From: Thermoplasmata archaeon | Lineage (GTDB): Archaea > Thermoplasmatota > Thermoplasmata > Lutacidiplasmatales > UBA184 | DNA length: 64,000 nt | Direction: 5' to 3' | Assembly: GCA_049585415.1 (NCBI GenBank) | Contig: JBAUZT010000005.1 | Location: forward strand, 3,480 to 67,479 | Shown: positions 1 through 64,000 of the stretch, one piece after another | Position numbering within the stretch: the stretch's first letter is position 1 | How the letters are laid out: each line of letters begins with the position of its first letter | The notes under the pieces: generated by a model | Seen by the model: only the letters and a program-made list of their open reading frames with translations | The model's database searches: none | Told to the model about the DNA's origin: nothing | Made by a program: the position numbers and the translations under genes

Positions 1-1
1 C

Positions 2-520
2 CTCGGACGGGAGGGGAAGGGGTTCGAGTGTGCGATGGAGGGGTTCTCCATCGCGCGCACGTTCGTCAGCGCGGCGTGCATCGGCGCGGCCGAGCGGGCG
101 CTCGAGACCGGAATGGCGTACATCCGGGAGCGGCAGGCGTTCGGTCAGCCGCTCGGAAAGTTCGAAGGCATCCAATTCGAGCTGGTCGACCTGTGGACCC
201 AGGTCGAGGCGGTCAAGTGGCAATGTCGTCGCGCCGCCTGGCTGCTCGACACCTACACGCTGAAAGGGGACGATTCCCACCGCTCGGAAGTCGACCGGGC
301 GGTCGCGAGCGTCAAGCTCACCGCCCCCCCGATCGCGTTCGAGTGCGTGAAGCGCGTCATGATGTGGTTCGGGGCCGCGGGGTACACCAAGGAGGTCGGG
401 CTCGAGCTCGGCCTCCGCGGGATCATGTCCTACCTCGTCGGCGCGGAGGGCGGGCTCAACATCATGCGGATCATCCTCGGTCGCGAGCTCCTCGGCAAGG
501 AGTTCCTCCCGTACAAGTGA
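2..520 (+). CDS. Acyl-CoA dehydrogenase, C-terminal domain; 5' end lies outside the window
   Basis: Reading frame is open from the window edge. The translation is the characteristic C-terminal helical domain of acyl-CoA dehydrogenases (…FGQPLGKFEGIQFELVDLWTQVEA…GAAGYTKE…LNIMRIILGRELLG). Confidence 0.8.
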   Translation, partial: LGREGKGFECAMEGFSIARTFVSAACIGAAERALETGMAYIRERQAFGQPLGKFEGIQFELVDLWTQVEAVKWQCRRAAWLLDTYTLKGDDSHRSEVDRAVASVKLTAPPIAFECVKRVMMWFGAAGYTKEVGLELGLRGIMSYLVGAEGGLNIMRIILGRELLGKEFLPYK

Positions 521-527
521 GCCGGCG

Positions 528-1523
528 ATGACGGGTCGGACCCGGTCGAAGCGCCACGTCGTCCGGGAACGCGATTTTCACCGGTGGCTCTCGCGGAACC
601 TCCCCGCGGGCCGCACGGGCCTCCTCCCGATCGGTGACGATGCGGCGGCCCTTCGACCGCTCCCCCGGCACGTCGCGGTGATCTCCACCGATACCCTCGT
701 CGAGGGCTCGCACTTCCTCCCGGACTCCCCGCCGGAGAAGGTCGGGGCCGCCGCAGCGGGGGTCAGCCTGTCCGATGTCGCCGCGAAGGGCGCGACCCCC
801 GATGCGATTCTGCTCGCGCTCGTGCTGCCCGTCGGGAGCGACCAGGGGTGGGCCGAGTCGGTGCTCCGCGGCGCCGAGCGGATGGGCGCGAAGTTCGGCG
901 CCCACGTCGTCGGCGGGGACACGAAACCCGGGCGAGTGCGGGCCGTGATCAGCACCGTGCTCGGCTGGGGCGACGCGGCCCACCTCGCGCCCCGGACCGG
1001 GGCGCGTCCGGGAGACCTCCTCGCGGTCACCGGCGACGTCGGCCGAGGCGGATTGGCGGCGTTCCGAATTCGCGCGGGAGGGGCGACGGCCCGCCGAGCC
1101 CGACTCGAGATGCTCGAGGTACGTCCGCGGGTCCGGGAAGGGATCGCGCTCGCGCCGTTCGCGCACTCGCTCATCGACACCTCGGACGGGATCGCCGACT
1201 CCGCTCACCTCATCGCCCGGGCGAGCGGGGTGCGCCTCGTCATCGAGGAGGAGCGGCTCCCTCTGATCCGCGGTGCGCGCACGGCCGCCCGGTCGCGGGC
1301 CGCACTCCGTGCGCTCGCGTTCTTCGGAGGCGACTACGAACTGTTCGCCGCGATCGCGCGGAAGGATTGGGCCCGCGCCGAACAGGCGGTCCGGCGGAGC
1401 GGCGGGCGCCTTACGCCCGTCGGGCGGGTCGAGCGGGGCCGCGGGGCCTGGCTCGAATCGCGCGGTATCCGCGCGCCCATGCCGGCGGCCGGTTGGCAGC
1501 CGTTCGGGGCCGCGTCCCGGTGA
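528..1523 (+). CDS. thiL: Thiamine-monophosphate kinase (AIR synthase-related family)
   Basis: N-terminal IGDDAA…ISTDTLVEGSHF motif and GGDT motif typical of ThiL/PurM-like proteins; 331 aa. Confidence 0.8.
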   Translation: MTGRTRSKRHVVRERDFHRWLSRNLPAGRTGLLPIGDDAAALRPLPRHVAVISTDTLVEGSHFLPDSPPEKVGAAAAGVSLSDVAAKGATPDAILLALVLPVGSDQGWAESVLRGAERMGAKFGAHVVGGDTKPGRVRAVISTVLGWGDAAHLAPRTGARPGDLLAVTGDVGRGGLAAFRIRAGGATARRARLEMLEVRPRVREGIALAPFAHSLIDTSDGIADSAHLIARASGVRLVIEEERLPLIRGARTAARSRAALRALAFFGGDYELFAAIARKDWARAEQAVRRSGGRLTPVGRVERGRGAWLESRGIRAPMPAAGWQPFGAASR

Positions 1524-1632
1524 GCGGGGGCCTCTTTTCGCCCTCCGGAATCCCGTGTTGAACTGTCGCAGGGTTCTCGCTACGCTCAAGTAGGGGCCAC
1601 CGGGTTCCGCGGTACCCGCGAGGGGAAGAGAT

Positions 1633-2892
1633 ATGGCGAACACCTCCACCATTAATCCGTTCGAAACGGCGAAGCAGCAAGTCGACATCGTCGCGGACCT
1701 GATCGGCCTCGACCAAGGCGTTCGAGAGGTCCTGAAGCATCCGAAACGCGAGCTGACGGTCAACTTCCCGGTGCGGATGGATGACGGCTCCTACCGGGTC
1801 TACACCGGCTACCGCGTCCAGTACAACATGGCCCGCGGTCCCACGAAGGGCGGGATCCGCTACCACCCGCAGGTGACGCTGGACGAGGTCCGCGCGCTCG
1901 CCGCGTGGATGACGTGGAAGTGCGCGGTCGTCAACATCCCCTACGGCGGAGCGAAGGGCGGCGTCGTCTGCGACCCGAAGCACATGTCCCAGGGCGAGCT
2001 CGAACGGTTGACCCGCCGCTACGCGAGCGAGATCGCCCTGATCATCGGTCCCGAGATGGACATTCCCGCGCCCGACGTCTACACCGACAGCCAGACGATG
2101 GCGTGGATCATGGACACGTACTCGATGCTGAAGGGCTACTCGGTCCCGGGCGTCGTCACGGGAAAGCCGATCAGCCTGGGCGGCAGCGAAGGGCGGGGCG
2201 AAGCGACGGGACGCGGCTGCGCCTACGTCATCCGCGAGGCCGCGAAGGACCTCGGCGTGAAGGTCCGGGGCGGCACGGTCGCGGTCCAGGGATTCGGGAA
2301 CGCGGGCAGTGTCGCCGCGAACATCCTCGCGGACGAGCAGGGCGCGAAGATCGTCGCCGTTTCCGACTCGAAGGGCGGAATCTACAAGGCGGACGGGTTC
2401 AACCCGCACGCGGTCGAGGAGCACAAGAAGAAGACCGGTTCGGTCGTCGGCTTCCCCGGCGCGAAGTCGGTCTCGAACGAGGAGATCCTCGAGACGAAGG
2501 CCGACGTCCTGATCCCCGCCGCGCTCGAGAACCAGATCACGAAGAAGAACGCCGACAAGATCCAAGCGAAGATCGTCGCCGAGGCGGCGAACGGCCCGAC
2601 CCTCCCCGAGGCGGACAAGGTCCTCTTCGAGAAGAAGATCACCGTGCTCCCGGACGTCCTCGCGAACGCGGGGGGCGTCACGGTCAGCTACTTCGAGTGG
2701 GCGCAGGACATCCAGGGATACTACTGGGCCCTCGACGAGGTCAACACCCGTCTCGAGCGCGTCATGGTCCGCTCCTACAGCGACGTACACAAGATCGCGA
2801 CCGACCGGCACATCCACAACCGGACGGCCGCCTACGTCCTCGCGATCCAGCGGGTCGTCGACGCGATCAAGATCCGCGGGATCTACCCGTAG
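1633..2892 (+). CDS. gdhA: Glutamate dehydrogenase (Glu/Leu/Phe/Val dehydrogenase family)
   Basis: 419 aa. Motifs GGIRYHP…PYGGAKGG and GFGNAGS (NAD(P)-binding). A GAGGGG Shine-Dalgarno-like sequence sits 8 nt upstream of the ATG. Confidence 0.93.
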   Translation: MANTSTINPFETAKQQVDIVADLIGLDQGVREVLKHPKRELTVNFPVRMDDGSYRVYTGYRVQYNMARGPTKGGIRYHPQVTLDEVRALAAWMTWKCAVVNIPYGGAKGGVVCDPKHMSQGELERLTRRYASEIALIIGPEMDIPAPDVYTDSQTMAWIMDTYSMLKGYSVPGVVTGKPISLGGSEGRGEATGRGCAYVIREAAKDLGVKVRGGTVAVQGFGNAGSVAANILADEQGAKIVAVSDSKGGIYKADGFNPHAVEEHKKKTGSVVGFPGAKSVSNEEILETKADVLIPAALENQITKKNADKIQAKIVAEAANGPTLPEADKVLFEKKITVLPDVLANAGGVTVSYFEWAQDIQGYYWALDEVNTRLERVMVRSYSDVHKIATDRHIHNRTAAYVLAIQRVVDAIKIRGIYP

Positions 2893-2916
2893 GTCGGCTC
2901 GGGGCAACATCGGTCG

Positions 2917-3534
2917 ATGGCGGAGCTGCCGCGCTGCCGTCTCGCCACCTGGGCGGACGTCGACGGCTGGGCCGACCGGCTCGCCGCCCAGATCCGAGAG
3001 AAGGCGAAGGTCCCGGGGACGATCGTCGGGCTCACGCGCGGGGGCTGGGTCCCCGCGCGCCTGGTGGCCGACCGCCTCGGGGTGAAGCGGATGATCTCGC
3101 TCCGCGCGCAGCACTGGGGCGTGACCGCGGTGCCCACCGGGGCCGCGGAGGTCACGGAAGGGCTGAGCGGCCCCGTGAACGGCCACACCGTGCTCGTCGT
3201 GGACGACATCACCGACACCGGAGAGAGCCTCTCCCTCGCGATGGCCCACGTCCGCGCCGAGGGACCGGACCGCGTCGAGAGCGCGACGCTCCTGCACATC
3301 GCGCATTCGAAGTACGTCCCGACGTACTTCGGCGAAGCGATCCCCGCGGACGCCTGGGTGTGGGTCGTCTTTCCGTGGAACTACTGGGAGGATATCGCCG
3401 CCCTCGCCCAACGGGCGGCCGAGCGCGGCGGCCCGGGGATCGACCGGGTCCGGGCCTCGCTCCACGAATGGTGCGGCCTGGACGTGCCGCGAGAGGACCT
3501 CGAACGGGTCGCGAAGTGGGTCGCGATCGAGTAG
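2917..3534 (+). CDS. Purine phosphoribosyltransferase (hypoxanthine/guanine PRTase-like)
   Basis: PRPP-binding motif VLVVDDITDTGESL; 205 aa; type I PRTase fold. Confidence 0.75.
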   Translation: MAELPRCRLATWADVDGWADRLAAQIREKAKVPGTIVGLTRGGWVPARLVADRLGVKRMISLRAQHWGVTAVPTGAAEVTEGLSGPVNGHTVLVVDDITDTGESLSLAMAHVRAEGPDRVESATLLHIAHSKYVPTYFGEAIPADAWVWVVFPWNYWEDIAALAQRAAERGGPGIDRVRASLHEWCGLDVPREDLERVAKWVAIE

Positions 3535-3546
3535 GGCGTTCGGCGC

Positions 3547-4635
3547 TCAGCTTGATGACGCCGGTTCGGGGACCGCCCGGGCCGCGAGCATCTTGAAGTA
3601 CTGCTGGAGGACGCCGGCCCCGACCACAAGGCCGAACCCGCCGAACAACAGCACGAAGAGGATCGGGAGGGTCGCTACTCCGCTGATCCCCTGAAGGTAC
3701 CGCACGAGCAGCACGATCCCGAAGCTGACGAACCCGATCCCGACGATCGAGGTCGTCGCGACCGCGAAGGATCGGGGGAAGCGTCCCCGCGAGAGCATCC
3801 GCCGGATCGCGCGTCCCGTCTCCCAGACGACCGCGCCGATGAGCCACCAAAGGAGCGCCGCCGTGAGGAAGAAAAGGACGCGGTCGAGGGTCCCACCGGA
3901 GCCGTTCACGTAGCTATTGTACCCGGAAAGAAAGCCGACCCCGACGAGCGCGATCGAGAAAAGCCCGAAGCCGAACGCCACCGACCCCTGGCGGATGTCG
4001 GTCGACGCCCCCCGGACCGAATCGATGATCGCCTCGTCGATGTCGAACGTCCAGAAGATCAGATAGACCCCGAGGACGATCGCGAGGCCGATGACGCCCC
4101 AGAGGATGACCCCGCTCGCCGCCGCGACCCCGAGGATGAGCAGGACGAGGGCGAACGGGAGGACGGTCTTCGCCCGAAGTTTCGGGTCTTTGAGCGCCCG
4201 GACCACGGTGTAGTACGTCGACTCGATGCTCGCGTTCTGCCGAACGTAGACCCGACGGACGCCGTCGACCTTCACGCGGGAGGCCAGGATCGGGAACAGG
4301 TACTCGTCCTCCGCGCCGTCGCTGACGAGGTAGGCCGACTTCGCGCCCGTGCGCCCCAACACATCGTCGAACTGGTCCGCGACGCGGCGGTCCGAGAGGA
4401 CGCCGACCTTGCCCGAGCCGGTGAGGATACAGACCTCGCACTCTTCGCCGGCGCCGCGCAGCTCGTCGAGCAGGCTCACCGACGCGAACAGCGCGTTCGT
4501 GTCGGAGTCCTCGGGGTCGACCGTGCCGAGCTTGACTGCCGCCTCGAGCACGCTGGCACGACCGACGACCGGTCCCGAGACCGAGGCCTTTCGACCGAGG
4601 TCGTCGTCGCGGTCGATGCAGACGACGAGGCGCAT
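3547..4635 (-). CDS. DUF373-family archaeal integral membrane protein
   Basis: N-terminus MRLVVCIDRDDDLGRK followed by several predicted transmembrane helices; matches the archaeal DUF373 pattern as I recall it. Confidence 0.7.
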   Translation of the reverse strand: MRLVVCIDRDDDLGRKASVSGPVVGRASVLEAAVKLGTVDPEDSDTNALFASVSLLDELRGAGEECEVCILTGSGKVGVLSDRRVADQFDDVLGRTGAKSAYLVSDGAEDEYLFPILASRVKVDGVRRVYVRQNASIESTYYTVVRALKDPKLRAKTVLPFALVLLILGVAAASGVILWGVIGLAIVLGVYLIFWTFDIDEAIIDSVRGASTDIRQGSVAFGFGLFSIALVGVGFLSGYNSYVNGSGGTLDRVLFFLTAALLWWLIGAVVWETGRAIRRMLSRGRFPRSFAVATTSIVGIGFVSFGIVLLVRYLQGISGVATLPILFVLLFGGFGLVVGAGVLQQYFKMLAARAVPEPASSS

Positions 4636-4764
4636 GGCCCACGCACTATGGCCGGTGGGGACGATAATGGATTCGTCGTGGAGTATACGACGAGATACCC
4701 TGCGGGGGCGGGCGCGCGTCCGCCGCCCACCCTTTTACGTACCCGACCCCCCTTGGGCGCTCGG

Positions 4765-6192
4765 ATGGCCGAGCTCCCCGACAAGCGCGCCGCGTTCATC
4801 GACTGGTACCTCGCGGTCGTCGAGGGGGCCGGGCTCACGGACAAGCGCTACCCGGTGAAGGGGATGAACGTCTGGACCCCCTACGGGTTCCGGGCGCGAC
4901 GGAACCTGGATGCGGTGCTGATCCGGGAGATCGAGGCGACCGGCTCCGCGGCGGTCGAGTTCCCCGCGCTGATCCCCGAGACCGAGTTCGCGAAGGAGAA
5001 GGAGCACATCAAGGGGTTCGACGCGCAGGTCTACTGGGTCACCCGGGGCGGGCTCTCGCCGCTCGACATTCCCCTCGCGCTCCGCCCCACCAGCGAGACC
5101 GCGATCTACCCCGTCTTCGCGCTCTGGGTGCGGTCGCATCGCGACCTTCCGCTCAACGTCTACCAGATCGTGAACGTGTTCCGGTATGAGACGAAGACGA
5201 CACGACCGTTCCTGCGGATCCGGGAGATCCACTTCTTCGAGGAGCACACCTGCCAGGCGAACGAGGAGCACGCGGACGCCCGGGTGCGGTCGAACCTCGG
5301 CGCGTTCCGAAAGATGGCAGAGGCGTTCGCCCTTCCCTACCTCGCGATCCGACGCCCGGACTGGGACAAGTTCCCCGGGGCGTTCTACTCCATCGCGTTC
5401 GACACCCCTGTCGGGGACGCGCGGACCCTGCAGATCGGCACCGTCCACCACTACCGGGAGAACTTCTCCCGGCCGTACGAGATCCGGTACGAGGCGGCGG
5501 ACGGGAGCCAGCAGTACGTTCACCAGACGACGTTCGGGCTCTCCGAGCGCCTCCTCGGCGCCATCGTCGCCGTCCACGGCGATGCGAAAGGCGCGGTGTT
5601 CCCGACCGCGGTCGCCCCCTACCAGGTCGTCGTGATCCCAATCCTCGGGACGGACGCCGGCGAGGGCCCGGTCCAGACCGCGACGGAGGTCGCCGAACGA
5701 CTTCGTCGTCACGGTCTCCGCGTCCACCTGGACGATGGCGACGAGCGCCCGGGGGCGAAGTACTATCACTGGGAGCTGGCCGGGGTCCCGCTCCGCCTGG
5801 ACGTCGGCCGGCGGGAGGCGGAGTCCCGGTCGGCGACCGCGGTCGACCGGCTCGGTCGGAAGAGCCGGGTCGGCCTCGACCAACTCGAACACGAGGTCGC
5901 GGAACGTCTCCGGGAGTTCGACCGGGCGCTCGCACAGCGGGCGCACGAGGCGTTCGTCGCCTCGTTCTCGGTCGCTCGCTCCCTCGACGAGCTCACCGGT
6001 TCGACGACCGTCCGGCTGGTCGGTTGGTGCGGCGCGGAAGAGTGCGGCCATCGGATCGAGACCGCGATGGACGGCGCCCTTCTCGGGACGCCGGAGGAAC
6101 CGCTTCCCGTCGCGCCCGGCGAGGCCGTTCAGTGCATCGCCTGCGGCGAGGCGGAGAACGTCCGCTGGGCGGTCGCGGCGCGACCCCTCTAG
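4765..6192 (+). CDS. proS: Proline--tRNA ligase, archaeal/eukaryotic type
   Basis: Class II aaRS motifs with an archaeal-type C-terminal zinc-binding extension (…GWCGAEECGHRIE…CIACGE). Start chosen at MAELPDKR (4765), 25–30 nt downstream of a TTTTACGTA TATA-like box; the ORF-track start at 4648 is rejected. Confidence 0.9.
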   Translation: MAELPDKRAAFIDWYLAVVEGAGLTDKRYPVKGMNVWTPYGFRARRNLDAVLIREIEATGSAAVEFPALIPETEFAKEKEHIKGFDAQVYWVTRGGLSPLDIPLALRPTSETAIYPVFALWVRSHRDLPLNVYQIVNVFRYETKTTRPFLRIREIHFFEEHTCQANEEHADARVRSNLGAFRKMAEAFALPYLAIRRPDWDKFPGAFYSIAFDTPVGDARTLQIGTVHHYRENFSRPYEIRYEAADGSQQYVHQTTFGLSERLLGAIVAVHGDAKGAVFPTAVAPYQVVVIPILGTDAGEGPVQTATEVAERLRRHGLRVHLDDGDERPGAKYYHWELAGVPLRLDVGRREAESRSATAVDRLGRKSRVGLDQLEHEVAERLREFDRALAQRAHEAFVASFSVARSLDELTGSTTVRLVGWCGAEECGHRIETAMDGALLGTPEEPLPVAPGEAVQCIACGEAENVRWAVAARPL

Positions 6193-6208
6193 GGCCGCGG
6201 ACTCTCGC

Positions 6209-6469
6209 CTAGGTGCTGGGCGGCGCCGGGGCCGGCGGATTGGGAAGGACGAGCCACATGCCGGCGAGCCCGAAGAGCAGCAGGGTGATGACGACGGCGT
6301 ACACTCCGTTGTCGATCCACACGCCGAAGGAGACTCCCCACCAGACGTAGAACGCGACCGCCAGGACGACGAGCGAAGCGAACCCCCAGAACGAAACCTG
6401 GCGGGTGAACGACATCTGGCGGAACCGGGCCGACTCCGGTTCCCCGGGGGGAAGCTCCGCGTCCGCCAT
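6209..6469 (-). CDS. Small hypothetical membrane protein with two predicted TM helices
   Basis: 86 aa with two hydrophobic helices (FWGFASLVVLAVAFYVWW and AVVITLLLFGLAGMWLVL). No recognisable family. Confidence 0.45.
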   Translation of the reverse strand: MADAELPPGEPESARFRQMSFTRQVSFWGFASLVVLAVAFYVWWGVSFGVWIDNGVYAVVITLLLFGLAGMWLVLPNPPAPAPPST

Positions 6470-6568
6470 CGGTGGTCATCGACCCGGCCCTCGTTAGATA
6501 ACCCTTACGGGGCGGCCGTCGACTCGGACGCGAGAAACCCTCGGGGGGCCCAACCACAGTTTTAACCG

Positions 6569-8176
6569 ATGTCCCGGACTAGAACGGTTCCGATGGCCGA
6601 AGCGCCGGAGGGGAGGGCCGGGCTCCCCGACGAGGCGACCGAGTTCGAGCGCCTCACCCCCGAGCAGCACCGGATCCTCGCCTACGCGAGTTCGATCGGC
6701 TCCGAGTTCGACTTCGGCCTCCTGGTCGCGGCGATGGGCCTCGGGGAGGAGCCGCTCGCGGAGCAGCTCGAGCACCTCGTCCACCTCGGGATCCTCCGGG
6801 AACGGACCGGCGGCGACCGGTTCAGTTTCGCGGAAGAAGAGTTCCGCGCCCGGGTCTATCGGTCCTTGACGGAGAGCCGCCTCCGGGTCCTCCATCGGAA
6901 GATCGCGGAGGCGATGGAGCGAAAATATCCGGAGCCGTCCCCCCAGCTCGTCGCCGAGCTCGGGCGGCACTTCTTTCTCGGGAAGCTCCCCGAAAAATCG
7001 CGGACGTACAACCGGAGGGCCGCCGAACGGGCCCGGGGCGCGGACGACCCCGAGACCGCCGCCGAGCACCTCGAGCGGGTCCGCGTCGACCTCGAAGCGG
7101 TGCGCTCGAGCCAACCCCACGACCTCGCGGAGGTGGACGAGGCCCTGGGAGAGCTGTACTACTCCGTCGGCAACTTCGGCGCCGCGGACCGATACTTCAC
7201 GGAGGCGCTCGGACTGCTCGGGAGCGACCAGCCCCGGATCCGGGCACGGCTGCTGCTCGCCCGCGCCGAGATCGCGCGAGAGAACCTCGACGTCGAGACC
7301 GCCACCCGGCTCGCGCTCGATGCCCAGAAGATGTTCGAGGCCGTCGACGACCGGCTCGGAAGCGCCCAGACGTACCGCCTGCTCGGCCGGGTCGCCTTCC
7401 ACCGGGGCGCGTACCGTGAGGCGCTCGACGAGAGCATGCGCGCGCTCGAGGCGGTCGGCGAGCGACGGGACCCGCGCCTCATCGGCGAGTTGTCGATCGA
7501 TATCGGGAACTCGTTCGCGCTCTTGGGGCCCGACGTGCGCTCGGAGGCGCTCCACTGGTACGACCGGGCGATCGAGCGCCTCACCCCGGTTCGCGACTGG
7601 GTCGAGCTCTCGCGCGCCTACCACAACCTCGGCGTGGCCGTCGGCGAGAGCCATCCTCAGGATGGGCTCGACCAGCTCGAACGGGCCCGGGAGATGGGCG
7701 ACCGGGCCCACGACCCTCGGTCCGTCGGGCGGTCGCTGCTCTCGGGCGTCGAGCTCCGCCTCGCGCTCGGGCAGCTCGAAGAGGCCGCGCGCGACAACGA
7801 ACAGGCCGGCCGACTGTTGGAACGGCTCGCCGACGAGCTCGGACTCGAGCAGGTCGAGGTCAATCGGGGCCTGATCGCCGAGAAGCTGGGACAGTGGGAG
7901 GACGCCGAACGGGCGTTCGAGAAGGCGATCGAGATCAGCCGACGGTTCCGGCTCCGGGCGGACGAGTCCGAGGTGTACTTCTATCTCGCCCGTTTGCGAT
8001 TCAAGACCCGCGACCTCGAGGGGGCGCGCCACGCCTTCCGCGCCGCGACGACACTCGGAGTGACGGAGCTGCGCCCGAACCTCGCCGCGGGCGTCGCCGA
8101 GCTGGCGCGTCAGCTGGAGAGCGCGGGAGAGCCGGCCCCCGCGACCGAGCCCGAGGGCACTCCCCGGACCTCGTGA
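6569..8176 (+). CDS. Winged-helix plus TPR-repeat protein; paralog of the C-terminal two thirds of the downstream STAND NTPase, with no NTPase domain
   Basis: N-terminal segment ILAYASSIGSEFDFGLLVAAM…LEHLVHLGILRE…FSFAEEEFRARVYRSL…RLRVLHRKIAEAME parallels the post-ATPase winged-helix segment of the next gene. Remainder is TPR-like helical repeats. Confidence 0.7.
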   Translation: MSRTRTVPMAEAPEGRAGLPDEATEFERLTPEQHRILAYASSIGSEFDFGLLVAAMGLGEEPLAEQLEHLVHLGILRERTGGDRFSFAEEEFRARVYRSLTESRLRVLHRKIAEAMERKYPEPSPQLVAELGRHFFLGKLPEKSRTYNRRAAERARGADDPETAAEHLERVRVDLEAVRSSQPHDLAEVDEALGELYYSVGNFGAADRYFTEALGLLGSDQPRIRARLLLARAEIARENLDVETATRLALDAQKMFEAVDDRLGSAQTYRLLGRVAFHRGAYREALDESMRALEAVGERRDPRLIGELSIDIGNSFALLGPDVRSEALHWYDRAIERLTPVRDWVELSRAYHNLGVAVGESHPQDGLDQLERAREMGDRAHDPRSVGRSLLSGVELRLALGQLEEAARDNEQAGRLLERLADELGLEQVEVNRGLIAEKLGQWEDAERAFEKAIEISRRFRLRADESEVYFYLARLRFKTRDLEGARHAFRAATTLGVTELRPNLAAGVAELARQLESAGEPAPATEPEGTPRTS

Positions 8177-8218
8177 ACGCCGACCAATCGATTATCTACC
8201 CGGGGCGCGTCAAAAACG

Positions 8219-10639
8219 TTGGTGTCGGCCTCCGAGACGTCGAGGGCGTCCTCGGTCCCTCCGATCTTTGGTCGCTCGGACGCGGTCGCCGAGATCGACC
8301 GGACGCTCGAGCACGCCGCCTCGGGGAAGGGCGAGGGCCTGCTGCTCTCGGGCGACGACGGTTCGGGAAAGAGCCACTTCCTCCGCTCCGCCGTCGTTCG
8401 CGCCCGGCACCGCCGATTCACCGTCCTCGAGGGCCGCGCACTGCCCGAAGATATCCCGCAACCGTTCTCGCTCGTGCGCGACCTCGTCCGCGCCGTCGCG
8501 CCCCCGGCTCGGGCCGACCCCGCGGCGACCGACCCCTCGTCCGCGTTGCCGACCTTTCTCGCCCCGTTCTCGGGCCGACCGGACGCTGCCGACGCCCCGC
8601 TCTCCGACCGGGGGGTGACGACGCTCGAGCCGGAGGCACACGGGACCCCCCGCACTCCGTTCGACGTCCCGGGCGAATGGATCGGGACCAGCCGGGAGGA
8701 GCTCTACGGAAACCTCACGCGGTACCTCCTCGACCTCGCGGGCGAGGGCCCCCTGCTCCTCGCGATCGACGACCTCCACTTCGCCGACCGGTCGTCGATC
8801 GAGTTCCTCGGTCGATTGGCGCCGAAGATCGGCGACCGGCCGATAGCGATCGTCGCGACCGTCGCGGTCGGGAGCCGGATCCCGGACCGAGTCCGCGAGA
8901 TGCTCGAATCGCTCGCGCGGTCGACGACGATGCGCACCGTGCCACTGCGCCCCCTCTCCTCGGCCGAGGTCGCGGAATTCGCGAGCTGGATCCGGCGCGG
9001 TCTCCCGCCCGACCCGGCGGACGTCCTGCGATGGCACGCGCAGACCGAGGGGAATCCCCTGTTCGTCGAGCAGCTCGTCCGATCCTCCACCGGGGCGGGC
9101 GTCCGGCCCTCGCCGCTCTCCGGTAGCGGGGGCCTTCGGGAGATCCTCCTCGGCCGCGTTCAGGAACTGAACGAGGTCGAGGCCCGGGTCCTCACCTATG
9201 CGGCACTGCTCGGGAAGGAGTTCGCCCTCTCGAACCTGGTCGCGATATCGGAGATGAGCGAGGAGCGGGTGACGGAGAGCCTGGACCGCCTGGTCGCGCT
9301 CGGCCTCCTGCGCGAAAAGGGCGACGGGGTCGTCGAATTCGTCACCGAAGGGGTGCGCGCCGGCGTCTACGCGAAGCTGACCGAGACCCGGCGCCGGATC
9401 CTGCATCGCCGCATCGGCCGTTCGCTCGAGGAGCACGGACGCGCGAGCGAATTCGAGCTCGCGCGGCAGTTCTACCTCGGTCGGGACGACCCCAAAGCGT
9501 CCGAGTACAACCTGCGCGCCGCGCAGACCGCCATGCGGGCGTTCGCGTTCGAGACCGCGGTCGCGCACCTCGACCGGGCGCTTGAGGCCGAGCGGCGTCG
9601 CGGCGACCGCGACTCGGCTCGCGAGTTGCGGATCCTGAACGAGCTCGGCCGCGCGCTGGACGAGCTCGGAGACCTCCGCCGTTCCGAGGTCGTCCTCTCC
9701 GAAGCCGTCCAACTCGCGCGGACCCGGCCGGACCTCGAGGCCGAGCTCGGACGGGCCCTCTTGAACCTCGCCCAGACCCGACAGGACCAGAGCGAGTACC
9801 CCTCCGCCGAGGCGCTCGCGCGCGAGGCGTACCGATGGCTCGAGCGGAAGGGCACCCCCCGCGAGATCATGATGGCCAACCGCGTCCTCGGGGTCGTCAA
9901 CTGGCGCCTCGGCAAGCTCGCGGAGGCGGAGACCCAGTTGCGGCTCGTGCTCGACATCGCCTCCCACGAGGGGACGTCGATCGAGCGCGGTCACGCGCTC
10001 GTCGACGTGGCGAACGTGATGCTCCAGCGCGACGACCGCGGATTCTCCCAGGCGCTCGAGCTCTACGAACAGGCCGCGGAACTGTTCGGCAGTGGACAGG
10101 ACCTCGGAGCGCGCGCCCGGGTGCTCATGAACCGCGCCGTGCTCCTCTACTCCGCCGGACGTCGCGAAGAGGCGATCGCCGGCCTCGACCAGGCGATCGA
10201 GGCCGCGGAACGCTCCCGCTCGCCGATTTGGATCGGCTACTGCTATCTCAACCGCGCCCTCATGGAGGCGGAGCTCGGGCACTCCGAGCCCGCGCGACCG
10301 GCCCTCGAACGGGCGTCCGCCTTCCTCCTGCCGCTCGGCGATCGGCTCGCCCCCGAGCAGATCTCGCTCGCCCGGGGGCTCCTCGCGGAGGCCGAGAAGG
10401 AGTACGACGCCGCCGAGGCGCACTTCGAGGACGCGTTGCGGCAGGCGCGCGCTCTCAACGCCGAGCCCGAGGTCTGCGAGATGCTCTTCCGGCTCGCCCA
10501 CGTCGCGTTCTCCCGGGGGGACCTTCCCCTCGCCCGAGAGCGGCTCGCCGGCGCGCGCGCGGCCGGGCTCGAGCGCCTCCGCGGGGACCTGGGGGGACGA
10601 GTCGCGGCTTTGGACACGGCCCTCGCTGCGTCGAACTAG
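8219..10639 (+). CDS. STAND-type P-loop NTPase with winged helix and TPR array (MalT/AfsR-like architecture) and no effector domain
   Basis: Walker A LLSGDDGSGKSHF; Walker B PLLLAIDDLHFAD; GNPLF motif (GxP of ARC/HETHS); winged-helix segment (LLGKEFALSNLV…VVEFVTEGVRAGVYAKL…RRRILHRRIGRSLEE); long TPR region. TTG/GTG start about 20–30 nt downstream of an ATTATCTACC TATA-like box. Confidence 0.8.
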   Translation: MVSASETSRASSVPPIFGRSDAVAEIDRTLEHAASGKGEGLLLSGDDGSGKSHFLRSAVVRARHRRFTVLEGRALPEDIPQPFSLVRDLVRAVAPPARADPAATDPSSALPTFLAPFSGRPDAADAPLSDRGVTTLEPEAHGTPRTPFDVPGEWIGTSREELYGNLTRYLLDLAGEGPLLLAIDDLHFADRSSIEFLGRLAPKIGDRPIAIVATVAVGSRIPDRVREMLESLARSTTMRTVPLRPLSSAEVAEFASWIRRGLPPDPADVLRWHAQTEGNPLFVEQLVRSSTGAGVRPSPLSGSGGLREILLGRVQELNEVEARVLTYAALLGKEFALSNLVAISEMSEERVTESLDRLVALGLLREKGDGVVEFVTEGVRAGVYAKLTETRRRILHRRIGRSLEEHGRASEFELARQFYLGRDDPKASEYNLRAAQTAMRAFAFETAVAHLDRALEAERRRGDRDSARELRILNELGRALDELGDLRRSEVVLSEAVQLARTRPDLEAELGRALLNLAQTRQDQSEYPSAEALAREAYRWLERKGTPREIMMANRVLGVVNWRLGKLAEAETQLRLVLDIASHEGTSIERGHALVDVANVMLQRDDRGFSQALELYEQAAELFGSGQDLGARARVLMNRAVLLYSAGRREEAIAGLDQAIEAAERSRSPIWIGYCYLNRALMEAELGHSEPARPALERASAFLLPLGDRLAPEQISLARGLLAEAEKEYDAAEAHFEDALRQARALNAEPEVCEMLFRLAHVAFSRGDLPLARERLAGARAAGLERLRGDLGGRVAALDTALAASN

Positions 10640-10650
10640 CCTCTACGGTT

Positions 10651-11445
10651 ATGGTGACCGGACCGCTCGCCGCCCCGATCGCGATGGTCGACGATGGCTC
10701 GCCGCACCCCGACCGCCGGGACCCGACGTTCGAGCGGGACGTGCGTCGGATGTTCACTCACATCGCCCAGCGATACGAGTGGTTCGACCATGTCGCGTCC
10801 ATGGGCAATGACCTCCTGTGGCGACCTCGCGCCCTCTGGGACCTCGACCGGTTCCGCTCCCCGGGACCAGTCGAGCGGATCCTCGACCTGGGATGCGGCA
10901 CCGGCGAGCTGACGCGGCTCGCCGCTCGGCATTTTCCGAGCGCGCGGGTCTTCGGCGTGGACTTCACGGCCGCGATGCTGTCGGTCGCCCGTCGGCGCAC
11001 CGACGGACTCGCTCCGGCGGGACGGATCTCCTACGGCCGCGCGACCGCGATGCGCCTCCCGTTCCCCGACGGGACGTTCGACCTCGCCACGAACGCGTTC
11101 CTGGCGCGGAACCTGGTCGACCTCGACGCGGCGCTCGCGGAGATGCATCGCGTCCTCCGTCCGGGCGGCGTCCTCCTCGTCCTCGAGATCACCGAGCCGG
11201 TCTCTCCCGCGTTCGGCGCGATCTTCCACGCGTACTTCGACCACGTCGTTCCGTGGCTCGGGGCCGCGGTCGACAGTGCGGGGCCGTACCGCTACCTTCC
11301 CGAATCGCTCCGACGGCTCCCCCCGCGCCCGAAGTTCCTCGACGCGCTCCGGGGGGCCGGGTTCTCCCGTGCCGAGGCGTTCCCGCAGTCGATGGGGATC
11401 GTCACGACGTTCCTCGCGGACGCGGGGCCCCGGCGAAGCCGTTAA
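10651..11445 (+). CDS. Class I SAM-dependent methyltransferase (UbiE/MenG-like)
   Basis: Motif I ILDLGCGTGELT and post-I GVDFTAAML. Start at MVTGPLAAP (10651), immediately after the stop of the preceding gene (10639). Confidence 0.8.
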   Translation: MVTGPLAAPIAMVDDGSPHPDRRDPTFERDVRRMFTHIAQRYEWFDHVASMGNDLLWRPRALWDLDRFRSPGPVERILDLGCGTGELTRLAARHFPSARVFGVDFTAAMLSVARRRTDGLAPAGRISYGRATAMRLPFPDGTFDLATNAFLARNLVDLDAALAEMHRVLRPGGVLLVLEITEPVSPAFGAIFHAYFDHVVPWLGAAVDSAGPYRYLPESLRRLPPRPKFLDALRGAGFSRAEAFPQSMGIVTTFLADAGPRRSR

Positions 11446-11482
11446 GTCGGCGCGGGACCGCTTGGCTGGGAAGGGGGTCGGC

Positions 11483-12598
11483 ATGGCGTTCGACGCATTC
11501 CGATACGCCCACGCGCACCGCGCCGCGGTGGCGTGGATGAGCCAGAACACGAACCACCTCGTGCCGCCCGAGGTGATCCGGGGCGCGCTCGAGGCCGCGA
11601 TCCACGAGCGACGCTACGAGGGGTACCCGTACGGTCCCGGGGACCCCGAGCTCCTCGACCTCGTCGCGCGCGACCTGGCGCTTCCCGGCGCGGTCCCGTT
11701 CCTTACCGCCGGCGGCACCGAATCGCTCTACATGACCATGCGCGCGCTGCTCGGACCGGGCGACGAGGTCGTCGCCTCCGACCCGAGCTACCTCATCATC
11801 CACAAGTTCATCGACCTCTCCGGCGCCCGGACCCAGAACCTCGACATCTACGCGCCGCCGTTCCGGCTCACCGCCGACCGCGTTCGCGAGGCGGTCGGGC
11901 CGAAGACCCGGATGATCCTGCTCATCGACCCGTTGAACCCGCTCGGTTCGGGGTACCCGCGCGACGAGGTGCGGGCAATCGCCGAGGTCGCGCACGACCA
12001 CCACCTCTGGCTGCTCAATGACGTCACGTACCGGGACTTCGCGGACCATCCGACCCTCGCCGGAGAGTTCGCGCCCGAGGAGACGCTCACGATCTGGTCG
12101 GTCTCGAAGAACTGCGGCCTCGCGGGGCTCCGGATCGGAGGGTTCCTCGGTCCGCCCGAGCTCGTGAAAAAGATCGGCCGATTCAACACCAACGACCTCG
12201 GTGTCAACATCCTCGCGCAGGTCGGAGCGCTCGCTGCCTTGCGCACCAAATCCGAGTGGATCGGCGGCGTGCGGCGCCAGACCCGAGAGAACGGTGCCCG
12301 GATCCGCGCGGTCGTGGAGGGCCTGCCGGGGGCGACGCTGCCGGTCTACCCCTCGCAGGCGAACATGATGGTGATCGACCTCGCCGCGCTCGGCATCTCG
12401 CCGGAGGCGATCCAGGAGGAGCTCCTCGTGAAGCACGGTGTCTTCGTCCGCGCCGGCAACTACCTCTCCCCGACCCACGGCCAGCGGTTCGTGCGAGTGT
12501 CGTTCTCGAACCCCGCCAGCGACATCGACCGGTTCGTCGACGCCTTCCCCGACGCGGTCCGCGCGCTCGCGCCCCGGGCGAGCGCTCCGTCCGCTTAG
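11483..12598 (+). CDS. Pyridoxal-phosphate-dependent aminotransferase, class I/II
   Basis: PLP-lysine motif SVSKNCGLAGLRIGG. Start at MAFDAFRY (11483); the longer ORF-track start at 11276 overlaps the upstream gene and is rejected. Confidence 0.85.
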   Translation: MAFDAFRYAHAHRAAVAWMSQNTNHLVPPEVIRGALEAAIHERRYEGYPYGPGDPELLDLVARDLALPGAVPFLTAGGTESLYMTMRALLGPGDEVVASDPSYLIIHKFIDLSGARTQNLDIYAPPFRLTADRVREAVGPKTRMILLIDPLNPLGSGYPRDEVRAIAEVAHDHHLWLLNDVTYRDFADHPTLAGEFAPEETLTIWSVSKNCGLAGLRIGGFLGPPELVKKIGRFNTNDLGVNILAQVGALAALRTKSEWIGGVRRQTRENGARIRAVVEGLPGATLPVYPSQANMMVIDLAALGISPEAIQEELLVKHGVFVRAGNYLSPTHGQRFVRVSFSNPASDIDRFVDAFPDAVRALAPRASAPSA

Positions 12599-13479
12599 GC
12601 CGCCGGCTTCAGCCGGGCGTCCACCACGACGTGCGTGCGGCCGGGACCATACGGTTTGACCTCGCGCACCCCGGGGGGCTCGACGACAGTGGCGCCGACC
12701 TCGGCCGCGGCGACCTCGAGCTGGCGAGCGGCCTCTCGCCGGGATCCGCGCGCATCCACGACGAGGTGGACATGCACCCAACCCCCCTCGTTCCGGAGGA
12801 GCTCGACCGCTCGCGGGAGCCAGGGAAGCGCATCGGGCAGGTAGCCGAGGAACACGCGGTCCGCGCCGTGCGGGGAGAGCGGGATCGACCGGTTCTCTCC
12901 GAGGAAGCACCGGACGCGGTCCTCGACCCCGTTGCGCCGGACGTTCTCCTCGAGGTACCGGTACGCGATCGGGTTCTTCTCCACCGCCACGACCCGCGTC
13001 GCGGGGCCGCTCCGGGCGGCCGGGATCGTGAAGTACCCGATGCCGGCGAACAGGTCGACCACCGACTCGCCCGGGCGGACGAGCGCGCCGGCCCGTCGGC
13101 GTTCCGATTGGTTGCCCGCGGCGAACATCACGCGCGCGGCGTCGAACCGCCAGCGCACGCCGTGCTCGACGACCTCCGTCTCGGTCTCGGTCCCGACCCA
13201 TCGCTCGACCCGGGGTTCTCGGAACTCTCCCTCGACCGGTCCGAGTCGGTTCATCACGGTCTCGACCCCCAGCTCCTCCTGCCAGGCGCGCCCGATCACG
13301 TCGCCGAGCGGCCGATAGCGCGCGGGGAGCCGCAACAGGAGCACGCGCCCCATCCGCTGGTAGCCGTCGGGGATCCCGAGGGCCCATCGTTCGCCGGCCG
13401 TCGCGCGGACCCGGTCGCGAACCCGGTCCGCCGGCGATCGACGCGGACCTCGCGACGGGCGCAGCGGGGCGGTCGGCAT
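12595..13479 (-). CDS. trm5: tRNA (guanine37-N1)-methyltransferase Trm5 / Taw2-like class I methyltransferase
   Basis: SAM motif VVDLFAGIGYFTIPAA and overall archaeal Trm5/TYW2 pattern. 4-nt convergent overlap with the aminotransferase. Confidence 0.8.
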   Translation of the reverse strand: MPTAPLRPSRGPRRSPADRVRDRVRATAGERWALGIPDGYQRMGRVLLLRLPARYRPLGDVIGRAWQEELGVETVMNRLGPVEGEFREPRVERWVGTETETEVVEHGVRWRFDAARVMFAAGNQSERRRAGALVRPGESVVDLFAGIGYFTIPAARSGPATRVVAVEKNPIAYRYLEENVRRNGVEDRVRCFLGENRSIPLSPHGADRVFLGYLPDALPWLPRAVELLRNEGGWVHVHLVVDARGSRREAARQLEVAAAEVGATVVEPPGVREVKPYGPGRTHVVVDARLKPAA

Positions 13480-13488
13480 CCGGGCCGC

Positions 13489-14244
13489 CTAGGAGGACGG
13501 ACGCTCCGCGCCGGCCTCGAGGATCACTTCGAGGAACTGCTTCAGATGGGCCGTGAGGATCGGGTTGTCGGTGAACCCGCACGCCTCGAGCCCCGGGGCC
13601 GCGAGGAGCGCGTGGGCGCCGTCCGCGAGCACCTCGGTCGCGAGCAGGTTCTCGCGCGCCAGGTACTCGACCCCCTCGGGCATCCGCTGCCGAGGCGAGG
13701 TGACGAACGTGACCCGGACCCCGCGCTTGACCGCGTGCTGGATCTTCTTCATCAGCTCGTCGCGGACGTCCGCGACCCCGGGCGTCGTCAGGATGAACGT
13801 CTGGGTCGACTGGTCGAGCAGCTCGCCGATCTTCGCGACCACCTTGTCGTGGCCCGAGAGCAGGTAGACGAGCTGGGGCTCGCCGTGCTCGGCGACCGTC
13901 CGGTGGAGCGCCGCGAGCTTCTCGAAGACCTCCTGGATCGCCTCCTTGAGCTGGTCGGCGACCTCGAGCGGCGCCGTGGGACGGAAGAGGATCGGCTTGC
14001 CGCCCGTCGGTTGGGCGTACCCCTTCTCCGCGAGCGATTCCAGGACCTTGTAGGCGCTGGTGCGCGGGATGCCGGCCGCGGTGGCGAGGGTCGCCGCGTC
14101 GCCGACGCCGCGCGCGACCAGCGCGATGTAGGCGCGGGCCTCGTACTGGGTCAGCCCGACCTTCCCGAGGACACCCGCCGCGCGTCGGAACTCCTCGCTC
14201 GTCTGGTTTCCGAGGGCGACCGCCGCCTCTTCGATCGTCGCCAT
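13489..14244 (-). CDS. TrmB-family transcriptional regulator
   Basis: N-terminal winged HTH GLTQYEARAYIALV…GIPRTSAYKVLESLAEKG is typical of the TrmB family; C-terminal sensor-like domain. Confidence 0.8.
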   Translation of the reverse strand: MATIEEAAVALGNQTSEEFRRAAGVLGKVGLTQYEARAYIALVARGVGDAATLATAAGIPRTSAYKVLESLAEKGYAQPTGGKPILFRPTAPLEVADQLKEAIQEVFEKLAALHRTVAEHGEPQLVYLLSGHDKVVAKIGELLDQSTQTFILTTPGVADVRDELMKKIQHAVKRGVRVTFVTSPRQRMPEGVEYLARENLLATEVLADGAHALLAAPGLEACGFTDNPILTAHLKQFLEVILEAGAERPSS

Positions 14245-14303
14245 GGAGGTCCGGTCGGCGGACGGAACGGGGCCGTCTTAACGGTGCGCCCGTCCCCTCG
14301 GGC

Positions 14304-15704
14304 TCACGGCACGGGGTCGGCGAGCTTCAAGAGCGCCTTCGGGCCGAGCAGTTCGTCCACCTCCACTCGGGTGAGGAGCCCCTGCTCGACGAGCAGCTCC
14401 TTGACCGGCCGACCGCTCTGTTCGGACTCGTGGAGGAGTTCCGCGACCTTGAGGTACCCGAGCCGCGGCGTGAGGACGGTCGCGATCGCGTGCGATTCGA
14501 CCAGGTACTTCTCGAGCCGCGTCGGGTTCGCGACGATCCCGTCGACGCAGCTCCGGGCGAAGACGGGGAGATAGCGCGTCAGGATCTCGCTGGAGAACAG
14601 GACCTCGTATGCCGCGAGGGGCATCATCACGTTGATCTCGAGCTGCCCGGCCTGGACGGCGTACGCGGTCGCGGCGTCCGCGCCGATCACATGGAAGGCG
14701 ACCATCGTGAGGCACTCGGCCGCGGAGGGATTCACCTTCGCCGGCATGATCGACGACCCGGGCTGGATCTCGGGCAGTCGGATCTCGTCGAACCCGGTCG
14801 CGGGGCCGCTCGAGAGCAACCTGAGGTCGCCCGAGAGCCGGACCAGCTCGAGGGCGAGCGTTCGAAGCCAAGCGGACGCCGCGCCCAGGGACCAGCGGCT
14901 CTGCATCGTCTCGAACGGGTCGCGAGCGGCGGTGAGCGGGAGCCCGGTCAGTCGGGCGTACTCCGCGACCGCGGCGGCGCGGAAGCCGGGGACGGAGTTG
15001 ACGCCGCTCCCGACCGCGCTCCCCCCGAGCGGCAGCTCGGCGAGCCCCCGCTCGATCGGCGGGAGCGTCTCGCGAACATGCTCGAGCGCCGACGCGTACG
15101 CCCGGAGCTCGGCGCCGAGCGTCACGGGCATCGCGTCCTTCAAGTGCGTACGTCCCGCCTTGGGAAGCCGGGCGAACTCCTCGCCCTTCCGTCGGAGGCT
15201 CTCCGTCAGCGTCGTGAGGGACGTCACGAGCTCGCGCAGCGCGAGGAGCGTCGCGACCTGCGCCGCCGAAGGGAAGGTGTCGTTCGTCGACTGCCCCCGG
15301 TTCACATGGTCGTTGGGGCTCAGCTCCGCGTAGTCCCCGCGGGGGCGCCCGAGGATCTCGAGCGCCCGGTTGGTGAGGACCTCGTTGACGTTCATGTGGA
15401 AGGACGTCCCGGCACCCGCCTGGAAGACGTCCACGACGAACTCGCGGTCGAACCGGCCCGCGGCCATCTCCTCCGCGGCCTGCCCGAGCGCCTTGGCACG
15501 ACGCTCGTCGAGGCCGCCCTTCGCGAGGTTCGCCCGCACGCACGCGAGCTTGAGGAGCGCGTACGCTCGGATCAGGTGGGGCGACTCGGTGAGGCCGCTC
15601 ACGGGGAAGTTCTCTCGCGCTCGGAGGGTCTGGATCCCCCAGTAGACGTCGTCGGGCACCTCCCGCGGGCCGAGGGAATCCTTCTCCGTACGGGGAGGAA
15701 CCAT
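14304..15704 (-). CDS. Fumarate-lyase superfamily enzyme (class II fumarate hydratase / aspartate ammonia-lyase)
   Basis: Signature GSSIMPAKVNP; N-terminus TEKDSLGPREVP…YWG; 466 aa. I cannot separate FumC from AspA by eye. Confidence 0.88.
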   Translation of the reverse strand: MVPPRTEKDSLGPREVPDDVYWGIQTLRARENFPVSGLTESPHLIRAYALLKLACVRANLAKGGLDERRAKALGQAAEEMAAGRFDREFVVDVFQAGAGTSFHMNVNEVLTNRALEILGRPRGDYAELSPNDHVNRGQSTNDTFPSAAQVATLLALRELVTSLTTLTESLRRKGEEFARLPKAGRTHLKDAMPVTLGAELRAYASALEHVRETLPPIERGLAELPLGGSAVGSGVNSVPGFRAAAVAEYARLTGLPLTAARDPFETMQSRWSLGAASAWLRTLALELVRLSGDLRLLSSGPATGFDEIRLPEIQPGSSIMPAKVNPSAAECLTMVAFHVIGADAATAYAVQAGQLEINVMMPLAAYEVLFSSEILTRYLPVFARSCVDGIVANPTRLEKYLVESHAIATVLTPRLGYLKVAELLHESEQSGRPVKELLVEQGLLTRVEVDELLGPKALLKLADPVP

Positions 15705-15790
15705 GGCGAACGGAGGGGGGTCGGCGACAAAACCCTTTACTCCGTGCCGGCTGACGGAGCCGCCACCCGGCCGGGCGCCGGCGCTTCCCT

Positions 15791-17632
15791 GTGATCGATT
15801 CGGTCCAGCTCGCGAACGACATCGCCGGCAATGTCGCGGCGCTCTCCCTCCCCGCGCTCCTGTGGGCGCTGCTCTACCTGGTCGCCTGGGAGCACGGACC
15901 GTTCGCCGCGAGCATCGGGTTCGGACGCCGCACCTTCTGGTTGCTGTTGCCGGGCGCCCTCCTCGCGAGCCTCGCGCTGTTTCCGGTCGCGCCGATCACG
16001 AACGACTGGCTCGCGATCAGCCTTGCCGGGGCACTGTTCCCGATGCTCGTCGCCCTGCTCGCCGTGGCCCGACTCGCCCCGCCCGGGCGGTCGAGCGTCC
16101 CCCTCTTCCTCGCCGTGCTCGCCGTGGAGTCCACAGCCCTGCTGTTGATCGTCGTCGAGGTCCACTCCTCGCTGGTTCAGCTCGCGAGCGTGGTCGTCGT
16201 CGCCACCGCCGTGCCCGCCGCGGTCGGTCTCTCCGCGACGGGCGCCCACCGCGCCGCGTATGGGCGGGTCGCGGCATTGCTCGGCCTCACTTCGGGGGTC
16301 CTGGTCGCCACGTTCGCCGCCGCCACCGCGATCCCCGGGGTTGGGATCGAGGAGCTGTTCCCCGTCTACCTCCTTCCTCCGCTCGGCGCCGGCGCGGTGG
16401 TGGCGGTCGTGGCGGAGTGGGTGTTCCCGGGCGAGGAGGGGTTCGCCCTGCCGGCCGCGTTCGCGGCGGGAACGTTCGGGGTGTTGATCGGCGCCGATGT
16501 GCTCCGCCAGCCCCCGCTCTACGTCGCCGGAACGCCCCCGGGGCTCTACGCGATCGGGGGTGCGGGCGTGTTCGACCTGGTCTATCTTTCCGGGTTGCTG
16601 GCGTTCGCGGGGGCCTGGCTCGTCCACCGGGTGCTCGGACGCGGTTACGCTCCGGTCGGCCCACCGCTCGCCGAACCCGCGCCGACCCCGATCGGCCGGC
16701 TCGGGCGCTCGTTCCTCGCGGGGGTCGACGGGCACCTCGACGAATCGGTGTTCGCCTCCGCAAACGCCGGACGTGCGGCGGCGGCCCAGGCGCATCTCCT
16801 TCTCGGGGTCCCCGAGGGTGCTCCCGACCGTCCGTGGCAGGGACTGCCGGTGCCGGGGTGGGTCGTCGCCGACCAGGCGAACCTCGACTCTGTCGCCCGC
16901 TCGAGTTCGGTCGATGGGCGGGAAGGTTTCCGCGCCTTCCTGACGGCGCGGTGGCTCGTGCTGCTCGGCCGGGAGCTCGGAGCCCGGCGGTTCGCGTCGA
17001 TCGGCGCGCGGACGGCGGCGTTCTCGATCGACCTCGCGACCGTCACCGCCCCCGCGGTCCTCCTGTGGTGGTACCTGATCCAGTCGAACCCCGGGTCGAT
17101 CGATGCCGTCGCCGGGAACATTCCGTTCAACACGTCGATCTACGGGTTCGCCGCGTTCGCGTTCTTCTACTTCGTCCTCGCCGAAACGTTCGCGGGCGGC
17201 ACGCTCGGAAAACGGCTCCTCGGGCTCTCGGTGCGGAACCGGGAGATGCAGGCGCCGAAGTTCTCCGCCGCGCTCGTCCGGAACGCGTCGAAGCTCCCCA
17301 CCCTGTCGATCGTGGGGGTCGGGTTCGCGATCGCCCTCCTACTCCTCTTGAAGACGAGCGGGAGCGGGACGTACTCCCCGGGCGTAGGGAGCCCGGTGCC
17401 TCCGGGGGTGCTGGATTTCCTCGGCGCGCTCACGTTCATCATCGTGGGCATCGGACTGCTCGGCGCGATCGCGGTACTCGTCATCCTCCTGACGTCCGAG
17501 CGTCAGCGCTGGGGCGACCTCGTCGCCGGCACGTGGGTGGTCCGGACTACGCTACCGGCGGTGCCGGGGTGGAGCCCGCCGGTCCCTCCGGCGCCGGCGC
17601 CGGTCCCGTCGGGAGGGGGCCCGTCCGGGTGA
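15791..17632 (+). CDS. Polytopic membrane protein: DUF1614-like N-terminal region fused to a C-terminal RDD-family domain
   Basis: More than 10 predicted TM helices. C-terminal segment FAAFAFFYFVLAETFAGGTLGKRLLGLSV matches the RDD-family pattern. The N-terminal family assignment is from memory and uncertain. Confidence 0.6.
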   Translation: MIDSVQLANDIAGNVAALSLPALLWALLYLVAWEHGPFAASIGFGRRTFWLLLPGALLASLALFPVAPITNDWLAISLAGALFPMLVALLAVARLAPPGRSSVPLFLAVLAVESTALLLIVVEVHSSLVQLASVVVVATAVPAAVGLSATGAHRAAYGRVAALLGLTSGVLVATFAAATAIPGVGIEELFPVYLLPPLGAGAVVAVVAEWVFPGEEGFALPAAFAAGTFGVLIGADVLRQPPLYVAGTPPGLYAIGGAGVFDLVYLSGLLAFAGAWLVHRVLGRGYAPVGPPLAEPAPTPIGRLGRSFLAGVDGHLDESVFASANAGRAAAAQAHLLLGVPEGAPDRPWQGLPVPGWVVADQANLDSVARSSSVDGREGFRAFLTARWLVLLGRELGARRFASIGARTAAFSIDLATVTAPAVLLWWYLIQSNPGSIDAVAGNIPFNTSIYGFAAFAFFYFVLAETFAGGTLGKRLLGLSVRNREMQAPKFSAALVRNASKLPTLSIVGVGFAIALLLLLKTSGSGTYSPGVGSPVPPGVLDFLGALTFIIVGIGLLGAIAVLVILLTSERQRWGDLVAGTWVVRTTLPAVPGWSPPVPPAPAPVPSGGGPSG

Positions 17633-17924
17633 GGGGGATCGCGATCGACGACACGTTCGCCTCGCGTCCGTCGCGGTTGACGAGGCGCTCGGTGCCGATC
17701 GCGATCGCGCCGAGCTCGACCTGACCTTCGAGGAAGCGACGTCGCACGACCTCGACCACGTCGACGGCTTTCGCGATCGCGTTGCCGCGCGCCTTCACGA
17801 TGACGGGGCCCGCGCCGCTATTGAGCTGGGTGACCACCTGGAAGACGTACGTCATCGTCGGCTTCAGTCCGATGAAGACCGTGGCGCTCATCCCCGCGGA
17901 GGACCGACGCTTCTCTTCCGCCAT
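17547..17924 (-). CDS. albA: Chromatin protein Alba (DNA/RNA-binding)
   Basis: MAEEKRR…TVFIGLKPTMTYVFQVVTQLNSGAGPVIVKARGNAIAKAVDVVEVVRRRF…ANVSSIAIPLTR aligns well to Alba. Start placed at the internal Met (17924); the 64-codon N-terminal extension of the ORF-track entry is rejected. The 3' end overlaps the convergent membrane-protein gene by 86 nt. Confidence 0.88.
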   Translation of the reverse strand: MAEEKRRSSAGMSATVFIGLKPTMTYVFQVVTQLNSGAGPVIVKARGNAIAKAVDVVEVVRRRFLEGQVELGAIAIGTERLVNRDGREANVSSIAIPLTRTGPLPTGPAPAPEGPAGSTPAPPVA

Positions 17925-18046
17925 GGGCCGGCGTCCCACCGCGCCTCCGTACAAGGCTTTTTGCGCGCGAGAGTCCCTCGGACGGACCGGTGGGCGGACG
18001 CGTTCGCAAAGGTTATCGCTCGGGCCTCGTACGCGCGACCGGTCGT

Positions 18047-18131
18047 GCAGGGGTGGCCCAGCTTGGTCAAAGGCGCCAGGTTGAGGTCCTGGTCTCGTAG
18101 GAGTTCGTGAGTTCAAATCTCACCCCCTGCA
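18047..18131 (+). tRNA. tRNA-Leu (anticodon GAG)
   Basis: Manually folded. Acceptor stem GCAGGGG/CCCCTGC, anticodon stem-loop CCAGG-TTGAGGT-CCTGG, long variable arm TCTCGTAGGAGTTC, T-arm GTGAG-TTCAAAT-CTCAC, discriminator A. 85 nt. Confidence 0.85.
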
Positions 18132-18149
18132 TACCTTTCGGAAGATCCG

Positions 18150-19256
18150 ATGGCCGACCCCTCCCCTGTTTGCCCGCACTGCGGCGCCCCGGTCCCGGAG
18201 TACGCCTTCGTCTGCCCGACGTGCCACACCCCGCTCGACGAACCGGCGCCCCAGCCCGCTCCGCCCGTCGCCGAGGCCGCGCCGACCCCGGCCCCGCATC
18301 CGACGCCCTCCTCCGACCCGCCGTCCGAGACGAAGGACGAGACGCCGCCCGCGGAGACGGCGGAACCTCCGGCCGTTGCCCCGGACGTGACCTCGGACAT
18401 CCCTCTGCCGCGGGAGCGCCCGAGCACGAAGTCCCCGGCCCGCCGAAGCTCGACGCCCCCCGCCAACCCGTTCGCCGCAGAACTCGCGCGCCGCCTGGCC
18501 CGGGTCGCCCAATGGGCGGAAGGCGCGGCGCCGCTCGGAGTCCAGATCCCGAAGCTCCCCGAATGGGCCGAGGAGGCCGCTCGGACGTCGTGGAACCCCG
18601 AGCCGTGGGCCGAGGCCGTGCGCGGGATCGAACGGATCGCCCAGAAGCGGATCGTCGCCGGGTTCGAGGAGTGGCAGAAGCGCACGCGCGCCCGACTGAC
18701 CCGCCTCGAGGCGTACGCCGTCGATAGCCGGCTCGAACGCGACCAGATCGAGGACACGCTCCACGCCGCGCGGACCGGGGACATCGCGCAGGCGCTCTCG
18801 ACGTTCCAGCAGGTCGACCGCGTCGTCGCCCTCAAAGAGCGGCACCTCGACCAGGCGCGCGAGGAGCTCGAACGCGTCGTCGCGCTCCTCCGCGATATGC
18901 AGGCCCTCGGCGTCGACCCCCCGTCGGACCCGACCACGGTCGAGGAGGACCTCGAGAGCGAGCTGCGCGCGGGAAAGCTCGCCCCGCTGAAGCAGCAGAT
19001 CCGCACGCTCCGCCTGCAGGCCGTCAACCGGCTCAAGGCCGGACTCCCCCGGTACATCTCCGAGTACGGCGACTACCTGCTCGACGAGCGGGCCCACGGG
19101 GTCGCGACCGAGCTCGAGGCGATCGAGCTCGCCCGCGGCGCGCGCGAATTCTTCCGCGGGCATCCCGAGGAGGGGCTGCGCCGCCTCCGGGCGCTCCAGC
19201 AGACCCACGGCCTGCCGCCGAGCCGCGCCGCCCGCTCGACCACCGGTCGACGTTAG
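18150..19256 (+). CDS. Hypothetical protein: N-terminal zinc ribbon, Pro/Ala-rich linker, C-terminal helical (coiled-coil-like) region
   Basis: CPHCGAPVPEYAFVCPTCHTPL zinc ribbon, then a roughly 90-aa Pro-rich low-complexity linker, then an Arg/Glu/Leu-rich helical domain. The antisense ORFs in this region are Arg/Gly-rich shadows. Confidence 0.5.
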   Translation: MADPSPVCPHCGAPVPEYAFVCPTCHTPLDEPAPQPAPPVAEAAPTPAPHPTPSSDPPSETKDETPPAETAEPPAVAPDVTSDIPLPRERPSTKSPARRSSTPPANPFAAELARRLARVAQWAEGAAPLGVQIPKLPEWAEEAARTSWNPEPWAEAVRGIERIAQKRIVAGFEEWQKRTRARLTRLEAYAVDSRLERDQIEDTLHAARTGDIAQALSTFQQVDRVVALKERHLDQAREELERVVALLRDMQALGVDPPSDPTTVEEDLESELRAGKLAPLKQQIRTLRLQAVNRLKAGLPRYISEYGDYLLDERAHGVATELEAIELARGAREFFRGHPEEGLRRLRALQQTHGLPPSRAARSTTGRR

Positions 19257-19828
19257 AGGATCCGCTCGAAGAGCCGGACGTCCTCGCTCCACTCGTGCTT
19301 GTGGAGGACCCCGCACTCGTTGAACCCGAGGTGCTTCAACAGGGCGGAGACCGCGGTGAGACGCGCGAGGCCGTCCGCCCAGACCTCGGTCGCGTTGGCG
19401 TGGCGCGCCCACTCGACTCCGGCGGACACGAGCGCGCTCCCGATCCCCTGGCGCCGGGCCATCGGGTCGACCGCGAGGCTGACCAGATGGCAGTTGCCGC
19501 GCTCGACCTCGCAGCCGATGACTCCGACGAGCCGCCCGTCCCGGCGCGCGGCGAAGTAGGTGACGCCCTCCATCCAGCTCGTGAACTCGAGCGGCGTGGG
19601 CTGCCAGGATTTCACGAGGTCGGTCGGGAGCCCCGTCGCGGGAGGGGATTCCCAGACCCGTCGGTAGAGCGAGCAGATCTCGGGGACGTCCTGGTGGGTG
19701 ATCCGCTCGACGACGAGAGCGGTGGGGAGGGGCTTCTCGGCCGGCGGTGGCGGTCGCTCTCCTCCCCGGTCGGACCCGTGCAACGCGGCCAAGCTAGGAA
19801 CTCCGGTGAGGTGCGGTACCGGTGCCAC
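19253..19828 (-). CDS. GNAT-family N-acetyltransferase
   Basis: Acetyl-CoA binding motif LAVDPMARRQGIGSALV; true start may be an internal Met. Confidence 0.7.
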   Translation of the reverse strand: MAPVPHLTGVPSLAALHGSDRGGERPPPPAEKPLPTALVVERITHQDVPEICSLYRRVWESPPATGLPTDLVKSWQPTPLEFTSWMEGVTYFAARRDGRLVGVIGCEVERGNCHLVSLAVDPMARRQGIGSALVSAGVEWARHANATEVWADGLARLTAVSALLKHLGFNECGVLHKHEWSEDVRLFERIL

Positions 19829-19881
19829 GCTCGCCCGCGCTATTGAACCTTACCCCTCGACGGGTCGTCCGGCGCGTCGGA

Positions 19882-21186
19882 CTACGGTGTGTGGCGCGAC
19901 GGAGTGCGCGGAAATGGCGTCGCGTCGCGAATATGCTCGAGCCGGAGCATCCAGCGCAGGATCCGTTCGACCCCGAGGCCGAAGCCGGCGTGCGGGATGT
20001 TCCCGTGACGTCGCAGGTCGAGATACCACTCGTACTCTTCGGGGTTCGCGCCGATCTCCTCGATCCGCTCGCGCAATCGCGGGAGGTTCGTCTCGCGGCA
20101 CGACGCGCCGACGATCTCGCCGTACCCTTCCGGCGCGAGCAGGTCGGCCGCTTCGACCGTCCGCGGGTCGGCGGGCGTGCGCTCCATGTAGAACGCCTTC
20201 AGTTCCCGGGGATAGCGGGTGACGAAGATCGGGAGTCGCTCCTCGAGGGTCAGCACCCGCTCCTCGGCCGTAGCGAGGTCGCTGCCCCACCGGACCGGGA
20301 GCCCCTGTGCGGCGAGCTTCGCGATGGCGTCCGCGTACGAGAGTCGGGGGAACGGCGCTTGGATCCGGAGCATCTCCTCGGGGGCTCGACCGAGCGTCCG
20401 GAGCTCCGTGGGGCGTCGCTCGGCGACGGAGTGGCAGATCTGGACGACCATCCGCTCGATGAAATCCATGAGGCCCTCGAGGTCGCACCACGCGAGCTCG
20501 ACCTCGAGGTGCTGGAACTCGGTGATGTGCCGGGGCGTCCGCGACTTCTCCGCACGGAACGACGGCGTGAGCGAGTAGACCCGTTCGTGCGGGGCGAGCA
20601 TCGCCTCGAGGTAGAGCTGGGCGGTCTGGGAGAGGTACCCCGGACGTCCGAAGTAGTCGATCTGGAACGCCTCGGCGCCGCCTTCGGCGGGGTTCCCGGT
20701 GAGCACGGGCGGGGTCACTTCGAGGACGTCCTCGGTCGTGAGGAACTCCCGCGTCGCCCGGAGTACCTCGGCCTTGATCCGGAACGTCGCGACGTGCTCC
20801 GGCGAACGGATCACGAGGTGCCGTTTATCGAGGCGGAACTCCTCGGTCTGTTCCTGGAAGATCGGGAACGGAAGTCCGGCGTCGTGGATCGTGATCGTGC
20901 TCGCCCTCACTTCGCGGCCGCCCGGCGCCCTCGGGTCGTTCGCCACCGTGCCCTCGACCTCGATCGCTCCCTCGACCTGGACGTGCTCGGCCGCATCGAA
21001 CGCCTCGGCGCCGAGCGTGTCCTTCTTGCCGGTGACCTGGACCGTCCCCGAGCGGTCCCGGAGGAGGAGGAAGAGGATCCCTCCCGACGAGCGGGAGTTC
21101 CGGACCCATCCCCGGACCCGCACCGTCGTGCCGACCGCCTCCGGAGCGAAGACGCGGGAGATCGAGGCGATCTCGGGCGCGGTCAC
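19882..21186 (-). CDS. aspS: Aspartate--tRNA ligase, archaeal type (class IIb Asp/Asn-RS)
   Basis: N-terminal OB anticodon-binding domain plus class II motifs (…FRAEKSRTPRHITEFQHLEVE…GFGLGVERI). 434 aa, typical of archaeal AspRS. Confidence 0.88.
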   Translation of the reverse strand: MTAPEIASISRVFAPEAVGTTVRVRGWVRNSRSSGGILFLLLRDRSGTVQVTGKKDTLGAEAFDAAEHVQVEGAIEVEGTVANDPRAPGGREVRASTITIHDAGLPFPIFQEQTEEFRLDKRHLVIRSPEHVATFRIKAEVLRATREFLTTEDVLEVTPPVLTGNPAEGGAEAFQIDYFGRPGYLSQTAQLYLEAMLAPHERVYSLTPSFRAEKSRTPRHITEFQHLEVELAWCDLEGLMDFIERMVVQICHSVAERRPTELRTLGRAPEEMLRIQAPFPRLSYADAIAKLAAQGLPVRWGSDLATAEERVLTLEERLPIFVTRYPRELKAFYMERTPADPRTVEAADLLAPEGYGEIVGASCRETNLPRLRERIEEIGANPEEYEWYLDLRRHGNIPHAGFGLGVERILRWMLRLEHIRDATPFPRTPSRHTP

Positions 21187-21491
21187 TGATACTCACGCCA
21201 CTTGTATCCGCACTTCGTGCACTCGAAGATCCGGGTCTCGGGCTCGTCAGAGCCGCGCGTCTGGCGCAGCACCCAATAGGCCTTCGAGTTGCCGCACTTC
21301 GCGCAGAGCTCGTCGGCGGTCGGGAGCGTCACCGTCTTCGTGTCGACAACGGCCATCTCCCGCCCTTCCGGCGTCGAGCGGCCGACCTCGACGCCTCGGC
21401 CGAGCGGCACCTTCCGGCCGCACGAGGAGCACTTCCAGACCCCGGCGGCGCGGTCCGGACGCATGAGGCGCTTGCAATGGGGACAGAACAT
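21183..21491 (-). CDS. tfs: Transcription factor S (TFS; RPB9/TFIIS-like zinc-ribbon protein)
   Basis: N-terminal CPHC…CSSC ribbon and C-terminal TFIIS-type ribbon RGSDEPETRIFECTKCGYKW. Stop overlaps the aspS start (ATGA-type coupling). Confidence 0.85.
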   Translation of the reverse strand: MFCPHCKRLMRPDRAAGVWKCSSCGRKVPLGRGVEVGRSTPEGREMAVVDTKTVTLPTADELCAKCGNSKAYWVLRQTRGSDEPETRIFECTKCGYKWREYQ

Positions 21492-21539
21492 GGAGGCCGA
21501 TATCACCGGGAGGACCGTATTTAAGGATGGGCGGCCGGA

Positions 21540-22946
21540 TCAGCCGATCAACTGGTCGGCGGTGCCCGCGCTCGAGGGGGGCGAGGCCGCCGGAGCGACG
21601 CTCAGGGGGAGCGGCGACGATTTCGCTCCCGGTGACACGAGCTGGCGCACATGCTCGACGCGCCGCGAGAGGTCCTCCTTCGTCCCGATGTCGTGACGCA
21701 CGTAGTACTCCCCGCGGACGTGCCGGAGCGCGGCCTCGACCCGCGTACCCGCTTCGTGGATCGCGCTCGCCTCGCCGACCAGCGCAACCCCGCGAGAGGA
21801 GCCGAGACGCACCGCGCCGGGGCCCGCGGCCTCGACCGAGCCGTAGAAGACGTGCACCCCCTCGTCCTCGATCGCGGTGGTGTCGAGCTCGAGCATCCCG
21901 CCCGGTTTCGGTCGGTCCCCGTAGCCCGGAGGTACGAGGTACTTGACGACGGTCGACCGGAGTCGGAAGCGCACGAGGTTCGGGTCGACCCGTCCCGTCG
22001 CGACGCCGTGGAGGAACTCCGCGAAGTTCCCCTCCTCGTACAGCGTGAGCGCGTTGATCCCTTCCGGGTCCCCGAGCCGGGCGTTGTACTCGACGAGGCG
22101 CGGGCCCCGCGCCGTGAGCATGAATCCCCCGTAGAGGATCCCGCGGTACGAGACTCCGTCCGCCCGCAGTCCCTCGGCGGTGCGCTTGAGGATGTCGACC
22201 GCGGCGTCCCGGTCCGCCTTGGGGAGGAACGGCAGGAGGTGGTCGCGCTGGGAGTACGAGCCCATCCCGCCGGTGTTCCGGCCGCGGTCGCCCTCGAGCG
22301 CCCGCTTAAAATCCTGGACCGCGGGCATCGGGTAGATTCCGCTGTCGGTGACGAACGCCATCTGGCTGAACTCCTCGCCCTCGAGCTTCTCCTCGATCAG
22401 GACCTGTCCGCCCTGCAGGAGGAGCGATTTCGCGTACGTCGCTCCCTCCTTCGGTTCCGCGAAATCGGCGCCCTGCACCCAGACGCCCTTGCCCGCGGTG
22501 AGGCCATCCGGCTTCACGACGAACGCTCCGCCGATCTCGGCGACCGCTCGATCGACCTCGTCGACCGTCGCGGCACCGATGACCTTCGGCGAGGCGTCGA
22601 TCCCGTGCCGAGCGAGGAATTCTCGGGTGTAGAGCTTGGACGTCTCGAGCCGGGCGCCGTCCCTCGAGGGGCCGACGGTCGGGATCTCGGCGGCCCGCAG
22701 CGCATCGGCGACTCCCGCGGCGAGCGGCGCCTCCGGGCCGATGACCGCGACCGCCGCGCGCTCCTGGCGAGCGAACGCGACGACCCGGGGCCCGTCGTTC
22801 GGGTCCACGCGGAGCGCGGCGACCGCGATCCGGTCGATCCCGGGGTTCGCGTTCGTGCTCGCGGCGAGGATCTCCGCGCCCGCGCGTTCGAGCGTCGCGG
22901 CGATCGCGTGCTCTCGCGCTCCACCGCCGACGACCAGGAATCGCAT
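21540..22946 (-). CDS. purD: Phosphoribosylamine--glycine ligase
   Basis: MRFLVVGGGAREHA N-terminus, ATP-grasp core, 468 aa. Confidence 0.9.
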   Translation of the reverse strand: MRFLVVGGGAREHAIAATLERAGAEILAASTNANPGIDRIAVAALRVDPNDGPRVVAFARQERAAVAVIGPEAPLAAGVADALRAAEIPTVGPSRDGARLETSKLYTREFLARHGIDASPKVIGAATVDEVDRAVAEIGGAFVVKPDGLTAGKGVWVQGADFAEPKEGATYAKSLLLQGGQVLIEEKLEGEEFSQMAFVTDSGIYPMPAVQDFKRALEGDRGRNTGGMGSYSQRDHLLPFLPKADRDAAVDILKRTAEGLRADGVSYRGILYGGFMLTARGPRLVEYNARLGDPEGINALTLYEEGNFAEFLHGVATGRVDPNLVRFRLRSTVVKYLVPPGYGDRPKPGGMLELDTTAIEDEGVHVFYGSVEAAGPGAVRLGSSRGVALVGEASAIHEAGTRVEAALRHVRGEYYVRHDIGTKEDLSRRVEHVRQLVSPGAKSSPLPLSVAPAASPPSSAGTADQLIG

Positions 22947-23069
22947 ACGGGTCGCCTCCCCGGAGGTGGCGAGAGTTAAATGGGCGTCGGGCCGCCCGAC
23001 CGCCGGCGAGCGTTCGCTCCCGCCACCCTTAAGAACCGAGCGAAGGTGGCCCGACCCCCGGAGCCTTCG

Positions 23070-23357
23070 ATGGAGCTACGCGTCGTCGAGAAATCCAACG
23101 AGCTGTTGCGCGTGGAGCTTCCGCGGGGCGAAGAGACGCTCCTGATCCCGCTGGTCGAAGCGCTCCAGAAGGAAGAGAAGGTCGTCGAGGCGCGGTACTA
23201 TCTCGGCCATCCGTATCTCGAGCGGCCGACGCTCGTCGTGAAGACCAAGGGAGAGAAGCCCCAGCAGGTCCTGAAGCGGGTCTTGAAGGACCTCGCCGAC
23301 CTCTACGGCGACCTCCTGACCGACTTCGAGAAGAAGGCGGACAAGGTCAAGGCGTAG
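23070..23357 (+). CDS. rpoL: DNA-directed RNA polymerase subunit L (Rpo11)
   Basis: MELRVVEKSNELLRVELPRGEETLLIPLVEALQ… matches archaeal RpoL/Rpb11. Start at MELRV; the upstream extension of the ORF-track entry is rejected. Confidence 0.85.
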   Translation: MELRVVEKSNELLRVELPRGEETLLIPLVEALQKEEKVVEARYYLGHPYLERPTLVVKTKGEKPQQVLKRVLKDLADLYGDLLTDFEKKADKVKA

Positions 23358-23373
23358 CGAGGGCGCCCACGCG

Positions 23374-24048
23374 ATGCTGAAGGAGTGCGCCCAACACGGG
23401 TACTTCCGCGCGGAGACGTGCCCGGTCTGCGGGCAGCCCGGTCGGTTCCTCATGAACGACCGCGAGCTCGACCACCTCGGCCGGATCCTCACGGGGATCC
23501 TCCGCCACTTCCCGGACCGCTACCAGCTCACGGTGGACGAGCGGGGGTGGATCTCCCTGCCGCAGATTGTCCGCGCGATCTCCCAGAAGCATCCCCCCTA
23601 TCACTGGCTCCGCACCCAGCACCTGGTCGCGATCGCCGAGACCGACCCGAAGGGACGGTACGAGGTCCGGGACGACCGGATCCGCGCGACGTACGCCCAC
23701 ACGATCGAGGTCGAGCTCGACCTGCCGACCGAGAACATCCCGGACCAGCTGTTCTATCCGGTCACCGAGGAGGAGTCCGCGATCGTCCTCGAGGTCGGTC
23801 TGAAGCCGTCGGACCGGAAGAAGGTCCACCTTTCGAAGACCGCGCGCGACGCGCACTCCGCGGGCTCGGTACGGACTCCCCAGCCGGTGATCCTCGAGGT
23901 CGATGCCCACCGCGCCCGCGCGGACGGGATCGTGATCATGCAAGCCGGAAAGACCGTCTTCCTCGTCGACCGGGTCCCCCCCGAGTACCTCCACCGCATC
24001 GAGTTCACTCCCCCGGCGGACGAAGCGCCCGCCGCGGGCAACGACTAG
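23374..24048 (+). CDS. kptA: RNA 2'-phosphotransferase KptA/Tpt1-like, with N-terminal zinc ribbon
   Basis: LGRILTGILRHFPDRYQLTVDERGWISLPQIV and …KKVHLSKT… motifs resemble KptA. The TAG stop is formed at the IS630 insertion junction. Confidence 0.65.
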   Translation: MLKECAQHGYFRAETCPVCGQPGRFLMNDRELDHLGRILTGILRHFPDRYQLTVDERGWISLPQIVRAISQKHPPYHWLRTQHLVAIAETDPKGRYEVRDDRIRATYAHTIEVELDLPTENIPDQLFYPVTEEESAIVLEVGLKPSDRKKVHLSKTARDAHSAGSVRTPQPVILEVDAHRARADGIVIMQAGKTVFLVDRVPPEYLHRIEFTPPADEAPAAGND

Positions 24049-25103
24049 TGCCGCACCCACAAACATCGTTTGACCTTGTGGACGGGCGCTGAGTGTTTGG
24101 CGTTGAGCTCGCGCATCGCCATCTGAATGGCGGCTCCCAAGGGCCGCCACTCTCGGAAGTCCGACCCCGTCAGGGCCATCTGACGGATCGAGCGGAAGTG
24201 GGTCTCGATCGGGTTCATGTGCGAGGAGTTCGTCGGGATCGGCACGAGGGAGATCTTCAGCCGTCGGGCCTCTCTCAGCGCCTCCGGGGTCGTGTGCGTG
24301 GAGAGGTTGTCCTGGATCAGGAAGATCCGTTCGTCCGGGGGATACCACCGCCGCACGTAGCGCAGGAACCTCACCCAGTTCGTTCCGCTCTTCCTCGGCG
24401 AGAGATACCCTCGCAGGACCTTGTGGAAGTAGTCGTACATCCCCATCAGGTGGCGGACTCCCATCGTCCGCTTGTAGGTCGCACGGACTCGGTCGGGGTG
24501 CCCCGACCGAGCCCACGTGCGACCTCCGTACGGCTTGAGGGAGATCGGACCCATCTCGTCGACCGCCACCACGATCGGAGGGTTGTGCTCGCGGTTCATG
24601 AGGGCCCTCAGCCGCTTCACTTTCTCTCGGAACTTGGGGTCCTTGCTCTGCTTCCAGGTCTTCACGGCCTGGAAGGAGACCGCTTCCTCGTGGAGGATCT
24701 CTCGCAACCGCTCCTTCGAGATTGACTCGACGATCCCGAACATCACCGCCGAGCTCTGCAGCCGCTCGAGCGTCCACGGGCCGAAGGCGTACCCGTGGTC
24801 CTTCGGAGGGGAGAGCGCGAGGTCCACCAGGGCTTGGCGAATGGGCCGAGTGAAGGTGGGTGGGCGGCCGCCCGCCCGATTCGGGTAGAGGGCGTCCCGT
24901 CCTATTCGATCGAAGTCCTTGATGACCCGACGGACCCACGCCTCGCTCCAGAAGACCATGGCCGCGATCTTCGGCGGAGAGAACCCTTGGTTGGAGTGCA
25001 GCACCACCTGAGCCCGTCGCATGACGGTCGGGTCCCGGGTGCGGTTCATCAGGCGGTTGATCGACTCTCCTTCCTCCGCCGGGAGGTCACGGACGCGCAG
25101 CAT
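24045..25103 (-). CDS. IS630/Tc1-mariner family DDE transposase
   Basis: N-terminal HTH, catalytic motifs VVAVDEMG, IFLIQDNLSTH and SHMNPIE (DD…E with NPIE). The ORF runs to the very end of the element; its stop TAG is completed by the target-derived TA plus the flanking base. Confidence 0.9.
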   Translation of the reverse strand: MLRVRDLPAEEGESINRLMNRTRDPTVMRRAQVVLHSNQGFSPPKIAAMVFWSEAWVRRVIKDFDRIGRDALYPNRAGGRPPTFTRPIRQALVDLALSPPKDHGYAFGPWTLERLQSSAVMFGIVESISKERLREILHEEAVSFQAVKTWKQSKDPKFREKVKRLRALMNREHNPPIVVAVDEMGPISLKPYGGRTWARSGHPDRVRATYKRTMGVRHLMGMYDYFHKVLRGYLSPRKSGTNWVRFLRYVRRWYPPDERIFLIQDNLSTHTTPEALREARRLKISLVPIPTNSSHMNPIETHFRSIRQMALTGSDFREWRPLGAAIQMAMRELNAKHSAPVHKVKRCLWVRH

Positions 25104-25187
25104 CGAGGAAGGGGTGAACCCCTTCCCCGGGAAAGTACTTTCGTCGGACGCTCAGGAATTCCTACAGTCGGTTTCCGGTCGCGGCAC
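24048..25187 (-). mobile_element. IS630-family insertion sequence (about 1140 bp) with imperfect terminal inverted repeats, flanked by a duplicated TA from a CTAG target
   Basis: Left end TA|GTGCCGCACCCACAAAC…; right end …GTTTCCGGTCGCGGCAC|TA. The terminal 9 nt are perfectly inverted (GTGCCGC…/…GCGGCAC), then degenerate to about 19 nt. Flanking bases reconstruct C-TA-G. Confidence 0.85.
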
Positions 25188-25816
25188 TAGACTCCGCCGT
25201 CCTCCGCGACGTCCGACTCGTACTCGGTCGAGACGTAGATCTCGATCGTCACGTGGCTGGACGCCGGCAGCGGGTTCGAGAACACGAAGTAGTACATGTC
25301 GGTGTATTCCGCGGCGAAGACGATCGGCCCCGCCCAGTTCGGGGTGTTGTTCCACTGGGTACCCGGGTTCCCCGTGCCGTTGGTGAACCACGACCACTCA
25401 CTCGAGTTGTAGATCGCGACCGCGATGTTCATCCCGGGAGGGGTCACCGCGCTGTAGTTGCCCTGGATGTAGTCCCCGCCCGTGATGTTCCCCGAGAGGA
25501 CCGTGTAGTTCCCGGGGCCGAGGACGTACGTCCCGGAGGTCGTGAGCGGGTCCGTTACCACCGGAGCCCCCGAGAGCGCGGCGGAGATGAGGGCGTAGGC
25601 GAGCAGGACGACGACCGCGATCACGATCAACGAACGGAACGTCGAAGTGAGCGCGATCCGGCGGCGCACGCGCTTCGGCGCCCGCTCGATCTCGCCGGCC
25701 CGTACGGGTCGGTCGGCGCCGCAGATCGGGCAGACCTTGGCCTCCGGTGGGAAGGCGCCGCCGCAGAAGCTGCACGAGCCCCACGTCACGGAGGAAGGCG
25801 GCTCGAGGTTCGGCAC
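25187..25816 (-). CDS. Hypothetical membrane-anchored protein: cytoplasmic zinc ribbon, one TM helix, extracellular domain rich in N-glycosylation sequons
   Basis: CSFCGG…CPICG ribbon, TM helix LIVIAVVVLLAYALISAAL, then NYT/NIT/NYS/NSS/NGT/NNT sequons. Confidence 0.55.
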   Translation of the reverse strand: MPNLEPPSSVTWGSCSFCGGAFPPEAKVCPICGADRPVRAGEIERAPKRVRRRIALTSTFRSLIVIAVVVLLAYALISAALSGAPVVTDPLTTSGTYVLGPGNYTVLSGNITGGDYIQGNYSAVTPPGMNIAVAIYNSSEWSWFTNGTGNPGTQWNNTPNWAGPIVFAAEYTDMYYFVFSNPLPASSHVTIEIYVSTEYESDVAEDGGV

Positions 25817-25892
25817 GTCGAGGCGACGACCCGGAGGGTATCTTTTCTGCTTTCGTACGAACCCGGGAGGCCCCGAGGGTCCCGCGGGCGGG

Positions 25893-27371
25893 CTAGCCCT
25901 TTCTCTTGCCCGTTCCGAGGTTGAGGAGCACGTTCTTACGTCGCGTGAACGGCTCGAGCGCGCGCTGTCCCTGTTCGAAACCGAGCCCGCTGCCCTTCAC
26001 GCCGGCGAACGGGGACTGGGGGAACGTCATCGGCGCCTCGTTCACGACGACCATGCCCGCCTCGATCCGGCGGGCGAGGGTGTGGGCGGTCGAAAGGTCG
26101 CGCGTCCAGAGCGCCGCCAACAGTCCGTAGGAAGTGTCGTTCGCCATCCGTACCGCCTCGTCGACGTCGGAGAACGACGCGACGGAGAGGACGGGGCCGA
26201 AGACCTCCTCTCGGGCCGCCTTGGCCGAGTCCGGCAGGTCCGCGAGGATGGTCGGGCGCACGAAGTTTCCTGCCCCGAGACGGCCCTCGGTCACCTTCGA
26301 GCCGCCGGTGACGACCGTGCCGCCGTTCGCGCGCGCGTCGTCCACGAACCCGAGAACATGCTCGGCGTGCTCCTTCGAGACGAGCGGCCCCATCTCCACG
26401 CCGTCCTCGAGCCCCGGACCGAGCCGGAGCGCTTCCGCGATCCCGCGAACCTTCTCGAGGAGCGGGACGCGGAGGCTCTCGTGCACGATCAGGCGGGACG
26501 CTGCCCAGCACATCTGACCGGCGTTCCCGAAGATCCCGTAGCCGATCGATTTCGCGGCGCGATCGACATCCGCATCGCCCAGGACGACCACCGGACCCTT
26601 TCCGCCCAGCTCCATCGTGGCCGGAACAAGGCGGCGCGCGGCGAGCTCCGCGATCCGAACCCCGACCTCGCCGCTCCCGGTGAACGTGACGGAACGGCAT
26701 CGGGGGTCGTCGACGAGCGCTTCGCCGACTTCCCCGCCGCTCCCGCTTAGGACGTTGAGGATCCCGTCGGGGATCCCGGCCTCCTTCGCCAGCCGGGCGA
26801 AAGCGAGGGCGGTGAGCGGCGTCAAGCTGGCCGGTTTCAGGACCGCCGCATTGCCGGCAGCGAGCGCCGGCGCGAGCGAACGGACCGAAAGGACGAGCGG
26901 GTAGTTCCACGGAGCGATATGGACCGTGACCCCGAGCGGCTCGCGAAGGGTGTAATCGAGCCGCGGACCCGGGACGGGGATCGTTTCGCCCTCGACCTTG
27001 TCCGCGAGGCCCGCGAAGTACTCGAGGGTGCGGACCACGTAGCCGAGGTCCCCACGCGACTCCCGGAGCGGCTTACCGACGTTCAATGTCTCGAGGCGCG
27101 CGAGCGATTCCGCCTGCGCTTCCACGAGGCCGGCCAGCTTCTGCAGCGCGCGGCCCCGCCGCGCGCCGTCGTCGCCCGCCCAACCGGACTCCCGGAACGC
27201 TCGGTCGGCCGCTTCCATCGCCGCGTGGGCGTCGTCGCGGGAGGCGACCGCGGTGATCGCCACGGGCGAGTTGGTCGCGGGGTCGAGGATCTCGCGGCGG
27301 GTCCCCTTCGTGCCCGGGGTCTCGCGTCCGCCGATGAACAGTTCGAACGAGCACGGGGTCGCCGCCGACAT
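25893..27371 (-). CDS. NAD(P)+-dependent aldehyde dehydrogenase
   Basis: Catalytic Glu ELGGKGP and Cys FGNAGQMCWAASR; 492 aa. Confidence 0.9.
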   Translation of the reverse strand: MSAATPCSFELFIGGRETPGTKGTRREILDPATNSPVAITAVASRDDAHAAMEAADRAFRESGWAGDDGARRGRALQKLAGLVEAQAESLARLETLNVGKPLRESRGDLGYVVRTLEYFAGLADKVEGETIPVPGPRLDYTLREPLGVTVHIAPWNYPLVLSVRSLAPALAAGNAAVLKPASLTPLTALAFARLAKEAGIPDGILNVLSGSGGEVGEALVDDPRCRSVTFTGSGEVGVRIAELAARRLVPATMELGGKGPVVVLGDADVDRAAKSIGYGIFGNAGQMCWAASRLIVHESLRVPLLEKVRGIAEALRLGPGLEDGVEMGPLVSKEHAEHVLGFVDDARANGGTVVTGGSKVTEGRLGAGNFVRPTILADLPDSAKAAREEVFGPVLSVASFSDVDEAVRMANDTSYGLLAALWTRDLSTAHTLARRIEAGMVVVNEAPMTFPQSPFAGVKGSGLGFEQGQRALEPFTRRKNVLLNLGTGKRKG

Positions 27372-27417
27372 GCTTCGGTCGGTCAGGCCCGGACGCCCAC
27401 TTAGCGGTTCGGAGGGG

Positions 27418-28560
27418 CTACCGGTCGAGCGCGTACGACCGGCCCTTCCAGGTGACGGGCCGGTCGCGCAGCCCCCGGCCGAGCGAGGTGGCCGTCAGGA
27501 CGATGTACCACGCGACGGCGACCGGATAGAGGAGACCGTAGACCGCCGGCGCACCGACGGCGCGGGAGAACGCGACGTGTTTGCCGAACAACGCGACGTA
27601 GAGGACCGCCCCGACGCCCGCAAGGAGCCCGCTCCCGACCGCGACCCCGAGGGGCAGAAGACCGAGGGGCAAGAGAAAGAATCCCACCATGATTGCGATG
27701 TTACCCGTCTGGCGTGCGGCGGAGAATTCGACGCCGTGCGAATTTTTGAGGAGCCCCTCGAACATCTCGTGCCGGTCACGATACATCCGGGTTCGACCGA
27801 GCGCCGGTGTCCACGCGAACCGGAGGCGAAGCCCCGCATCGCGGTACCGGCGGGCGATCGCGACGTCCTCCACCAATCGTTCCCGAACGGCGGCGTGGCC
27901 CCCGGTCGCCTCGTACGCCTTCCTCGGGGTGAGCCAGAACTGTCCGTTCGCCATCGGGGCCCGCGGACGGGCCCGCTTCATGTGCGGCGGCCGGTAGGAC
28001 ATCAGCACTCGCTGGATGAACATCGGGAGGATGAGCCGCTCCCAGAATCCGACCATCTCGACCTGGACCCCCACGCTCCCGAGGTCGAGCCGCTCCCGGT
28101 TCGCCCACGTCAGGACCGTCCGCACGGCCGCGGGGTGCGTCCGCACGTCCGCGTCGAGGAACAGCAACCAAGGCCCGTCGGTCGCGCGGGCGCCGGTCCA
28201 GCACGCCCAACTCTTCCCGACCCAGCCGGGAGGGAGCGGCGGCTCGTCCAGTCGACGAACTCGCGGCGCGCGCGCGTCGATCACCGCGCGCGTGCCGTCG
28301 GTCGAACCCCCCTCCACGACCACGATCTCGAGGTCGGGGTAATCCTGCGCGAGCAGGGCGTCCAGCGTGGGGCCGAGGTCGTCGGCCTCGTTCCGGGCGG
28401 CGATGACGACGCTCACCTTCCCGAACGACGTCGTCGCGGGGTCCGGGGCGTCGGGTCCGAACCGGGTCAGCTGGTACGCGAGAACGATCGCCACGCCCTG
28501 GTAGAGCAGGACCGCGACCGCTCCGAGCAGGAGGAGCAGCGTGATCCCGAGGGCCAGCAT
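27418..28560 (-). CDS. Family 2 glycosyltransferase, membrane-associated
   Basis: VSVVIAARNEADDLGPTLDALLAQDYPDLEIVVVEGGSTDGT and LFLDAD (DxD); N- and C-terminal TM helices. Confidence 0.85.
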   Translation of the reverse strand: MLALGITLLLLLGAVAVLLYQGVAIVLAYQLTRFGPDAPDPATTSFGKVSVVIAARNEADDLGPTLDALLAQDYPDLEIVVVEGGSTDGTRAVIDARAPRVRRLDEPPLPPGWVGKSWACWTGARATDGPWLLFLDADVRTHPAAVRTVLTWANRERLDLGSVGVQVEMVGFWERLILPMFIQRVLMSYRPPHMKRARPRAPMANGQFWLTPRKAYEATGGHAAVRERLVEDVAIARRYRDAGLRLRFAWTPALGRTRMYRDRHEMFEGLLKNSHGVEFSAARQTGNIAIMVGFFLLPLGLLPLGVAVGSGLLAGVGAVLYVALFGKHVAFSRAVGAPAVYGLLYPVAVAWYIVLTATSLGRGLRDRPVTWKGRSYALDR

Positions 28561-28621
28561 CGATTTCGCTAGACGGTCGTTTATAAAGCCCTCCCCGCTC
28601 CCGGCCCCGAGCGGGCCGGCG

Positions 28622-30214
28622 ATGGAGACCGTCGAGCATCCGAGGGTCCGGCCGGGGGTACTCGAGGACCGGGTCTACCAGGAACGCATCGCCGCGACCG
28701 CGGTCGCCCACAACACGCTCGTCGTGCTCCCCACCGGGCTCGGCAAGACGGCGATCGCCCTTCGCGTCATCGCGGAGTTCCTGCTCCGCGAACCGACGAA
28801 GTCGATCCTCTTCCTCGCCCCGACGCGACCGCTCGTGGTCCAGCACGCCAAGAGCGTCTCGACCTCCCTCTTCGCGCCGGAACCGCTCACGCTCACCGGG
28901 GCGATCGCCCCCGAGCGGAGGGGCGACCTCTTGCGACCTCCGCAGGTCGTCGTCGCGACGCCCCAGGTCATCGCGAACGACCTCGCCGAGGGAGCGTTTC
29001 CCCTCGAGACGTTCTCTCTCCTCGTGTTCGACGAAGCCCACCGGGCCGTCGGGGACTACCCTTACGTGGCGATCGGACAGGCGAACCGCGACGGCCCGAA
29101 CTCCCGCGTCCTCGCGATGACGGCGTCGCCCGGCGGCAGCCTCCCACGGATCCGCGAGGTGTGGAACCACCTCGGAATCGACCGGTTCGAATACCGCACG
29201 GACCGGTCGCCGGACGTCCTGCCGTACATCCACGGGATCGGGGTCGAGACGGTTCCGATCGCGATGCCCGCGGAGGTCCAAGACCTCGCGATCCGGCTCC
29301 GGGCCGCCGTCCAGCGGCCGCTGGATACCCTGCGCCAGCTCGACCTGGTCCCGCCCGGCGAGGTCGGCCGCCGAACCCTCCTGGACGTCGGCGCCGTTCT
29401 CCACCGCGCGATCGAGGGCGAGCGCACGAGTGGCAGCTCGACCCCGAACCTCTGGAAGGCGGTCACCGCCCAGGCGACGGCGATGAAGGCGCTGCACGCG
29501 CTCGAACTGATCGAGAGCCAGGGCGTCGACTCGTTACGGGAGTTCTTGAAACGCCAGACTCCGCTCGCCGGAAAACGGATGACCCCGGCGCAGCGGGCCT
29601 TCCTATCGGACCCGGATGTGGTGGAGGTGCAACGCCGGTTGGCGAGCCTCACGCTCGAGCACCCGAAGATCCAGAAGACCGTGGAGATCGTCGCGGGGGA
29701 GCTCCGGGGAAAGCCGTCGGCTCGGGTCATCGTCTTCGGGCAGTACCGCGACACGGTCGACCGCCTGGTCACCGCGCTCGAATCGCTCGGCGACCCCGGC
29801 GTCCGCCCGGCGCGCTTCGTGGGCCAGGCGACCCACGGGGACGACGTCGGGCTGAACCAGCGCGAGCAGGTCCGGATCCTGGACGCGTTCCGGTTGGGCA
29901 CCGTGAACTGCTTGGTCGCGACCTCGGTCGCCGAAGAGGGCCTCGACATTCCGGCGACGGACCTCGTCGTCTTCTACGAACCGATCCCCGACGTGATCCG
30001 CACGATCCAGCGCCGAGGAAGAACGGGTCGCGCTCGCACGGGCCGCGTCCTCGTGCTGGTCGCCGAGGGGACGCGCGATGAGGGCCTCAACCGGGCGTCG
30101 TCCGCCCGAGAGAAACGGATGCACCGCATGCTCGAGCAGGTGGAAGCGGACGCGCTGGCGGGGCGAGGCCTTGCCCCTCCTCGCCCGAAGACCGTGCAAC
30201 AGACCCTCGGGTGA
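28622..30214 (+). CDS. Hef/FANCM/ERCC4-family DEAH-box helicase, helicase domains only (no nuclease domain)
   Basis: Motif I VLPTGLGKT, motif II FDEAHRAV, motif VI QRRGRTGR. Start placed at METVEHPRV (28622). No ERCC4 nuclease or HhH region follows. Confidence 0.8.
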   Translation: METVEHPRVRPGVLEDRVYQERIAATAVAHNTLVVLPTGLGKTAIALRVIAEFLLREPTKSILFLAPTRPLVVQHAKSVSTSLFAPEPLTLTGAIAPERRGDLLRPPQVVVATPQVIANDLAEGAFPLETFSLLVFDEAHRAVGDYPYVAIGQANRDGPNSRVLAMTASPGGSLPRIREVWNHLGIDRFEYRTDRSPDVLPYIHGIGVETVPIAMPAEVQDLAIRLRAAVQRPLDTLRQLDLVPPGEVGRRTLLDVGAVLHRAIEGERTSGSSTPNLWKAVTAQATAMKALHALELIESQGVDSLREFLKRQTPLAGKRMTPAQRAFLSDPDVVEVQRRLASLTLEHPKIQKTVEIVAGELRGKPSARVIVFGQYRDTVDRLVTALESLGDPGVRPARFVGQATHGDDVGLNQREQVRILDAFRLGTVNCLVATSVAEEGLDIPATDLVVFYEPIPDVIRTIQRRGRTGRARTGRVLVLVAEGTRDEGLNRASSAREKRMHRMLEQVEADALAGRGLAPPRPKTVQQTLG

Positions 30215-30219
30215 AGGGC

Positions 30220-30627
30220 CTAACGACCCGTGCTCCCGAAACCGCCCGAGCGGCCGGGGACCGCGCGCACCTTGCCGGCACGGAGGCGCGTCGGAAGGTC
30301 CTCGACGAGACGGACCTGGCCGATCCGGTCCCCCGCATGGACCGCGTAGCTGCCGTCGAACAGGTACGTCATCGGCACGCGAACTTCCCCCGAGTAGTCC
30401 CGGTCGATCGTGCCGGGCGCGTTCACCATCAGCACGCCCCGAGAGCTGAGCCCGCTCCGCGGACGGACCTCGAGGAACGTCCCCGGAGGGCACCGGACCC
30501 GAAGGCCGGTGCGGACGAGCATGACGCGACCCCGGACGAGCTCGACCGCCTCCGCGGCCTCGAGGTCGAAGCACGCCGAGCCCGGGGTCGCGCGGGCCGG
30601 GATCCGGGTGCTCGAGGACCCGTCCAT
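30220..30627 (-). CDS. dut: dUTP diphosphatase (trimeric dUTPase)
   Basis: Motifs PGTIDRDYSGEV and RSGGFGSTG. Start chosen at the internal Met (MDGSSST…) because the longer ORF would overlap the upstream gene; start is uncertain. Confidence 0.75.
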   Translation of the reverse strand: MDGSSSTRIPARATPGSACFDLEAAEAVELVRGRVMLVRTGLRVRCPPGTFLEVRPRSGLSSRGVLMVNAPGTIDRDYSGEVRVPMTYLFDGSYAVHAGDRIGQVRLVEDLPTRLRAGKVRAVPGRSGGFGSTGR

Positions 30628-30688
30628 CGCTTCCACGACGACCGTGCGGGCCGCGCGCGCCACGGCGGCCGGGAGCCGGGCACTCACT

Positions 30689-31426
30689 TTAGTTTGCTTC
30701 CCGGGAGGACGTCGGGAGCGCGGCACCCTCGTCCGTCACGGCGCCTTCGGTCGACAGCCAGCGGGCGACCAGCCGGCCTTCGGCCCGGCGGAGGACCTTC
30801 CCCAGGCCGGGCGGGCTACGGCCGGTCTGCCGGGCGAGGCGGCTCAAGGTGATCCGACGGGGGACCGCGAAGTAGCCGAGCACCCACGCCCGCGCGAGGA
30901 GCTTCCCCTGGAGGGGGGTCAACACGGCCGGCGCGCCCTCCGCCGCGAACGGCCGGCCCGATGCTCGAAGGATCTTGTACGGGAACTCCTCGCGGTCGAG
31001 CCGTTTCAGCACGCGGCGGAGCGCGCGCTCCTCACCCCGGAACGACGCGACGACCTTCTCGGCGTTGAGGCGGAACGGCGCGGTCGGGGAGATCTCCCCG
31101 CCCGCGAGGGAGAGGAGACGACGGAGGCGCTCCGGATTCCGCTGCCGCACGAGGAGGATGTAGTCGCGCGTGCGCGGGCGTCGTTCGACCAGCTCGAAGC
31201 TCTCGAGCCCATACATCGACCGGATCCGGCGGGACTCGCGCTCGAGCTCGCTCGCGGTCCGCAGCGGTCCGCGCCGTCGCACCCGCAGCAGCTGCAGCCG
31301 CCAGCCCTGCTCGAGGCGCAACGTCTCGAGCAGCTCGATCTCCTCGTACCGGCCAAAGAGTCCCGGCGGGAGGATCCCGAGGAGCTCGAGGTCCTCGGAA
31401 CGAAACTCGAGCGTGATCGATTGCAT
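30689..31426 (-). CDS. HTH_10 (bacterio-opsin-activator-like) helix-turn-helix domain protein
   Basis: C-terminal LTPLQGKLLARAWVLGYFAVPRRITLSRLARQTGRSPPGLGKVLRRAEGRLV matches the archaeal HTH_10 pattern. Start at MQSITLEF (31426); the remainder of the 448-aa ORF-track entry is antisense to ubiD and rejected. Confidence 0.65.
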   Translation of the reverse strand: MQSITLEFRSEDLELLGILPPGLFGRYEEIELLETLRLEQGWRLQLLRVRRRGPLRTASELERESRRIRSMYGLESFELVERRPRTRDYILLVRQRNPERLRRLLSLAGGEISPTAPFRLNAEKVVASFRGEERALRRVLKRLDREEFPYKILRASGRPFAAEGAPAVLTPLQGKLLARAWVLGYFAVPRRITLSRLARQTGRSPPGLGKVLRRAEGRLVARWLSTEGAVTDEGAALPTSSREAN

Positions 31427-31484
31427 CGTCCGGCGGGCGAAGCGGGGGTTCCCATATGAACCCAAGCCTCGGGCGCTCGGTGGG

Positions 31485-31491
31485 TTAAATA
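31485..31491 (+). promoter_or_regulatory. TATA box (TTAAATA) 24 nt upstream of the ubiD GTG start, in a divergent intergenic region
   Basis: Only AT-rich motif in the 88-nt divergent region between the HTH_10 gene and ubiD. Confidence 0.45.
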
Positions 31492-31514
31492 CGGCGGGCG
31501 GCTCGCTCGCCGCC

Positions 31515-32996
31515 GTGACGTTCCAGAACCTCGGGGAGTTCCTCTCCCGGCTCGAGGAGAGCGGCGACCTCGCGCGGGTCACGCGACCGGTCTCCCGGGA
31601 CCTCGAGATCACCGAGATCACCCAGCGGACGCTCCGAGCGGACGGGCCGGCGCTCCTCTTCGAGAATGTCCAGGGCGCGACCATGCCCGTCGTGACGAAC
31701 CTGCTCGGCTCGCCCCGGCGCATCGCGCTCGCGCTCGACGCCCCGGACGTCGAGGCGGTCGCCCTGCGGATCGGGCGCCTCGTGCATCTCCGTCCGCCGG
31801 CCGGCATCCTCGGTGCGGTGCGCGACCTCTCGGGGACGATCGAGACGCTCTCGACGCTCCGGTCGCTCGCGCCGAAGCGCGTGCGCTCGGGTCCGTGCCA
31901 GGAGGTCGAGGAGACGACCGTCAACCTGGACCGGATCCCGGTGCTGAAATGCTGGCCGAAGGACGGGGGCCGCACGATCACGTTCCCGGTCGTCATCACG
32001 TCGGACCCCGAAACGAAGGAGCCGCACACCGGCATCTACCGGCTCCAACAGTACGGCCCCGACACGCTCGGGATGCACGTCCAGACCCACCGGGTCGGCG
32101 CGAACAACTATCGCAAGTGGGCCGCCCGCGGCGAAAAGATGCCCGTCGCGGCCGTGATCGGGATCGACCCGGCGACGATCTTCGCCGGGCTCGCGCCGGT
32201 CCCCGAGGGCGTTTCCAACTTTGTCTTCGCGAGCTTCCTTCGGTCCGAGCCGCTCGAGCTCGTGCCGGCGAAAACGGTCGACCTCGAGGTTCCCGCGCAG
32301 GCGGAGATCGTGCTCGAAGGGTACGTCGACCCGACGGAGCGGAAGGTCGAGGGCCCGTTCGGGGACCACACCGGTTACTACTCGGCTCCCGAGCCGTTCC
32401 CCGTGTTCCACGTGACGCGCATCACCCACCGCGCGTCGCCCGTCTACCTCACGACCGTCACGGGGAAGCACCCGACCGAGGATGCGGTCCTCGGAAAGGC
32501 GGTCGAGCGGGTCTTCCTGCCCGTGCTCCGGATGGTGCTGCCCGAGCTCGTCGACATGAACCTTCCCGTCCCGGGCCTGTTCATCAACGTCGGGATCGTT
32601 TCGATTCACAAGTCCTTCCCGGACCACCCGCGAAAGGTGATGCATGCCCTGTGGGGGCTCGGTCAGATGATGTTCGTCCGCTACCTCATCGTCGTGGATG
32701 AGGACGTGAACGTCCACGACCTCTCGGAGGTGTTGTACCGCGTCGGTCTCCAGGCGGACCCGGCCCACGACCTCGAGCTCGCGCAGGGCCCGGTCGACCA
32801 GCTCTCGATCTCGAACCCGGTCCCGAACCTGGGCGGGAAGGTCGGGATCGACGCCACGCGCAAACGAGCTGAGGACGGCTTCCCGCGCCCGTGGCCCGAG
32901 GAGATCCACTCCGACCCCGAGGCCCTCCGTGCCGCGGAACAGACGATGCGGGAGGATCCGGCGCTCGCGCGACTGTGGGGCCGGCCGCCCCGGTGA
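31515..32996 (+). CDS. ubiD: UbiD-family (prenylated-FMN-dependent) decarboxylase
   Basis: About 493 aa with UbiD-family conservation throughout. GTG start at 31515, 24 nt downstream of a TTAAATA TATA box; no in-frame ATG closer. Confidence 0.85.
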   Translation: MTFQNLGEFLSRLEESGDLARVTRPVSRDLEITEITQRTLRADGPALLFENVQGATMPVVTNLLGSPRRIALALDAPDVEAVALRIGRLVHLRPPAGILGAVRDLSGTIETLSTLRSLAPKRVRSGPCQEVEETTVNLDRIPVLKCWPKDGGRTITFPVVITSDPETKEPHTGIYRLQQYGPDTLGMHVQTHRVGANNYRKWAARGEKMPVAAVIGIDPATIFAGLAPVPEGVSNFVFASFLRSEPLELVPAKTVDLEVPAQAEIVLEGYVDPTERKVEGPFGDHTGYYSAPEPFPVFHVTRITHRASPVYLTTVTGKHPTEDAVLGKAVERVFLPVLRMVLPELVDMNLPVPGLFINVGIVSIHKSFPDHPRKVMHALWGLGQMMFVRYLIVVDEDVNVHDLSEVLYRVGLQADPAHDLELAQGPVDQLSISNPVPNLGGKVGIDATRKRAEDGFPRPWPEEIHSDPEALRAAEQTMREDPALARLWGRPPR

Positions 32997-33895
32997 ACGC
33001 CGCCCCTTCGGCGCCCCGGTCACCCGCCCGCGAGCTCGGCCGGTTCCTCGAGATCCAGAATCTCGGGCTCAATCTCCCGTTCGCGCTCGCCTTCCTCTTC
33101 CTGGCGGCCAACGGTTGGCCGTCGCTCCCGACGGTCGTCCTCGTCGTGATCGCGTTCGTCGCGGCGCGGAACGCGGGCCACAGCTTCAATCGCTGGGCGG
33201 ACCGGGAGATCGATGCGAGGAACCCGCGCACGCAAGGCCGTCTCCTCGCCGCGGGCCGAGCCTCCCCCGCGTTCGCCCTCGCGTTCTGTGCTACGAACGC
33301 GGCGATCCTGATCGTCGCGGCCTACTTCCTGAACCCCCTCGCGTTCATCCTCGCGCCGGTCGCCCTCGCGCTAATCTTCGGTTACAGCTACACGAAACGC
33401 GTCACCTCGTTCACGACCGCGTTCCTCGGGCTGGTCGAGGCGATCACGCCCGCAGCGGTCTACATCGCGGTCCGCGGGACCCTACCGTTCCCCGTGCTGC
33501 TCGCGGTCGGCGGGCTCCTCTGTTGGGGCACCGCGTTCGAGACGGTGCACAGCCTCGGCGACCTCGCGAGCGACCGGGAGCTCGGGCTCTACTCCCTGCC
33601 GGTCCGCATCGGCCCCGAGCGTTCGGCCCGACTCGTTCCCGTACTCCACGCGCTCGCGCTCGCGTTGCTCGCCCTCTTCGGCCTCGCGATCGGACTCACC
33701 CCCGCCTACTTCGTCGGACTCCTCGTCATGGCGCTCCTCGCGGCGGCGAGCGACCGGGCCCTCGTGCACCGGCCGACCGAGACCCGGATGCCGTTCTACC
33801 GGCACGCGTTGTTGGGGGCGATCTACCTCGTCGGGGTCGTGCTGGCCGTATTCTTGCCCCTCGGCCCGGTATGGATCGTGCACGGTATTCCCTAG
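32993..33895 (+). CDS. ubiA: UbiA-family aromatic prenyltransferase
   Basis: Eight or nine TM helices; Asp-rich motifs ARNAGHSFNRWADREID and …DLASDRELGLYSLP. GTG start overlaps the ubiD stop (GTGA). Confidence 0.85.
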   Translation: MNAAPSAPRSPARELGRFLEIQNLGLNLPFALAFLFLAANGWPSLPTVVLVVIAFVAARNAGHSFNRWADREIDARNPRTQGRLLAAGRASPAFALAFCATNAAILIVAAYFLNPLAFILAPVALALIFGYSYTKRVTSFTTAFLGLVEAITPAAVYIAVRGTLPFPVLLAVGGLLCWGTAFETVHSLGDLASDRELGLYSLPVRIGPERSARLVPVLHALALALLALFGLAIGLTPAYFVGLLVMALLAAASDRALVHRPTETRMPFYRHALLGAIYLVGVVLAVFLPLGPVWIVHGIP

Positions 33896-33951
33896 TTCTC
33901 GGGGGCGAACGAGCTAAAGAGACGGCTCCGGTCACCCGATTCGGGTCCCAT

Positions 33952-34305
33952 ATGCCCCAAGTAATGATCGGCCTCTCGGCCCGCGACCACCGCACGACGA
34001 ACGAGGTGTGGCGTCTCGCGAAGCGCCATCTCAACCCGGCGGTGCGTCGACGGATCGGCTGGCGGGGCCAGTCGAGCTTCCTGCGCCAATTGATCCTCTA
34101 CGGATTCGAGAAGGCGAGCGAGAACCCCGCGGAGTTCCTCCGCGAAGTGCGGGATACGCACGACCCCTTGTTCGGGCGGCGCGGCCGCTCCGAGGCCGGC
34201 GCGGAACGACGCGAGGCCCTGCTCGTGAAATGGGAAGCGTTCTTCCCGCCGTCGGCGTCGAGTCGATCACGGAAGAAGGTCGCCCAGTCCGGCGCGGCGG
34301 ACTGA
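33952..34305 (+). CDS. Hypothetical small basic protein (possibly ribbon-helix-helix-like)
   Basis: 117 aa, MPQVMIGLSARDHRTTNEVWRLAKRHL…; no confident family assignment. Confidence 0.4.
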   Translation: MPQVMIGLSARDHRTTNEVWRLAKRHLNPAVRRRIGWRGQSSFLRQLILYGFEKASENPAEFLREVRDTHDPLFGRRGRSEAGAERREALLVKWEAFFPPSASSRSRKKVAQSGAAD

Positions 34306-34324
34306 AGGATACGGTCGAACGTCC

Positions 34325-36190
34325 GTGGCTCGCACGGTCGACCATCTGGTCGGACTCGCTCTGGTCGGGAAGGCCCGAGTGGGGCCGCTCGCGTTCCCCA
34401 CTCCCGGATTGATCTCGAGTCCGGTTCCGGGGATCGAAACGACCGAGCTGGGCTTGCGCAGCGAGCCGTCGCCCGCCGGAACGCGCCACTTGACGCTCTT
34501 CGATACCCGGGCGAGCCTCGAGCTACACTTCCCGATCCTCGCCCCCGAGGTGATGGGGGCCCCCGGCGCGGCCGTTCCCGTCGGGGACGGCGCCGCCGTC
34601 GTGCACCCGCCGCTCTCGCCCGAGACCGCCGCGACCCCGCCCTCGATGCGGCCCGAGCTCCTCGTGCTCGGGAATGCCCGAGCGCTGTGGGCGGACGGCC
34701 GGGCGTTCATCACGTCGTTGCGCGACGTCCGCGAGGTCTACGGAGGCAACGCGGTGCTCTGGGCACCGCGCGTCGCGCTCCCCCATCGGGTGCCGCTTCT
34801 CGTCTACCTGGGCGTGGACCTCGTCGATACCACCGAGGGGTTGTTCGCCGCGACGCGAGGCGAGTATCTCGACCCGGTGTTCGGTCCGTTCGACCGAGCG
34901 GCGGCCATCGCCGAGACGCTGTGCGCCTGCCCCGCGTGCGCCTCCGGTGGGACCGGAGACCTTGCGGTCCATACCGTCCACGCGTATCGACGGGCGCTCA
35001 TCGAGACACGCGCCGCGGCGCGGGCGGACCGCCTTCGGGAACTCGTGGAGGCGCGCCTGCCCGCGGAGCCCGCCCTCGCGGAGATGCTCCGTTACGCGGA
35101 CCACGACCTCGGTTCGCTCCTCGACGAACGGACCCCGGTGACCCGGACCGGCTCGCACGACTACGTGATCCTCGAATCGCAACGGCGGCCCGAGATGGCG
35201 AGGTTCCGGCGGCGCCTCCTCGAGCGGTATCGCCCTCCCGCGTCGAAGACCGTGCTGTTGCTCGTCCCGTGCTCCCGGACCAAACCGTACCGCCACTCCC
35301 GCTCCCACCGTCGGTTCGCCTCCGCCTGGGAGGGGATGCGCGCGACGGAGCGACTGCACGTCGTATCGGTGAGCTCTCCGATCGGCCTGGTCCCGCGAGA
35401 GCTCGAGGACCTCCCGCCGGCGCGACACTACGACATTCCGGTAACGGGAGACTGGGTGGGCCCGGAGCGCGAGGCCGTCCTCGCCGGGCTTCGACACCTC
35501 CTCGCGAACGGTCAGTACCGGGCCGTGGTGGTCCATCTCGATCCGGAGGAGTACTCGTTCCTCCAACCTGCGCTACCGACCACGATCCCGGTCGCGTGGA
35601 CGCTCGCGGACGACCGAACGACCTCGCCCGAGGCGATCCGCGAGCTTCGGGGAGCGCTCGCTACGGCGCTGGACGGCGAGGCCGCGGTCCCCGGCGGACC
35701 CCTCGCGGTCGTTCGAGAAGAGCTCCGGGAGGTCGCGAGTGTACAATTCGGCCGGGCGGCGGCGGATCGCCTGTTCGTTCCTCCCGTGCGGCTGGCCGGA
35801 CGTCCGTGGTTCCAGCGACTGACGGATGGCCGGGCCGACCTCGCGACGTTGCGCGAAGAGCGAGGGCTCTTCCATCTCACGGTCGCGGGCGCCCGACGCC
35901 TCGTGCCCCATCCCCCGTTCGCGGTCGAGGTCGACCCCGCGCTCTCCCTCGAGGGGGACCTCTTCACGCCGGGGGTCCGGTCTGCGAACCGGGAGATCCG
36001 GGTGGGCGACAGCGTAGTGCTGCTCCGGAACGGCGCGCTCGCCGGGGTCGGGGAGGCCGCGTTGCCGGGGCGACTGATGACCGAGTTGAGCCACGGGCTC
36101 GCTGTGCGGGTCCGTCACCGCGAGCACGCGACGACCGACACCCCCATGACGGGGAAGGGACCTGACCCCGACCCGGGGCCGGTAGTCTAG
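34325..36190 (+). CDS. arcS: Archaeosine synthase ArcS (TGT-like N-terminal domain, PC-X3-KPY motif, C-terminal PUA domain)
   Basis: Diagnostic motif VPCSRTKPYRHSRSH (PC-X3-KPY-X2-S-X2-H as described for ArcS). TGT-like LLVYLGVDLVD; C-terminal PUA-like IRVGDSVVLL. The last 15 nt overlap tRNA-Val. Confidence 0.75.
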   Translation: MARTVDHLVGLALVGKARVGPLAFPTPGLISSPVPGIETTELGLRSEPSPAGTRHLTLFDTRASLELHFPILAPEVMGAPGAAVPVGDGAAVVHPPLSPETAATPPSMRPELLVLGNARALWADGRAFITSLRDVREVYGGNAVLWAPRVALPHRVPLLVYLGVDLVDTTEGLFAATRGEYLDPVFGPFDRAAAIAETLCACPACASGGTGDLAVHTVHAYRRALIETRAAARADRLRELVEARLPAEPALAEMLRYADHDLGSLLDERTPVTRTGSHDYVILESQRRPEMARFRRRLLERYRPPASKTVLLLVPCSRTKPYRHSRSHRRFASAWEGMRATERLHVVSVSSPIGLVPRELEDLPPARHYDIPVTGDWVGPEREAVLAGLRHLLANGQYRAVVVHLDPEEYSFLQPALPTTIPVAWTLADDRTTSPEAIRELRGALATALDGEAAVPGGPLAVVREELREVASVQFGRAAADRLFVPPVRLAGRPWFQRLTDGRADLATLREERGLFHLTVAGARRLVPHPPFAVEVDPALSLEGDLFTPGVRSANREIRVGDSVVLLRNGALAGVGEAALPGRLMTELSHGLAVRVRHREHATTDTPMTGKGPDPDPGPVV

Positions 36191-36248
36191 CGGTGATGAC
36201 GTCGCGCTTACAACGCGGAGATCGACGGTTCGAATCCGTCCCGGCCCA
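36176..36248 (+). tRNA. tRNA-Val (anticodon TAC)
   Basis: Manually folded. Acceptor GGGCCGG/CCGGCCC, D-arm GTC-TAGCGGTGAT-GAC, anticodon loop CTTACAA, T-arm GACGG-TTCGAAT-CCGTC, discriminator A. 73 nt. Confidence 0.85.
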
Positions 36249-36409
36249 CGGCCCGAACGTCGATGGCCAAGGGTTCGGTGCCCCTCGGCTCCGAGCCTCC
36301 GAACCTTAGTCACACGATCGTCGCGGTCGCATCGCTCTCACCAAAAATGACGGCGAGTTGAGGGGTCTTCAGAACGGATCGGGTCGCTATGTCTCCTTTC
36401 AGAATCCAG

Positions 36410-36417
36410 TATAAGTA
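36410..36417 (+). promoter_or_regulatory. TATA box (TATAAGTA) about 25 nt upstream of the surface-protein ATG; leaderless promoter
   Basis: AT-rich motif in an otherwise GC-rich intergenic region, at the spacing expected for an archaeal TATA box relative to a start codon that coincides with the transcription start. Confidence 0.5.
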
Positions 36418-36441
36418 TCGTCACAGCTATCGAGGAAACGG

Positions 36442-39400
36442 GTGGGATCGCCGGATTTGATCGCCCCCGAAGGGACGCGGGCCGGTGCTGCGAGCGGACC
36501 CGTTCCGCATCGCACGCGTCGACGTCCGCGCTCGAATCGGCGAACCGTCGCGGTGCTGGCGGTCATAGCGTTGGTGTTCGGTGGGATGGTTCTCAACTTC
36601 GGCGTCACAGCCCCGGCGCTGACCCGGCCACAGGGTCCTGAGAACACCCCGCTCCTGGGATGCGGTTCGGCTTCGATCGGTTGTGACAATGCCGATTCAG
36701 CGACCGTTGCCTCCGCGATAACCCCCGACCTCACGGTGACCTCCAGCAACACGACCAACTTTGCCGGGTCTCCCACGCCTTTCCAGGCAGCCCTTCCGTT
36801 CGGGTTCACGGCTACGGGTTACACATGGTGGTGGGGAGATGGAAGTGTCAGCACCACCTCGACGGGAACCACATCGCACACGTACTCCTCGGCCGGAGTA
36901 TACCTGGTGTATGCCCAGGCGACCGACTCCTCTGGCCTACTGCACGACAACCTTCGGGCGATCCTCCGTCACGTCGAAGTCTCTTCGGCGACCGGGGACG
37001 CTCTCGGAAACTACCCGGAAGTCGCCGGAGCGATCGTTGCGAACAGCTCTACGAACGTGAATGCGACAGCGACCATTCCAGCCGGAGGCGCGGTAACCGT
37101 AGAGAACTGGATCGCCTCGGGGCCGTCCAACCCGGACTGGTCGCTGGGAACGCCGGACTACTTTCTCTCGGCCAACGCCGGCCCATATGCTACCCCCTCT
37201 TCCTCCATCCTGAACTCTAGCGGAATCGATGGAGTTACGGTCTCCTTCTCTCCGACCACTCCCAACGGGAGCTACGCCCTGTCGTTCTCTGCTCCCAGTC
37301 TCGGCAAGGTGAACGGGACCAGCGCAACGGTTTGGGCGAACTTCACGTTCACGGTCTTCGTCTCGTCCGGGGCGGTGACCCCCCTCCCATCCATCCCCAC
37401 TTCCCCTCACCCGGGTTCGTTGGCGGTGTATTACCAGTCGACTTTCAGCACGTGGGATTCGCAACTGGTCTACGACTCCATCGATGGGGGAATACTACAG
37501 AACGTTGTACAGAGCCTGCTCTTCCGAAACGTTTCTCACGACGGCTCAAGCCCGCAAGACCTCGTCCCGGATCTCGCGACGTGCGTACCCGGCTCCGTTC
37601 AGTGCTTCGACCTCTATGGGAACTACTTGGAAGACGCTCAGGGAGACTATACGTTCGTACTGAACCCCAACGCGACCTTCTACAATCCGACGACCGGAGG
37701 TCACGAGACGGTGTACCCCAACGACGTAGCGTTCTCGATCACTCGGGACTGCCTCCTTTCGAATTTTCTTACGGGAACCCAGGTCTTCAGCGCAGGGTAC
37801 GACCTGTGCCAGTCTCTACTTCCGGGACCTTCCTCCTTGTCGAATCCATCAAACCAGAGCTGGGACGGCGGGGTTCACTATCCGTACAACAACACACCGG
37901 CGAACATCCTCTCCGCAATCGAGGTGAACAGTAGCTCCTTTTGTCCGCCTTCCAGCCCTATGCGAGACGGCATTCACGGTAACGGATGCGTCACCCTATT
38001 GACCTCTGGCTCCGGGTCCGAATGGCCGAACTTCCTCGATTTCGTTTCGACGGCATGGGGCTCGTCGGTCGTGAACTGTGACTTGGTCTCGGCGGCAGGA
38101 TACGGCTTGCCGGGATGGGAAAACGGAATGACTTGCCTCGGCGCTCCGCCGGGGTCTGCCGGTAATTTGAACGGTGTACCCCCCAACAACGCGTGGGATG
38201 CCTCGATCACGTATCTCGCGAACACGGCGTACGACTCTCCTCTTCAGTGGGCTCTCAACGGCAGCGGCCCGTACTATGTTTCCCAGGTGATTCAAGGAGG
38301 GTCTGGCCCGACAACGGTGACTCTCGAGGCGAACCCGTACTGGGGGGGCACAACCTGCGAAGGAGGTCGACTGGCCGGTTGCTTGCCACCCGGAGACTTG
38401 GGTGGCCCTCCCCCGACGTTCATTCCCAAGGTCATCATCTATGCGAATGTCTCATCGGCGGTCGGCCTCGCCGCAGTTCGCGCAGGAAGCGCCGACCTAG
38501 TGGACCTCAACGCCTCGGAGATCCCGGCCCTCGACAACGCGCTGGAGAGCGGCCAAATCCAGGCGGCCGTCGTCCCGGGGATTGGCGTCGAGCCGCTGGG
38601 GATGAACCTCAACTACTCCACCACCGAAGCCGCAATGATCCTGGGCGCTCCGTCCACGTTGCCGTCGGACCTTCTCCAGGACATCAACCTCCGTCAATTC
38701 CTGATCAACGCGTACCCTTGGCAGACAGCGGAGACCGACTCGTGCATCGTCGGCGGAATCCAGCTCTGCCTGCAGTACGCTGGAGCGTTGCCGGCCTACA
38801 TGACCGGTTTCATCCCCACGAACCTTAGTTGGCCGATGCCCAATCCAAGCTCCAACCCGAACGTCGTCGGTGGAGCCGCATGGTGGTGGGCGCTCGCGGA
38901 CTCCGACGGCATCGTGAACGCGGCCTGTTCGGCCTCCCTGCCGTGCACTTTTCCGGTGCCTTCCGAGCAAGGAAATCCGACCTTGAGCGGTCCCCTAGCG
39001 GCGTGGGCGGCGAACGTGAAGACCCTCTCGGGCGGTGCCATCGTCCCAGAGCCCGTTCTGGTGCCGTTCTATCCTACCATCTACCTGAACGATACCGCCC
39101 CGCCCGGTCAAAGTGGTTTCGCGACCCAGTCGGATGGTTGGGCCCCCGACTTCTTCGATCCGTCCAATTACCTCAATCCGTTCTACGAGCCGGACCTCTC
39201 TTGGGGCTACTCGAACTCCTTCGCACCGGGACTGCTGCAGGCGAAGTACGAGAGTGCTTGTGCGGGGCCCGCAGCGTACCCCCAGGTCACCGAGAGCTGC
39301 CAAGGCACCGCCTACCGGGAGCTGCTCAGCCTCGCGAACGCCTCCGCGACCTGTGCCCCGCCCAGCTGCACTCTGAGCAGCCGCGAGCTTCTCTACCACG

Positions 39401-40311
39401 AAGCCGACCAACTCACCTACGGTCTCAGCCTCTATCTGCCGGTCGAACAGACCGCGGACGTGATTGGCGTCGCCCCGTGGATCGAGCTCTCGTCCCTCGC
39501 GTACGATCCGCTTTCGGGCAGCTTCGGGCTCATCGGCCAACCCTTCTTCGACATTCGCTATGCTTCGGTCGTACCGCCGGTCTATCCGCTCGAGGTAGGC
39601 GCCCTCGGAGGGTTTACTCCGGTGGGCCAGGTCCTTTCCAGCCAAGGAAGTCAGATCTCGGCAAGCGTCGCAACTCCTACCATTGAGACCGGTGAGAGCC
39701 TCCTCGTTCTCGTGAGCGTGGCCGGGGGCACGGGTGTCTATTTCTATGCTTGGCAGGGACTCCCCACGGGTTGTACCTCGGTGAACACCGGGGCCCTCGT
39801 CTGTCGACCGAACGGCACCGGCTCTTTCACCGTGTCGGTAACGGTCACGGATTCGGCCGGCGATCGGGGGACGAGCCCCCCCGAGAACGTGGAGGTGGTC
39901 GAAGGTCCCACGATATCGCGCTTCACCGTCTCCCCGGCCGCCATTCAACTCGGTGAGTCCGCCGAATTCTCGCTCGCGGCTACCGGAGGCATCGGAGGAC
40001 TGCTCCTTTCGTACTCCGGATTGCCTCTCGGATGCGCTAGCGCGAATCGGTCGTCCTTGAGCTGCACACCAATGGCAGTGGGCACATTCACCGTCGTCGC
40101 GTTCGCGCGTGACTCCCTGGGCGTGGTGGCGATCGACAACACATCGCTAACGGTATCCTCTCCTGCTTCCGGCGCTATACCATCAAGCTCGAACAACCTC
40201 CTCTATCTCGCGATCGGGGTGAGCGTCGGCGGCATCGGAGGCGCCATCGGCTCGATCACGGTGGCATGGTGGCAATGGAAGCGGAAACCTCCTCCGAAGC
40301 CAGGGCCGTGA
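36442..40311 (+). CDS. Large cell-surface glycoprotein (S-layer-like) with N-terminal signal/anchor, PKD domain, He_PIG-type Ig-like repeats and C-terminal TM anchor
   Basis: PKD signature WWWGDGS…HTYSSAGVYLVYAQATDSSG; more than 30 N-x-S/T sequons; two C-terminal repeats (…GLPTGCTS…GSFTVSVTVTDSAGDRG / …GLPLGCAS…GTFTVVAFARDSLG); terminal TM helix LLYLAIGVSVGGIGGAIGSITVAWW followed by KRKPPPKPGP. GC visibly lower than flanks. Confidence 0.8.
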   Translation: MGSPDLIAPEGTRAGAASGPVPHRTRRRPRSNRRTVAVLAVIALVFGGMVLNFGVTAPALTRPQGPENTPLLGCGSASIGCDNADSATVASAITPDLTVTSSNTTNFAGSPTPFQAALPFGFTATGYTWWWGDGSVSTTSTGTTSHTYSSAGVYLVYAQATDSSGLLHDNLRAILRHVEVSSATGDALGNYPEVAGAIVANSSTNVNATATIPAGGAVTVENWIASGPSNPDWSLGTPDYFLSANAGPYATPSSSILNSSGIDGVTVSFSPTTPNGSYALSFSAPSLGKVNGTSATVWANFTFTVFVSSGAVTPLPSIPTSPHPGSLAVYYQSTFSTWDSQLVYDSIDGGILQNVVQSLLFRNVSHDGSSPQDLVPDLATCVPGSVQCFDLYGNYLEDAQGDYTFVLNPNATFYNPTTGGHETVYPNDVAFSITRDCLLSNFLTGTQVFSAGYDLCQSLLPGPSSLSNPSNQSWDGGVHYPYNNTPANILSAIEVNSSSFCPPSSPMRDGIHGNGCVTLLTSGSGSEWPNFLDFVSTAWGSSVVNCDLVSAAGYGLPGWENGMTCLGAPPGSAGNLNGVPPNNAWDASITYLANTAYDSPLQWALNGSGPYYVSQVIQGGSGPTTVTLEANPYWGGTTCEGGRLAGCLPPGDLGGPPPTFIPKVIIYANVSSAVGLAAVRAGSADLVDLNASEIPALDNALESGQIQAAVVPGIGVEPLGMNLNYSTTEAAMILGAPSTLPSDLLQDINLRQFLINAYPWQTAETDSCIVGGIQLCLQYAGALPAYMTGFIPTNLSWPMPNPSSNPNVVGGAAWWWALADSDGIVNAACSASLPCTFPVPSEQGNPTLSGPLAAWAANVKTLSGGAIVPEPVLVPFYPTIYLNDTAPPGQSGFATQSDGWAPDFFDPSNYLNPFYEPDLSWGYSNSFAPGLLQAKYESACAGPAAYPQVTESCQGTAYRELLSLANASATCAPPSCTLSSRELLYHEADQLTYGLSLYLPVEQTADVIGVAPWIELSSLAYDPLSGSFGLIGQPFFDIRYASVVPPVYPLEVGALGGFTPVGQVLSSQGSQISASVATPTIETGESLLVLVSVAGGTGVYFYAWQGLPTGCTSVNTGALVCRPNGTGSFTVSVTVTDSAGDRGTSPPENVEVVEGPTISRFTVSPAAIQLGESAEFSLAATGGIGGLLLSYSGLPLGCASANRSSLSCTPMAVGTFTVVAFARDSLGVVAIDNTSLTVSSPASGAIPSSSNNLLYLAIGVSVGGIGGAIGSITVAWWQWKRKPPPKPGP

Positions 40312-40403
40312 TAGCTCGGCGCGGAATGTTTCCCCGTGCTGCGGTTGGAACCCGCTCTGGCATCGGTCGCTCCGGTCCCACCATCTCGACACTCGATCCG
40401 CCG

Positions 40404-40428
40404 GGCGGTTCGAACCCGTCCCGGCCCA
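40404..40428 (+). repeat. Direct repeat of the 3' end of tRNA-Val (T-arm plus acceptor 3' strand; 23/25 identical to 36224–36248); putative att remnant
   Basis: GGCGGTTCGAACCCGTCCCGGCCCA versus GACGGTTCGAATCCGTCCCGGCCCA. No matching 5' acceptor strand upstream, so it is a fragment and not a second tRNA. Confidence 0.7.
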
Positions 40429-40504
40429 TCCCTCTCCCCCGCGCCCGGACCCACCCCTCGGTGACCGGGAGTTTAATCGAGAGAACACCCCTGACCCCCC
40501 CCGC

Positions 40505-40681
40505 ATGTCCGCTGCATCCGAAGCGAGAGACGAGGCAAGGAAGGCGTTCGAGGAGGCGAGGGCCGGGATCCACAGAGGGTTCCGCGAGGCGGTGACCGCC
40601 GCACGGAAGGCCCGCCAAGCGGCGCTCGCGGCCGCGCGAGCGGCACACCGCAAAGCGCTCGCGGCCGCGCGAAAACTCTAG
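40505..40681 (+). CDS. Possible tiny ORF (58 aa) encoding an Ala/Arg-rich helical peptide with an internal repeat
   Basis: MSAASEARDEARKAFEEARAGIHRGFREAVTAARKARQAALAAARAAHRKALAAARKL. The DNA contains an 18-nt direct repeat GCGCTCGCGGCCGCGCGA. Could be non-coding. Confidence 0.25.
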   Translation: MSAASEARDEARKAFEEARAGIHRGFREAVTAARKARQAALAAARAAHRKALAAARKL

Positions 40682-40739
40682 CGCCGTTCCCCGGGATCGT
40701 TCCAGAGCCTCCGGCTCCCTCAGTCGATCGGATTCGGGA

Positions 40740-40994
40740 ATGACCGGTATCCCTCCCGGGATGGTGGACGAGGTGATTGCGGTGCTCCGAGGCTCCTCGG
40801 GACCCGTACGGAGACGGCCGCTCCTCGAGGAGCTCGAGCGGCGCGGCCATCGGATCTCCCTCGCGGGCCTCAACCGCACGCTCGAGCAGTGTCGGGCGGC
40901 CGGACTGACGATGGAGGGACCCGACGGGGTGCGCCTCAACCCGACCCCAGGGGTGCGTTCCTCGGGAAATACCGGTCATCTATCATACCTATAG
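40740..40994 (+). CDS. Possible small winged-helix-like protein (84 aa)
   Basis: MTGIPPGMVDEVIAVLRGSSGPVRRRPLLEELERRGHRISLAGLNRTLEQCRAAGLTMEG… has plausible wHTH spacing; weak evidence. Confidence 0.35.
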   Translation: MTGIPPGMVDEVIAVLRGSSGPVRRRPLLEELERRGHRISLAGLNRTLEQCRAAGLTMEGPDGVRLNPTPGVRSSGNTGHLSYL

Positions 40995-41022
40995 AAGTTT
41001 GTATAGTCTAAATTGAAATTCT

Positions 41023-41029
41023 ATATATG
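41023..41029 (+). promoter_or_regulatory. TATA box (TATATAT) in a sharply AT-rich 60-nt patch, 24 nt upstream of the phoU-like ATG
   Basis: 40981–41052 is about 70% AT within a roughly 70% GC genome. Spacing fits a leaderless transcript. Confidence 0.5.
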
Positions 41030-41052
41030 TCGCTCGCGCCCTTTTTCACTCG

Positions 41053-42120
41053 ATGAGCGAAGAGAACCTCCCGGAGGAACCGGCGTCGCGCCGGGCGCCC
41101 TCCCGACCCCGCCGGGCGCGGGAACCGACCCCGTCCGATACCCCCTTGCGAGCCACGAGCGACACCCGTCCCCCCCGTCGCCTACTTCGGCGCGGGGACG
41201 ATAACGCCTCTCGGGCTGCACCACCGTTCTCGGGCGTGCTCCTGGGTCGCCCTTCGGTAGCGACCGTGACCGTCGGCCCGCGAGAATCGTCCGAACATCT
41301 GTTCCGTCGGCTCCTCGGGGCGTACCTCGGCGGCGCCCGAGAGTTCATCGTGATCGAGCGACCCGAGGTGACGATCGGCACGCGCGAGGTCGTTCGCACG
41401 TTCTGCCGCCGCACGCGACAGCCCGAGGTGGTCTTCGAGGAGGGCGGGGTGATCCGGCTCCGCGACCTCGCGTACGAGACCCCGGTCCCGCTGCCCGAGC
41501 GCCTAACGCGGATGGGGCGGATCGTGCTCGCCTTTCACCGCGAGGCGGTCGAGAGCTGGTCGGAGCTGCCCCTCGGCGAGGACGACTACTGGGAGCGACG
41601 GGACGACGAGATCGACCGCGAGGCCTGGTACGTCCAGCGGCTCGCGGCGCTGCGTCTCCAGCTCGACCCGACCGGAGTGACGCTGCTCGGTCCCTGGACG
41701 ATCGCCCGCAGCCTCGAGCGGATCGCCGACCACGCCACGGTCATCGGCGAGACGGGCCGCCGGATCGTCGAACTGCCCCGGGGCGGCGCGGCGCTCACGT
41801 CCCTCCAGCAGTTCCACCACCAGGCGATGGACCATCTCGAGGGCGTGCTCAACGCGCGGGACGACGCGGCAGCGAACGACCTCCTCGACATGGGCGAGGC
41901 GCTGCTCGTCTCGGGCCGCGCGCTCTCCGACCGGCTCCTCCCCGCGGTCGGTGGGGGCACGATGCCTCCCGCGACCGCCGCCGCCGTGACACGGATCCTC
42001 GAGTCCATCGGCCGGACGGTCGCCTACGCGCAGGATATCGCGCAGGTCGTGCTCGACCGCGCGATCCCGGTGACGTTCTCGGAGTCTCCCGCGGACGCGG
42101 ACGAGCCGATCGCCTCGTGA
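41053..42120 (+). CDS. PhoU-domain protein (phosphate uptake regulator-like, two PhoU repeats)
   Basis: PhoU-like helical repeats including LERIADHATVIGE and ILESIGRTVAYAQDIAQ. The N-terminal roughly 60 aa are low-complexity and Arg/Pro-rich. Confidence 0.6.
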   Translation: MSEENLPEEPASRRAPSRPRRAREPTPSDTPLRATSDTRPPRRLLRRGDDNASRAAPPFSGVLLGRPSVATVTVGPRESSEHLFRRLLGAYLGGAREFIVIERPEVTIGTREVVRTFCRRTRQPEVVFEEGGVIRLRDLAYETPVPLPERLTRMGRIVLAFHREAVESWSELPLGEDDYWERRDDEIDREAWYVQRLAALRLQLDPTGVTLLGPWTIARSLERIADHATVIGETGRRIVELPRGGAALTSLQQFHHQAMDHLEGVLNARDDAAANDLLDMGEALLVSGRALSDRLLPAVGGGTMPPATAAAVTRILESIGRTVAYAQDIAQVVLDRAIPVTFSESPADADEPIAS

Positions 42121-42199
42121 ACGACCGCGCACGGGGCCGGGCGAGCGGAACGGCTTAGAGCCCCGGCGGTTCGAGGGGACTTCCGCTGAACGGTCGGTC

Positions 42200-42727
42200 A
42201 TGGCCGAACCCACTCCGAGCGCGCGCGTCGTGCTCTTCCGCCACGGTCCCGCGGAGCGCCGGGACCCGGCCCGCTGGCCGGACGACGCGCTGCGACCCTT
42301 GAGCCGTAAGGGCGTCCAACAGACCCGGCGGGCCGCTCGGGGACTCGCCCGTCAGGTCGAGCACGTGACCCGGGTCGCGTCGAGCCCCGCGGTGCGCGCC
42401 CGCCGGTCGGCCGAGATCCTCGGGGAGACCCTCGAGCCCCCGGTGCGGCCGCAGCTCTGGGCCGAGCTCGACCTCGGGACGACCGCGGCGGCGATCCTGC
42501 CGCGGCTGCGGCACGAGACCGGCGCCGGCCGCACGGTCGTGCTCGTCGGGCATGACCCGACCCTTTCCGAATTCCTCGGCCTCGCCCTCGCGGCCGAGAG
42601 CGTCGCGGTCGCGCGGCTCACGAAGGCGGGCGCCGCGTGCGTCGAGTTCCCGCGGTCCGTTCGACCGGGGTCGGGACGACTGGTCTGGCTGCTCACGCGG
42701 AGGCAGCTGGCCGTCGGGAGCGACTGA
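42200..42727 (+). CDS. sixA: Histidine-phosphatase-superfamily protein (SixA-like phosphohistidine phosphatase)
   Basis: VVLFRHGPAE (RHG catalytic motif) and VLVGHDP second His motif; 175 aa. Confidence 0.75.
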   Translation: MAEPTPSARVVLFRHGPAERRDPARWPDDALRPLSRKGVQQTRRAARGLARQVEHVTRVASSPAVRARRSAEILGETLEPPVRPQLWAELDLGTTAAAILPRLRHETGAGRTVVLVGHDPTLSEFLGLALAAESVAVARLTKAGAACVEFPRSVRPGSGRLVWLLTRRQLAVGSD

Positions 42728-43448
42728 CCGGCGGTCGAGCCGACAGGAGCGCGCGGCGCGGGGGAGCCGCGTAGAGCGGCGCGACCAGGCCGCGAACGTC
42801 CTCGTGGACTTTGTCCGGCATCCGGTTCGCGTCGACGCGGTGGAATCCGTACTCGGCGCCGACCCAGGCGAACTCCTTCGAGAGGCGGTCCTGGTAGGCG
42901 AAGAAGCTCTCGAAGAGGTCGCGGGAGAGCGAGAGGTCCATCCCCGACTCCCAGTAGTCGAGCGACCCGTACTTCGCGATCGCGCGGTGGAGCAGGATCT
43001 CGGGGCGTGCCTCGAGGAAGACCACCAGGTCCGGCTTCAAGGCGAACCCGTACAGCTGGCGGGCCCAGTCCCGCGACGCCCCCCGGACGACCGCGCGCGC
43101 CATGAGCGTGTAGATGTACCGGTCGGCGAGCACCGTGCTGCCGGCGGAGAGGGCGGGAACGATCTTGTTCTCGAGCTGGTCGGCGAAATCCACGGCGTAG
43201 AGCAGCGCCATCGTGGTCGTGCCGAGGGTGTGGCCCTGCTTCGCCTGGTCGATCTCTCCGGCGACCAGGTCGGAGCGACGGAGGCCGGTGTCGACGACCG
43301 CGTGGCCCTCCACCTCGAGCCACTCACGGAGGAGCGCCACCTCGGTCGTCCGGCCGGACCCGTCCGCGCCCTCGATGACGATCAGCTTCCCCGAGAGCGA
43401 ATGCTCGGGGAGCCCGGGGAGACGGGTGCCGTACGTCCTATCCGTCAT
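42693..43448 (-). CDS. Thymidylate-kinase-family protein A (P-loop variant GSGRTT)
   Basis: IVIEGADGSGRTT (Arg in place of the usual P-loop Lys), DRY motif LADRYIYT, LID-region arginines. Overlaps the upstream paralog by 11 nt. Confidence 0.8.
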   Translation of the reverse strand: MTDRTYGTRLPGLPEHSLSGKLIVIEGADGSGRTTEVALLREWLEVEGHAVVDTGLRRSDLVAGEIDQAKQGHTLGTTTMALLYAVDFADQLENKIVPALSAGSTVLADRYIYTLMARAVVRGASRDWARQLYGFALKPDLVVFLEARPEILLHRAIAKYGSLDYWESGMDLSLSRDLFESFFAYQDRLSKEFAWVGAEYGFHRVDANRMPDKVHEDVRGLVAPLYAAPPRRALLSARPPVSRSRRPAASA

Positions 43449-44139
43449 GCATCAGCCTCTCGGCCATGGGGAAGTTCTGGAGGATCGGCCGGACGAAGCC
43501 GCGCAGTTGTGCCTGGATCGACTCGACCGACCGGCTCGAGTCGATGACCGTGAACTCGTCCGTTCGGGCCATCCGCTCGTACTCCTGCTTCAGGCGCGTC
43601 TGGAACCGCTCGTAGCTGTCGTGCAGGTCGTCCGAGAGCCCGAGGTCCATCCCGGCCTCGTAGTAGTTGATCTTGAGACGCGAGGCGATCTTCCGCTGGA
43701 GCGTCACGGAGACCGGGACGCGGAAGTAGAAGACGCAGTCCGGTCGCGGGGCGAACGAGTAGATGTTCCGGACCCAGGCGGGGTCGCACCCCCGGGCCGC
43801 GTCCCGAACGAAGGCGGTGTAGGCGTAGCGGTCGCAGACGACCACGTACCCCGCGCGGAGCGGTGGGAGGATCTTCCGCTCGAACCGGTCGGCGAAGTCG
43901 GTAGCGTGGAGGAGCGAGAACGTCGTCGGGGTGAGGAGGTTCTTCTTCTTGCCGCGGCGGATCGTCGCCGACGTGAGCTCCGACGAGTTCCATTCGGTGA
44001 AAAAGACCCGATACCCTTGGGCCTGGAGCCACTTGCCGAGGAGCGCGGCCTGGGTCGATTTTCCGCTGCCGTCGAGCCCCTCGAAGACGAAGAGGCGTCC
44101 CGGGAACCCGTGGGTCGGGCTCGGCAGTTCAGGCATCAC
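43438..44139 (-). CDS. Thymidylate-kinase-family protein B (canonical P-loop GSGKST)
   Basis: FVFEGLDGSGKSTQA, DRY motif VCDRYAYT. Overlaps the ppx 3' end by 11 nt and the downstream paralog by 11 nt. Confidence 0.8.
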   Translation of the reverse strand: MMPELPSPTHGFPGRLFVFEGLDGSGKSTQAALLGKWLQAQGYRVFFTEWNSSELTSATIRRGKKKNLLTPTTFSLLHATDFADRFERKILPPLRAGYVVVCDRYAYTAFVRDAARGCDPAWVRNIYSFAPRPDCVFYFRVPVSVTLQRKIASRLKINYYEAGMDLGLSDDLHDSYERFQTRLKQEYERMARTDEFTVIDSSRSVESIQAQLRGFVRPILQNFPMAERLMHDG

Positions 44140-45691
44140 GGAAACGGACCTGCCGCTCGAACGTGCGCTCCATCGACCGGCGAACCCTATCCTCCCAGTG
44201 AGCGGGCAGGGTCGTAGCCGCCGGGGCGGAAAAGGCCACCGTGAGCGTTTTACCGCCGCCCCCGAGAGAGAAGCGAGGCCGCGCCGCGGAGGTCAGCTCG
44301 GCGATCTCGAGCACCGACCCGAGCCGACGGGCCGTTTCGAGGTCGGGGGCCCGGATGATCGGGAGGAACCCCTTCTTCCAGGCGGACGGGAGACCCTCGC
44401 CCTCGTGCATCCGCGCGGCCATCGAGGCGAGCAGCACTTCCCGCTGGTCGAGGCCCCAGATCGGGTAGTTCTGGATCAGGTAGGCGGAATGGTGGGCGTG
44501 TCGCCAGAGGTCGATGGAGGCGCCGCTGTCGTGCATCCACGCGGCCACCCGGAGGGCGAGCCCTTCGCTCCGTCCCCATTCGTACTCGGCCGCGAGCACG
44601 TCGAAGAGACCGAGGGCGGTATCCGCGACCTCGCGCCCGTGGTCGAGGTGGAACGAGAACGACTCCGCGGCCGCCCCCGCGGACCGTTCCGCGAGCTGCT
44701 CCGCCGGCACCGGCAGCTTGGCCCCGATCGCCTCGAGGGCGAGCCCTTCACGGATCCCCGTTCCGGCGACCACGATCCGGCCCGCGCCGGTGGCGCGGAT
44801 CAGCTCCCCGAGCACGACGATCCCCGCGACGACCACGTCCGCGCGGTCCGTGCCGATCCCGGGGATCGCGCGACGTTTCTCGGCCGGCATCTCGCCGAGG
44901 AGCTCGCCCAGCGCGTCGAGGTCGTGATCCCAGAGCGGGTAGCCGTGGACGCGCTCGATCGGATAGTCCCGGAACTCGATCGCGGCGCGCGCAAGGGACC
45001 GTAGGGTTCCTCCGACGCCGAAGACCCGGTACTTCCGGCCACCAAACGCGTCGAGGACCGAGCCCAGGGTGTCCCGGACGTGCTCCCGAAGCTCGTCGAT
45101 CTCCCGTCGTTTCGGGGGGTCGTGGTCGAGGAATCGCTGCGAGAGTCGCAGCACGCCGAGCGGGACGCTGACCGAGTTCCGCAGCTGACCCGCGCGGACC
45201 TCCGCGATCTGCATCGAACCCCCTCCGAGGTCGCAGACCAGGTCGTTCTCGAGCTCCCACGCTCCGGCGACCCCGAGGTACGCGTAGCGAGCCTCCTCCG
45301 CACCCGAAATGATCCGTAACAGGATGCCGGTCGAGCGCTCGACCTGGCGGACGAACTCGGCGCCGTTCGGCGCGTCCCGGACCGCGCTCGTCGCGACCGC
45401 GATCGTTCGGGAGAGCTCGAGGGAGCGGATCGAGAGCGCGAACCGCTCGACCGCGGCGATCCCTCGCTGGATCGCGGCGGCGCTCAAACGACCGTCCGGT
45501 CCGGTGCCGAGCCCGAGCCGGGGCGACTCCTTGGTCTCGTAGATCGCCCGTACGCTCCCCGACCCCGACGCCGCGAAGGCGACGAACCGCGCGGTGTTGG
45601 ACCCGACGTCGATCACCCCGATCGACCGACCCGGCCGGGGTCGCGTCGACTCGGTCGGCCGGTGGATTTCGACCGATCGGGAGCGGTCCAC
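44129..45691 (-). CDS. ppx: Exopolyphosphatase / guanosine pentaphosphate phosphohydrolase family (Ppx/GppA) with C-terminal HD-like domain
   Basis: ASKHA motifs IGVIDVGSNTARFV and DLGGGSMQIAEV; C-terminal helical domain with WMHDSG…HHSAY; 520 aa (true start may be internal). Confidence 0.85.
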   Translation of the reverse strand: MDRSRSVEIHRPTESTRPRPGRSIGVIDVGSNTARFVAFAASGSGSVRAIYETKESPRLGLGTGPDGRLSAAAIQRGIAAVERFALSIRSLELSRTIAVATSAVRDAPNGAEFVRQVERSTGILLRIISGAEEARYAYLGVAGAWELENDLVCDLGGGSMQIAEVRAGQLRNSVSVPLGVLRLSQRFLDHDPPKRREIDELREHVRDTLGSVLDAFGGRKYRVFGVGGTLRSLARAAIEFRDYPIERVHGYPLWDHDLDALGELLGEMPAEKRRAIPGIGTDRADVVVAGIVVLGELIRATGAGRIVVAGTGIREGLALEAIGAKLPVPAEQLAERSAGAAAESFSFHLDHGREVADTALGLFDVLAAEYEWGRSEGLALRVAAWMHDSGASIDLWRHAHHSAYLIQNYPIWGLDQREVLLASMAARMHEGEGLPSAWKKGFLPIIRAPDLETARRLGSVLEIAELTSAARPRFSLGGGGKTLTVAFSAPAATTLPAHWEDRVRRSMERTFERQVRFRDA

Positions 45692-45791
45692 GGCCCCCCA
45701 GACGGGGCGGCCCTAATAGAAGTGCGCGCGTGCGAGACCGCCCGAACCGAGGACTTACTAAGCTCGGGGGGTCCCGGACCCGGGAGAGCCG

Positions 45792-46694
45792 ATGGGGGTC
45801 GCGGCGGGCGGACGCACACGGCTCCGACCGTCGACCCTGGCCAACGAGCTCGACCGACTCCTCTCGGAGGTCGCCGGCTCCGTCGACGACGTGGTGGCCC
45901 ACTCCCATCCCTCCGCCGAGAGCCTCCACCAGCTCCACCGGGAGATGCGCCGTCTCCGGCACGCCCTCGGGATCTGGGAGCGGTTGCTCACGAGCCGCGA
46001 CCGGACGCTGGTCGCCCCGCTCGACCTCCGACTGAAGCGCCTCGCACGGTTGGTCGGTCGGGTCCGCGACCGGGACGTGATGATCGAGCTCATCGAGGGG
46101 GGGACGCTACCGCGCCCGTCCCGCCGGGACGCGTGGGCGATCGCGCGGTTGCGCGCGCGCCTTCGCGACGATGCCCGCACCGGGCGCGAGTTGCTCCGGG
46201 TCTACTTGCGGAGCGAGCGGGACGCGCACCTGTTCGAGGGGCTCCGGGAGAGCGTCGAGTTCGTCCCTCGCGCCGACGCCGGCCCCCAGCTGAGCGCGGT
46301 CCTCGAGCGAGAACAGACGCGGCGACGCTCGGACGTGCGGGCCGCCCACCGTCGGGCGCGCAAGCGACCGAGTTCGAATCGTCTCCACCAGCTGCGCATC
46401 CAGGTCCGTAGGCTCCGACACCTGGGGGAAGTGCGCCGCCGCCTCAATCCGGCACTTCGGGAACCGTTCCCGACGCCGGCGCGCCGTCTCCAAACGCGGC
46501 TCGGACGGTTGCACGACCTCGACCTCGTCCTCGCCGGCCTCGACGACGACCTCCGCTCGACCGAGTGGGGACGAGCGCTCAAGAAGGAGCGTCGCCGCGT
46601 CCGCTCCTCGGTCCGGCGTGCGCTCTATGCCTATCGGTGGCCGAAGCCCAGCGCGCCCCACGTCGCTCCCCCCGCCCGAGTGGCAGGCTCTTAG
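45792..46694 (+). CDS. CHAD-domain protein (conserved histidine alpha-helical domain; polyphosphate-associated)
   Basis: Arg/His-rich helical repeats LHQLHREMRRLRHAL and LHQLRIQVRRLRHLGE typical of CHAD. GGGAGAG Shine-Dalgarno-like sequence upstream. Divergent from ppx. Confidence 0.75.
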   Translation: MGVAAGGRTRLRPSTLANELDRLLSEVAGSVDDVVAHSHPSAESLHQLHREMRRLRHALGIWERLLTSRDRTLVAPLDLRLKRLARLVGRVRDRDVMIELIEGGTLPRPSRRDAWAIARLRARLRDDARTGRELLRVYLRSERDAHLFEGLRESVEFVPRADAGPQLSAVLEREQTRRRSDVRAAHRRARKRPSSNRLHQLRIQVRRLRHLGEVRRRLNPALREPFPTPARRLQTRLGRLHDLDLVLAGLDDDLRSTEWGRALKKERRRVRSSVRRALYAYRWPKPSAPHVAPPARVAGS

Positions 46695-46716
46695 GTGGAG
46701 CGAAGCTACCCGCGCC

Positions 46717-48228
46717 GTGCCGTTCACGGCCCGAAACGATCTTGCCGGGGGACTGCGCGTCGCGCTCGGGGAGTCCGGCGCGGTCGGCGCCACGGTGCGC
46801 CAGCTCGCGGCGCGACTGGACGACCGCCCCGAGAGGGTCGAACGGGCGCTGACCGGACTCGAAGAGCGCGGCGACGTGTTGCGGATGGGCCGGGGCCTCT
46901 ACGTCCTGCGTGATTTCGAGCGGCTCGAGGAGCGGACCGACTTCGTCGACCCGCGCGCGTTCGTGGAACGGTTCGTCCGCGAGAACGGACTCGAGCTCGG
47001 CCGCTACGGGGGACCGATCACGTTCCGGTCCAACGAGACGCTCCCCATCCACCGATGGTGGCCGTACGTCCAAGGGTACTCGGCGGAGTTCGTCCACGGA
47101 GTGCTGGTCGCCGCCGACCTTCCCCCGGACGCGACGGTGCTCGACCCGTTCGCCGGTAGCGGCACCACCCTCGTCGAAACGCGTCGGGTCGGCGCGCAAG
47201 CGCTCGGGAGCGAGCTGCTCGCTCCGGCCGTGCTCGCGGCCCGGGTGAAGACCCACTTCGAGCTGTCCCCCCGGAGACTTCGCTCGGGCGCTCGTCGGCT
47301 CCTCGACCGGGCGCGTCGGCGGCGGGACGGCCCCCTGCCGTTCCTCCGCGAAACGCGCCGCCAGTTCGACCGCGAGGCGCTCTCCCAGCTGAGCCGGTTG
47401 CGTGACGCACTCCCTACTGCGGACGGCCCGCTCGAGGACGCGCTACGGCTCGCGTTCGGGCGGATCCTGATCCCGTCGAGCCGGCTCCATCGGTCCCCCT
47501 GCCTCGGCTACGATCGTCGCCCGCACCCGGAGGGCCCGGAACCGTTCGAACGTTACCTCTCGGCGGTCGAAGAGATGGCGGACGACCTCGAGGGCCTTCG
47601 AAAGGAGCGGGCCTCCTGGGGACCGCGGGCTCGGGTCGTGGAAGGGGACGCTCGAACGGTGGCGTGGCCCCGGGGCTCGGTCGACCTCGCGGTGACGAGC
47701 CCGCCGTACGTCAACGGCATGGACTACGTCATGAACTACAAGGTCGACCTCGCCTGGCTCGGCTACGCGCATTCGTACGCGGACCTCGCACGGCTGCGCA
47801 GCGCCGAGGTCGCCTGCGACAACCTCCCGCGCACCGAGACGACCGCGTACCAGAGCGTCGTGCACACTCCGGATCCTTGGCTCGCGGAGATTCTCCCTCG
47901 GATCCGGGAAAACGTCGAGCGAAAAGGTTCCTACCGTAGGGCGGACGTGCACGCGGTCGTGCACCGGTACTTCGCGGACCTCGTTCCGGTGCTCACGCGC
48001 GTGCGGGAAGCGCTCGCCCCGGGGGGACGGTTCGTGCTCGTCGTCGGGGACTCGCTGCTCGCGGGCACGTACGTGCCCGGCGACCTCCTGACCGCGCGCA
48101 TCGGCGCGTCCCTCGGGTATCGGATCGTCTCCGTAGAGGTGGCGCGCGCCCGGCGCAGCGGACAGCGCCGATCGTTCGTCCTCCGAGAGTCGGTCGTGAC
48201 CCTCGAGCGGCCGCGCTCCGCGGGTTGA
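46717..48228 (+). CDS. DNA methyltransferase (amino-MTase; motif I FxGxG precedes motif IV SPPY) with N-terminal winged-helix domain
   Basis: VLDPFAGSGTTLVE (motif I) and DLAVTSPPYVNGMDY (motif IV); N-terminal RQLAARLDDRPERVERALTGLEERGDVLRMGRGLYVL resembles a wHTH. Start is uncertain: the ORF is open from 46618, but that would overlap the CHAD gene by 77 nt, so a GTG at 46717 is proposed. Confidence 0.75.
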   Translation: MPFTARNDLAGGLRVALGESGAVGATVRQLAARLDDRPERVERALTGLEERGDVLRMGRGLYVLRDFERLEERTDFVDPRAFVERFVRENGLELGRYGGPITFRSNETLPIHRWWPYVQGYSAEFVHGVLVAADLPPDATVLDPFAGSGTTLVETRRVGAQALGSELLAPAVLAARVKTHFELSPRRLRSGARRLLDRARRRRDGPLPFLRETRRQFDREALSQLSRLRDALPTADGPLEDALRLAFGRILIPSSRLHRSPCLGYDRRPHPEGPEPFERYLSAVEEMADDLEGLRKERASWGPRARVVEGDARTVAWPRGSVDLAVTSPPYVNGMDYVMNYKVDLAWLGYAHSYADLARLRSAEVACDNLPRTETTAYQSVVHTPDPWLAEILPRIRENVERKGSYRRADVHAVVHRYFADLVPVLTRVREALAPGGRFVLVVGDSLLAGTYVPGDLLTARIGASLGYRIVSVEVARARRSGQRRSFVLRESVVTLERPRSAG

Positions 48229-48275
48229 GCACCGAGCGGCAGATACTTCGCGCTCCGCGTGCGTACCTTCCCGGG

Positions 48276-48572
48276 ATGTACTGTCCGGTCTGCGGCCGCT
48301 CGATGACGGGCCCGACGAGCCCCACCGTGCCGTATCCGATGTTCCTCTGTGGCTACCACGGCGTCGTCTACGACCAGCGACGCGACACCTGGCACGGCCT
48401 TCCGCCGGTCGAATCGAAACTCTGCTGTCCGATCTGCGGGAGCTCGATGGAGTTCGAGCCGAAGGACTCCCCGGCGCGGATCTTCTTCTGCTACCAGTGT
48501 GGCACGACCTTTGACAAGGACCGCTCGACGTGGTACGGCCTCGCCTTCCACCAGGGGCCCGCGTCCCGGTAA
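48276..48572 (+). CDS. Hypothetical protein made of two tandem zinc-ribbon modules
   Basis: Internal duplication: MYCPVCGRSM…MFLCGYHGVVYDQRRDTWHGLP and LCCPICGSSM…IFFCYQCGTTFDKDRSTWYGLA. Start at MYCPV (48276), 45 nt after the methyltransferase stop. Confidence 0.55.
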   Translation: MYCPVCGRSMTGPTSPTVPYPMFLCGYHGVVYDQRRDTWHGLPPVESKLCCPICGSSMEFEPKDSPARIFFCYQCGTTFDKDRSTWYGLAFHQGPASR

Positions 48573-48638
48573 CCCCTCGGATGCTCTTGGAGGCAAACCC
48601 TTACCTGCCCCGACGCGCCGTTTCGAGGTGAACGGGAG

Positions 48639-49391
48639 ATGCCGCCCCGAGACGCCGAGCCGCACTTCCTCGAGCCGTTGCTCGGGGTCGTCTTCGACCT
48701 GGACGGCACGCTCGTACTCTCGCACCACGACTTCGGCCGGATGCGCGCGGAGGTGATCCGCGTCGCCGAAAAGTACGGCGTCGTCCCCGGTCACCTCTCC
48801 GTTCAGGACCCGATCCACCGCATCGTCGAGACGGCGCGCCAGGAGCTCGCCGAATCCGGCGCCCCCGAGGGGAACCTCTTCCGGTTCGAGGCCGAGTATC
48901 CGAAGCGGATCGATGCGATCGAAGCCGAGGCGTTGCCGAGAACGGTCGCCCGTTCGGGCGCCGCGGAACTGTTGCGGACGCTCTCGGAGCGGGGGTACCG
49001 GTTGGGAATCCTCACGCGCAGCTCGGAGTTCTTCGCCCGCGGCGCGCTGAAGCGGACGGAGCTCGAGTCGTTCTTCCCTTACCTGCGTTCGCGGAGCGCC
49101 CCCGGTCCGGCGAAGCCGTCCCCCGAGGCGCTCCAACTGCTCCTCAAGGAGATGGAGATCCCGAGTGAACGCGCCCTGTTCGTCGGGGACCATCTGATCG
49201 ATGCCGAGTGCGCGACGCGCGCCCGGGTGCGCTTCTACGGTGTGCTCCCGGACCCCTCGGAAGGGGGACCCGAACCGATGACCGAGGAGCGGTTCCTCGC
49301 TGGCGGCGCGTCCGCGGTCGCGAAGGACCTTCCCGAGCTCGGCCGGCACCTCGGGGTGCTCGGCGCGGCGCGTCCCACCCCGGCGGAGTGA
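48639..49391 (+). CDS. HAD-superfamily hydrolase
   Basis: Motif I VVFDLDGTLV, motif III/IV GDHLIDAE; 250 aa. Confidence 0.85.
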   Translation: MPPRDAEPHFLEPLLGVVFDLDGTLVLSHHDFGRMRAEVIRVAEKYGVVPGHLSVQDPIHRIVETARQELAESGAPEGNLFRFEAEYPKRIDAIEAEALPRTVARSGAAELLRTLSERGYRLGILTRSSEFFARGALKRTELESFFPYLRSRSAPGPAKPSPEALQLLLKEMEIPSERALFVGDHLIDAECATRARVRFYGVLPDPSEGGPEPMTEERFLAGGASAVAKDLPELGRHLGVLGAARPTPAE

Positions 49392-49404
49392 CCCGCGCGC
49401 CCGA

Positions 49405-50409
49405 TCAGAGATAGCTCGCGTGCGCGTGGATGACCGCCCGCTCGGCGGTCGCCCACGCCTCGGGGATCTGGTTCCAGCCGTTCCGCTGGTCGCCGACGCA
49501 GTAGAGTCCGGGGATCGGGGCGCCGTCCGTCGCGCGGAGCGCGCGACAATCCTCGTCCGTCACGACGTAGCCGTCCGCGTCGAACCGGCAGCCGAGCGCG
49601 GTGGAGAATTCGTGGTGCATGTCGTACCAGCCGAGGGCGCTGAACCCGCGGTCGTAGCTGCGGTGACTACCGTCCGCGAACTTCACCCCGAATCGCTGCT
49701 CGCGGATCTCGTCGAACCCCACGACCTCGAGGTCGGTGTGCCCGATCCCGTGCTCCTGGAGCTCCTTCGTGAGGGTCGCGCGCTCCTCCTCGGGGGCGCC
49801 CGAGAGCAACGGATGCCCGAGCGTGAGCATCTCGACCGACGTCGGTCGGAAGTGGAGGACGTCGAGCGCGGTCCGCGCCGCGAACGGGTCGTGGCCGAGG
49901 ACTGCGACCGATTTCCCGGTGAGCTCGTGACCGTCGCACAGGATGCAGAAATCGACGAGCGCCTGGTTCGCCCACGGGAAGATCGTGTCGATCTTGCCCC
50001 CGACCTCGGGGATCCGGTCGACGACGCCTTGCGCGAGGACGAGCGCTCGACCCCGGGCGACGTGCGTCTGCTTCAGCCAGTCGAACGTGACGGAGTAACC
50101 GGTCTCGGTGCGCTCGACCGCGACCGCGCGCGCCGGGGTGAAGTAGCCGACCGCCTCCGAGCTCCGCACCGCCGCGACCTGCGCGTCGAGGAGCTTGTGC
50201 CCCGAGATCCCCGCCGGAAAGCCGGGGATGTTGTCCATCTTCGGCGCGTAGTACGACCGGGAGTACTTCGGCCCGCGATCGATGATCGCCGCGGAGTATC
50301 CGAGGAGGGCCGCCTTGTATCCGGCCTGGAGCCCGGCGTGTCCTCCACCGACGACGACGAAATCGTACGACGCTCGCAGGCGCGGTAGCCCCGGCACTTC
50401 CGAGCCCAC
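49405..50409 (-). CDS. Thioredoxin-reductase-like FAD/NAD(P)-dependent disulfide oxidoreductase
   Basis: FAD motif FVVVGGGHAGLQAG, redox CxxC CILCDGH, second dinucleotide motif VAVLGHDPFA. Confidence 0.8.
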   Translation of the reverse strand: MGSEVPGLPRLRASYDFVVVGGGHAGLQAGYKAALLGYSAAIIDRGPKYSRSYYAPKMDNIPGFPAGISGHKLLDAQVAAVRSSEAVGYFTPARAVAVERTETGYSVTFDWLKQTHVARGRALVLAQGVVDRIPEVGGKIDTIFPWANQALVDFCILCDGHELTGKSVAVLGHDPFAARTALDVLHFRPTSVEMLTLGHPLLSGAPEEERATLTKELQEHGIGHTDLEVVGFDEIREQRFGVKFADGSHRSYDRGFSALGWYDMHHEFSTALGCRFDADGYVVTDEDCRALRATDGAPIPGLYCVGDQRNGWNQIPEAWATAERAVIHAHASYL

Positions 50410-50468
50410 TCGGCGGGGGAATTTCAGCCCTCCTTCGTCCGCGCGGCGCGTCGCGCATCGAAAAATCC

Positions 50469-51686
50469 GTGGCGCGTGCGCTCGGACGACGGCAAATGTT
50501 AAGGACGCACCGCCTCCTCCTTCCCTTCGGGTTCCTGACGGCTGTGCCGGCCCGCGCCGCGAAGAGCGCGCTCGGGGGGACGCTCTTTCTCGAGGACGGA
50601 ACTCGTTTCGACGGCGCCGGGCTCGGCGCCGAGGGTCGGCGGGTCGGGGAGGTCGTCTTCACGACCGGAATGGTCGGGTATCCCGAATCGCTCACCGACC
50701 CGTCGTTCCGCGGGCAGATCCTCACGTTCACCTATCCCCTGCTCGGGAACTACGGCGTTCCGAGGAACGGCCGGGACGCGGACGGTCTCCCGGCGCTCGA
50801 GAGCGCCGAGGTCCAGCCCCGCGGGGTCATCGTGCGCGGCACGACCACCCCGAACCACTGGGAGAGCGAGCGCGCGCTCGACGACTGGTTATCGGCCGAA
50901 CGCGTCCCCGGGGTCCAGGGCGTCGATACCCGGCGGCTCACGGAGCATCTTCGCTCGAAGGGCGTCGTTCGGGGGGTGGTCGACGTCGGGTCGGCGGACG
51001 ACCGACCCACCGACGACGAGCTCCGCCGGGCGATCCGCGCCGCGCCGCAGTATGCGGAAGAGCAGTTCATGGACGAGGTGGCGCCCCGCAAGCCGACCCT
51101 CCTCGTCCGACGCGGGGGCGCCGTCGTCGCGGTGCTCGACTGCGGCATCAAGACGAGCATCCTCCGAAACCTCCTCGTGCGCGGCGTTTCGGTGCTGCGC
51201 CTGCCGTACGACCACGAGGTCCCGACGAAGTGGGAGGGCCGCCGCGTCGCCGGACTCCTGGTCGGGAACGGTCCGGGAGATCCCGCCGAGCTCGCGGCGA
51301 CGATCGAAGAGCTCGGCCGACCGTCGAACCGTGCCCTCCCGACGCTCGGGATCTGCCTCGGCCAGCAGCTGATCGCGCTCTCGCGTGGCGCGACGACCTT
51401 CAAACTGAAGTACGGCCACCGGGGCCAGAACAAGACGATCTGCTTCGCGGACGGACGCGCGCTGATCGTCAGCGAGAACCACGGCTACGCGGTCGACCCC
51501 GCGTCGATGAAGGAGAGCGGGCTCGAGGTCTGGGCGACGAACCCCGACGACGGCACGCTCGAAGGAGTGCGCGACGGTCCCGGGCGCGTCCTCGCGCTCC
51601 AGGGACACCCCGAGGGCCACCCGGGGCCGCAGGAGGCCGGGTTCGTCTTCGACCGGTTCGTGGGGAAGGTGAAGCGGCGCGCATGA
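50469..51686 (+). CDS. carA: Carbamoyl-phosphate synthase small (glutaminase) subunit
   Basis: N-terminal LFLEDGTRFDGAGLGAEGRRVGEVVFTTGMVGYPESLTDPS; GATase catalytic Cys ICLGQQL and His HGYAV. True start may be a few codons downstream of 50469. Confidence 0.92.
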   Translation: MARALGRRQMLRTHRLLLPFGFLTAVPARAAKSALGGTLFLEDGTRFDGAGLGAEGRRVGEVVFTTGMVGYPESLTDPSFRGQILTFTYPLLGNYGVPRNGRDADGLPALESAEVQPRGVIVRGTTTPNHWESERALDDWLSAERVPGVQGVDTRRLTEHLRSKGVVRGVVDVGSADDRPTDDELRRAIRAAPQYAEEQFMDEVAPRKPTLLVRRGGAVVAVLDCGIKTSILRNLLVRGVSVLRLPYDHEVPTKWEGRRVAGLLVGNGPGDPAELAATIEELGRPSNRALPTLGICLGQQLIALSRGATTFKLKYGHRGQNKTICFADGRALIVSENHGYAVDPASMKESGLEVWATNPDDGTLEGVRDGPGRVLALQGHPEGHPGPQEAGFVFDRFVGKVKRRA

Positions 51687-54600
51687 CCGTCTCGCTCCCG
51701 TCGAAGGTGATGCTCCTCGGCAGCGGCGCCCTCAAGATCGGCGAAGCCGGGGAGTTCGACTACTCGGGGAGCCAATGCTTGAAGGCGCTCTCGGAAGAGG
51801 GCGTCTACGCGATCGTCGTCAACCCGAACATCGCGACCCTGCAGACCGACCCTCCCGAGTGCGGTCGGGTCTACTTCCAGCCCCTCGTCCCCGAGTTCGT
51901 CGCCCCGATCCTCGAGGCGGAGCGCCCGGAGGGGATCCTCCTCTCGTTCGGCGGCCAGACCGCGCTCAACTGCGGCGTCCAGCTCTCGGATTCCGGGGCG
52001 CTCAAGCGGTCCGGCACCCGCGTGCTCGGCACGCCCCTGCTCGGGATCAAGGCGACCGAGGACCGCGCGAAGTTCGTCCGCATCATGGCCCGAGCGCGGG
52101 TGCCGACCCTGCCGAGCCGCGCGGTGTACAGCTACGAGGAGGCGGTGGAAGCGGCGACGACGCTCGGCTACCCCGTGATGGTCCGGGTCGCCTACACCCT
52201 CGGGGGAAAGGGCGGCGGCGTCGCGCGGGACGCGGAGGAGCTCCGCGAGGTCGCCGCCCGCGGCCTCCGCGCGAGTCCCGTCGGCCAGATCCTCCTCGAG
52301 CGGTACGTCGGCACGTTCAAGCAGCTCGAGTACGAGGTCGTCCGCGACGCGAAGGCGAACACGCTCACCGTCTGCAACATGGAGAACGTCCTCAACATGC
52401 GCGTCCATACCGGGGACAACATCGTCGTCGCGCCGAGCCAGACGCTCACCGACCACGAGTACCAGATGCTGCGACAGGCGGCGCTCCGCGCCGCGGACGC
52501 GGTCGGGATCGTCGGCGAGTGCAACATCCAGTTCTGTCTCGACCCGGTGAGCGAGGAGTACTACGCGATCGAGATCAACGCGCGCCTCTCGCGTTCGAGC
52601 GCGCTCGCGAGCAAGGCGACGGGCTACCCGCTCGCCTACGTCGCGGCGAAGCTCGCGCTGGGGTATACCCTCCCCGAACTCAAGAACCGCGTCACGGGCG
52701 TGACGACCGCGTGCTTCGAGCCGGCGCTCGACTACGTCGTCGTGAAGCTCCCCCGCTGGGACCTCGACAAGTTCGAGCGCGCCGACCGTCGGCTCGGTCC
52801 CGCGATGAAGTCGGTCGGCGAGGTGATGGGGATCGGCGCCTCCTTCCCCGAGGCGATCTCGAAGGCCGTCCGGATGGGCGACCCCCGCGCGGACCTACTG
52901 CCGCCCGCGGAGATCCGGGACCGCGAAGCGATCCTCGCCGACCTCGCCCAGCCGACCCCGGAGATCCTCCACCGGGTCCTCGAGGCCCTGCGCGCGGGCA
53001 TCGACACCGAGACGATCGCGCAGCGGTCGTGGATCGACCGGTGGTTCGTCGACTGCCTCGGCGAGATCGACGTGGCGCACCGGGCCCTCGAAGCGGTCGA
53101 GGGGCGGAACGTTTCCCCGGCGCTGATGCGCCGCGCGAAGGAGCTCGGGCTCTCCGACCGCGCGATCGGGCGCGCCGCGCGGCTCGACGAGGAGGAGGTC
53201 CGGCGTCGCCGCCTCGCCGACGGGATCCGCCCGCGGGTGCGGATGATCGACACGCTCGCGGGCGAGTGGCCCGCGAAGACGAACTACCTCTACCTCACCT
53301 ACCGGGCCGACGCGGACGACGTACGGCCGATGCCCAAGGGCTCGGTCCTCGTCGTCGGGGCCGGGCCCTACCGCATCGGCTCGAGCGTCGAGTTCGACTG
53401 GTCGACGATGAACCTCGTCGACGGGCTGAAGGCGGAGGGGGTGCCGGGCGTCTCCGTCCTGAACTCGAACCCCGAGACGGTCTCCACCGACTACGACCGC
53501 TCCGACCGGCTCTACTTCGAGGAGATCACGCTCGAGCGGGTGCGCGACCTGGTCGATTTCGAGTCGTTCACGGGCGTCGTCACGTGCGTCGGCAGCCAGC
53601 TCGCGCAAAATCTCACGCCCCTCCTCCAGATGTGCGGGATCCCCATCCTCGGGACGGCCTCGAAGTCGATCGACACCGCGGAGGACCGCGCCCAGTTCGC
53701 GCGCCTCTTGGAGAAGCTCAAGATCCCGCAACCGGCCTGGCGCGCCTTCACGACGGTCGACGAGGCGGGGGCCTTCGCGGACGAGGTCGGCTACCCCGTG
53801 CTCGTCCGTCCGTCCTACGTCCTGAGCGGACAGGCGATGCGGGTCATCTCGGGCCGCGCCGACCTCGCCCGGTTCCTCTCCGAGGCGGCGCGGGTCTCCC
53901 CGCAGCACCCGGTCGTCCTCACGAAGTTCGTCGAAGGGGCCGACGAGGTCGAGCTCGACGGGATCTCCGACGGCCACCGGGTCCTCGTCGGCGGGATCTT
54001 GGAGCACGTCGAACGGGCCGGGGTCCACTCGGGGGATGCGATCTTCTGCCTACCGCCACGCCATACCTCCACCGAGGTCCAGTCGAAGCTCCTCGAGGCG
54101 GCGGGCCGCCTCGCGCGCACGCTCGAGATCCGGGGCCCCTTCAACGTTCAGTTCCTGGTCAAGGACGAGGCGTACCAGATCATCGAGCTCAACCTCCGCG
54201 CGAGCCGTTCGCTCCCGTTCCTCGCGAAGGCGACCGGGGTCCCGCTGCTCCGGGAGGCCGCGCGGGCGATGCTCGGGAAGCCGATCTCTCGCGAGGGGGT
54301 CGCTCCGCTCCCGCCGGGTCGATGGGGCGTGAAGGTTCCCCAGTTCTCGTTCCTCCAACTTACCGGCTCGGACCCGCTCCTCGGCGTCGAGATGCAGTCG
54401 ACCGGCGAGGTTGCCTGCTTCGGACCGACGTTCTCGGACGCCCTCGTGAAGGCGCTCGTCGCCACCGGGGTTCGTCTGGTCCCGCGTCGCGGTACCGCGT
54501 TCCTTTCGGTCGGGGGTCCTGCGCTCAAGGAACAGCTCCTGCCCGTGGCGCAGCATCTCCGCACCCTGGGCCTCGGGGTCTCGGCGACCGAGGACACCGG

Positions 54601-54988
54601 GGCGTTCCTTGCCGCGCGTGGGGTCCGCGGCGTCCGGATCCTCCACAAGGTGAGCGAGCCGGACCGGCACCCGAACGTCCTCGAGGCGCTCGACCGCGGC
54701 GAGGTCGACCTGCTCCTCAACGTGCCGCTCTCGCTCACCCAGGAGAAGTTCGAGCAGATGCTCGAGGACGAGTACATCCTTCGGCGCCGGGCGGTCGAGC
54801 TCGGCATCCCGCTCTTCACGAGCCTCGAGGCGTTCGCGGCGTACGTGGACGGGGTCGCCTGGCTCGAGGACCACCCGCTCGTCGTGGAACCGCTCTACGG
54901 CTCGCCCGAACCCGGGGCCGTCCCGGGGGCGAAGTCCCACCAGCTCCCCGTCGTTCCCCGGCGTCGTCGCCGGGGGCGCCGCCACTAG
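51683..54988 (+). CDS. carB: Carbamoyl-phosphate synthase large subunit
   Basis: 1101 aa, duplicated ATP-grasp halves (KVMLLGSGALKIGEAGEFDYSGSQ… and …VLVVGAGPYRIGSSVEFDW…), MGS-like C-terminus. ATG overlaps the carA stop (ATGA). Confidence 0.95.
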   Translation: MTVSLPSKVMLLGSGALKIGEAGEFDYSGSQCLKALSEEGVYAIVVNPNIATLQTDPPECGRVYFQPLVPEFVAPILEAERPEGILLSFGGQTALNCGVQLSDSGALKRSGTRVLGTPLLGIKATEDRAKFVRIMARARVPTLPSRAVYSYEEAVEAATTLGYPVMVRVAYTLGGKGGGVARDAEELREVAARGLRASPVGQILLERYVGTFKQLEYEVVRDAKANTLTVCNMENVLNMRVHTGDNIVVAPSQTLTDHEYQMLRQAALRAADAVGIVGECNIQFCLDPVSEEYYAIEINARLSRSSALASKATGYPLAYVAAKLALGYTLPELKNRVTGVTTACFEPALDYVVVKLPRWDLDKFERADRRLGPAMKSVGEVMGIGASFPEAISKAVRMGDPRADLLPPAEIRDREAILADLAQPTPEILHRVLEALRAGIDTETIAQRSWIDRWFVDCLGEIDVAHRALEAVEGRNVSPALMRRAKELGLSDRAIGRAARLDEEEVRRRRLADGIRPRVRMIDTLAGEWPAKTNYLYLTYRADADDVRPMPKGSVLVVGAGPYRIGSSVEFDWSTMNLVDGLKAEGVPGVSVLNSNPETVSTDYDRSDRLYFEEITLERVRDLVDFESFTGVVTCVGSQLAQNLTPLLQMCGIPILGTASKSIDTAEDRAQFARLLEKLKIPQPAWRAFTTVDEAGAFADEVGYPVLVRPSYVLSGQAMRVISGRADLARFLSEAARVSPQHPVVLTKFVEGADEVELDGISDGHRVLVGGILEHVERAGVHSGDAIFCLPPRHTSTEVQSKLLEAAGRLARTLEIRGPFNVQFLVKDEAYQIIELNLRASRSLPFLAKATGVPLLREAARAMLGKPISREGVAPLPPGRWGVKVPQFSFLQLTGSDPLLGVEMQSTGEVACFGPTFSDALVKALVATGVRLVPRRGTAFLSVGGPALKEQLLPVAQHLRTLGLGVSATEDTGAFLAARGVRGVRILHKVSEPDRHPNVLEALDRGEVDLLLNVPLSLTQEKFEQMLEDEYILRRRAVELGIPLFTSLEAFAAYVDGVAWLEDHPLVVEPLYGSPEPGAVPGAKSHQLPVVPRRRRRGRRH

Positions 54989-55060
54989 GCGTGAGCGGGC
55001 CGGACCGGATCGAATGACGCGACCCGACTTTCCGCCGGCGTGACCGGAATCCCGGAGGGT

Positions 55061-55735
55061 CTACTCGATCGGGAACTTCGTCACCGAGAACTCGGGGACG
55101 ACGGTCGAGGTGTCGAGCACCTCGGGGATCCCGCGGATGCGGTCGGTCACGAAATCGAGGACCGCCCGCTTGTTCGCCGAAGACGGGAAGTCGAGCACCG
55201 CGAGCACGTCCCAGTCGCCCGTGAGGAGGTGGAGCTCCTTGACCTCGGAGAACGTCTCCAAAAGGTTGCGGATACGGTCGAGGTCGCCGCCCTTGACCTT
55301 GATGTAGCTGAACGCACGCTGGTGGCGGAGCTCGGTCGGCATCAGCTCGGAGAGGCGCTCCTCCGTGAACATCTCCACTCCCTCGAGCCGGGGCCCGCGC
55401 GGCGAGGTGAGGACCGGGAACGTCTGGACGTTCCGAAGGTGCTCCGCGATGAGCCGCTCGACCCGTCCCACCTTCTCGATGTCGACGACCTTGACGTGAT
55501 AGCCGCGGCGGCTCGCGACCTCCTCCGTCAGCGCGACGCAGCGGGCCTGGTCGTCCGAGAGGAAGTAGAGCCCCTCCTCCCCGCGGGTGTCGGTCGAACC
55601 TTCTCCCGTCACCGCGGAGGCGCTGGTCGCGCGAGCGCCCGCCACGTTCCCCTCGGTCGTCGGGGGGCGATAGAACGTCGAGATCGCTCGTTTGGACTGC
55701 ACATAAAGGCTCAGTTCCCGGGACGCTTCGGCCAT
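55061..55735 (-). CDS. Protein with C-terminal Lrp/AsnC-type RAM (ligand-binding) domain and a non-HTH, thioredoxin/glutaredoxin-like N-terminal region
   Basis: C-terminal FSYIKVKGGDLDRIRNLLETFSEVKELHLLTGDWDVLAVLDF matches the AsnC RAM fold. The N-terminal 130 aa have no AsnC-type HTH and carry beta-alpha-beta-like segments with a single Cys (YFLSDDQARCVAL…). TTAAATA TATA box 28 nt upstream. Confidence 0.6.
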   Translation of the reverse strand: MAEASRELSLYVQSKRAISTFYRPPTTEGNVAGARATSASAVTGEGSTDTRGEEGLYFLSDDQARCVALTEEVASRRGYHVKVVDIEKVGRVERLIAEHLRNVQTFPVLTSPRGPRLEGVEMFTEERLSELMPTELRHQRAFSYIKVKGGDLDRIRNLLETFSEVKELHLLTGDWDVLAVLDFPSSANKRAVLDFVTDRIRGIPEVLDTSTVVPEFSVTKFPIE

Positions 55736-55762
55736 GGGCGGGTCGGCGAAGCGGGCCGCTCT

Positions 55763-55769
55763 ATTTAAT
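55763..55769 (-). promoter_or_regulatory. TATA box (TTAAATA on the minus strand) 28 nt upstream of the RAM-domain gene start
   Basis: Only AT-rich heptamer in the intergenic region; spacing consistent with a leaderless mRNA. Confidence 0.45.
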
Positions 55770-55842
55770 CCAAGGGGCCGCCGCCCCCGCCCGGTAGGGC
55801 GGGGGAATGGGTTGGGGGGAGGTCTACGGTCGCGCGCTGCGA

Positions 55843-56370
55843 TTAGTAGCGCTTGTAGCTGTCGGAGCGGTCTCGGCCGCCACCGCCGCCACCACCGCCG
55901 CCGCCGCCACCGCTGCCGCCGCCACCGGAGTACCGGCCGCCACCGCCGCCGCCGTAGCCACCGCTGCCGCGGTCACGGAAGCCGCCGCCGCCGAACGAGC
56001 GTCGCTCGCTCTCGAACTCCTGCTGGCTCATGTCGAGCGTCTGGTTGACCTCGGCGATCGCCTCGGTCGACTTCGAGAGGTTCCCGTACCGGCCGACGTT
56101 GAGTCGCATGTGTCCGCGGACGAGGGAGACGTACCCGTTGTCCACGAGGATGACCTCGTCCTTCGCGATCGAGCCGATCTGCTCGTTCCAGAGGGACAGG
56201 GTGATCACGGCCGTGTCGTCCCCGACGACGGCTTCGCAGACCTTCCGGGGGTCACCGAACTTGCCCATGACCTCCTTGGGTTCGCCCACGCTCAGTACTT
56301 TCGCGAGGACGTTCACTTGCTTCGAGTTCGGCGTTAGGTCTCGCACTTTGGTCAGGGGTTTGTCCACCAT
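55843..56370 (-). CDS. ssb: Single-stranded DNA-binding protein (OB fold) with Gly-rich, acidic-tipped C-terminal tail
   Basis: MVDKPLTKVRDLTPNSKQVNVLAKVL…AVVGDDTAVITLSLWNEQ…ILVDNGYVSL matches crenarchaeal-type SSB. The C-terminal (G)n tail is encoded by GGC/GCC repeats. Confidence 0.85.
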   Translation of the reverse strand: MVDKPLTKVRDLTPNSKQVNVLAKVLSVGEPKEVMGKFGDPRKVCEAVVGDDTAVITLSLWNEQIGSIAKDEVILVDNGYVSLVRGHMRLNVGRYGNLSKSTEAIAEVNQTLDMSQQEFESERRSFGGGGFRDRGSGGYGGGGGGRYSGGGGSGGGGGGGGGGGGRDRSDSYKRY

Positions 56371-56635
56371 CTCTTGTCGCCTTCTTGGTTCGCGTTCTGC
56401 GTCGGGGAATCGAGGAGCGACCCCCTTCGTGCGAACACTCGTCGAAAACAGGACGGGCGGGACGCTCGATTCGGGCTGGGCTCTCGGGATTCCTCTGCTC
56501 GGTCATGACCGAGCGGCGAATATAAAGCCGCGCTTCCCGAGTGAGGGCGACGCACGGGAACCCCCTCGGGGGAGCGTGCTCGTGCGGCGGCAGGCTTTTC
56601 CGCGAGTTCCGGCGTCCTCCGCGCGGTAGCGGTCC

Positions 56636-57397
56636 GTGAGCCAGCGTTTCGACCTCGGCGTGCACCACTTTCTTCGTCAGGAATACGACCTCGCGCAGCG
56701 GGCGTTCCGGGACGTGGTCCGGGAGCAGCCGACCGACGCGGGCGCCTGGGCGTACTACGGGATCTGCCTCACGCACCTCGGTCAGGCTCGAGAGGCCGAG
56801 GAGGCCCTCTCGCGCGCCGTCGGCCTCGCCCCGCGGAACAGCGAGGCGTGGTTCCATCTCGGGATCGCCCGGTCGCTCCGCGAGGAGTGGGGGACCGCGG
56901 CCGTCGCTTACCGACGGACGGTCGCGCTCACGCCCGACGACATGGTCGCCTGGCACCGGCTCGGGGTCGCCCTCGCCGAATCGGGGGACGAGACCGGCGC
57001 CGCGGCGGCGTTCGAACGCGCCCTCGTCCTCTCGCGCGACGGTACTCCCGGAGAGGGAGGGGGCCGCGCGTTCTCCCGCCCGACGGGCGACGATCATGTC
57101 GAGGAGACCGGGGAGCGCGAGGGCACCCGGGAGGCGAAGAGCTGGCTCGAGCTCGCGCTCTCCCTCCTGACCCTCGGGGAGGAGGAGGAAGCGGTCGCCG
57201 CCTACGACCGCGCCTACACCCTCGACCCCGAGCGCGCCTCCCGTTCGCTCTTCCGTCCGATGCTGAAGCTCCTGACCGCGGTCGAGGGGGCGGGCACCCC
57301 GGTCGCGGGGGGCATCGCGGTCGACCTGCCCGGACGTCCGACCGCCCCGTCGATGCGGCGGCCGGCGCCCGGGGTCGGTCGTCCCGAGATCCAGTGA
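56636..57397 (+). CDS. TPR-repeat protein
   Basis: Canonical 34-aa repeats (AWAYYGICLTHLGQAREAEEALSRAVGLAP; AWFHLGIARSLREEWGTAAVAYRRTVALTP; AWHRLGVALAESGDETGAAAAFERAL). GTG start immediately after an in-frame TAG. Confidence 0.7.
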   Translation: MSQRFDLGVHHFLRQEYDLAQRAFRDVVREQPTDAGAWAYYGICLTHLGQAREAEEALSRAVGLAPRNSEAWFHLGIARSLREEWGTAAVAYRRTVALTPDDMVAWHRLGVALAESGDETGAAAAFERALVLSRDGTPGEGGGRAFSRPTGDDHVEETGEREGTREAKSWLELALSLLTLGEEEEAVAAYDRAYTLDPERASRSLFRPMLKLLTAVEGAGTPVAGGIAVDLPGRPTAPSMRRPAPGVGRPEIQ

Positions 57398-57413
57398 ACC
57401 CGTCGGGCGCGCC

Positions 57414-58562
57414 CTAGAGCGGCTTGGGCGGCACGGTCACGATCGTCGACTCGGCCCAGTCCTTGACCTTCTCCCGCGCCTCGGCGTGGCGTTCGTAGAA
57501 CTGCTGGACCCGCTCGATCAGCTGCCCCTTGCAGTCCCCGCAGAGGAGCTCGCCCGACCGGCACGTCCGCGTGATCTCGGCGAACTTCGCGTCCGACTCT
57601 GCGAACCGGGTCCTCCAGAGCGCCCACACCGAGCAGATCTCGGGGGTCGCGCCGAGGCGCCGCTGCTCCTCGACCGTCGCCCGTCCGCCGGTGAACGCGG
57701 CGCGGAGCTTCCGCTCGACGACCCACGGCTCGTCGTTCAGGAAGAGCGCGTCGTCCGCGCGGTTCCCGCTCGTCGACATCGACCCCTCGCCGAGGAGCCC
57801 CGGGACCATCTGGGAGTGTAGGAGCGAGGGCTTCGGGTAGCCGAGGCCCTCCGCGATGTCCCGCGTCAATCGGAAGTGCGGGTCCTGGTCGATCCCGCAC
57901 GGGATCAGGCACGGGACCGACCGGTTCTCTGCCCACGACGGGAAGAAGCACGGGACGCTCTGGAGCGCCGTGTAGAAGACGAGCCCGATGTTGGTGCTCG
58001 GTTCGAAGCCGAAGACCGCCTTCACGTTCGAGTAGGGGATCTTGCGGGCGACCCGGATCGCGAGCGGGTAGAGCGCGGCGATCGAGCGGGAGTCGAAGAA
58101 CGTATGCGTCCGCTTGGGGTCGAAGCCGAGCGCGAGGATGTCGTAGAGGTTCTCGAGACCCCAGTGCGCGGTCTCCTCGCGGGTGAGCCCGCCCCGGGCC
58201 CAGTACTTCTCGTCGTCGGTGATCTGGATGTACATCGGGACCCCGAGGCGGCGCTGCAGCCACAGGCAGAGGTCGAACTGCACGAGGTGCGAGGTGTGGA
58301 GCGGGCCGGACGGTCCGCGGCCCGAGTAGACGAAGAACGGCTTCCCGTGGGCGTAGTCGTCGAGGAGGGTCGCGAGGTCGCGGTGGGAGTAGTAGATCCC
58401 CCGCGAGAGCAGAGGGTGGAGCTCTCCGCCCGCGAGGTGATGGATCTTGGCGAGGAGCTCCGCGGTGAGTTCCTGCGTCCCGAACATCTCGCGGAGGCGA
58501 GCGTAGTCGATCTTTCCCTTGACCTCGTACGGCGTAACGGAGAACTCGTCCGGCGCCGGCAT
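57414..58562 (-). CDS. trpS: Tryptophan--tRNA ligase, archaeal type (class Ic aaRS)
   Basis: HIGH-region GPSGPLHTSHL and KMSKS-like SMSTSG; C-terminal Cys cluster; 382 aa. Confidence 0.85.
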   Translation of the reverse strand: MPAPDEFSVTPYEVKGKIDYARLREMFGTQELTAELLAKIHHLAGGELHPLLSRGIYYSHRDLATLLDDYAHGKPFFVYSGRGPSGPLHTSHLVQFDLCLWLQRRLGVPMYIQITDDEKYWARGGLTREETAHWGLENLYDILALGFDPKRTHTFFDSRSIAALYPLAIRVARKIPYSNVKAVFGFEPSTNIGLVFYTALQSVPCFFPSWAENRSVPCLIPCGIDQDPHFRLTRDIAEGLGYPKPSLLHSQMVPGLLGEGSMSTSGNRADDALFLNDEPWVVERKLRAAFTGGRATVEEQRRLGATPEICSVWALWRTRFAESDAKFAEITRTCRSGELLCGDCKGQLIERVQQFYERHAEAREKVKDWAESTIVTVPPKPL

Positions 58563-58575
58563 CGTCCTCGGCCCG

Positions 58576-58884
58576 TCAGGTTTCGGGGAAGGAGATCTTG
58601 GAGAGGATCGACTCGCGTTCTCCGAGCGGCACGCCCGCGCTGCTGAGCGCCTCGGCGACGCACGAGCGAGAGTGCTCGAAATGGATCGAGTGCCCGCACG
58701 CCGGGCACGACCCCCAGCCCTCGATGAGCCGACGGAGCCCTTCGCGCGACGTCGACGAATCCCGCCGCGCGAACCGGTCGACGAGGATCGCCCCCCCCGC
58801 CTGGTTCTCGAGGTTCGACAGCGGAACCCGAACGGGAGTGTTGCAGATCGGGCAACGCGCGGGATTTCGGCAAGTGCAGGTCAT
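58576..58884 (-). CDS. Hypothetical small zinc-ribbon protein
   Basis: CTC…CPIC and CPACGH Cys pairs; 102 aa; lies 13 nt upstream of trpS on the same strand. A competing plus-strand ORF exists, so confidence is low. Confidence 0.4.
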   Translation of the reverse strand: MTCTCRNPARCPICNTPVRVPLSNLENQAGGAILVDRFARRDSSTSREGLRRLIEGWGSCPACGHSIHFEHSRSCVAEALSSAGVPLGERESILSKISFPET

Positions 58885-58988
58885 GTGCGAGAGGTACCGG
58901 TCGACCCGACCTAAAAGACCGCCGGGCCCGTCCCGTGGGCGTCCGGTGGACGGATAGACTCAAGAATGAGGACGGACGGTGACGGAGC

Positions 58989-59324
58989 GTGCTCGACACG
59001 CCCGAAGGCCAAGCGCGCGAAATGCACCTCGAGATGCTCGAGGTGCTGAAACTGTTGAACCGGGTCGAAGAGGAGCACGGATCGGTCGACGGTCTCGAGC
59101 GGGAGGAGGTCGTCCACCTCCTCGGGAAGGTCGGCTTTCCCGCCGCGACGATCGAGGACGCGAGCCGCACCCTCAGCCTCCTGATGGCGAACCAGCTCGC
59201 GAGAGTGCTCACCGACTCGGAGTACGCCTGGGACCGCGGGCGGGTCGTCGGCGAGCGTTTCGCGATCACCCTCGAAGGGAAGCGTCTCCTCCTGAAAGAG
59301 CTCGAAAAGGTCGGCCGGGTCTAG
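58989..59324 (+). CDS. Hypothetical small winged-helix-like protein (paralog 1)
   Basis: LEVLKLLNRVEEEHG…LSLLMANQLARVL…ERFAITLEGKRLLLKEL; shares a conserved LNRVE…H motif and a C-terminal ITxxGKxxL hairpin with 60378–60731. Confidence 0.55.
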   Translation: MLDTPEGQAREMHLEMLEVLKLLNRVEEEHGSVDGLEREEVVHLLGKVGFPAATIEDASRTLSLLMANQLARVLTDSEYAWDRGRVVGERFAITLEGKRLLLKELEKVGRV

Positions 59325-59366
59325 CGACCCCCGCTCCGCTATCTCTCTTCGCACTTCCCCCTCTGC

Positions 59367-60311
59367 GTGGGGCGATCGACCCGGAGTCGACATTTCACCG
59401 TCGAACGGCTCGCGCCGGGGGTCCATGCTGCGATCGCCACTCCAACCGGTGCCGGTCTCTGCAACTCGGGGATCGTCGACCTCGGGGGTGCCTCGGTGGT
59501 CTTCGACACCATGCTGACCCCAGCCGCGGGGGCCGCGCTCGCTCGGGTCGCCGAGCGGACCACGGGTCATAAACCGACGTGGATCGTCAACAGCCACTAT
59601 CACGGCGACCACATCTGGGGGAACGCGTCGTTCCCGGAAGGCCACGTCGTCTCCTCGCGGCGGGTCCGGGACGCCGTGCTCCAACGGAGCCAGCTCCAGC
59701 TCGACGCCTGCCGGCGGGAGTTCCCGAAGGAGCTCGCGAGAATGTCGAGGGCGGATTCCCCGGTCCCGCCGGTCGACCGACCCGAGGTCCGCGCGTGGTA
59801 CCGGTCGACCCTCGCCGCCGCGCCCACGCTTCGGATCGTGCCCCCGGAGCTGACGTTCCGTGAGGAGGTCGTCCTCCAAGGCCGTCGCCGCTCGATCCAC
59901 CTGATCACGTACGGGGGTGGTCACTCCCCCAGCGACGTCTTCGCCTACCTGCCCGAGGAGCGCATCGTCTTCACCGGGGACCTCGTAATGGTCGGCTACC
60001 ACCCTTCGGTGGGGGACGGATACCCCGACGAGTTCATTCGGATCCTCCGCGAGATGCGGCGGCATCGCGCCGACGTCCTCCTCCCCGGTCACGGACCGGT
60101 CGGGACCGGGCGGTCGCTCGAGCGGAATCTCGGGTACTGGCTCAACCTCCGGAAGGCCGTGTCGACGGCGATCCGCCACGGGGCCGGCCCGGGGGCGGTG
60201 GCGCAGCTCCCGATACCGCGCGCCTACCGCGATTGGCGTTTTTCGTTCATGTTCCCGGAGAACGCCCTGCGAATCTACCGGCATCTCCGAAAGCGAGCGC
60301 CACCGAGGTGA
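59367..60311 (+). CDS. MBL-fold metallo-hydrolase
   Basis: HxHxDH motif NSHYHGDHIWG, downstream His (ITYGGGHSPSD, LPGHGP); 314 aa. Confidence 0.85.
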   Translation: MGRSTRSRHFTVERLAPGVHAAIATPTGAGLCNSGIVDLGGASVVFDTMLTPAAGAALARVAERTTGHKPTWIVNSHYHGDHIWGNASFPEGHVVSSRRVRDAVLQRSQLQLDACRREFPKELARMSRADSPVPPVDRPEVRAWYRSTLAAAPTLRIVPPELTFREEVVLQGRRRSIHLITYGGGHSPSDVFAYLPEERIVFTGDLVMVGYHPSVGDGYPDEFIRILREMRRHRADVLLPGHGPVGTGRSLERNLGYWLNLRKAVSTAIRHGAGPGAVAQLPIPRAYRDWRFSFMFPENALRIYRHLRKRAPPR

Positions 60312-60377
60312 TTCCGCTCTGCCGGCGGGTGGAACCAAGGGTGCTTTAAGTAGGTGGACGCCGCGTAGTAGTCGAGC

Positions 60378-60731
60378 ATGGCTACCGGAGACGCCCCGCC
60401 GGACCCGGTCCGGGCGACGCTCGTTGCGATCCTCCAGCAGCTGAATCGTGTGGAGTCGATGCACGAGGGTCAAGCGCGCGACCAGGCGCTCGCGCTCGCG
60501 GACCTCGAACGGATGCTGGGGAAGTTCTGGGCCATCGAGCAGGAGCTCGTGAAGGTGCCGCTCGCGCTCGGGCTCCTCGTCCGGAACGGGATGGTCGAGG
60601 TGCAATCCGGCGGGAACTATCCGAGCTCGAACAAGGGGGTCCGGACGACGCCCAAGGCGCACTACCGCATCACGGCCGGTGGGAAGCAGTTCCTCGTCGA
60701 CAACCTCCAGAAGAGCGAGCGGATCGCCTGA
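60378..60731 (+). CDS. Hypothetical small winged-helix-like protein (paralog 2)
   Basis: VAILQQLNRVESMHEG…LGLLVRNGMVEV…AHYRITAGGKQFLVDNL; paralogous to 58989–59324. Confidence 0.55.
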   Translation: MATGDAPPDPVRATLVAILQQLNRVESMHEGQARDQALALADLERMLGKFWAIEQELVKVPLALGLLVRNGMVEVQSGGNYPSSNKGVRTTPKAHYRITAGGKQFLVDNLQKSERIA

Positions 60732-60806
60732 AATCCACCGCCGGTGGCGACCCCGATTTCCCCTCGGTAGAACCGTTAAGTAGACCCCGTGGGTGGGCGT
60801 GCCCCC

Positions 60807-61262
60807 ATGTCCAGGATCCACTCCGGCCACAAGGGTCGTGCGGGCTCGCACCGGCCCTATCCACTGACGAAGCCGGAGTGGGTGACCGCGTCCTCCGAAG
60901 AGGTCACGGCCCAGGCCGTCCAGCTCGCGAAGGGCGGGATGGGCCAAGCGCTCGTCGGCCAGACCCTGCGCGACTCCTACGCGATCCCGCTCTCCCGGGC
61001 GATCACCGGCAAGCGGCTCGGCGTGCTCCTCAGCGAGAACGGAGTGAAGCCCGAGATCCCGGACGACCTCCAGGCGCTCCTGAAGCGCGTCGTCCACCTG
61101 CAGCGCCACCTCCAAACCCATCCGAAGGACCTTTCCAATCGCCGCGGGCTGAGCCTGATGGAATCGCGGATCCGACGTCTCGCCCGCTACTACCGCCGAC
61201 GGCGCAAGCTTCCGGAGAGCTGGCGCTATTCTGCCGCGGGCGCCGCGCTCCAGGTGGAGTGA
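60807..61262 (+). CDS. rps15: 30S ribosomal protein S15 (S15P/S13e)
   Basis: [18 protein letters not shown]… N-terminus and C-terminal S15 fold (…[32 protein letters not shown]…). Confidence 0.85.
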
Positions 61263-62650
61263 TGCCCTCGGGCCCCGACGGCTACGTCGCCGACCCGAAG
61301 TATCGCGCCGAGTTCGAAAAGGCCCGCGCCCTCGTGCTCAGTCACCCGCGCCGCTGGCGCGTGATCTACCATTACGACGCGGACGGCATCGCGAGCGCTT
61401 CGTCGGCGCTGCGCGCGCTCGCTCGGCTCGGCTACCCCGCACAAGCGACCGCGCTCGCGGGCGTCGAACGGGAACGGATGGAGGAACTGTTGCGGAGCAC
61501 TCCGAGCCCGGTCCTCATCGTCGATACCGGAGCGACCTGGCTCGACCTCTACGGCGCCCATCCCCATCCGGTCGTGGTCCTCGACCACCACAAGTACGCC
61601 GGCGCCCCGAACCCGCCGCCGCTACCGGAGCACGTCGCGTTCGTGGACCCGCTCGACTGGGGGGTCGACGGGATGATCGAGATGTGCGCGGCGACCCTCA
61701 CTTGGCTCTTCACGGTCTTTCTCGACCCGCTCAACTGGGACAACGCACCGTGGGGCCTTTCGGGGGCGATCGGGGATCGCCAGCACGTCGGCGGTTTCCA
61801 GGGGCTGAACGCGCGGCTCGTGGACGAGGCGATCGCCCGCTCCCAGGTGATCCGACGCGCCGGCGTCGCGCTCTTCGGACCCACGATGGGTTCGGCGATC
61901 ACCGGCAGCATCGACCCCTACCTCCGGGGACTCTCGGGCCGGCCCGAGGCGGTGGGAAAGTTCCTCGAGCGGATCGGGATCGACCCCGGGCGTCCGCCGT
62001 CGAGCCTGAAGCCGGAGGAGACCCGAACGCTCGTCGCGGCGCTCCGCGAGATCCTGACGCAACGGCGCATTCCGCCCGAGGCGCTCAAGGTCTTCGACCA
62101 GGAGCGCTGGTTCGTCCCGTCCCTGGGCCTCGACGCGGAGGAGATCTCGAACCTCCAGAGCGCCGCGGGTCGCGCGCGGGCGAGCGGGGTCGGGGTCGCC
62201 TATGCCCTGGGCGACCCGACCGCGGCCCAGCGGTGCCGGGAGGCGGAAGCGGTCTGGAGGAACGGCATCCTCCGTGGCCTCTTGCGACTCGAAGACGAGG
62301 GTGTAAATTCGATGAGATACTTGCAGTGGTTCGAGAGCCCGGAGCTCACGCTCGCGGGAACTCAGGCCGGGATGGCGATCCTCTACCTCCTCGATGCGAG
62401 CTCCCCGGTGTTCGTCTTCTCGGCCGCCCCCGGACCGACCAAGGTGAGCGGCCGGGGCACGTTCGAACTGATCGACCGGGGGCTCGACCTCTCCGCGGTC
62501 TGCCGCATCGCCGCGCTCGCCGTCGGCGGCGAAGGCGGGGGCCACCGCATCGCGGCGGGGGCGACGATCCCCCACGACGCGCGCGACCGCTTCCTCGCCG
62601 AGGCGGACCGCCTCGTCGGCGAGCAGATCGGCGTGCGGGCGGAGGCGTAG
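61262..62650 (+). CDS. DHH/DHHA1 phosphoesterase (archaeal RecJ-like/GAN-type nuclease)
   Basis: DHH motif [18 protein letters not shown]1 motif [13 protein letters not shown] overlaps the rps15 stop (TGATG). Confidence 0.8.
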
Positions 62651-64000
62651 TGAGCGGAGCTCCGGAGGCGGCGCCGCCGCCCGAACCCGAGCGGCTCCAC
62701 GACCGGCCGCTCGAACGCGAGATGCATCAGTCGTACCTCGACTACGCGATGAGCGTCATCGTCGGGCGCGCCCTGCCCGACGGTCGCAACGGCTTGAAAC
62801 CGGTGCAGCGCCGCATCCTGTGGTCGATGTGGGAGTCCGGCGCGACCCACGACCGGCCCTACCGAAAGTCGGCGCGCACGGTCGGCGACGTCCTCGGCAA
62901 GTACCATCCGCACGGCGACCTCGCGGTCTACGACGCGCTCGTGCGGATGGCCCAGCCGTTCAGCCTCCGCTACCCGCTCATTGACGGCCAGGGGAACTTC
63001 GGCTCGATCGACGGCGACTCCCCGGCGGCGATGCGGTACACCGAGGCGCGGCTCAGCGTGATCGCCGAGGAGCTCCTCCTCGACATCGAGAAGGAGACGG
63101 TCGACTGGACCGACAACTTCGACGGGACGCTCAAGGAGCCGCTCGACGTTCCGTCCAAGATCCCGAACCTCCTGGTGAACGGCTCCGCCGGGATCGCGGT
63201 CGGCATGGCGACCAACATGCCGCCGCACAACCTGAACGAGGTCGCGGACGCGCTCCTGCTCTTGATCGCGAACCCCGACGTCGGGCTCGACGAGCTCTCG
63301 AAGGTCGTCCCCGGTCCGGACTTCCCGACGGGCGGATACCTCTCCGCGGAAGGGATCCGCGAGGCGTACGCCACCGGCCGCGGCACGCTCCACCTCCGCG
63401 GGACCGCCGAGATCCGCGAGCGGGACGGGCGCGACGAGATCGTGATCACCGAGATCCCGTACGAGGTCAACAAGACCGCGCTCCTCGAACTGATCGCGGA
63501 GCTCGTGAAGAGCAAGCGGATCGACGGGATCACCGACCTTCGGGACGAGTCGGACCGCCACGGCACGAGCGTGGTCCTCGAGCTGCGCCGGGACGCTCCC
63601 GCCGAGATCGTGCTCAACCGTCTCTACGAGCACACCCCGCTCGAGACGAGCTTCGGTGTGATCAACCTCTGCCTGGTCGGCGGGCGTCCCCAGGTCCTGC
63701 CGCTCAAGGAGCTCCTCCAGATCCACCTCGACCACCGCCGGCTCGTCCTCACCCGCCGGACGACGTTCGACCTGCGGAAGACCGAAGAGCGGCTCCACCT
63801 CCTCGAAGGATTCCTCACAGCGATCGACCACATCGACGAGGTGATCAAGATCATCCGCCGATCGCGCGACGTCGCTTCCGCCGAGGCGAGCCTCATGGGA
63901 AAGTTCCTCCTCTCGAGCGAGCAGGCGAAGGCGATCCTCGACATGCGGCTCGCCCGGCTCACGGCCCTCGAGCGCGAGGCGGTCGAGCAGGAGAAGAACG
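62650..64000 (+). CDS. gyrA: DNA gyrase subunit A; 3' end lies outside the window
   Basis: GyrA N-terminal motifs [32 protein letters not shown], catalytic Tyr region [10 protein letters not shown], GyrA-box-free N-terminal domain. GTG start overlaps the previous stop (TAGTG). Not in the ORF track because no stop falls in the window. Confidence 0.9.

Follow-up and report, generated by a model that had tools for sequence, protein, structure and literature searches.

The two genes described here, A and B, are inherited as a unit and are part of the core genome in a clade of Thermoplasmata to which the Lutacidiplasmatales belong. B encodes a complete STAND switch module with intact motifs and without a catalytic or DNA-binding output domain, and A belongs to an older, ATPase-less lineage made up of a winged-helix domain (WHD), an arm and a TPR array. 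As the pair is co-inherited in well over a hundred species and is located among housekeeping genes, a conserved signalling module seems a better description of it than an immune system.

The window, a stretch of 64,000 nucleotides, comes from a soil archaeon of the Thermoplasmata, in which A and B are neighbouring genes. Open reading frames were found at 6569..8176 (+, 535 aa) and 8219..10639 (+, 806 aa, TTG start). In the initial annotation gene A began at 6569, but in the alignment all A orthologues begin at the ninth codon of this mechanically called ORF. Together with a conserved TATA-like box 33 nt before the corresponding ATG, this places gene A at 6593..8176 (527 aa).

Table 1. Features of the A-B locus, with positions counted from the first nucleotide of the window.
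Feature	Position	Strand	Basis or remark
TATA-like box of gene A, TTTTAACC	6560..6567	+	First base 33 nt ahead of ATG 6593
CTAGAAC element	6579..6585	+	~14 nt upstream of A start codon; same position in most of the aligned upstream regions listed
Gene A, ATPase-less WHD-arm-TPR protein, 527 aa	6593..8176	+	ORFs, domains, orthologues, AF2
WHD of A, ORF residues 31-99	6659..6865	+	AF2 secondary structure; alignment to B WHD
Arm and TPR array of A, ORF residues 100-519, 22 helices	6866..8125	+	AF2, Foldseek
TATA-like box of gene B, ATTATCTA	8191..8198	+	First base 28 nt ahead of B start codon
Gene B, effector-less STAND NTPase (NBD-HD-WHD-arm-TPR), 806 aa	8219..10639	+	Start TTG 8219 or GTG 8222
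Walker A / P-loop of B, GDDGSGKS, residues 45-52	8351..8374	+	G45, G48, G50, K51 invariant
Walker B of B, LLLAIDD, residues 179-185	8753..8773	+	D184, D185 invariant; AF2 strand 179-184
GxP motif of B helical domain (HD), GNPLF, residues 278-282	9050..9064	+	Invariant in orthologue alignment
WHD of B, residues 306-385	9134..9373	+	AF2 helices and strands fit winged helix; aligns with A WHD
Arm and TPR sensor array of B, residues 386-806	9374..10636	+	Pfam TPR_12, TPR_MalT; Foldseek

B is a STAND NTPase of the MalT/PH0952 type, composed of an AAA_16 nucleotide-binding domain (NBD), a helical domain, a WHD, an arm and a TPR array. Pfam matches are confined to AAA_16 (residues 16-209, E 3.7e-15) and TPR families, with TPR_12 at E 1.6e-24 and TPR_MalT at 33.5 bits, under its 45-bit cut-off; the latter is below cut-off in A as well. 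The motifs in Table 1 are invariant across 26 orthologues, and G48, G50 and K51 are still invariant in a wider alignment. In PH0952, the GxP motif contacts the adenine and the P-loop (PMC6468293). The AF2 model of B contains five NBD strands, the helical domain, the WHD and 22 helices in the arm and TPRs. With this model, Foldseek returned PH0952 (6mfv) as the top PDB match overall (716 columns, E 2.4e-12), followed by MalT domain III (1hz4), which superposes on the B TPRs with a TM of 0.77, and by Apaf-1.

No effector domain was found in more than 120 B orthologues, nor in five more distant relatives of ~800 aa. The orthologues are 780-816 aa long and contain AAA_16 and TPR domains only, which rules out B being a LuxR-HTH regulator that is simply truncated here. 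The P-loop is preceded by ~44 residues, and the AAA_16 match by ~15, where about 30 had been counted before the P-loop; the absence of an N-terminal effector still stands with the corrected leader length. Positions 477-1225 of the NCBIfam family TIGR03903 (TOMM kinase/cyclase fusion) could be aligned with residues 10-761 of B (E 8e-30), with 103 bits against a family cut-off of 706, and this alignment is limited to the ATPase-TPR part of the TIGR03903 protein.

Protein A matches TPR families only in Pfam. Its AF2 model (pLDDT 90) consists of the WHD and 22 helices, and Foldseek aligned it best with LGN/Pins TPR domains (E 3.5e-10); PH0952 aligned over 439 columns. An alignment of 496 aa pairs A residues 26-512 with B residues 314-798, in the last 60% of B, at 31% identity (E 3e-40), a similarity that is far above chance. 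The winged-helix blocks on which the paralogy had been proposed are present, and A is indeed a paralogue with a WHD and TPRs and without an NTPase. It did not, as had been supposed, lose this domain as the local copy of B: origin by tandem or local duplication of B was rejected, as the arms and TPRs are only 26-28% identical and A groups with a separate ATPase-less lineage, apart from B. In another Thermoplasmata lineage, A-type ATPase-less genes form an eight-gene tandem array (locus L091), whose WHDs and arms are 75-78% identical, versus 51-54% for the C-terminal TPRs; this array does not adjoin the nearest full-length NTPase, which is ~11 kb away. In two further proteins, P0272 and P0404, an ATPase-less-type arm-TPR module, re-fused once, is joined to an NTPase core, and the chimera is conserved, indicating that such a module can function with an NTPase core.

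Full-length orthologues of constant size of both A and B are found in ~190 species-level Thermoplasmata genomes, among them Lutacidiplasmatales. The pairing had been described as unusual for archaea; the architecture is indeed lineage-restricted, but within the Thermoplasmata it is common, with 195 matches among species-representative genomes and ~45 clusters of the same build (50% identity). A and B co-occur almost without exception. A lies directly upstream in essentially all B-centred loci of species-representative genomes, and B is directly downstream in 71 of the 71 testable metagenome loci centred on A. In one lineage B is present without A at the conserved locus (L074), and extra B copies without A are seen at L001 and L082. 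B thus sometimes occurs without A, but A was never seen without B downstream in those 71 loci, an asymmetry expected if A depends on B. Insertions are found elsewhere in the neighbourhood, and none between the A unit and B; the distance is longer only at L058 and L138, where A is tandemly duplicated, as it also is at L054.

Upstream of A are a conserved 86-aa gene on the opposite strand and then ProRS, both kept in 60 of 62 A loci. The wider conserved neighbourhood has a housekeeping character (DUF373, ProRS, UbiE methyltransferase, aminotransferase, TRM5/TYW2, TrmB and fumarase). The pair has the same GC content as its flanks, is inherited vertically across the clade in single copy, and evolves at ~1.5 times (A) and ~2 times (B) the rate of ProRS. 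The distance matrices of A and B show the highest correlation among 21 gene pairs (r 0.87; partial r 0.54 after removal of the housekeeping signal), bearing in mind that mirror-tree correlations are inflated for fast-evolving proteins with similar repeat composition.

An A/T-rich hexamer starts at -36 to -24 of A in 59 of 69 orthologous loci, with a peak at -35 to -31 and a background of ~70% GC; at -36 to -24 of B such a hexamer is found in 71 of 80 loci. The TATA-like box of B lies here 15-22 nt past the A stop codon. The median gap between A stop and B start across loci is 24 nt, so that the A stop codon in most loci falls in or beside this box. On this sequence evidence each gene has its own conserved putative promoter, and A and B therefore need not be co-expressed. 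The CTAGAAC element could be a promoter-proximal element or the site of a regulator.

Our best guess, held with slightly less than even confidence, is that A and B make up an ATP-dependent scaffold switch of two proteins, with A docking in trans on B. As in other STANDs, a ligand on the TPR sensor of B would release autoinhibition, whereupon B would swap ADP for ATP and its core would oligomerise. With no effector fused to B, it is probably the assembled TPR/WHD platform that serves as the output, and this platform would recruit partner proteins or sequester them. A retains the WHD and arm, i.e. the STAND parts that normally pack against the NBD, plus a sensor, and would thus most likely dock on the NBD of B or enter the B oligomer. 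To our knowledge, packing on the nucleotide-binding core is the sole role described for the WHD in STANDs. It is plausible that A acts on B as a decoy or co-sensor, providing a second sensor input or a brake, and the role of the pair would be in conserved cellular regulation, not in antiviral defence.

Alternatively, the two proteins might be functionally independent, B being a solitary STAND switch or scaffold and A a stand-alone TPR adaptor of STAND-sensor descent, with the genes being neighbours through unchanged regional inheritance. We consider this rather less likely, although it has to be taken seriously. Adjacency alone is no proof of functional coupling, since all neighbouring genes are equally syntenic across the clade, and insertions between A and B would be selected against anyway, given the very short gap that overlaps the B promoter. 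The separate TATA boxes, the derivation of A from a lineage other than that of B, the solitary B relatives in other genomes (and at L074) and the distance of the L091 array from a full-length NTPase also fit independence. What it leaves unexplained is the invariable position of B downstream of A, the retention of a highly conserved WHD in ATPase-less proteins, and an A-B distance-matrix correlation that tops those of the neighbourhood genes.

The initial annotation likened the pair to NLR sensor/helper pairs and suggested that it could be a signalling or defence-like module. In an Avs/NLR-type antiviral or conflict system, A would be the sensor or decoy and B the helper of a cell-killing effector encoded elsewhere. 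Prokaryotic STAND clades are often defence-associated, and interspersed with non-defence clades (PMC13581612); the eight-gene array, with its variation concentrated in the C-terminal TPRs, resembles a receptor repertoire, and the tandem duplications of A point the same way. However, PADLOC gave no significant match for A or B, and only generic methyltransferase matches for their neighbours, which are housekeeping genes with no defence gene within 5 kb. The constant lengths, vertical single-copy inheritance, modest rates relative to ProRS, and lack of a GC anomaly or patchy distribution likewise speak against defence. Thus neither defence context nor an effector, the two criteria of the systematic STAND survey, is seen here, and a defence role is improbable.

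Still a little less probable is that A and B are transcription regulators whose winged helix itself binds DNA, as in Orc1/Cdc6 or ordinary archaeal wHTH factors, which would make a separate output domain unnecessary. MalT, PH0952, AfsR and GutR, the nearest relatives to have been characterised, regulate transcription, and a basic helix follows the WHD (LTESRLRVLHRKIAE in A, LTETRRRILHRRIG in B). Yet these relatives all use a dedicated LuxR, ArsR-like or SARP domain, of which A and B have none. At the recognition position of the WHD, all members of both families have an acidic helix, whose net charge averages -3.4 for A and -2.1 for B (the third helix of A, EEPLAEQLEHLVH, has -4), and the whole proteins are acidic (pI 5.2 for A, 5.6 for B).

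A reading of A as the decaying remnant of a gene, or of B as a truncated regulator, through pseudogenisation or an annotation artefact, is refuted by conservation: each protein forms more than 120 clusters of constant length and 50-90% identity, all A orthologues (514-543 aa, 63-90% identical) share one N-terminal boundary, A has its own conserved promoter and a confident AF2 model, and the upstream DNA is filled by the 86-aa gene and ProRS, leaving no room for an NTPase remnant. The single oddity touching this reading, which has nothing else in its favour, is a close A homologue (P0121) whose C-terminal 70 residues are divergent, in what looks like a frameshift in that assembly.

Among known systems, B shares its domain order, from NBD through HD, WHD and arm to TPRs, with PH0952, a TPR-sensor STAND from the archaeon Pyrococcus horikoshii (PDB 6MFV). 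The two are 14% identical, and the similarity of their cores is undetected by sequence profiles. Unlike B with A, no ATPase-less partner is described in the PH0952 paper. MalT, the LAL/AAA_16-TPR regulators, AfsR and GutR share with B an AAA_16-type core with hhhhDD and GxP motifs and a TPR-like sensor, but for DNA binding MalT-type regulators have a LuxR or SARP domain, which A and B lack. The trans-acting inhibitors of MalT are, as far as is known, unrelated enzymes, not sensor paralogues. As described in PMC10427625, the activity of MalT is modulated in trans by MalY, MalK and Aes, which bind the resting form.

The best whole-length family match of B is to bacterial kinase/cyclase-AAA_16-TPR fusions (TIGR03903 and similar, 1000-1300 aa). 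Their N-termini are ~270-480 aa longer, compared with only ~15 residues before the core in B; in the more distant representatives of 1000-1300 aa, the core begins at residue 270-450. The kinase/cyclase part, which going by the family name is N-terminal in TIGR03903, is absent from B.

Avs proteins have effector domains such as nucleases. Avs and other antiviral STANDs resemble B in their STAND core superfamily and large C-terminal repeat sensor, but Avs sit in defence contexts, whereas A and B have neither effector, defence context nor PADLOC match. For antiviral STANDs of this kind, PMC13601566 describes oligomerisation upon ligand binding. Sensor/helper pairs of plant and animal NLRs resemble A and B in that labour is split between two related receptor-family proteins encoded adjacently, and their tandem expansion of the sensing partner recalls the eight-gene array. 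As far as is known, canonical NLR pairs keep the nucleotide-binding domain in both partners, and what truncated plant NLRs usually retain is the signalling domain at the N-terminus, not the WHD and sensor. A, by contrast, keeps the WHD, arm and sensor without the NTPase, and an immune role is not indicated.

Both open reading frames named in the initial annotation are present in the window. The downstream one, gene B, encodes a genuine STAND core and a sensor but no effector. Its P-loop NTPase is recognized by Pfam as AAA_16 (residues 16-209, E 3.7e-15), contains Walker A (GDDGSGKS, 45-52) and Walker B (LLLAIDD, 179-185) motifs with key residues that are invariant in 26 orthologues, and is modelled by AF2 with five parallel strands and the P-loop after strand one. 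The helical domain (HD) carries a GxP motif (GNPLF, 278-282) that is invariant among orthologues and precedes a winged-helix domain (WHD, 306-385), and the remainder of the chain, the arm and the C-terminal repeat sensor, is made up of 22 helices (389-804; TPR_12, E 1.6e-24). The B model has a pLDDT of 80; an insert at 94-156 is variable and disordered, and the HD is poorly modelled (pLDDT below 50 at 258-304). Its closest PDB match is PH0952 of Pyrococcus horikoshii (6mfv; 716 columns, E 2.4e-12), an archaeal STAND with a TPR sensor, and further matches are MalT domain III (1hz4, TM 0.77) and Apaf-1. PDB sequence searches with full-length and core-only profiles returned only TPR and generic P-loop matches, and no solved STAND core.

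The proposal that B is STAND-like and has no fused output domain was confirmed with Pfam, NCBIfam and PADLOC, which found no effector domain in B, only AAA_16 and TPR. Its orthologues likewise yielded these two families and no effector, and the B model has no unassigned folded region. No GerE/LuxR-type or other HTH was matched, and the TPR helices run to residue 804 of 806. The top NCBIfam match is a TOMM kinase/cyclase fusion protein (positions 477-1225 aligned to B 10-761, E 8e-30), but the score is far under the family cut-off and the aligned portion is the ATPase-TPR part. An effector domain at either end is usual for STANDs but is not strictly required (PMC6468293).

Locations of the genes, promoter elements and related loci (P, homologous proteins; L, genomic loci compared)
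Feature	Location	Strand	Remarks
86-aa ORF	6209-6469	-	divergent from A; 54-88% identity, nearly always flanked by ProRS and A
TATA-like box of A	6560-6567	+	TTTTAACC; A/T-rich hexamer
ORF A, mechanical	6569..8176	+	535 aa
CTAGAAC element	6579-6585	+	about 14 nt before A start codon; most orthologous loci
Gene A, corrected	6593..8176	+	527 aa; every A orthologue starts at the ninth codon of the ORF
TATA-like box of B	8191-8198	+	ATTATCTA; A/T-rich hexamer
Gene B	8219..10639	+	806 aa, TTG start
Methyltransferase gene, window	10654-11442	+
Methyltransferase gene	L001:12930-13736
Methyltransferase gene	L090:16802-17554
Methyltransferase gene	L091:1-378
Methyltransferase gene	L091:15580-16368
Tandem array, eight co-directional ATPase-less WHD-arm-TPR genes	L091:514-14776		JGI 3300033405, contig Ga0326727_10000748
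P0404, full-length STAND	L090:10001-12370		about 11 kb from array, same contig
P0272, full-length STAND	L085:6001-8394

The upstream gene, A, was shortened by eight codons on the basis of its orthologues. Its product is a STAND derivative, not a STAND. Pfam finds TPR families only and no AAA match, and A is 31% identical to B over 496 residues (E 3e-40), in keeping with its earlier description as a WHD and TPR paralogue without an NTPase. Since A 26-512 aligns with B 314-798, A corresponds to all of B after the helical domain. The AF2 model of A (pLDDT 90) consists only of a winged helix (31-99), preceded by some 20 residues, and 22 further helices; its closest structural matches are LGN/Pins TPR domains, and PH0952 is matched over 439 columns. 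The TPRs of A at 301-420 are conserved among its orthologues as strongly as the WHD. The WHD of either protein is unlikely to bind DNA directly, since both families have an acidic helix in the recognition position. The closest homologue of A, P0121 (92% identity), diverges completely from every other orthologue in its last ~70 residues, as is typical when an assembly contains a frameshift. No further paralogues of A or B were found within the window.

Each gene appears to have its own promoter. Against a background of about 70% GC, an A/T-rich hexamer is found before the B start in 71 of 80 loci, at about -32 to -28 (range -36 to -24), and before the corrected A start in 59 of 69 loci, at about -35 to -31 (same range). 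The spacing rule for TATA boxes that drive leaderless mRNAs in archaea is well established, and the position of both hexamers fits it. The B start follows the A stop by a median of 24 nt, and hence the A stop codon usually lies in or beside the B TATA box. At 8174-8198 in the window, and at the equivalent site in about 70 loci, the stop is within, or a few bases from, the TATA-like box. Read from sequence, A and B are thus tightly abutted and separately promoted. The very high GC content also generates spurious long ORFs on both strands, of which 6494..8032 (-) and 8210..10501 (-) overlap A and B, and in related contigs automatic annotation sometimes places a gene on the wrong strand (e.g., L002:14421-15377).

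Orthologues of B form more than 120 clusters (780-816 aa, 50-81% identity, full coverage), assigned to Thermoplasmata where named, and those of A also form more than 120 (514-543 aa, 63-90% identity). A scan of species-representative genomes gave 195 matches to B; those listed are all Thermoplasmata/Thermoplasmatota MAGs, and the B-bearing taxa include Ca. Lutacidiplasmatales and Lutacidiplasma silvani. The initial annotation had allowed that A might be a pseudogene or B a truncated regulator; both are ruled out by constant length, conservation and conserved promoters. No NTPase remnant is present upstream of A, nor is there coding room for an NTPase, as ProRS and the conserved 86-aa gene, which is on the opposite strand, occupy that DNA. 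The product of the 86-aa gene matches no Pfam family and, judged by eye, has hydrophobic, possibly membrane-spanning stretches.

In 80 B-centred loci, B is immediately preceded by an A orthologue (41-80% identity; 52-80% save in two loci) wherever the preceding DNA is available, the exceptions being L074 and the extra B-clade copies at L001 and L082. The conserved gene order is DUF373, ProRS, 86-aa gene, A, B, UbiE-type methyltransferase, class I/II aminotransferase, TRM5-TYW2, TrmB and fumarase. An independent scan of A-centred metagenome loci found ProRS or the 86-aa gene upstream in 60/62 and B downstream in all 71 testable cases, in one of them behind a tandem A duplicate. The relationship is asymmetric: no A was observed without a B, but some B genes stand without an A. 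At L074:9620-10001, from a divergent lineage (MAG SubAcS15-31), B, preceded by a TATA box of its own, comes straight after the 86-aa gene; A is missing from the locus, and the 190-nt spacer shows no remnant of it. Extra B-clade copies without A lie outside the conserved neighbourhood at L001:10001-12397 (P0097, 73-76% identical to syntenic B proteins) and L082:10001-12400, the latter in the same MAG as the canonical A-B pair of L021; at L001 a GvpD/KaiC-like P-loop gene is located 2.8 kb upstream. Tandem duplication of A is seen in a few genomes (L058:6736-9925, L054:3-2788 and L138), and the L058 copies are 79% identical.

Class I SAM methyltransferase genes occur near members of the STAND/TPR family in 4 of 7 contexts, a recurrence that is probably due to chance as such genes are very common. 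A mobile island or horizontal transfer was rejected, since there is no GC deviation around A-B (the window is ~70% GC) and synteny is kept across the clade.

We suggest that B might be an ATP-dependent oligomerising switch, the output of which would be the assembled scaffold itself, and that A, as a co-sensor or a brake, might influence B in trans. The proposed action in trans is based on what A has retained: a sensor, and the WHD and arm, which in STANDs are the parts packed onto the nucleotide-binding domain (NBD). The main alternative, in which A and B are neighbours with unconnected functions, seems somewhat unlikely. Adjacency alone is weak evidence of coupling because the whole region is syntenic; the unbroken association of A with B nevertheless argues against independence. 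Mean Kimura distances across 35 genomes are 0.56 for A, 0.79 for B, 0.38 for ProRS and 0.20 for TrmB, and the A and B distance matrices have the highest correlation among 21 gene pairs (r 0.87, partial r 0.54), which as a sign of coupling is suggestive only.

The supposition that A is an adjacent copy of B that lost its NTPase was not upheld. A tandem duplication of B was rejected, given that the arm and TPR regions of A and B are only 26-28% identical and that A groups with the B clade in 0/60 neighbour-joining bootstraps, compared with 58/60 for grouping with the full-length STAND P0272. P0272, and not B, is also the top full-length match of A: the two are 36% identical and score 276 bits, whereas no B orthologue exceeds 187 bits. 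Searches with P0272 recovered ~15 full-length proteins and ~45 ATPase-less ones; the latter are ~510 aa long and share 52-64% identity with the C-terminal 62% of P0272. Eight genes of the ATPase-less kind form a tandem array on a 130-kb contig of 58% GC; the proteins (508-513 aa) have a pairwise identity of 58-73%, and the genes are separated by gaps of 65-110 nt. Conservation along the array proteins is highest in the WHD and arm (75-78%) and lowest in the C-terminal TPRs (51-54%).

Region-wise comparison overturned the derivation of A from a P0272-like full-length STAND by NTPase loss. The WHD of P0272 and P0404 is 51-77% identical to that of P0415/P0277 and only 32-42% to array proteins, whereas their arm and TPR regions are 59-69% identical to array proteins and 24% to P0415. 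From these sequence identities, both look chimeric, with a core and WHD of P0415/P0277 type and an arm and TPR of array type, and the apparent junction is just after a conserved LH(R/K)K helix. A itself is 52-58% identical to the array family in the WHD and 32-35% in the arm and TPR. The most economical reading would be that the ATPase-less WHD-arm-TPR lineage is old and embraces both A and the array family, that it expanded in one Thermoplasmata lineage, and that its arm-TPR part was grafted back onto an NTPase core at least once.

The core of B (residues 1-410) matches 54,645 representative clusters at E <=1e-3, but only 69 at E <=1e-30. Around 45 clusters consist of proteins of 790-830 aa in which the core begins at residue 5-15, the same effector-less build as B; in more distant relatives (1000-1300 aa) it begins at residue 270-450. 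One relative with 42% identity retains A and the synteny. Three distant relatives of ~800 aa (P0277, P0272 and P0269) are encoded by solitary genes, surrounded by archaeal housekeeping genes for P0277 and by mixed, largely unannotated or metabolic genes for the other two; on the basis of their neighbours these relatives are probably archaeal. Giant proteins of 2000-3300 aa (P0259, annotated as Actinomycetota, P0278, P0294 and P0286) have 2-4 internal matches to the B core and may be concatenated STAND modules.

In the usual view, a STAND/NLR protein combines sensor, switch and effector in one polypeptide. Here, an entire archaeal clade keeps an effector-less switch and sensor under purifying selection, beside a relative that has only the WHD that contacts the switch, the arm and the sensor. 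If A and B cooperate, STAND signalling could be shared by separate polypeptides, with the division at the NBD/WHD boundary, and the assembled scaffold itself could be the output. A more doubtful, broader proposal is that ATPase-less WHD-arm-TPR proteins are detachable sensor subunits, plugging into an effector-less STAND ATPase core through their conserved WHD and arm. One ATPase would then serve one sensor in the window, two at L054 and L058, or a repertoire of eight genes at L091, in a signalling, possibly immune, architecture, and the re-fusion of sensors in P0272 and P0404 would be a natural experiment showing compatibility. The eight-paralogue array and the natural re-fusion provide comparative material for this question, and the proteins, being expressible and well predicted, are practical targets for structural work on trans regulation of TPR-sensor STANDs. 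If A and B are independent, the finding reduces to the annotation of a lineage-specific family of uncultured soil and peat Thermoplasmata. Literature searches found no description of a split STAND with detachable sensors, and nothing relevant on ATPase-less STAND paralogues or effector-less archaeal STANDs.

The idea of a defence-like module, also raised in the initial annotation, is not supported. PADLOC matched A and B only to a generic TPR model, and the neighbours are housekeeping genes with generic methyltransferase matches, with no defence genes near A-B. Defence context or a defence effector was taken as the criterion (PMC13581612); by the standards of Avs and other known systems, A-B has no system model match, no effector domain and no defence genes within ~5 kb. 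An NLR-type sensor/helper pair consists of two adjacent receptor genes that work jointly and depend on each other physically or genetically; A and B co-occur and may depend on each other in this way. In amyloid-motif NLR/effector pairs (BASS-type), the NLR carries a short conserved N-terminal motif that recurs at the C-terminal end of the neighbouring gene product. No such shared motif was found, and matching amyloid-like motifs were rejected because the opening 15 residues of B and the final ~20 of A vary from one orthologue to another, and disorder is predicted for both.

The components are of kinds already known, a STAND NTPase and TPR proteins, while literature searches found no description of the combination of an effector-less STAND fixed in an archaeal clade's core genome, a constant ATPase-less WHD-sensor partner and, in a related lineage, arrays of such partners and a natural re-fusion. 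From MalT/LAL activators B is set apart by its lack of a C-terminal LuxR HTH, and both proteins score below the gathering cut-off of 45 bits for TPR_MalT (PF17874; B 33.5, A 42.8). The nearest solved structure, PH0952, has a WHD histidine (H382) that contacts nucleotide (PMC6468293). B was not assigned to the PH0952-like archaeal STAND regulators; these have an N-terminal feature (PMC6468293), whereas in B only ~15 variable residues precede the core.

Follow-up and report, generated by a model that had tools for sequence, protein, structure and literature searches.

What placed a single gene for a 1289-aa protein between an intact tRNA-Val gene and a second copy of that tRNA's 3' end? The question is raised by a 64,000-nucleotide contig stretch (the window, to which all positions refer) from a soil or peat archaeon of the Thermoplasmata. 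A preliminary description of this DNA had proposed site-specific integration into the tRNA 3' end. The features of the locus are collected in Table 1.

Table 1. Features in and around the tRNA-Val insertion
Feature	Position	Strand	Evidence
Upstream host flank, ArcS-like archaeosine synthase gene (DUF5591 + TGT_C2 + PUA)	34325..36190	+	Pfam
Intact tRNA-Val(TAC), proximal attachment site (attL)	36176..36248	+	ARAGORN, Rfam, repeat search
13-nt identity core, likely crossover segment	36236..36248	+	Comparison of distal copies
Left non-coding cassette end	36249..36441	+	Sequence; holds TATAAGTA
Cargo gene, 1289-aa membrane-anchored glycoprotein	36442..40311	+	Pfam, profile search, composition
Tentative second att-like copy, decayed (GCGGTTGGAACCCGCTCTGGC..ATC), 30 nt past stop codon	40341..40364	+	Repeat search
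Distal attachment site (attR)	40384..40428	+	nhmmer profile, alignment
Ancestral tRNA flank, moved 4.18 kb downstream by insertion	40429..40446	+	Alignment with L011, L010
Possible 58-aa Ala/Arg/Lys-rich ORF, status uncertain	40507..40683	+	Sequence only
Downstream host flank, small conserved 84-aa ORF	40740..40994	+	Protein clustering; common to L003, L040, L060
Conserved AT-rich promoter-like motif (catacctatag..tgtatagtctaaattgaaattctatata), 5' of PhoU-domain gene	40984..41028	+	
Downstream host flank, PhoU-domain gene	41053..42120	+	Pfam; synteny conserved

A lower-GC segment with one gene lies between tRNA-Val and a copy of its 3' end

ARAGORN called tRNA-Val(tac) at 36176-36249, and the Rfam tRNA model matched 36176-36248 with 70.7 bits. 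The last 25 nt of the gene (36224-36248, GACGGTTCGAATCCGTCCCGGCCCA) recur as a direct copy with two mismatches (23/25) at 40404-40428 (GGCGGTTCGAACCCGTCCCGGCCCA). No further match with up to three mismatches was found within the 64 kb, and 100 shuffles indicated that none is expected by chance. The repeat pair had been described correctly, as had its content: the cargo gene in Table 1 is the sole plausible gene between the copies. The non-coding DNA between this gene and the repeats amounts to just 193 bp on one side and 92 bp on the other, so that no integrase gene fits inside the repeats.

GC content is 0.57 to 0.65 across 36250-40500, the sole strong low-GC stretch of the window, compared to about 0.70 in the flanks. 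This dip had been noted and ascribed in part to the amino-acid composition of the protein. Codon usage upheld the dip itself, with a GC3 of 0.740 in the cargo gene versus 0.886 ± 0.025 in the 33 other genes of the window (z = -5.8). Since this shift is synonymous, however, amino-acid composition cannot explain it.

The site is empty in relatives, and the native tRNA flank lies beyond the distal repeat

The gene order UbiA-ArcS-tRNA-Val-[gap]-PhoU-TMK-TMK-Ppx is kept in approximately 60 related Thermoplasmata loci; the gap after the tRNA measures about 230 bp at empty sites and exceeds 9 kb at the other extreme. ArcS homologues marked 67 loci (51 to 81% amino acid identity), nearly all with tRNA-Val about 45 to 70 nt 3' of the gene; the nearest relative at hand has 81% ArcS identity, and presence and absence are therefore compared above strain level. 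In eight loci (L003, L005, L009, L010, L011, L017, L034, and L037), the PhoU-type gene follows tRNA-Val within 230 to 520 nt. Thus, empty-site alleles exist, and the expected direct succession of the two genes in relatives lacking the insert was seen.

Beyond the distal repeat, the DNA at 40429-40446 matches the native post-tRNA flank of empty-site relatives. Positions 40404-40446 of the window align at 91% with L011 11888-11931, comprising the tRNA end and 19 nt past it, and 40404-40437 align with L010. The flank starts with TCCCTC..CCCC, as it does in L011, L018, and L065. Next come 320 nt (40429-40749) that are missing from L003, the best empty-site comparator, in which merely 57 nt separate the two homology blocks. 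The possible 58-aa ORF in this stretch has a TTTAAT 28 nt 5' of it, no Pfam match, and no homologue among the related loci. DNA homology to relatives starts again at 40744-40750, and the AT-rich motif 5' of the PhoU-domain gene is also found in empty-site loci. The PhoU-domain gene is followed by a pair of thymidylate-kinase paralogues and by a Ppx/GppA gene on the minus strand.

The distal repeat belongs to a family of attachment sites with a 13-nt core

The preliminary description gave the repeat 25 nt. That length holds for the tRNA-like part; the element-side site is longer, with an arm (40384-40403, ...CACTCGATCCGCCG) that precedes the tRNA-like 25 nt, and its always-identical part is only about 13 nt. 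An nhmmer profile of attachment (att) sites, built from 19 such sites, matched attR over model positions 12-56 (41 bits, E 1.5e-10); the tRNA alone matched positions 34-56 only (20 bits). The 13-nt core, CCGTCCCGGCCCA, takes in the discriminator base together with the 3' strands of the T stem and the acceptor stem, and occurs in the window at 36236 and 40416 only. It is the sole part of the repeat alike in the tRNA and nearly all distal copies, and cassette homology between contigs starts and stops there (CCGYCCCGGCCCA). Distal copies read GGCGATTCGAGW where tRNAs read GRCGGTTCGAAT; given these common derived bases, the part before the core appears to travel with the element, with only the last 13 nt common to both. 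Derived bases of this kind could also stem from new insertions hitting an existing distal copy, or from gene conversion.

Across related loci totaling about 1 Mb, tRNA-Val 3'-end copies numbered 10 downstream of the tRNA (9 of them direct) versus 2 weak ones upstream. Together with the empty sites and the native flank, these direct copies establish insertion at the tRNA 3' end. The att-like copy just past the cargo gene shows 81% identity over 21 nt, no higher than many chance pairs, and its position alone is suggestive. At the other end of the segment, blastn of the left non-coding end against all loci returned only the self-match. Its first bases, CGGCCCGAAC, weakly resemble the cassette left ends CGGCTCGAAT, CGGTACGAAT, and CGGTTCGAAT in L008, L048, and L076.

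A chance repeat beside a native, fast-evolving surface-protein gene could mimic some of this, as surface proteins are often atypical in composition and a few distant relatives (L025, L044, L056, and L057) have members of the cargo family close to tRNA-Val. This reading, to which we assign next to no probability, is refuted by the empty sites, the native distal flank, the att-profile score, the lack of matches expected by chance, and a GC3 shift that cannot derive from amino-acid usage. The repeat was not found at many unrelated sites in the window, nor do relatives show a uniformly occupied locus of identical composition.

Unrelated small cassettes end in the same site

Sites of the attR type recur 3' of tRNA-Val in other MAGs and in metagenome contigs, always in direct orientation. 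They part unrelated cassettes of 0.6 to 7.5 kb with one to three accessory genes, some in arrays of three or four (three sites in 1.6 kb in L076; four in 5 kb in L077); at least two sites each are present in L081, L082, L083, L012, L023, and L048. These arrays were seen in MAGs and short metagenome contigs, in which repeats can misassemble. At the end of each unit, the conserved site runs from the element arm through a T-arm look-alike to the core; one subclass has a further conserved arm after the core. The arm is kept across loci with unrelated cargo, which share only the last 36 to 55 nt. Cassettes are also modular: L073 449-1367 aligns with L077 728-1646 at 90.5%, with homology ending at the core, and L083 797-1675 matches L063 10100-10978, again up to the core. 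The latter cassette adjoins the tRNA in L063 and is second in the array in L083. In the window we found one cassette, whose arm is a diverged family member (about 14 nt clearly shared) and whose left end is not conserved; it may thus be an old, immobile copy.

In agreement with the earlier remark that no integrase is visible, none was found inside the repeats or among the locus ORFs scanned (57 individually and 139 in bulk), and four integrases used as phmmer queries matched none of 6963 ORFs. These searches covered about 1.3 Mb of loci and are insensitive to very divergent enzymes.

The preliminary description had offered two readings, an old element remnant or a hot spot. A hot spot fits better, because the distal repeat represents a conserved site family bounding many different small cassettes; an old remnant of a big element fits worse. 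On the latter account, a large autonomous virus or plasmid with its own tyrosine integrase decayed until deletions left one gene between attL and attR. For the archaeal tRNA-targeting class, the literature (PMC8371274) records integrated elements without an integrase, loss of the integrase after integration, and tandem integration at a single locus; bacterial tRNA-seeded islands (tycheposons) are known to contain degraded elements along with scattered partial tRNAs; and the poorly conserved arm and left end of the window, like the possible decayed copy at 40341-40364, suit an old insertion. However, at least 15 distinct units in relatives, each with one to three genes, keep an arm of about 30 nt and about 27 nt after the core, with no common backbone and no integrase fragment. 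Identical units at different array positions with clean core breaks are not expected of independent decay, and IMG/VR scans returned no free element bearing the tRNA-Val end or the arm. We consider such a remnant unlikely.

In homologous-recombination replacement, the tRNA, the att sequences, and the PhoU-side flank would act as homology arms, and DNA acquired from relatives would replace the segment between them, as in the "flexible genomic islands" that encode surface structures. It would suit flanks conserved throughout the lineage, highly variable content rich in surface-type proteins, and repeated att sequences of 50 to 95 nt that could serve recombination between arrays. It leaves unexplained, however, the tRNA 3'-end copy and specific arm at each unit's far end, and contig homology whose end points fall in the 13-nt core instead of varying; we regard it as quite improbable.

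Family 2 casposons (A. boonei, M. mazei) also target tRNA 3' ends, and genuine casposons occupy this tRNA-Val in related MAGs. L050 has a PolB gene and a Cas1 C-terminal domain. In approximately 10 loci, casposon-type terminal repeats begin 9 to 10 nt past the tRNA, fitting the A. boonei rule of a T-loop motif 9 to 15 bp before the cut, then CC (PMC6614799), and in L073 a casposon end adjoins a cassette. The window unit could accordingly be a miniature non-autonomous casposon inserted by a Cas1-type casposase. Casposons cut before CCCA, duplicate 14 to 15 bp into the flank, have terminal inverted repeats, and encode Cas1 and PolB (PMC6614799, PMC5137440, PMC4779613). In contrast, the window unit lacks Cas1, PolB, and any significant terminal inverted repeat. 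Neither the window nor L008, L012, L014, L030, L063, or L072 shows the predicted duplication of 14 to 15 bp (CCCA and 10 nt of the flank); in all of them the repeat ends exactly at the discriminator base. Cassette ends are also unlike casposon terminal repeats. Junction geometry thus largely refutes this very improbable reading.

The cargo is a surface-type protein of foreign composition

The acidic, Ser/Thr/Gly/Ala-rich cargo protein begins with a signal anchor (residues 33-60) and continues with a PKD domain (97-171, E 1e-10), a divergent OppA-like (SBP family 5) core, two Ig-like repeats, a transmembrane segment (1253-1275), and a basic tail. The PKD/Ig repeats and C-terminal anchor described earlier were thus borne out, and the solute-binding fold comes in addition. 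SBP_bac_5 matched residues 594-752 weakly, below the Pfam cut-off (30.2 versus 32.4 bits); the family profile matches structures of OppA and AliD (E 3e-5 to 5e-4), as well as PKD domains (E 3e-9), and many homologues bear PF00496. The cargo is far larger than OppA/AliD-type proteins, has a C-terminal membrane anchor, and has no adjoining ABC-transporter genes. Heavy N-glycosylation potential had been claimed, and 22 N-X-S/T sequons were counted; the protein is probably an N-glycosylated, membrane-anchored surface protein. A TATA box, TATAAGTA (36410-36417), indeed lies close to the position given earlier (about 25 nt upstream), 24 nt 5' of the GTG start, a spacing that fits a predicted leaderless or near-leaderless transcript. 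Translation could alternatively start at an in-frame TTG at 36457, which follows GGTGGGA.

The family is common across Thermoplasmata MAGs, with a top identity of 53%. The nearest homologues (50 to 53%) reside in contigs or genomes of 60 to 65% GC, where their own GC looks native. Given this and its GC3, the cargo gene is foreign, derived from a lower-GC relative. The surroundings of these donor-like homologues are unrelated and contain neither a tRNA nor an att site, a further point against homologous replacement.

A cassette family at tRNA-Val

Archaeal tRNA-targeting elements and "gene capture" by SSV- or pNOB8-type tyrosine integrases share with this locus insertion after an intact tRNA, a direct repeat at the far border, and foreign composition. 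In contrast, the window holds a single-gene unit with no integrase or split Int(N)/Int(C) fragments, relatives' sites bound many tiny units (0.6 to 3 kb) in arrays, and a conserved arm of about 30 nt replaces an element backbone. Integrons, reported in Archaea too (PMC9668308), likewise array small integrase-less cassettes that each end in a conserved recombination site, with apparent insertion at a single, fixed proximal site, recurrence of a cassette at different positions, and toxin-antitoxin pairs and accessory enzymes as cargo. Here, however, the array is anchored by a tRNA gene rather than attI and has no IntI-type integrase beside it, and cassette genes lie on both strands with their own promoters. 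The site gave no attC-type pairing signal, with covariation no better than in shuffles.

Tycheposons (bacterial tRNA-seeded islands; bioRxiv 10.1101/2020.12.28.424599) also have a full proximal tRNA, partial copies between insertions, newcomers that push older units inward, and adaptive or defensive cargo. Unlike the units here, these bacterial islands encode a tyrosine recombinase along with replication genes; in addition, the partial tRNA copy of the present units has a conserved extra arm. Recombinase-borrowing elements (IMEX at dif; CIMEs and integrative mobilizable elements, PMC5704250) are integrase-less units between recombination sites that use an enzyme from trans and can accumulate in tandem. 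The present target is a tRNA rather than dif, the site has no evident 11-6-11 dif-like architecture, and the helper of the tRNA-Val cassettes is putative.

The reading that we favor, at a probability of about two in three (0.68), is that 36249-40428 is a 4.2-kb horizontally acquired, non-autonomous cassette that entered by site-specific recombination at the tRNA-Val 3' end. As the units carry no recombinase, the enzyme would have to act in trans. Insertion would have regenerated tRNA-Val as attL and left its former downstream flank 3' of the hybrid site attR, with crossover most likely inside the 13-nt core. New units would enter beside the tRNA and shift older ones downstream, forming arrays as in integrons or tRNA-seeded islands. 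The data show the insertion, the hot spot, the place of the window's site in its family, the modularity of cassettes in relatives, the foreign composition, and the architecture of the protein; the mechanism, including the type of recombinase, we infer from the anatomy of the locus.

Small integrase-less cassettes arrayed at tRNA-Val constitute a family so far undescribed, spread in soil and peat Thermoplasmata. Several other cassettes also code for secreted or surface-type proteins. The family may be mobile at present and may have a role in envelope variation.

Insertion of a single-gene segment at tRNA-Val

The window carries an intact tRNA-Val(TAC) gene (ARAGORN; Rfam, 70.7 bits) whose last 25 nt are repeated downstream in direct orientation, with 23/25 positions identical (see the table). 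No further copy of this repeat at ≤3 mismatches was found in the 64 kb, where 0 are expected by chance, and no repeats of the window's other tRNA, tRNA-Leu, were found within the window. A tRNA left intact, with its 3' end duplicated directly at both borders, is one mark of site-specific integration at a tRNA gene. One credible gene, encoding 1,289 aa, lies between the repeats. GC content was 0.57 to 0.65 inside the segment versus ∼0.70 around it, making this the only marked low-GC stretch of the window. By gene calls that rest on a GC3 heuristic, GC3 of the cargo gene was 0.740 versus 0.886 ± 0.025 in 33 other window genes (z = −5.8), and the GC drop is synonymous. The preliminary description had reported the tRNA-Val repeat, the single gene between its copies, and the lower GC content, and all three were confirmed. 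Elsewhere in the window, a second, mild dip (GC, 0.64 to 0.65) lies over two minus-strand genes.

Coordinates of features in the window and in compared loci from related Thermoplasmata MAGs and metagenome contigs (L handles)
Sequence	Feature	Coordinates	Strand	Remark
Window	GC dip	23750-25500		mild
Window	Genes under dip	24045-25151; 25187-25996	-
Window	tRNA-Val(TAC)	36176-36248
Window	tRNA last 25 nt	36224-36248
Window	Core, 13 nt	36236-36248		presumed crossover segment
Window	Cassette	36249-40428
Window	Cargo gene	36442-40311	+	1,289 aa
Window	Element-side arm	40384-40403
Window	Distal 25-nt copy	40404-40428		23/25
Window	Region past distal site	40429-40749		320 nt
Window	Possible ORF	40507-40683		58 aa, Ala/Arg/Lys rich; TTTAAT 28 nt upstream
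Window	Thymidylate-kinase paralogues	42693-43448; 43438-44139	-
Window	Carbamoyl-phosphate synthase large subunit ORF	50252-54988	+	1,578 aa
Window	Gene that this ORF may overlap	50286-51686
L012	Unit genes	12527-16948; 16982-18088	-	1,473 aa; 368 aa
L033	OLD-family nuclease	12012-13784	+
L035	rve-like ORF	13389-14015	+
L050	tRNA-Val	11876-11949
L050	PolB-type gene	16313-18625	-
L050	Cas1 C-terminal domain	21324-21863	-	Pfam E = 1.2e-10
L073	Casposon-type terminal repeat	430-450		reverse complement; site on +
L073	Shared unit	449-1367
L076	Sites	86; 993; 1622
L077	Sites	731; 1642; 4507; 5712	+
L077	Shared unit	728-1646

As the preliminary description had proposed, the cargo is a PKD surface protein with a C-terminal anchor: a PKD domain spans residues 97 to 171 (41.7 bits versus a Pfam cut-off of 23.5), and the acidic protein has a signal anchor (33 to 60), a transmembrane segment with a basic tail (1253 to 1275), 22 sequons, and 24 Cys. 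For a possible S-layer or envelope glycoprotein, what the sequence shows is this topology and the sequons. Its match to SBP_bac_5 (PF00496), at 30.2 bits, fell below the 32.4 cut-off. Homologues are common in Thermoplasmata MAGs (best, 53%), many with PF00496; none reached ≥90% identity in a set of 5.8 billion proteins. The family profile matched PKD domains and an Ig-like decoration protein (PDB), and also AliD/OppA structures (E = 3e-5 to 5e-4) over ∼120 residues only. No transporter genes adjoin the cargo gene. The six closest homologues examined (L001, L002, and L088 to L091) lie in unrelated contexts, and no tRNAs or att sites were found beside them. Five of the six are on contigs of 0.58 to 0.65 GC and do not stand out from these in their own GC, which points to acquisition of the cargo from a lower-GC relative.

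Unoccupied alleles in related genomes

Upstream, the tRNA is neighboured by UbiD, UbiA, and an ArcS-like gene; downstream are a PhoU-domain gene, two thymidylate-kinase (TMK) paralogues, and Ppx/GppA (Pfam). A scan of species-representative genomes recovered 67 ArcS loci at 51 to 81% identity, nearly all from uncultured Thermoplasmata MAGs; the best match among GTDB representatives was 81%. Complete or near-complete MAGs among the sources of the loci include OY970259.1, CAVVLW010000006.1, and CAWEHV010000002.1. By tBLASTn and ARAGORN, the order UbiA-ArcS-tRNA-Val(tac)-gap-PhoU-TMK-TMK-Ppx was kept among the loci. The gap between tRNA and PhoU was 230 to 520 nt in eight loci (L003, L005, L009, L010, L011, L017, L034, and L037) and 1 to 9 kb or more in the others, with nearly all gap content different (137 of ∼210 gap ORFs were singletons).

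In L003, the best empty-site comparator, two blocks of homology to the window lie 57 nt apart; in the window they are ∼4.5 kb apart. Window positions 40404 to 40446 align with the tRNA end of L011 plus its next 19 nt, and L010 is similar. The bases 3' of the distal copy (TCCCTCTCCCC...) resemble the native tRNA flank in many relatives, and those 3' of the window tRNA (CGGCCCGAAC...) match no empty site, so the old tRNA flank now lies 4.18 kb downstream. The preliminary description had read the locus as integration at a tRNA 3' end and had suggested a search for unoccupied alleles; these are present in the eight loci and, together with displacement of the native flank to the far border, support that reading.

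Around the insert, the 320 nt between the distal site and a conserved small ORF have no counterpart in L003 or other loci and hold a possible short ORF. The thymidylate-kinase paralogues are adjacent, overlap by 11 nt, share ∼39% identity, and are kept as a pair in every relative covering the region. In the carbamoyl-phosphate synthase ORF, Pfam domains begin only at residue ∼484; its 5' end is probably over-extended or overlaps another gene.

A shared site at the distal border

In ∼1 Mb of loci, copies of the tRNA-Val 3' end (≤6/25 mismatches) numbered 10 downstream, 9 of them direct, plus 2 weak ones upstream. A conserved arm (..TCGAACCGCCS) stands before each good distal copy, and a pattern spanning arm and core recovered 13 further true sites from a metagenome scan. 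Loci L073 to L085 come from peat and soil metagenomes (Ga0187815, Ga0187771/2, Ga0074044/5, and Ga0335077/8). For the main subclass, the consensus reads gCACTTTCCACRATATTCGAACCGCCS-GGCGATTCGAGW-CCGTCCCGGCCCA, often followed by TGGAATATGAAAAGTGARCGYTAT; upstream of the site, the loci that share it have nothing else in common. Distal copies have derived bases in common (GGCGATTCGAGW versus GRCGGTTCGAAT in tRNAs), and the look-alike mostly lacks pairing at position 53-61. These shared derived bases indicate that the look-alike is the element's own and not a displaced tRNA end, with the last 13 nt alone common to both.

The window site matched a 19-site profile at 41 bits (nhmmer; E = 1.5e-10; model positions 12 to 56), versus 20 bits for the bare tRNA end. 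Its element arm (..TCGAWCCGCCS) lies directly 5' of the T-arm look-alike and core (CCGYCCCGGCCCA), in direct orientation relative to the tRNA. The distal arm part (CACTTTCCACRATAT) and post-core arm (TGGAATATGAAAAGTG) found in the main subclass are missing from the window site, which groups with a second subclass (L008, L048, L072, and L014).

Together, arm and look-alike make a palindrome, and a T stem could form within the look-alike; taken as sequences, both palindrome and T-stem mimic are 85 to 86% paired. Compensatory change in the site did not exceed that in shuffles, with 100 to 130 and ∼300 of 500 shuffles reaching the observed values. A folded hairpin or RNA was rejected on lack of covariation, inconsistent minimum-free-energy folds, and absence of an Rfam family. 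A pseudo-tRNA was likewise rejected by inspection: the site lacks an anticodon arm, and its position 53-61 is A-C in most cases. A dif-like 11-6-11 architecture was not evident by eye. We read the site as a putative double-stranded protein-binding site rather than a folded attC-type structure.

Arrays and modular cassettes

In profile searches, single contigs yielded several full-length sites, which share one orientation. Three to four lie within 1.6 to 5 kb in L076 and L077 (metagenome contig Ga0187815_10004742), and at least two in each of L081, L082, L083, L012, L023, and L048; this array evidence comes largely from short contigs. Unit sizes range from 0.63 to 7.5 kb, plus two empty units of 44 to 65 nt. 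At 4.18 kb the window unit is the second largest, and the window holds this single cassette and at most one doubtful decayed extra site.

Units recur as modules. One in L073 matches one in L077 at 90.5%, with unrelated DNA on both sides. A methyltransferase unit adjoins the tRNA in L063 and L071 and is second in the array of L083; there, homology begins right at the core and stops at the next site. Two L077 cassettes are paralogous. In L076, sites two and three are followed by identical sequence, possibly through tandem duplication or as an artifact of assembly.

Cassette ORFs occur on either strand, and their products include MNT and HepT toxin-antitoxin pairs (L008, L048, L072, and L081), a SAM methyltransferase, glyoxalase, NUDIX and zinc-ribbon proteins, a GNAT acetyltransferase, a beta-helix protein, and an NHL propeller. 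Several others are Ser/Thr/Asn-rich proteins without a Pfam match that have a signal anchor at the N terminus and numerous sequons. In L012, the closest relative (ArcS, 81%), the unit from tRNA-Val to att is 7.5 kb at 61% GC and encodes two proteins without a Pfam match, the smaller of them Ser/Thr-rich; it may be another surface-protein cassette at tRNA-Val.

Casposons at the same tRNA

In L050, from a Lutacidiplasmatales MAG, a casposon with a PolB-type gene and a Cas1 C-terminal domain lies downstream of tRNA-Val, and related PolB genes or fragments adjoin the tRNA in L035, L043, L045, L047, and L058. Two terminal-repeat-like motifs (GGGGTAGTACCAATTCGCC... and GGCGCTATACTACGGAGGCCCGTAAGT...) begin 9 to 10 nt past the tRNA in about ten loci, which form two groups (L015, L033, L050, L052, and L059; L035, L043, L045, L047, and L051). 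No right-hand casposon repeats were found within the loci. The A. boonei casposase follows a rule of a T-loop motif 9 to 15 bp upstream of the cut, with CC at the cut, and a 14- to 15-bp duplication whose first bases are CC, 8 bp past the T-loop motif, and which reaches into the flank (PMC6614799). The 9- to 10-nt spacing fits this rule. In L073, a casposon-type repeat (..CCTATTGGTACTACCCCCCC) abuts the left end of a cassette, indicating that a casposon went into the core, ahead of a cassette already present. An OLD-family nuclease of defence type (AAA_15/AAA_21 plus TOPRIM) directly follows the casposon-type repeat beside tRNA-Val in L033.

Could the cassettes themselves be casposon insertions? 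Cas1 casposase and PolB are absent from the window unit. After CCCA, the two window copies are entirely different (CGGCCCGAAC versus TCCCTCTCCC), with no casposon-type duplication of 14 to 15 bp. In the window and six other loci, the cassette repeat extends to the discriminator base and no further, and the following 10 nt differ, so the cassettes are not casposon insertions; junction geometry rules out this model. A repeat search found no terminal inverted pair in the window unit, and a gapped likeness of its ends seen by eye was not significant.

Search for a recombinase

The window unit contains no integrase: its sole gene is the surface protein (Pfam), with noncoding ends of 193 and 92 nt. 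None of 57 individually scanned locus ORFs encodes a site-specific (tyrosine or serine) recombinase, nor was one present among the 25 most frequent of 142 Pfam families in 139 gap ORFs. A phmmer search of 6,963 ORFs from the window and all loci gave 0 matches to the SSV1, psiM2, lambda, and PhiCh1 integrases. All these searches cover the window and the loci and are weak on very divergent enzymes. L035 has a sub-threshold rve integrase-core match with an HTH, insertion-sequence-like, beside a casposon remnant. The preliminary description had seen no integrase gene or fragment, and Pfam and phmmer bear this out in the window and the loci searched.

Islands at tRNA genes that lack an integrase are commonly written off as decayed proviruses, and ordinary decay of a larger element is the main rival explanation for the window unit. 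In IMG/VR, no contig carried the tRNA-Val 3' end, the arm plus core, or either of two arm patterns. Offered an old element remnant or an insertion hot spot by the preliminary description, we find the hot spot the better of the two. Judged from sequence comparison, the window unit is most likely a non-autonomous cassette, inserted site-specifically at the 13-nt core and part of a lineage-wide cassette system.

Implications

Site-separated cassette arrays of the integron kind are seen in relatives (three sites in L076, four in L077, and two in others); the window has a single cassette. Unlike integrons, the tRNA-Val locus has no adjacent IntI-type integrase; the gene upstream is ArcS and that downstream of PhoU type. 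Unlike integron attC, the cassette site has neither covariation-supported folding nor an Rfam match, and whereas integron cassettes are promoterless and in one orientation, units here lie on both strands and the window gene carries a TATA box of its own.

We tentatively propose, with a probability of about 0.4, that the window holds one cassette of a previously undescribed gene-capture system of soil and peat Thermoplasmata. The tRNA-Val gene would be a fixed docking site at which a putative recombinase, acting in trans, inserts small, self-expressed cassettes. Each would bring a 50- to 95-nt recombination site mimicking the tRNA T arm, and integron-like arrays rich in surface proteins and defence or toxin-antitoxin genes would accumulate. 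Since casposons target the same tRNA end, two unrelated integration machineries would then compete for one site.

The site sequence and its 13-nt core offer concrete handles for mining a co-occurring recombinase and for in vitro recombination. A casposon target and a second integration system on one tRNA end would bear on the choice of T-arm motifs by Cas1-type and other integrases. In practical terms, the giant surface-protein gene of the window is best regarded as a recent foreign acquisition and not a core envelope component. If the proposal is true, uncultured archaea would diversify their surface and defence repertoire modularly, by minimal cassettes with a defined, shared site.

Follow-up and report, generated by a model that had tools for sequence, protein, structure and literature searches.

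A polyphosphate-handling gene cluster built around a predicted two-subunit PPK3 in an uncultured Thermoplasmata archaeon

The genes present and their motifs, together with clade membership, synteny and co-occurrence, all observed here, identify a block of genes in the window (the 64,000-nucleotide stretch of an uncultured Thermoplasmata archaeon that we analysed) as a polyphosphate (polyP)-handling cluster built around PPK3, the two-subunit family 3 polyphosphate kinase characterized in Sulfolobus in 2026 (Höfmann et al., J Biol Chem 2026, PMC12995831). We hold with good confidence that the locus serves polyP metabolism and is organised around this enzyme; its novelty is limited to the host and to an attached PhoU-like gene. 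The six open reading frames of the initial annotation were confirmed at its coordinates within the window, independent calls on an identical public contig give the same genes (251, 175, 355 and 84 aa), and every Pfam match of the six lies above its gathering score (Table 1).

Table 1. Features of the polyP locus and its flanks, in window coordinates.
Feature	Position	Strand	Length	Remark
Promoter/operator-like element TATAGTCTAAATTGAAATTCTATATAT	41002-41028	+		Contains TATA-like TTCTATATAT
PhoU-like protein	41053-42120	+	355 aa	Pfam PhoU
SixA-like histidine phosphatase	42200-42727	+	175 aa	His_Phos_1
rPPK3-like (regulatory) subunit	42693-43448	-	251 aa	Thymidylate_kin, second-of-pair clade
cPPK3-like (catalytic) subunit	43438-44139	-	233 aa	Thymidylate_kin, first-of-pair clade
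Exopolyphosphatase, Ppx/GppA family (ppx)	44129-45691	-	520 aa	Ppx-GppA
TATA-like box TAATAGAAGT (as + strand)	45714-45723	-		Centre ~27 nt upstream of ppx GTG start
CHAD-domain protein	45792-46694	+	300 aa	CHAD; divergent from ppx
N6/N4-type methyltransferase	46618-48228	+		Pfam; conserved neighbour downstream of CHAD
Zn-ribbon ORF	48225-48572	+		Downstream of CHAD; conserved neighbour in this Thermoplasmata clade
HAD-family phosphatase	48639-49391	+		Pfam; conserved neighbour downstream of CHAD

The ppx gene is the first of a ppx-cPPK3-rPPK3 operon in which each gene shares 11 nt with the next (GTGATGCCTGA between ppx and cPPK3, ATGACGGATAG between cPPK3 and rPPK3). The 3' end of sixA runs convergently into rPPK3 over exactly 35 nt (42693-42727), as first annotated, and this convergent overlap is also kept in relatives.

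The two proteins of the thymidylate kinase (Tmk) family match the subunits of heteromeric PPK3. Their database labels suggest instead thymidylate (dTMP) or nucleotide kinases of DNA-precursor metabolism that lie beside ppx and CHAD incidentally: both pass Pfam Thymidylate_kin (71.2 and 98.8 bits, cutoff 27) and the NCBIfam dTMP-kinase equivalog TIGR00041 (102.6 and 83.3 bits, cutoff 83.25), and NCBI and JGI name homologues of both "dTMP kinase." We consider that reading very unlikely. The nearest solved relative of both proteins is STK_15430, not a true dTMPK (E=1.8e-59 for the cPPK3-like protein, against 3e-16 for true dTMPKs; E=5.1e-35, PDB 2plr/5h70, for the rPPK3-like protein), and its crystal structure has been named as that of a cPPK3 homologue (PMC12995831). 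At the dTMP site, the 25 canonical dTMPKs all share the DR arginine, EP and S-x-x-A-Y-Q, whereas each of the 100 PPK3-clade proteins has other residues in these columns; the window cPPK3-like protein has DF for the DR arginine (25/25 in canonical dTMPKs), WN for EP (25/25 likewise) and xRD for AYQ. PPK3 has been described as having canonical dTMPK columns replaced, and in 31P-NMR assays Saci_2019 and Saci_2020 were without dTMPK activity, whereas Saci_0893 was active (PMC12995831). In a distance-based neighbor-joining tree of 132 sequences, calculated without bootstrap support, first-of-pair (54) and second-of-pair (49) proteins form two unmixed clades, which together are set apart from canonical dTMPKs; the window cPPK3 groups with STK_15430 and the Sulfolobales first-of-pair proteins, and the window rPPK3 with Sulfolobales proteins in the second, rPPK3 position.

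The PPK3 assignment is further borne out by the division of motifs between the subunits. The cPPK3-like protein has an intact P-loop (GSGKST) together with TEWNSS, RRGKKK and DRY, and throughout its clade the Walker A lysine and DRY are present (52/52). Its paralogue retains the dTMPK fold and DRY, but its Walker A reads GSGRTT, with Arg for Lys, and TEWNSS and the KKK basic patch are gone; the Arg is found in 48 of the 48 members of its clade. Basic-patch K/R counts are 4-5 for cPPK3 versus 1-2.7 for rPPK3, and the predicted pI of the window rPPK3-like protein is 6.6, against 9.3 for its partner. The stated cause of rPPK3 inactivity is the loss of the DRX arginine (PMC12995831); however, that residue is lost in Sulfolobales rPPK3s and retained in those outside Sulfolobales, which makes the Walker A Lys-to-Arg change the universal one. 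Because the window rPPK3 keeps DRY, the published reason does not apply to it, and its predicted catalytic inactivity has the Walker A substitution as its sole basis.

The initial annotation had called for a check of neighborhood conservation, and we surveyed 53 archaeal and bacterial PPK3-pair loci (22 from Thermoplasmata, 31 from elsewhere; numbered with the prefix L below) with 25 canonical dTMP-kinase loci as controls. PPX occurs at 43 of the PPK3 loci, SixA at 37, CHAD at 37 and PhoU at 20, and PPX, SixA and CHAD stand together at 30; the corresponding control counts are 0, 2, 0 and 0. Co-localisation with the PPK3 pair is thus far beyond chance, and its recurrence across phyla, set against the absence of PPX and CHAD from all control loci, also argues against a DNA-precursor role for the pair. 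The full window layout, HAD–MTase–CHAD / PPX–cPPK3–rPPK3 / SixA–PhoU, recurs in at least 11 GTDB species-representative Thermoplasmata genomes in which the contig covers the block from end to end (L001-L004, L006-L011 and L019); L005 and L012 are truncated on one side but match it over the part they contain. PPK3 is common in Thermoplasmata, a point absent from PMC12995831.

Whether the PhoU-like gene belongs functionally to this unit is less clear-cut. The polyP unit might comprise only ppx-cPPK3-rPPK3, CHAD and SixA, with the PhoU-like, methyltransferase and HAD genes merely inherited as clade synteny. PhoU is adjacent at 16/22 Thermoplasmata loci but at only 4/31 elsewhere; HAD (13/22) and methyltransferase (12/22) neighbors were found at Thermoplasmata loci and at none of the PPK3 loci of other phyla in the survey, the HAD gene still being adjacent in rearranged loci (L011, L012 and L021). 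Likewise, the main text of PMC12995831 nowhere lists PhoU among PPK-associated genes, and the window protein lacks an AbrB DNA-binding domain. On the other hand, PhoU-domain genes flank PPK3 in unrelated lineages (Nitrosotenuis L029, Chloroflexia L036, L044 and L052), in L036 immediately upstream of and co-directional with ppx, and PhoU remains within a few kb of the pair despite the rearranged order of three Thermoplasmata loci (L013, L015 and L021). In the window, sixA follows the phoU-like gene on the same strand after 79 nt. PhoU proteins are established phosphate-signalling components, which also favors their inclusion. We regard the restricted unit as possible but somewhat doubtful. The links to PhoU, HAD and methyltransferase genes are for the most part restricted to the lineage and might reflect inherited gene order, and a polyP connection of the methyltransferase, Zn-ribbon and HAD genes would be conjectural.

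The PhoU-like protein itself scores 37.4 bits with Pfam PhoU (cutoff 23.5) and, like the CHAD protein (85.1 bits, cutoff 25.6), passes the HMM threshold on which the original assignment had been staked; a 100% identical database entry is named "PhoU domain-containing protein [Thermoplasmata archaeon]." It consists of a disordered, nonconserved tail (residues 1-66), a small alpha/beta domain (68-142) and a full six-helix PhoU fold (147-336). The AlphaFold model has a mean pLDDT of 75.8, with high confidence over 68-337, and Foldseek ranks PhoU crystal structures highest (1xwm, 1t8b and 4q25; target-normalised TM 0.70-0.77), whose six-helix fold is modelled in full by its C-terminal ~190 residues; the protein falls short of the NCBIfam full-length bacterial PhoU model (33.6 vs 130 bits). 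With archaeal AbrB/SpoVT-PhoU "phosphate uptake regulator" proteins it shares the middle domain and an EHLFRRLLGAY motif, but the disordered tail takes the place of their N-terminal DNA-binding domain. An AbrB-like segment, absent from the window protein, is present in those of L013, L015 and L021 and in an L004 paralogue. Since the DNA-binding domain of its archaeal relatives is missing, "regulator" is for this protein a presumptive label. The SixA-like protein passes His_Phos_1 (40.2 bits, cutoff 21.7), carries an RHG motif at residues 14-16 and scores below the TIGR00249 sixA cutoff (63.2 vs 74.5 bits).

The AT-rich stretch before phoU, originally proposed as a leaderless promoter, was confirmed. 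The TATA-like TTCTATATAT lies at 41019-41028, with ~29 nt between its center and the phoU-like start codon, a spacing consistent with a leaderless or very-short-leader mRNA. The enclosing element TATAGTCTAAATTGAAATTCTATATAT has a single occurrence in the window, against 0 expected by chance, and is near-identical before the orthologous gene in at least nine Thermoplasmata species, where identity in coding DNA is only ~72-78%.

The ppx product matches Ppx-GppA (185.3 bits, cutoff 27) and domain III (48.5 bits); its best NCBIfam model is "exo_poly_only" (269 bits, below the 307 cutoff), with GppA at 123 bits. Within the ppx-CHAD intergenic region, otherwise unconserved across 16 loci, the sole short A/T-rich block that is kept is TAATAGAAGT, whose position suggests a promoter for a leaderless ppx operon transcript. 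The divergent orientation of CHAD had been correctly described; the Shine-Dalgarno-like sequence assigned to it is present as GGGAG, 5 nt upstream of the ATG, and GGAGG-like strings recur in several relatives, although in 70% GC DNA such strings are weak evidence.

A further proposal had been that the block was brought in, or rearranged, with a tRNA-Val-associated island. The tRNA-Val 3' end is indeed repeated over 23 nt at 40406-40428, 625 nt upstream of phoU, and the intervening 4.7 kb is of lower GC (0.632 vs 0.696). However, the repeat-bounded insertion (36226-40428, inside a 4.7 kb indel at 36249-40983) sits between tRNA-Val and phoU, upstream of the polyP block, which is outside the repeat-bounded segment. 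The insertion is missing from the relatives L001 and L003, which align continuously with the window at 28.7-36.25 kb and 40.98-54.1 kb and have tRNA-Val directly before phoU...carB in unchanged order; this synteny contradicts the proposal. The polyP genes, with GC of 0.68-0.73, are typical of the window, and the same block order is found in 11 species-representative genomes; we consider import with the island barely credible.

We propose that ppx, cPPK3 and rPPK3 are co-transcribed on one, probably leaderless, mRNA, and that their stop/start overlaps couple translation. By analogy with SaPPK3, which is alpha2-beta2 in Sulfolobus and whose enzymology we take from the literature, the two thymidylate-kinase-fold proteins would form a heteromer. 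Its catalytic subunit, with the P-loop Lys, DRY and a basic polyP cleft, would transfer phosphate reversibly, from ATP to the polyP chain and back to ADP; its regulatory paralogue, disabled by the Walker A change and basic-patch loss, would activate it via oligomerisation. We infer that the direction of flux would follow energy status, with net polyP synthesis at high ATP/ADP ratios only and ATP remade from polyP at low energy charge. PPX would hydrolyse polyP to Pi, and the CHAD protein, given the polyP binding reported for CHAD, may bind or decorate polyP granules. The SixA-like and AbrB-less PhoU-like proteins, expressed from the strongly conserved promoter, would probably adjust the system according to phosphate or energy status. 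The locus had earlier been read as a self-contained unit of polyP formation and turnover, and both the match to the Sulfolobus operon and the cross-phylum co-occurrence support this; the accompanying label "polyP synthase" covers only one of two directions, because PPK3 is reversible and in vitro strongly prefers ATP formation from polyP and ADP (PMC12995831).

The closest known system is the SaPPK3 operon of Sulfolobus acidocaldarius (saci_2017 sixA, saci_2018 ppx, saci_2019 cPPK3, saci_2020 rPPK3, saci_2021 CHAD; PMC12995831), whose order, SixA-PPX-c-r-CHAD, is that of Sulfolobales loci. Both loci comprise these five gene families, with ppx directly upstream of cPPK3 and then rPPK3, and their subunits fall into the matching two clades, with the catalytic P-loop and DRY intact and Arg in the regulatory Walker A. 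The window differs in its host, a Thermoplasmata MAG rather than a crenarchaeote; in its convergent sixA and divergent CHAD, both outside the ppx operon; in the rPPK3 DRX arginine that Sulfolobales have lost; in the attached AbrB-less PhoU-like gene; and in sequence, identity to Sulfolobales proteins being only ~47% (cPPK3) and ~35% (rPPK3). STK_15430 of Sulfurisphaera tokodaii (PDB 2plr, 4nzy, 4rzx and 5h70), deposited as a "probable thymidylate kinase" and a cPPK3 homologue according to PMC12995831, was crystallised as a lone catalytic subunit; it and the window cPPK3 are 46% identical and have the P-loop, TEWNSS, KKK-LLTP, HATDF-DR and DRY-YTA-RD motifs in common.

Putative PPK3 operons of bacteria and thaumarchaea, with PPX, SixA, CHAD, Pst or Nudix neighbors (Fig. 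5 of PMC12995831), likewise place r after c, and PPX, SixA and CHAD accompany the pair in variable order (CHAD-SixA-c-r-PPX in Bacteroidota and Ignavibacteriota, PPX-c-r in Proteobacteria, SixA-PPX-c-r-CHAD in Nitrosotenuis). Their cPPK3s are ~51-58% identical to that of the window, PhoU is rarely adjacent and HAD and methyltransferase genes are absent, whereas their rPPK3s, as in the window, keep DRY and have the Walker A Arg. Two-domain class II PPK2 (P. aeruginosa PA3455) belongs to another P-loop kinase family, has AMP kinase specificity and carries its domains fused rather than as separate subunits; the analogy, drawn in PMC12995831, is that in both systems a catalytic P-loop kinase module is activated, via oligomerisation, by a paralogous module that is itself inactive.

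The mechanical ORF listing returned the six genes of the polyphosphate (polyP) neighborhood exactly where the initial annotation had placed them, and every Pfam assignment, CHAD and PhoU included, scored above its gathering cutoff. The Ppx/GppA protein matches Ppx-GppA domains I/II with 185.3 bits and domain III with 48.5 bits, both above cutoff; it lies below the NCBIfam exopolyphosphatase cutoff (TIGR03706, 269.4 bits vs. 307), with the GppA model far lower at 123 bits. The CHAD protein scores 85.1 bits against a Pfam cutoff of 25.6 and covers profile positions 4-222 of 228. The SixA-like protein matches the histidine-phosphatase branch-1 family (His_Phos_1, 40.2 bits), with an RHG motif at residues 14-16 read from the translation; it falls under the NCBIfam sixA equivalog cutoff (63.2 bits vs. 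74.5), yet this is its top-scoring model, with end-to-end coverage. The convergent overlap between sixA and the gene for Tmk-like A is precisely the 35 nt first reported, and the proposed ppx–tmk–tmk operon is borne out by 11-nt overlaps of stop and start codons at both the ppx/TmkB and the TmkB/TmkA junctions, which are the signature of a translationally coupled operon. The same genes (251, 175, 355, and 84 aa) are called on an identical public contig (Logan SRR28061373), and the nearest homologues of the kinase, 79-91% identical, come from Thermoplasmata MAGs wherever named. The block lies in a window of ~70% GC and is flanked by ordinary core genes, which encode an archaeosine-type tRNA-guanine transglycosylase-like protein (DUF5591, TGT_C2, and PUA domains), UbiD, UbiA, a helicase, the carbamoyl-phosphate synthase large chain, and a class I (Trp/Tyr-type) tRNA synthetase.

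Features of the polyP block and its surroundings, in window coordinates
Feature	Coordinates	Strand	Evidence
tRNA-Val 3' end	36226-36248		
Insertion	36249-40983		Alignment gap in L001 and L003
PKD/SBP_bac_5-like secreted protein, 1289 aa	36442-40311		
Repeat of tRNA-Val 3' end	40406-40428		
84-aa ORF	40740-40994		
27-nt element	41002-41028		
PhoU-like	41053-42120	+	ORF listing and Pfam
SixA-like	42200-42727	+	ORF listing and Pfam
Tmk-like A (rPPK3-like)	42693-43448	-	ORF listing and Pfam
Tmk-like B (cPPK3-like)	43438-44139	-	ORF listing and Pfam
Ppx/GppA	44129-45691	-	ORF listing and Pfam
CHAD	45792-46694	+	ORF listing and Pfam
Methyltransferase, Zn-ribbon ORF, and HAD phosphatase	46618-49391	+	
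Zn-ribbon ORF	48225-48572	+	

The reading of the pair as true thymidylate kinases, to which both proteins formally conform in that they pass the NCBIfam dTMP-kinase equivalog model, is rejected on the basis of their motifs, closest structural relative, clade, and neighborhood. In PDB sequence searches, the best match of Tmk-like B is STK_15430 of Sulfurisphaera tokodaii (2plr/5h70; E=1.8e-59, 204 bits), against 2.9e-16 and 63 bits for the best true dTMPK; STK_15430 is also the best relative of Tmk-like A (E=5.1e-35), with true dTMPKs at ~1e-13. This protein, by far the best PDB relative of both, is the cPPK3 homologue named with a crystal structure (PDB 5h70) in the description of PPK3, the two-subunit "family 3" polyphosphate kinase of Sulfolobus (Höfmann et al., JBC 2026, PMC12995831). 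In that system, Saci_2019 is the catalytic subunit (cPPK3) and Saci_2020 the inactive regulatory subunit (rPPK3), which together form the heteromeric polyphosphate kinase SaPPK3 (PMC12995831). Tmk-like B has both the P-loop lysine (GSGKST) and the DRX arginine (DRY) intact. Its counterparts of the canonical dTMPK columns, which we take from dTMPK structures in general to contact dTMP, are replaced: the D-R arginine reads D-F, E-P reads W-N, and A-Y-Q reads x-R-D. The basic residues that it has in common with STK_15430 (K64, K65, R85, R88, R112, R116, and R149) are invariant and may belong to a putative positively charged cleft for polyP. No third tmk, ppk1, or ppk2 was found among the ORFs examined within the 64-kb window. 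As judged from its sequence, Tmk-like B is cPPK3-like.

A single scan of GTDB species representatives with a cPPK3 alignment returned 80 loci. These comprise 22 Thermoplasmata MAGs at 68-90% identity; 3 Sulfolobales-type loci at 46-49%; ~25 loci from bacteria of many different phyla together with 3 from Nitrososphaeria, mostly at 51-58%; and ~25 canonical dTMPK loci below 40%. Wherever a PPK3 locus has both genes on the contig, the B-like gene is immediately followed by the A-like gene. A neighbor-joining tree of 132 sequences, a distance tree without bootstrap or other support values, separates the 54 first-of-pair from the 49 second-of-pair proteins, each set in a clade of its own with no mixing; jointly, the two clades stand apart from canonical dTMPKs. 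Tmk-like B falls in the first, with STK_15430 and the Sulfolobales first-of-pair proteins, and Tmk-like A in the second, with the Sulfolobales second-of-pair proteins. Motif counts were compiled for both clades and for canonical dTMPKs.

Motif states in the two PPK3 clades and in canonical dTMPKs
Motif or column	cPPK3 clade	rPPK3 clade	Canonical dTMPK
Walker A	Lys 52/52	Arg 48/48	
DRX	DRY 52/52	DRY 45/45 outside Sulfolobales; DGY 3/3 in Sulfolobales	
TEWNSS	present	lost	EP 25/25 at the W-N columns
Basic patch, K/R count	4-5	1-2.7	
D-R arginine column	F	F (44/48)	R 25/25
A-Y-Q motif	x-R-D	variable	Y 23/25, Q 18/25

Tmk-like A carries the Walker A sequence GSGRTT and keeps DRY, while the basic residues of the putative cPPK3 polyP cleft are lost (IRRGKKKN becomes IDQAKQGH and TEWNSS becomes DTGLRRS). 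The combination of GSGRTT...DRY with a pI of 6.6 in A and GSGKST...DRY with a pI of 9.3 in B marks A as rPPK3-like and B as cPPK3-like. Across the sampled sequences, the Walker A exchange of Lys for Arg is the universal change in the regulatory subunit, and we propose it here as the hallmark of that subunit. Tandem Tmk-like pairs with the Walker A lysine in both copies were observed in a Gracilibacteria MAG (L051:4557-6222) and an Altarchaeum MAG (L053:331-1921; L numbers denote the homologous loci of the scan). Their proteins are placed at the base of, or outside, the c and r clades, and the pairs may represent a state of the PPK3 duplication that precedes degeneration or a different paired kinase.

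Profiles were built iteratively from the window proteins and searched against the ORFs of all loci, with matches tallied per locus. Among 53 loci with a PPK3 pair, PPX was found in 43, SixA in 37, CHAD in 37, PhoU in 20, and PPX, SixA, and CHAD together in 30, all of which are lower bounds because many contigs end within the locus; the 25 canonical dTMPK control loci contain no PPX, CHAD, or PhoU, and SixA occurs in 2. The co-localization of CHAD with Tmk-like pairs, which the initial annotation had proposed as a check, is thus widespread. Among Thermoplasmata, 11 loci with the entire block on the contig (L001-L004, L006-L011, and L019) repeat the exact layout of the window, with CHAD leftward, preceded where the contig reaches by HAD and MTase genes that are also leftward, then PPX, c, and r rightward, and SixA and PhoU leftward; L011 departs from it only by missing the MTase. 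The contigs of L005 and L012 end on one side, and their layout agrees as far as covered. Adjacency of PhoU is mostly a Thermoplasmata trait (16 of 22 loci); outside this class, the cases are L029 (Nitrosotenuis), L036 (a Chloroflexia MAG, with PhoU directly upstream of ppx), L044, and L052. Separately, we observed that the genes 3' of CHAD on the same strand encode an N6/N4-type methyltransferase, the Zn-ribbon ORF, and a HAD phosphatase. The HAD gene stays beside the polyP genes in L011 and L012, which lack the MTase, and in L021, where the block is rearranged and HAD adjoins SixA; this hints at a possible functional tie for the HAD phosphatase.

The gene had been called a PhoU-domain regulator; the domain stands, and the regulator half of the name is less secure. 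The protein, 100% identical to an NCBI protein of a "Thermoplasmata archaeon" MAG, contains a single detectable Pfam PhoU repeat above cutoff and scores below the full-length bacterial PhoU equivalog (TIGR02135, 33.6 bits vs. 130); a PDB sequence search with it gave no match at E<=1. An AlphaFold model from 29 homologues (mean pLDDT 75.8, high confidence over residues 68-337) has a disordered N-terminal stretch of 66 residues, a beta-alpha-beta-alpha-beta-beta domain at 68-142, and six long helices at 147-336. The top Foldseek matches in the PDB are PhoU structures (1xwm, 1t8b, 4q25, and 1t72) over ~202-208 columns with target-normalized TM-scores of 0.64-0.77, so the C-terminal part is predicted to be a complete two-repeat, six-helix PhoU fold. 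Support for the second repeat comes solely from the structure model and Foldseek, since a profile-profile comparison (hhalign) between residues 145-240 and 241-345 fell short of significance, with a probability of 3.5%. The small domain (residues 68-142, window 41254-41478) has weak Foldseek matches to the nucleic-acid-binding folds Alba/Sso10b2 (1udv and 2h9u) and YhbY (1jo0), with E=0.2-0.5 and target-normalized TM-scores of 0.5-0.64, a modeled likeness that is only a lead. An AbrB/SpoVT domain (PF04014) was absent from the window protein even at E<=5. Such a domain is N-terminal in the distant orthologues L013, L015, and L021 and occurs also in L029, and a canonical paralogue (L004:1840-2856) carries PF04014 together with PF01895; in the window protein and its close orthologues, a nonconserved Pro/Arg-rich tail takes its place, so that a role of this protein as a DNA-binding regulator is not obvious. 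A literature search on archaeal AbrB-PhoU proteins found nothing useful.

Upstream of the phoU-like gene lies the 27-mer TATAGTCTAAATTGAAATTCTATATAT, which is near-invariant in at least nine Thermoplasmata species with coding DNA only ~72-78% identical. The window has this single copy, against 0 expected by chance, and in the compared loci the element was found only at the phoU-like position. Its TATA-like part is centered ~29 nt before the ATG. Measured against the usual archaeal spacing between TATA box and transcription start site, this distance is compatible with the leaderless promoter originally described or with a very short leader. The element is more conserved than a TATA box alone would need, and it may therefore also be an operator. 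A CTATRG box was noted ~10 nt upstream of it. Between ppx and CHAD, an alignment of 16 loci shows an otherwise unconserved region that keeps an A/T block ~27 nt ahead of the ppx start. This points to a leaderless ppx operon as well; both elements are putative promoters. A regulatory box common to the phoU upstream and ppx-CHAD intergenic regions was considered, as CCTATAGAAGT resembles CCTAATAGAAGT, but was rejected: the 16-locus alignment keeps only the TATA-like A/T block before ppx.

The initial annotation further suggested that the polyP block may have been brought in, or rearranged, with the island beside tRNA-Val. The 3' end of the tRNA gene is indeed repeated (23 nt, one mismatch) at 40406-40428. 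L001 aligns to window 28697-36248 and then to 40984-54120, L003 shows a similar break and resumes slightly further into phoU, and in both loci tRNA-Val immediately precedes phoU, so the intervening 4.7 kb are an insertion. It has a GC content of 0.632 vs. 0.696 for the window, carries the secreted protein and the 84-aa ORF, and contains no recognizable integrase. The polyP block lies outside it and is syntenic with L001 and L003, and an island origin is not supported. At the same tRNA-Val/phoU junction, L002, L011, and L019 have different 5-6 kb segments of normal GC; the one in L019 includes an ARAGORN tRNA-like gene with an unassigned 4-base anticodon, cccg (L019:8132-8221).

Gene assignments and linkage are observed, and with the enzymology taken from SaPPK3 by analogy, we hold it probable that the locus is a polyP cluster combining a coupled operon, a heteromeric reversible PPK3, PPX, CHAD, and candidate SixA/PhoU modulators. 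In this scheme, ppx-cPPK3-rPPK3 would be expressed as a translationally coupled operon whose two kinase-like products would form a heteromeric, reversible ATP:polyP phosphotransferase, storing phosphate as polyP at high ATP/ADP and regenerating ATP at low energy charge. PPX would release Pi, and the CHAD protein would associate with the polymer, as CHAD proteins attach to polyP granules (PMC10892726). SixA and the PhoU-like protein would be candidate modulators. For the window, complex formation, an inactive rPPK3, and the parts played by SixA and PhoU are presumed, and phosphotransferase activity and alpha2-beta2 assembly of its pair are likewise expected by analogy with SaPPK3.

The PPK3 system itself and its PPX, SixA, and CHAD neighbors, named in a genomic-neighborhood analysis, are already published, and PPK3 has been known mainly from Sulfolobaceae, Nitrososphaeraceae, and a few bacteria (PMC12995831). 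Thermoplasmata hosts, the PhoU-like partner, and retention of the DRX arginine in non-Sulfolobales rPPK3 do not appear in the main text of that paper, whose supplementary tables may record part of this, and no paper in the literature searched joins PPK3 with Thermoplasmata. The present results correct a systematic misannotation, as hundreds of proteins annotated as "dTMP kinase" in this lineage most likely represent the two PPK3 subunits. They also extend the family to Thermoplasmata, where at least 22 species-representative genomes, from soils, peat, and sediments, carry the conserved locus, giving these uncultured archaea a plausible route to phosphate storage and energy buffering. SixA and the PhoU-like protein are singled out as candidates for a regulatory role. 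The view of how such loci function is unchanged, and the value of the work is incremental.

In Sulfolobus, rPPK3 activates cPPK3 by oligomerization into an alpha2-beta2 complex, and SaPPK3 is reversible, with ATP formation from polyP and ADP strongly favored (PMC12995831). The inactivity of rPPK3 was ascribed to its replaced DRX arginine (PMC12995831), an explanation that, in this sample, holds only for the three Sulfolobales-type loci. Since all 45 other rPPK3 proteins keep DRY, loss of this arginine is lineage-specific and not family-defining; the family definition is refined accordingly, with the Walker A K→R exchange as the mark of the regulatory subunit. The retained arginine, together with the conservative nature of that exchange, leads to one joint reading that we regard as speculative and rather unlikely. 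Most PPK3 "regulatory" subunits, that of the window included, would be nucleotide-binding sensors that could gate the kinase by ATP/ADP, not dead enzymes of the Sulfolobus kind. Thermoplasmata would add a phosphate-status module (the AbrB-less PhoU-like protein, SixA, and the 27-nt promoter/operator). Together, these would form a self-contained switch that stores polyP or draws on it to regenerate ATP. If true, a switch sensitive to both energy and phosphate would operate in a large archaeal lineage of soil and peat, uncultured and without previously known PPK3. The Sulfolobales loci of our scan reproduce the SixA-PPX-c-r-CHAD order of saci_2017-2021, as reported for the Sulfolobus operon (sixA-ppx-cPPK3-rPPK3-CHAD; PMC12995831), and the rPPK3 of the window differs from theirs at the DRX arginine, reading DRY where the Sulfolobales-type proteins read DGY.
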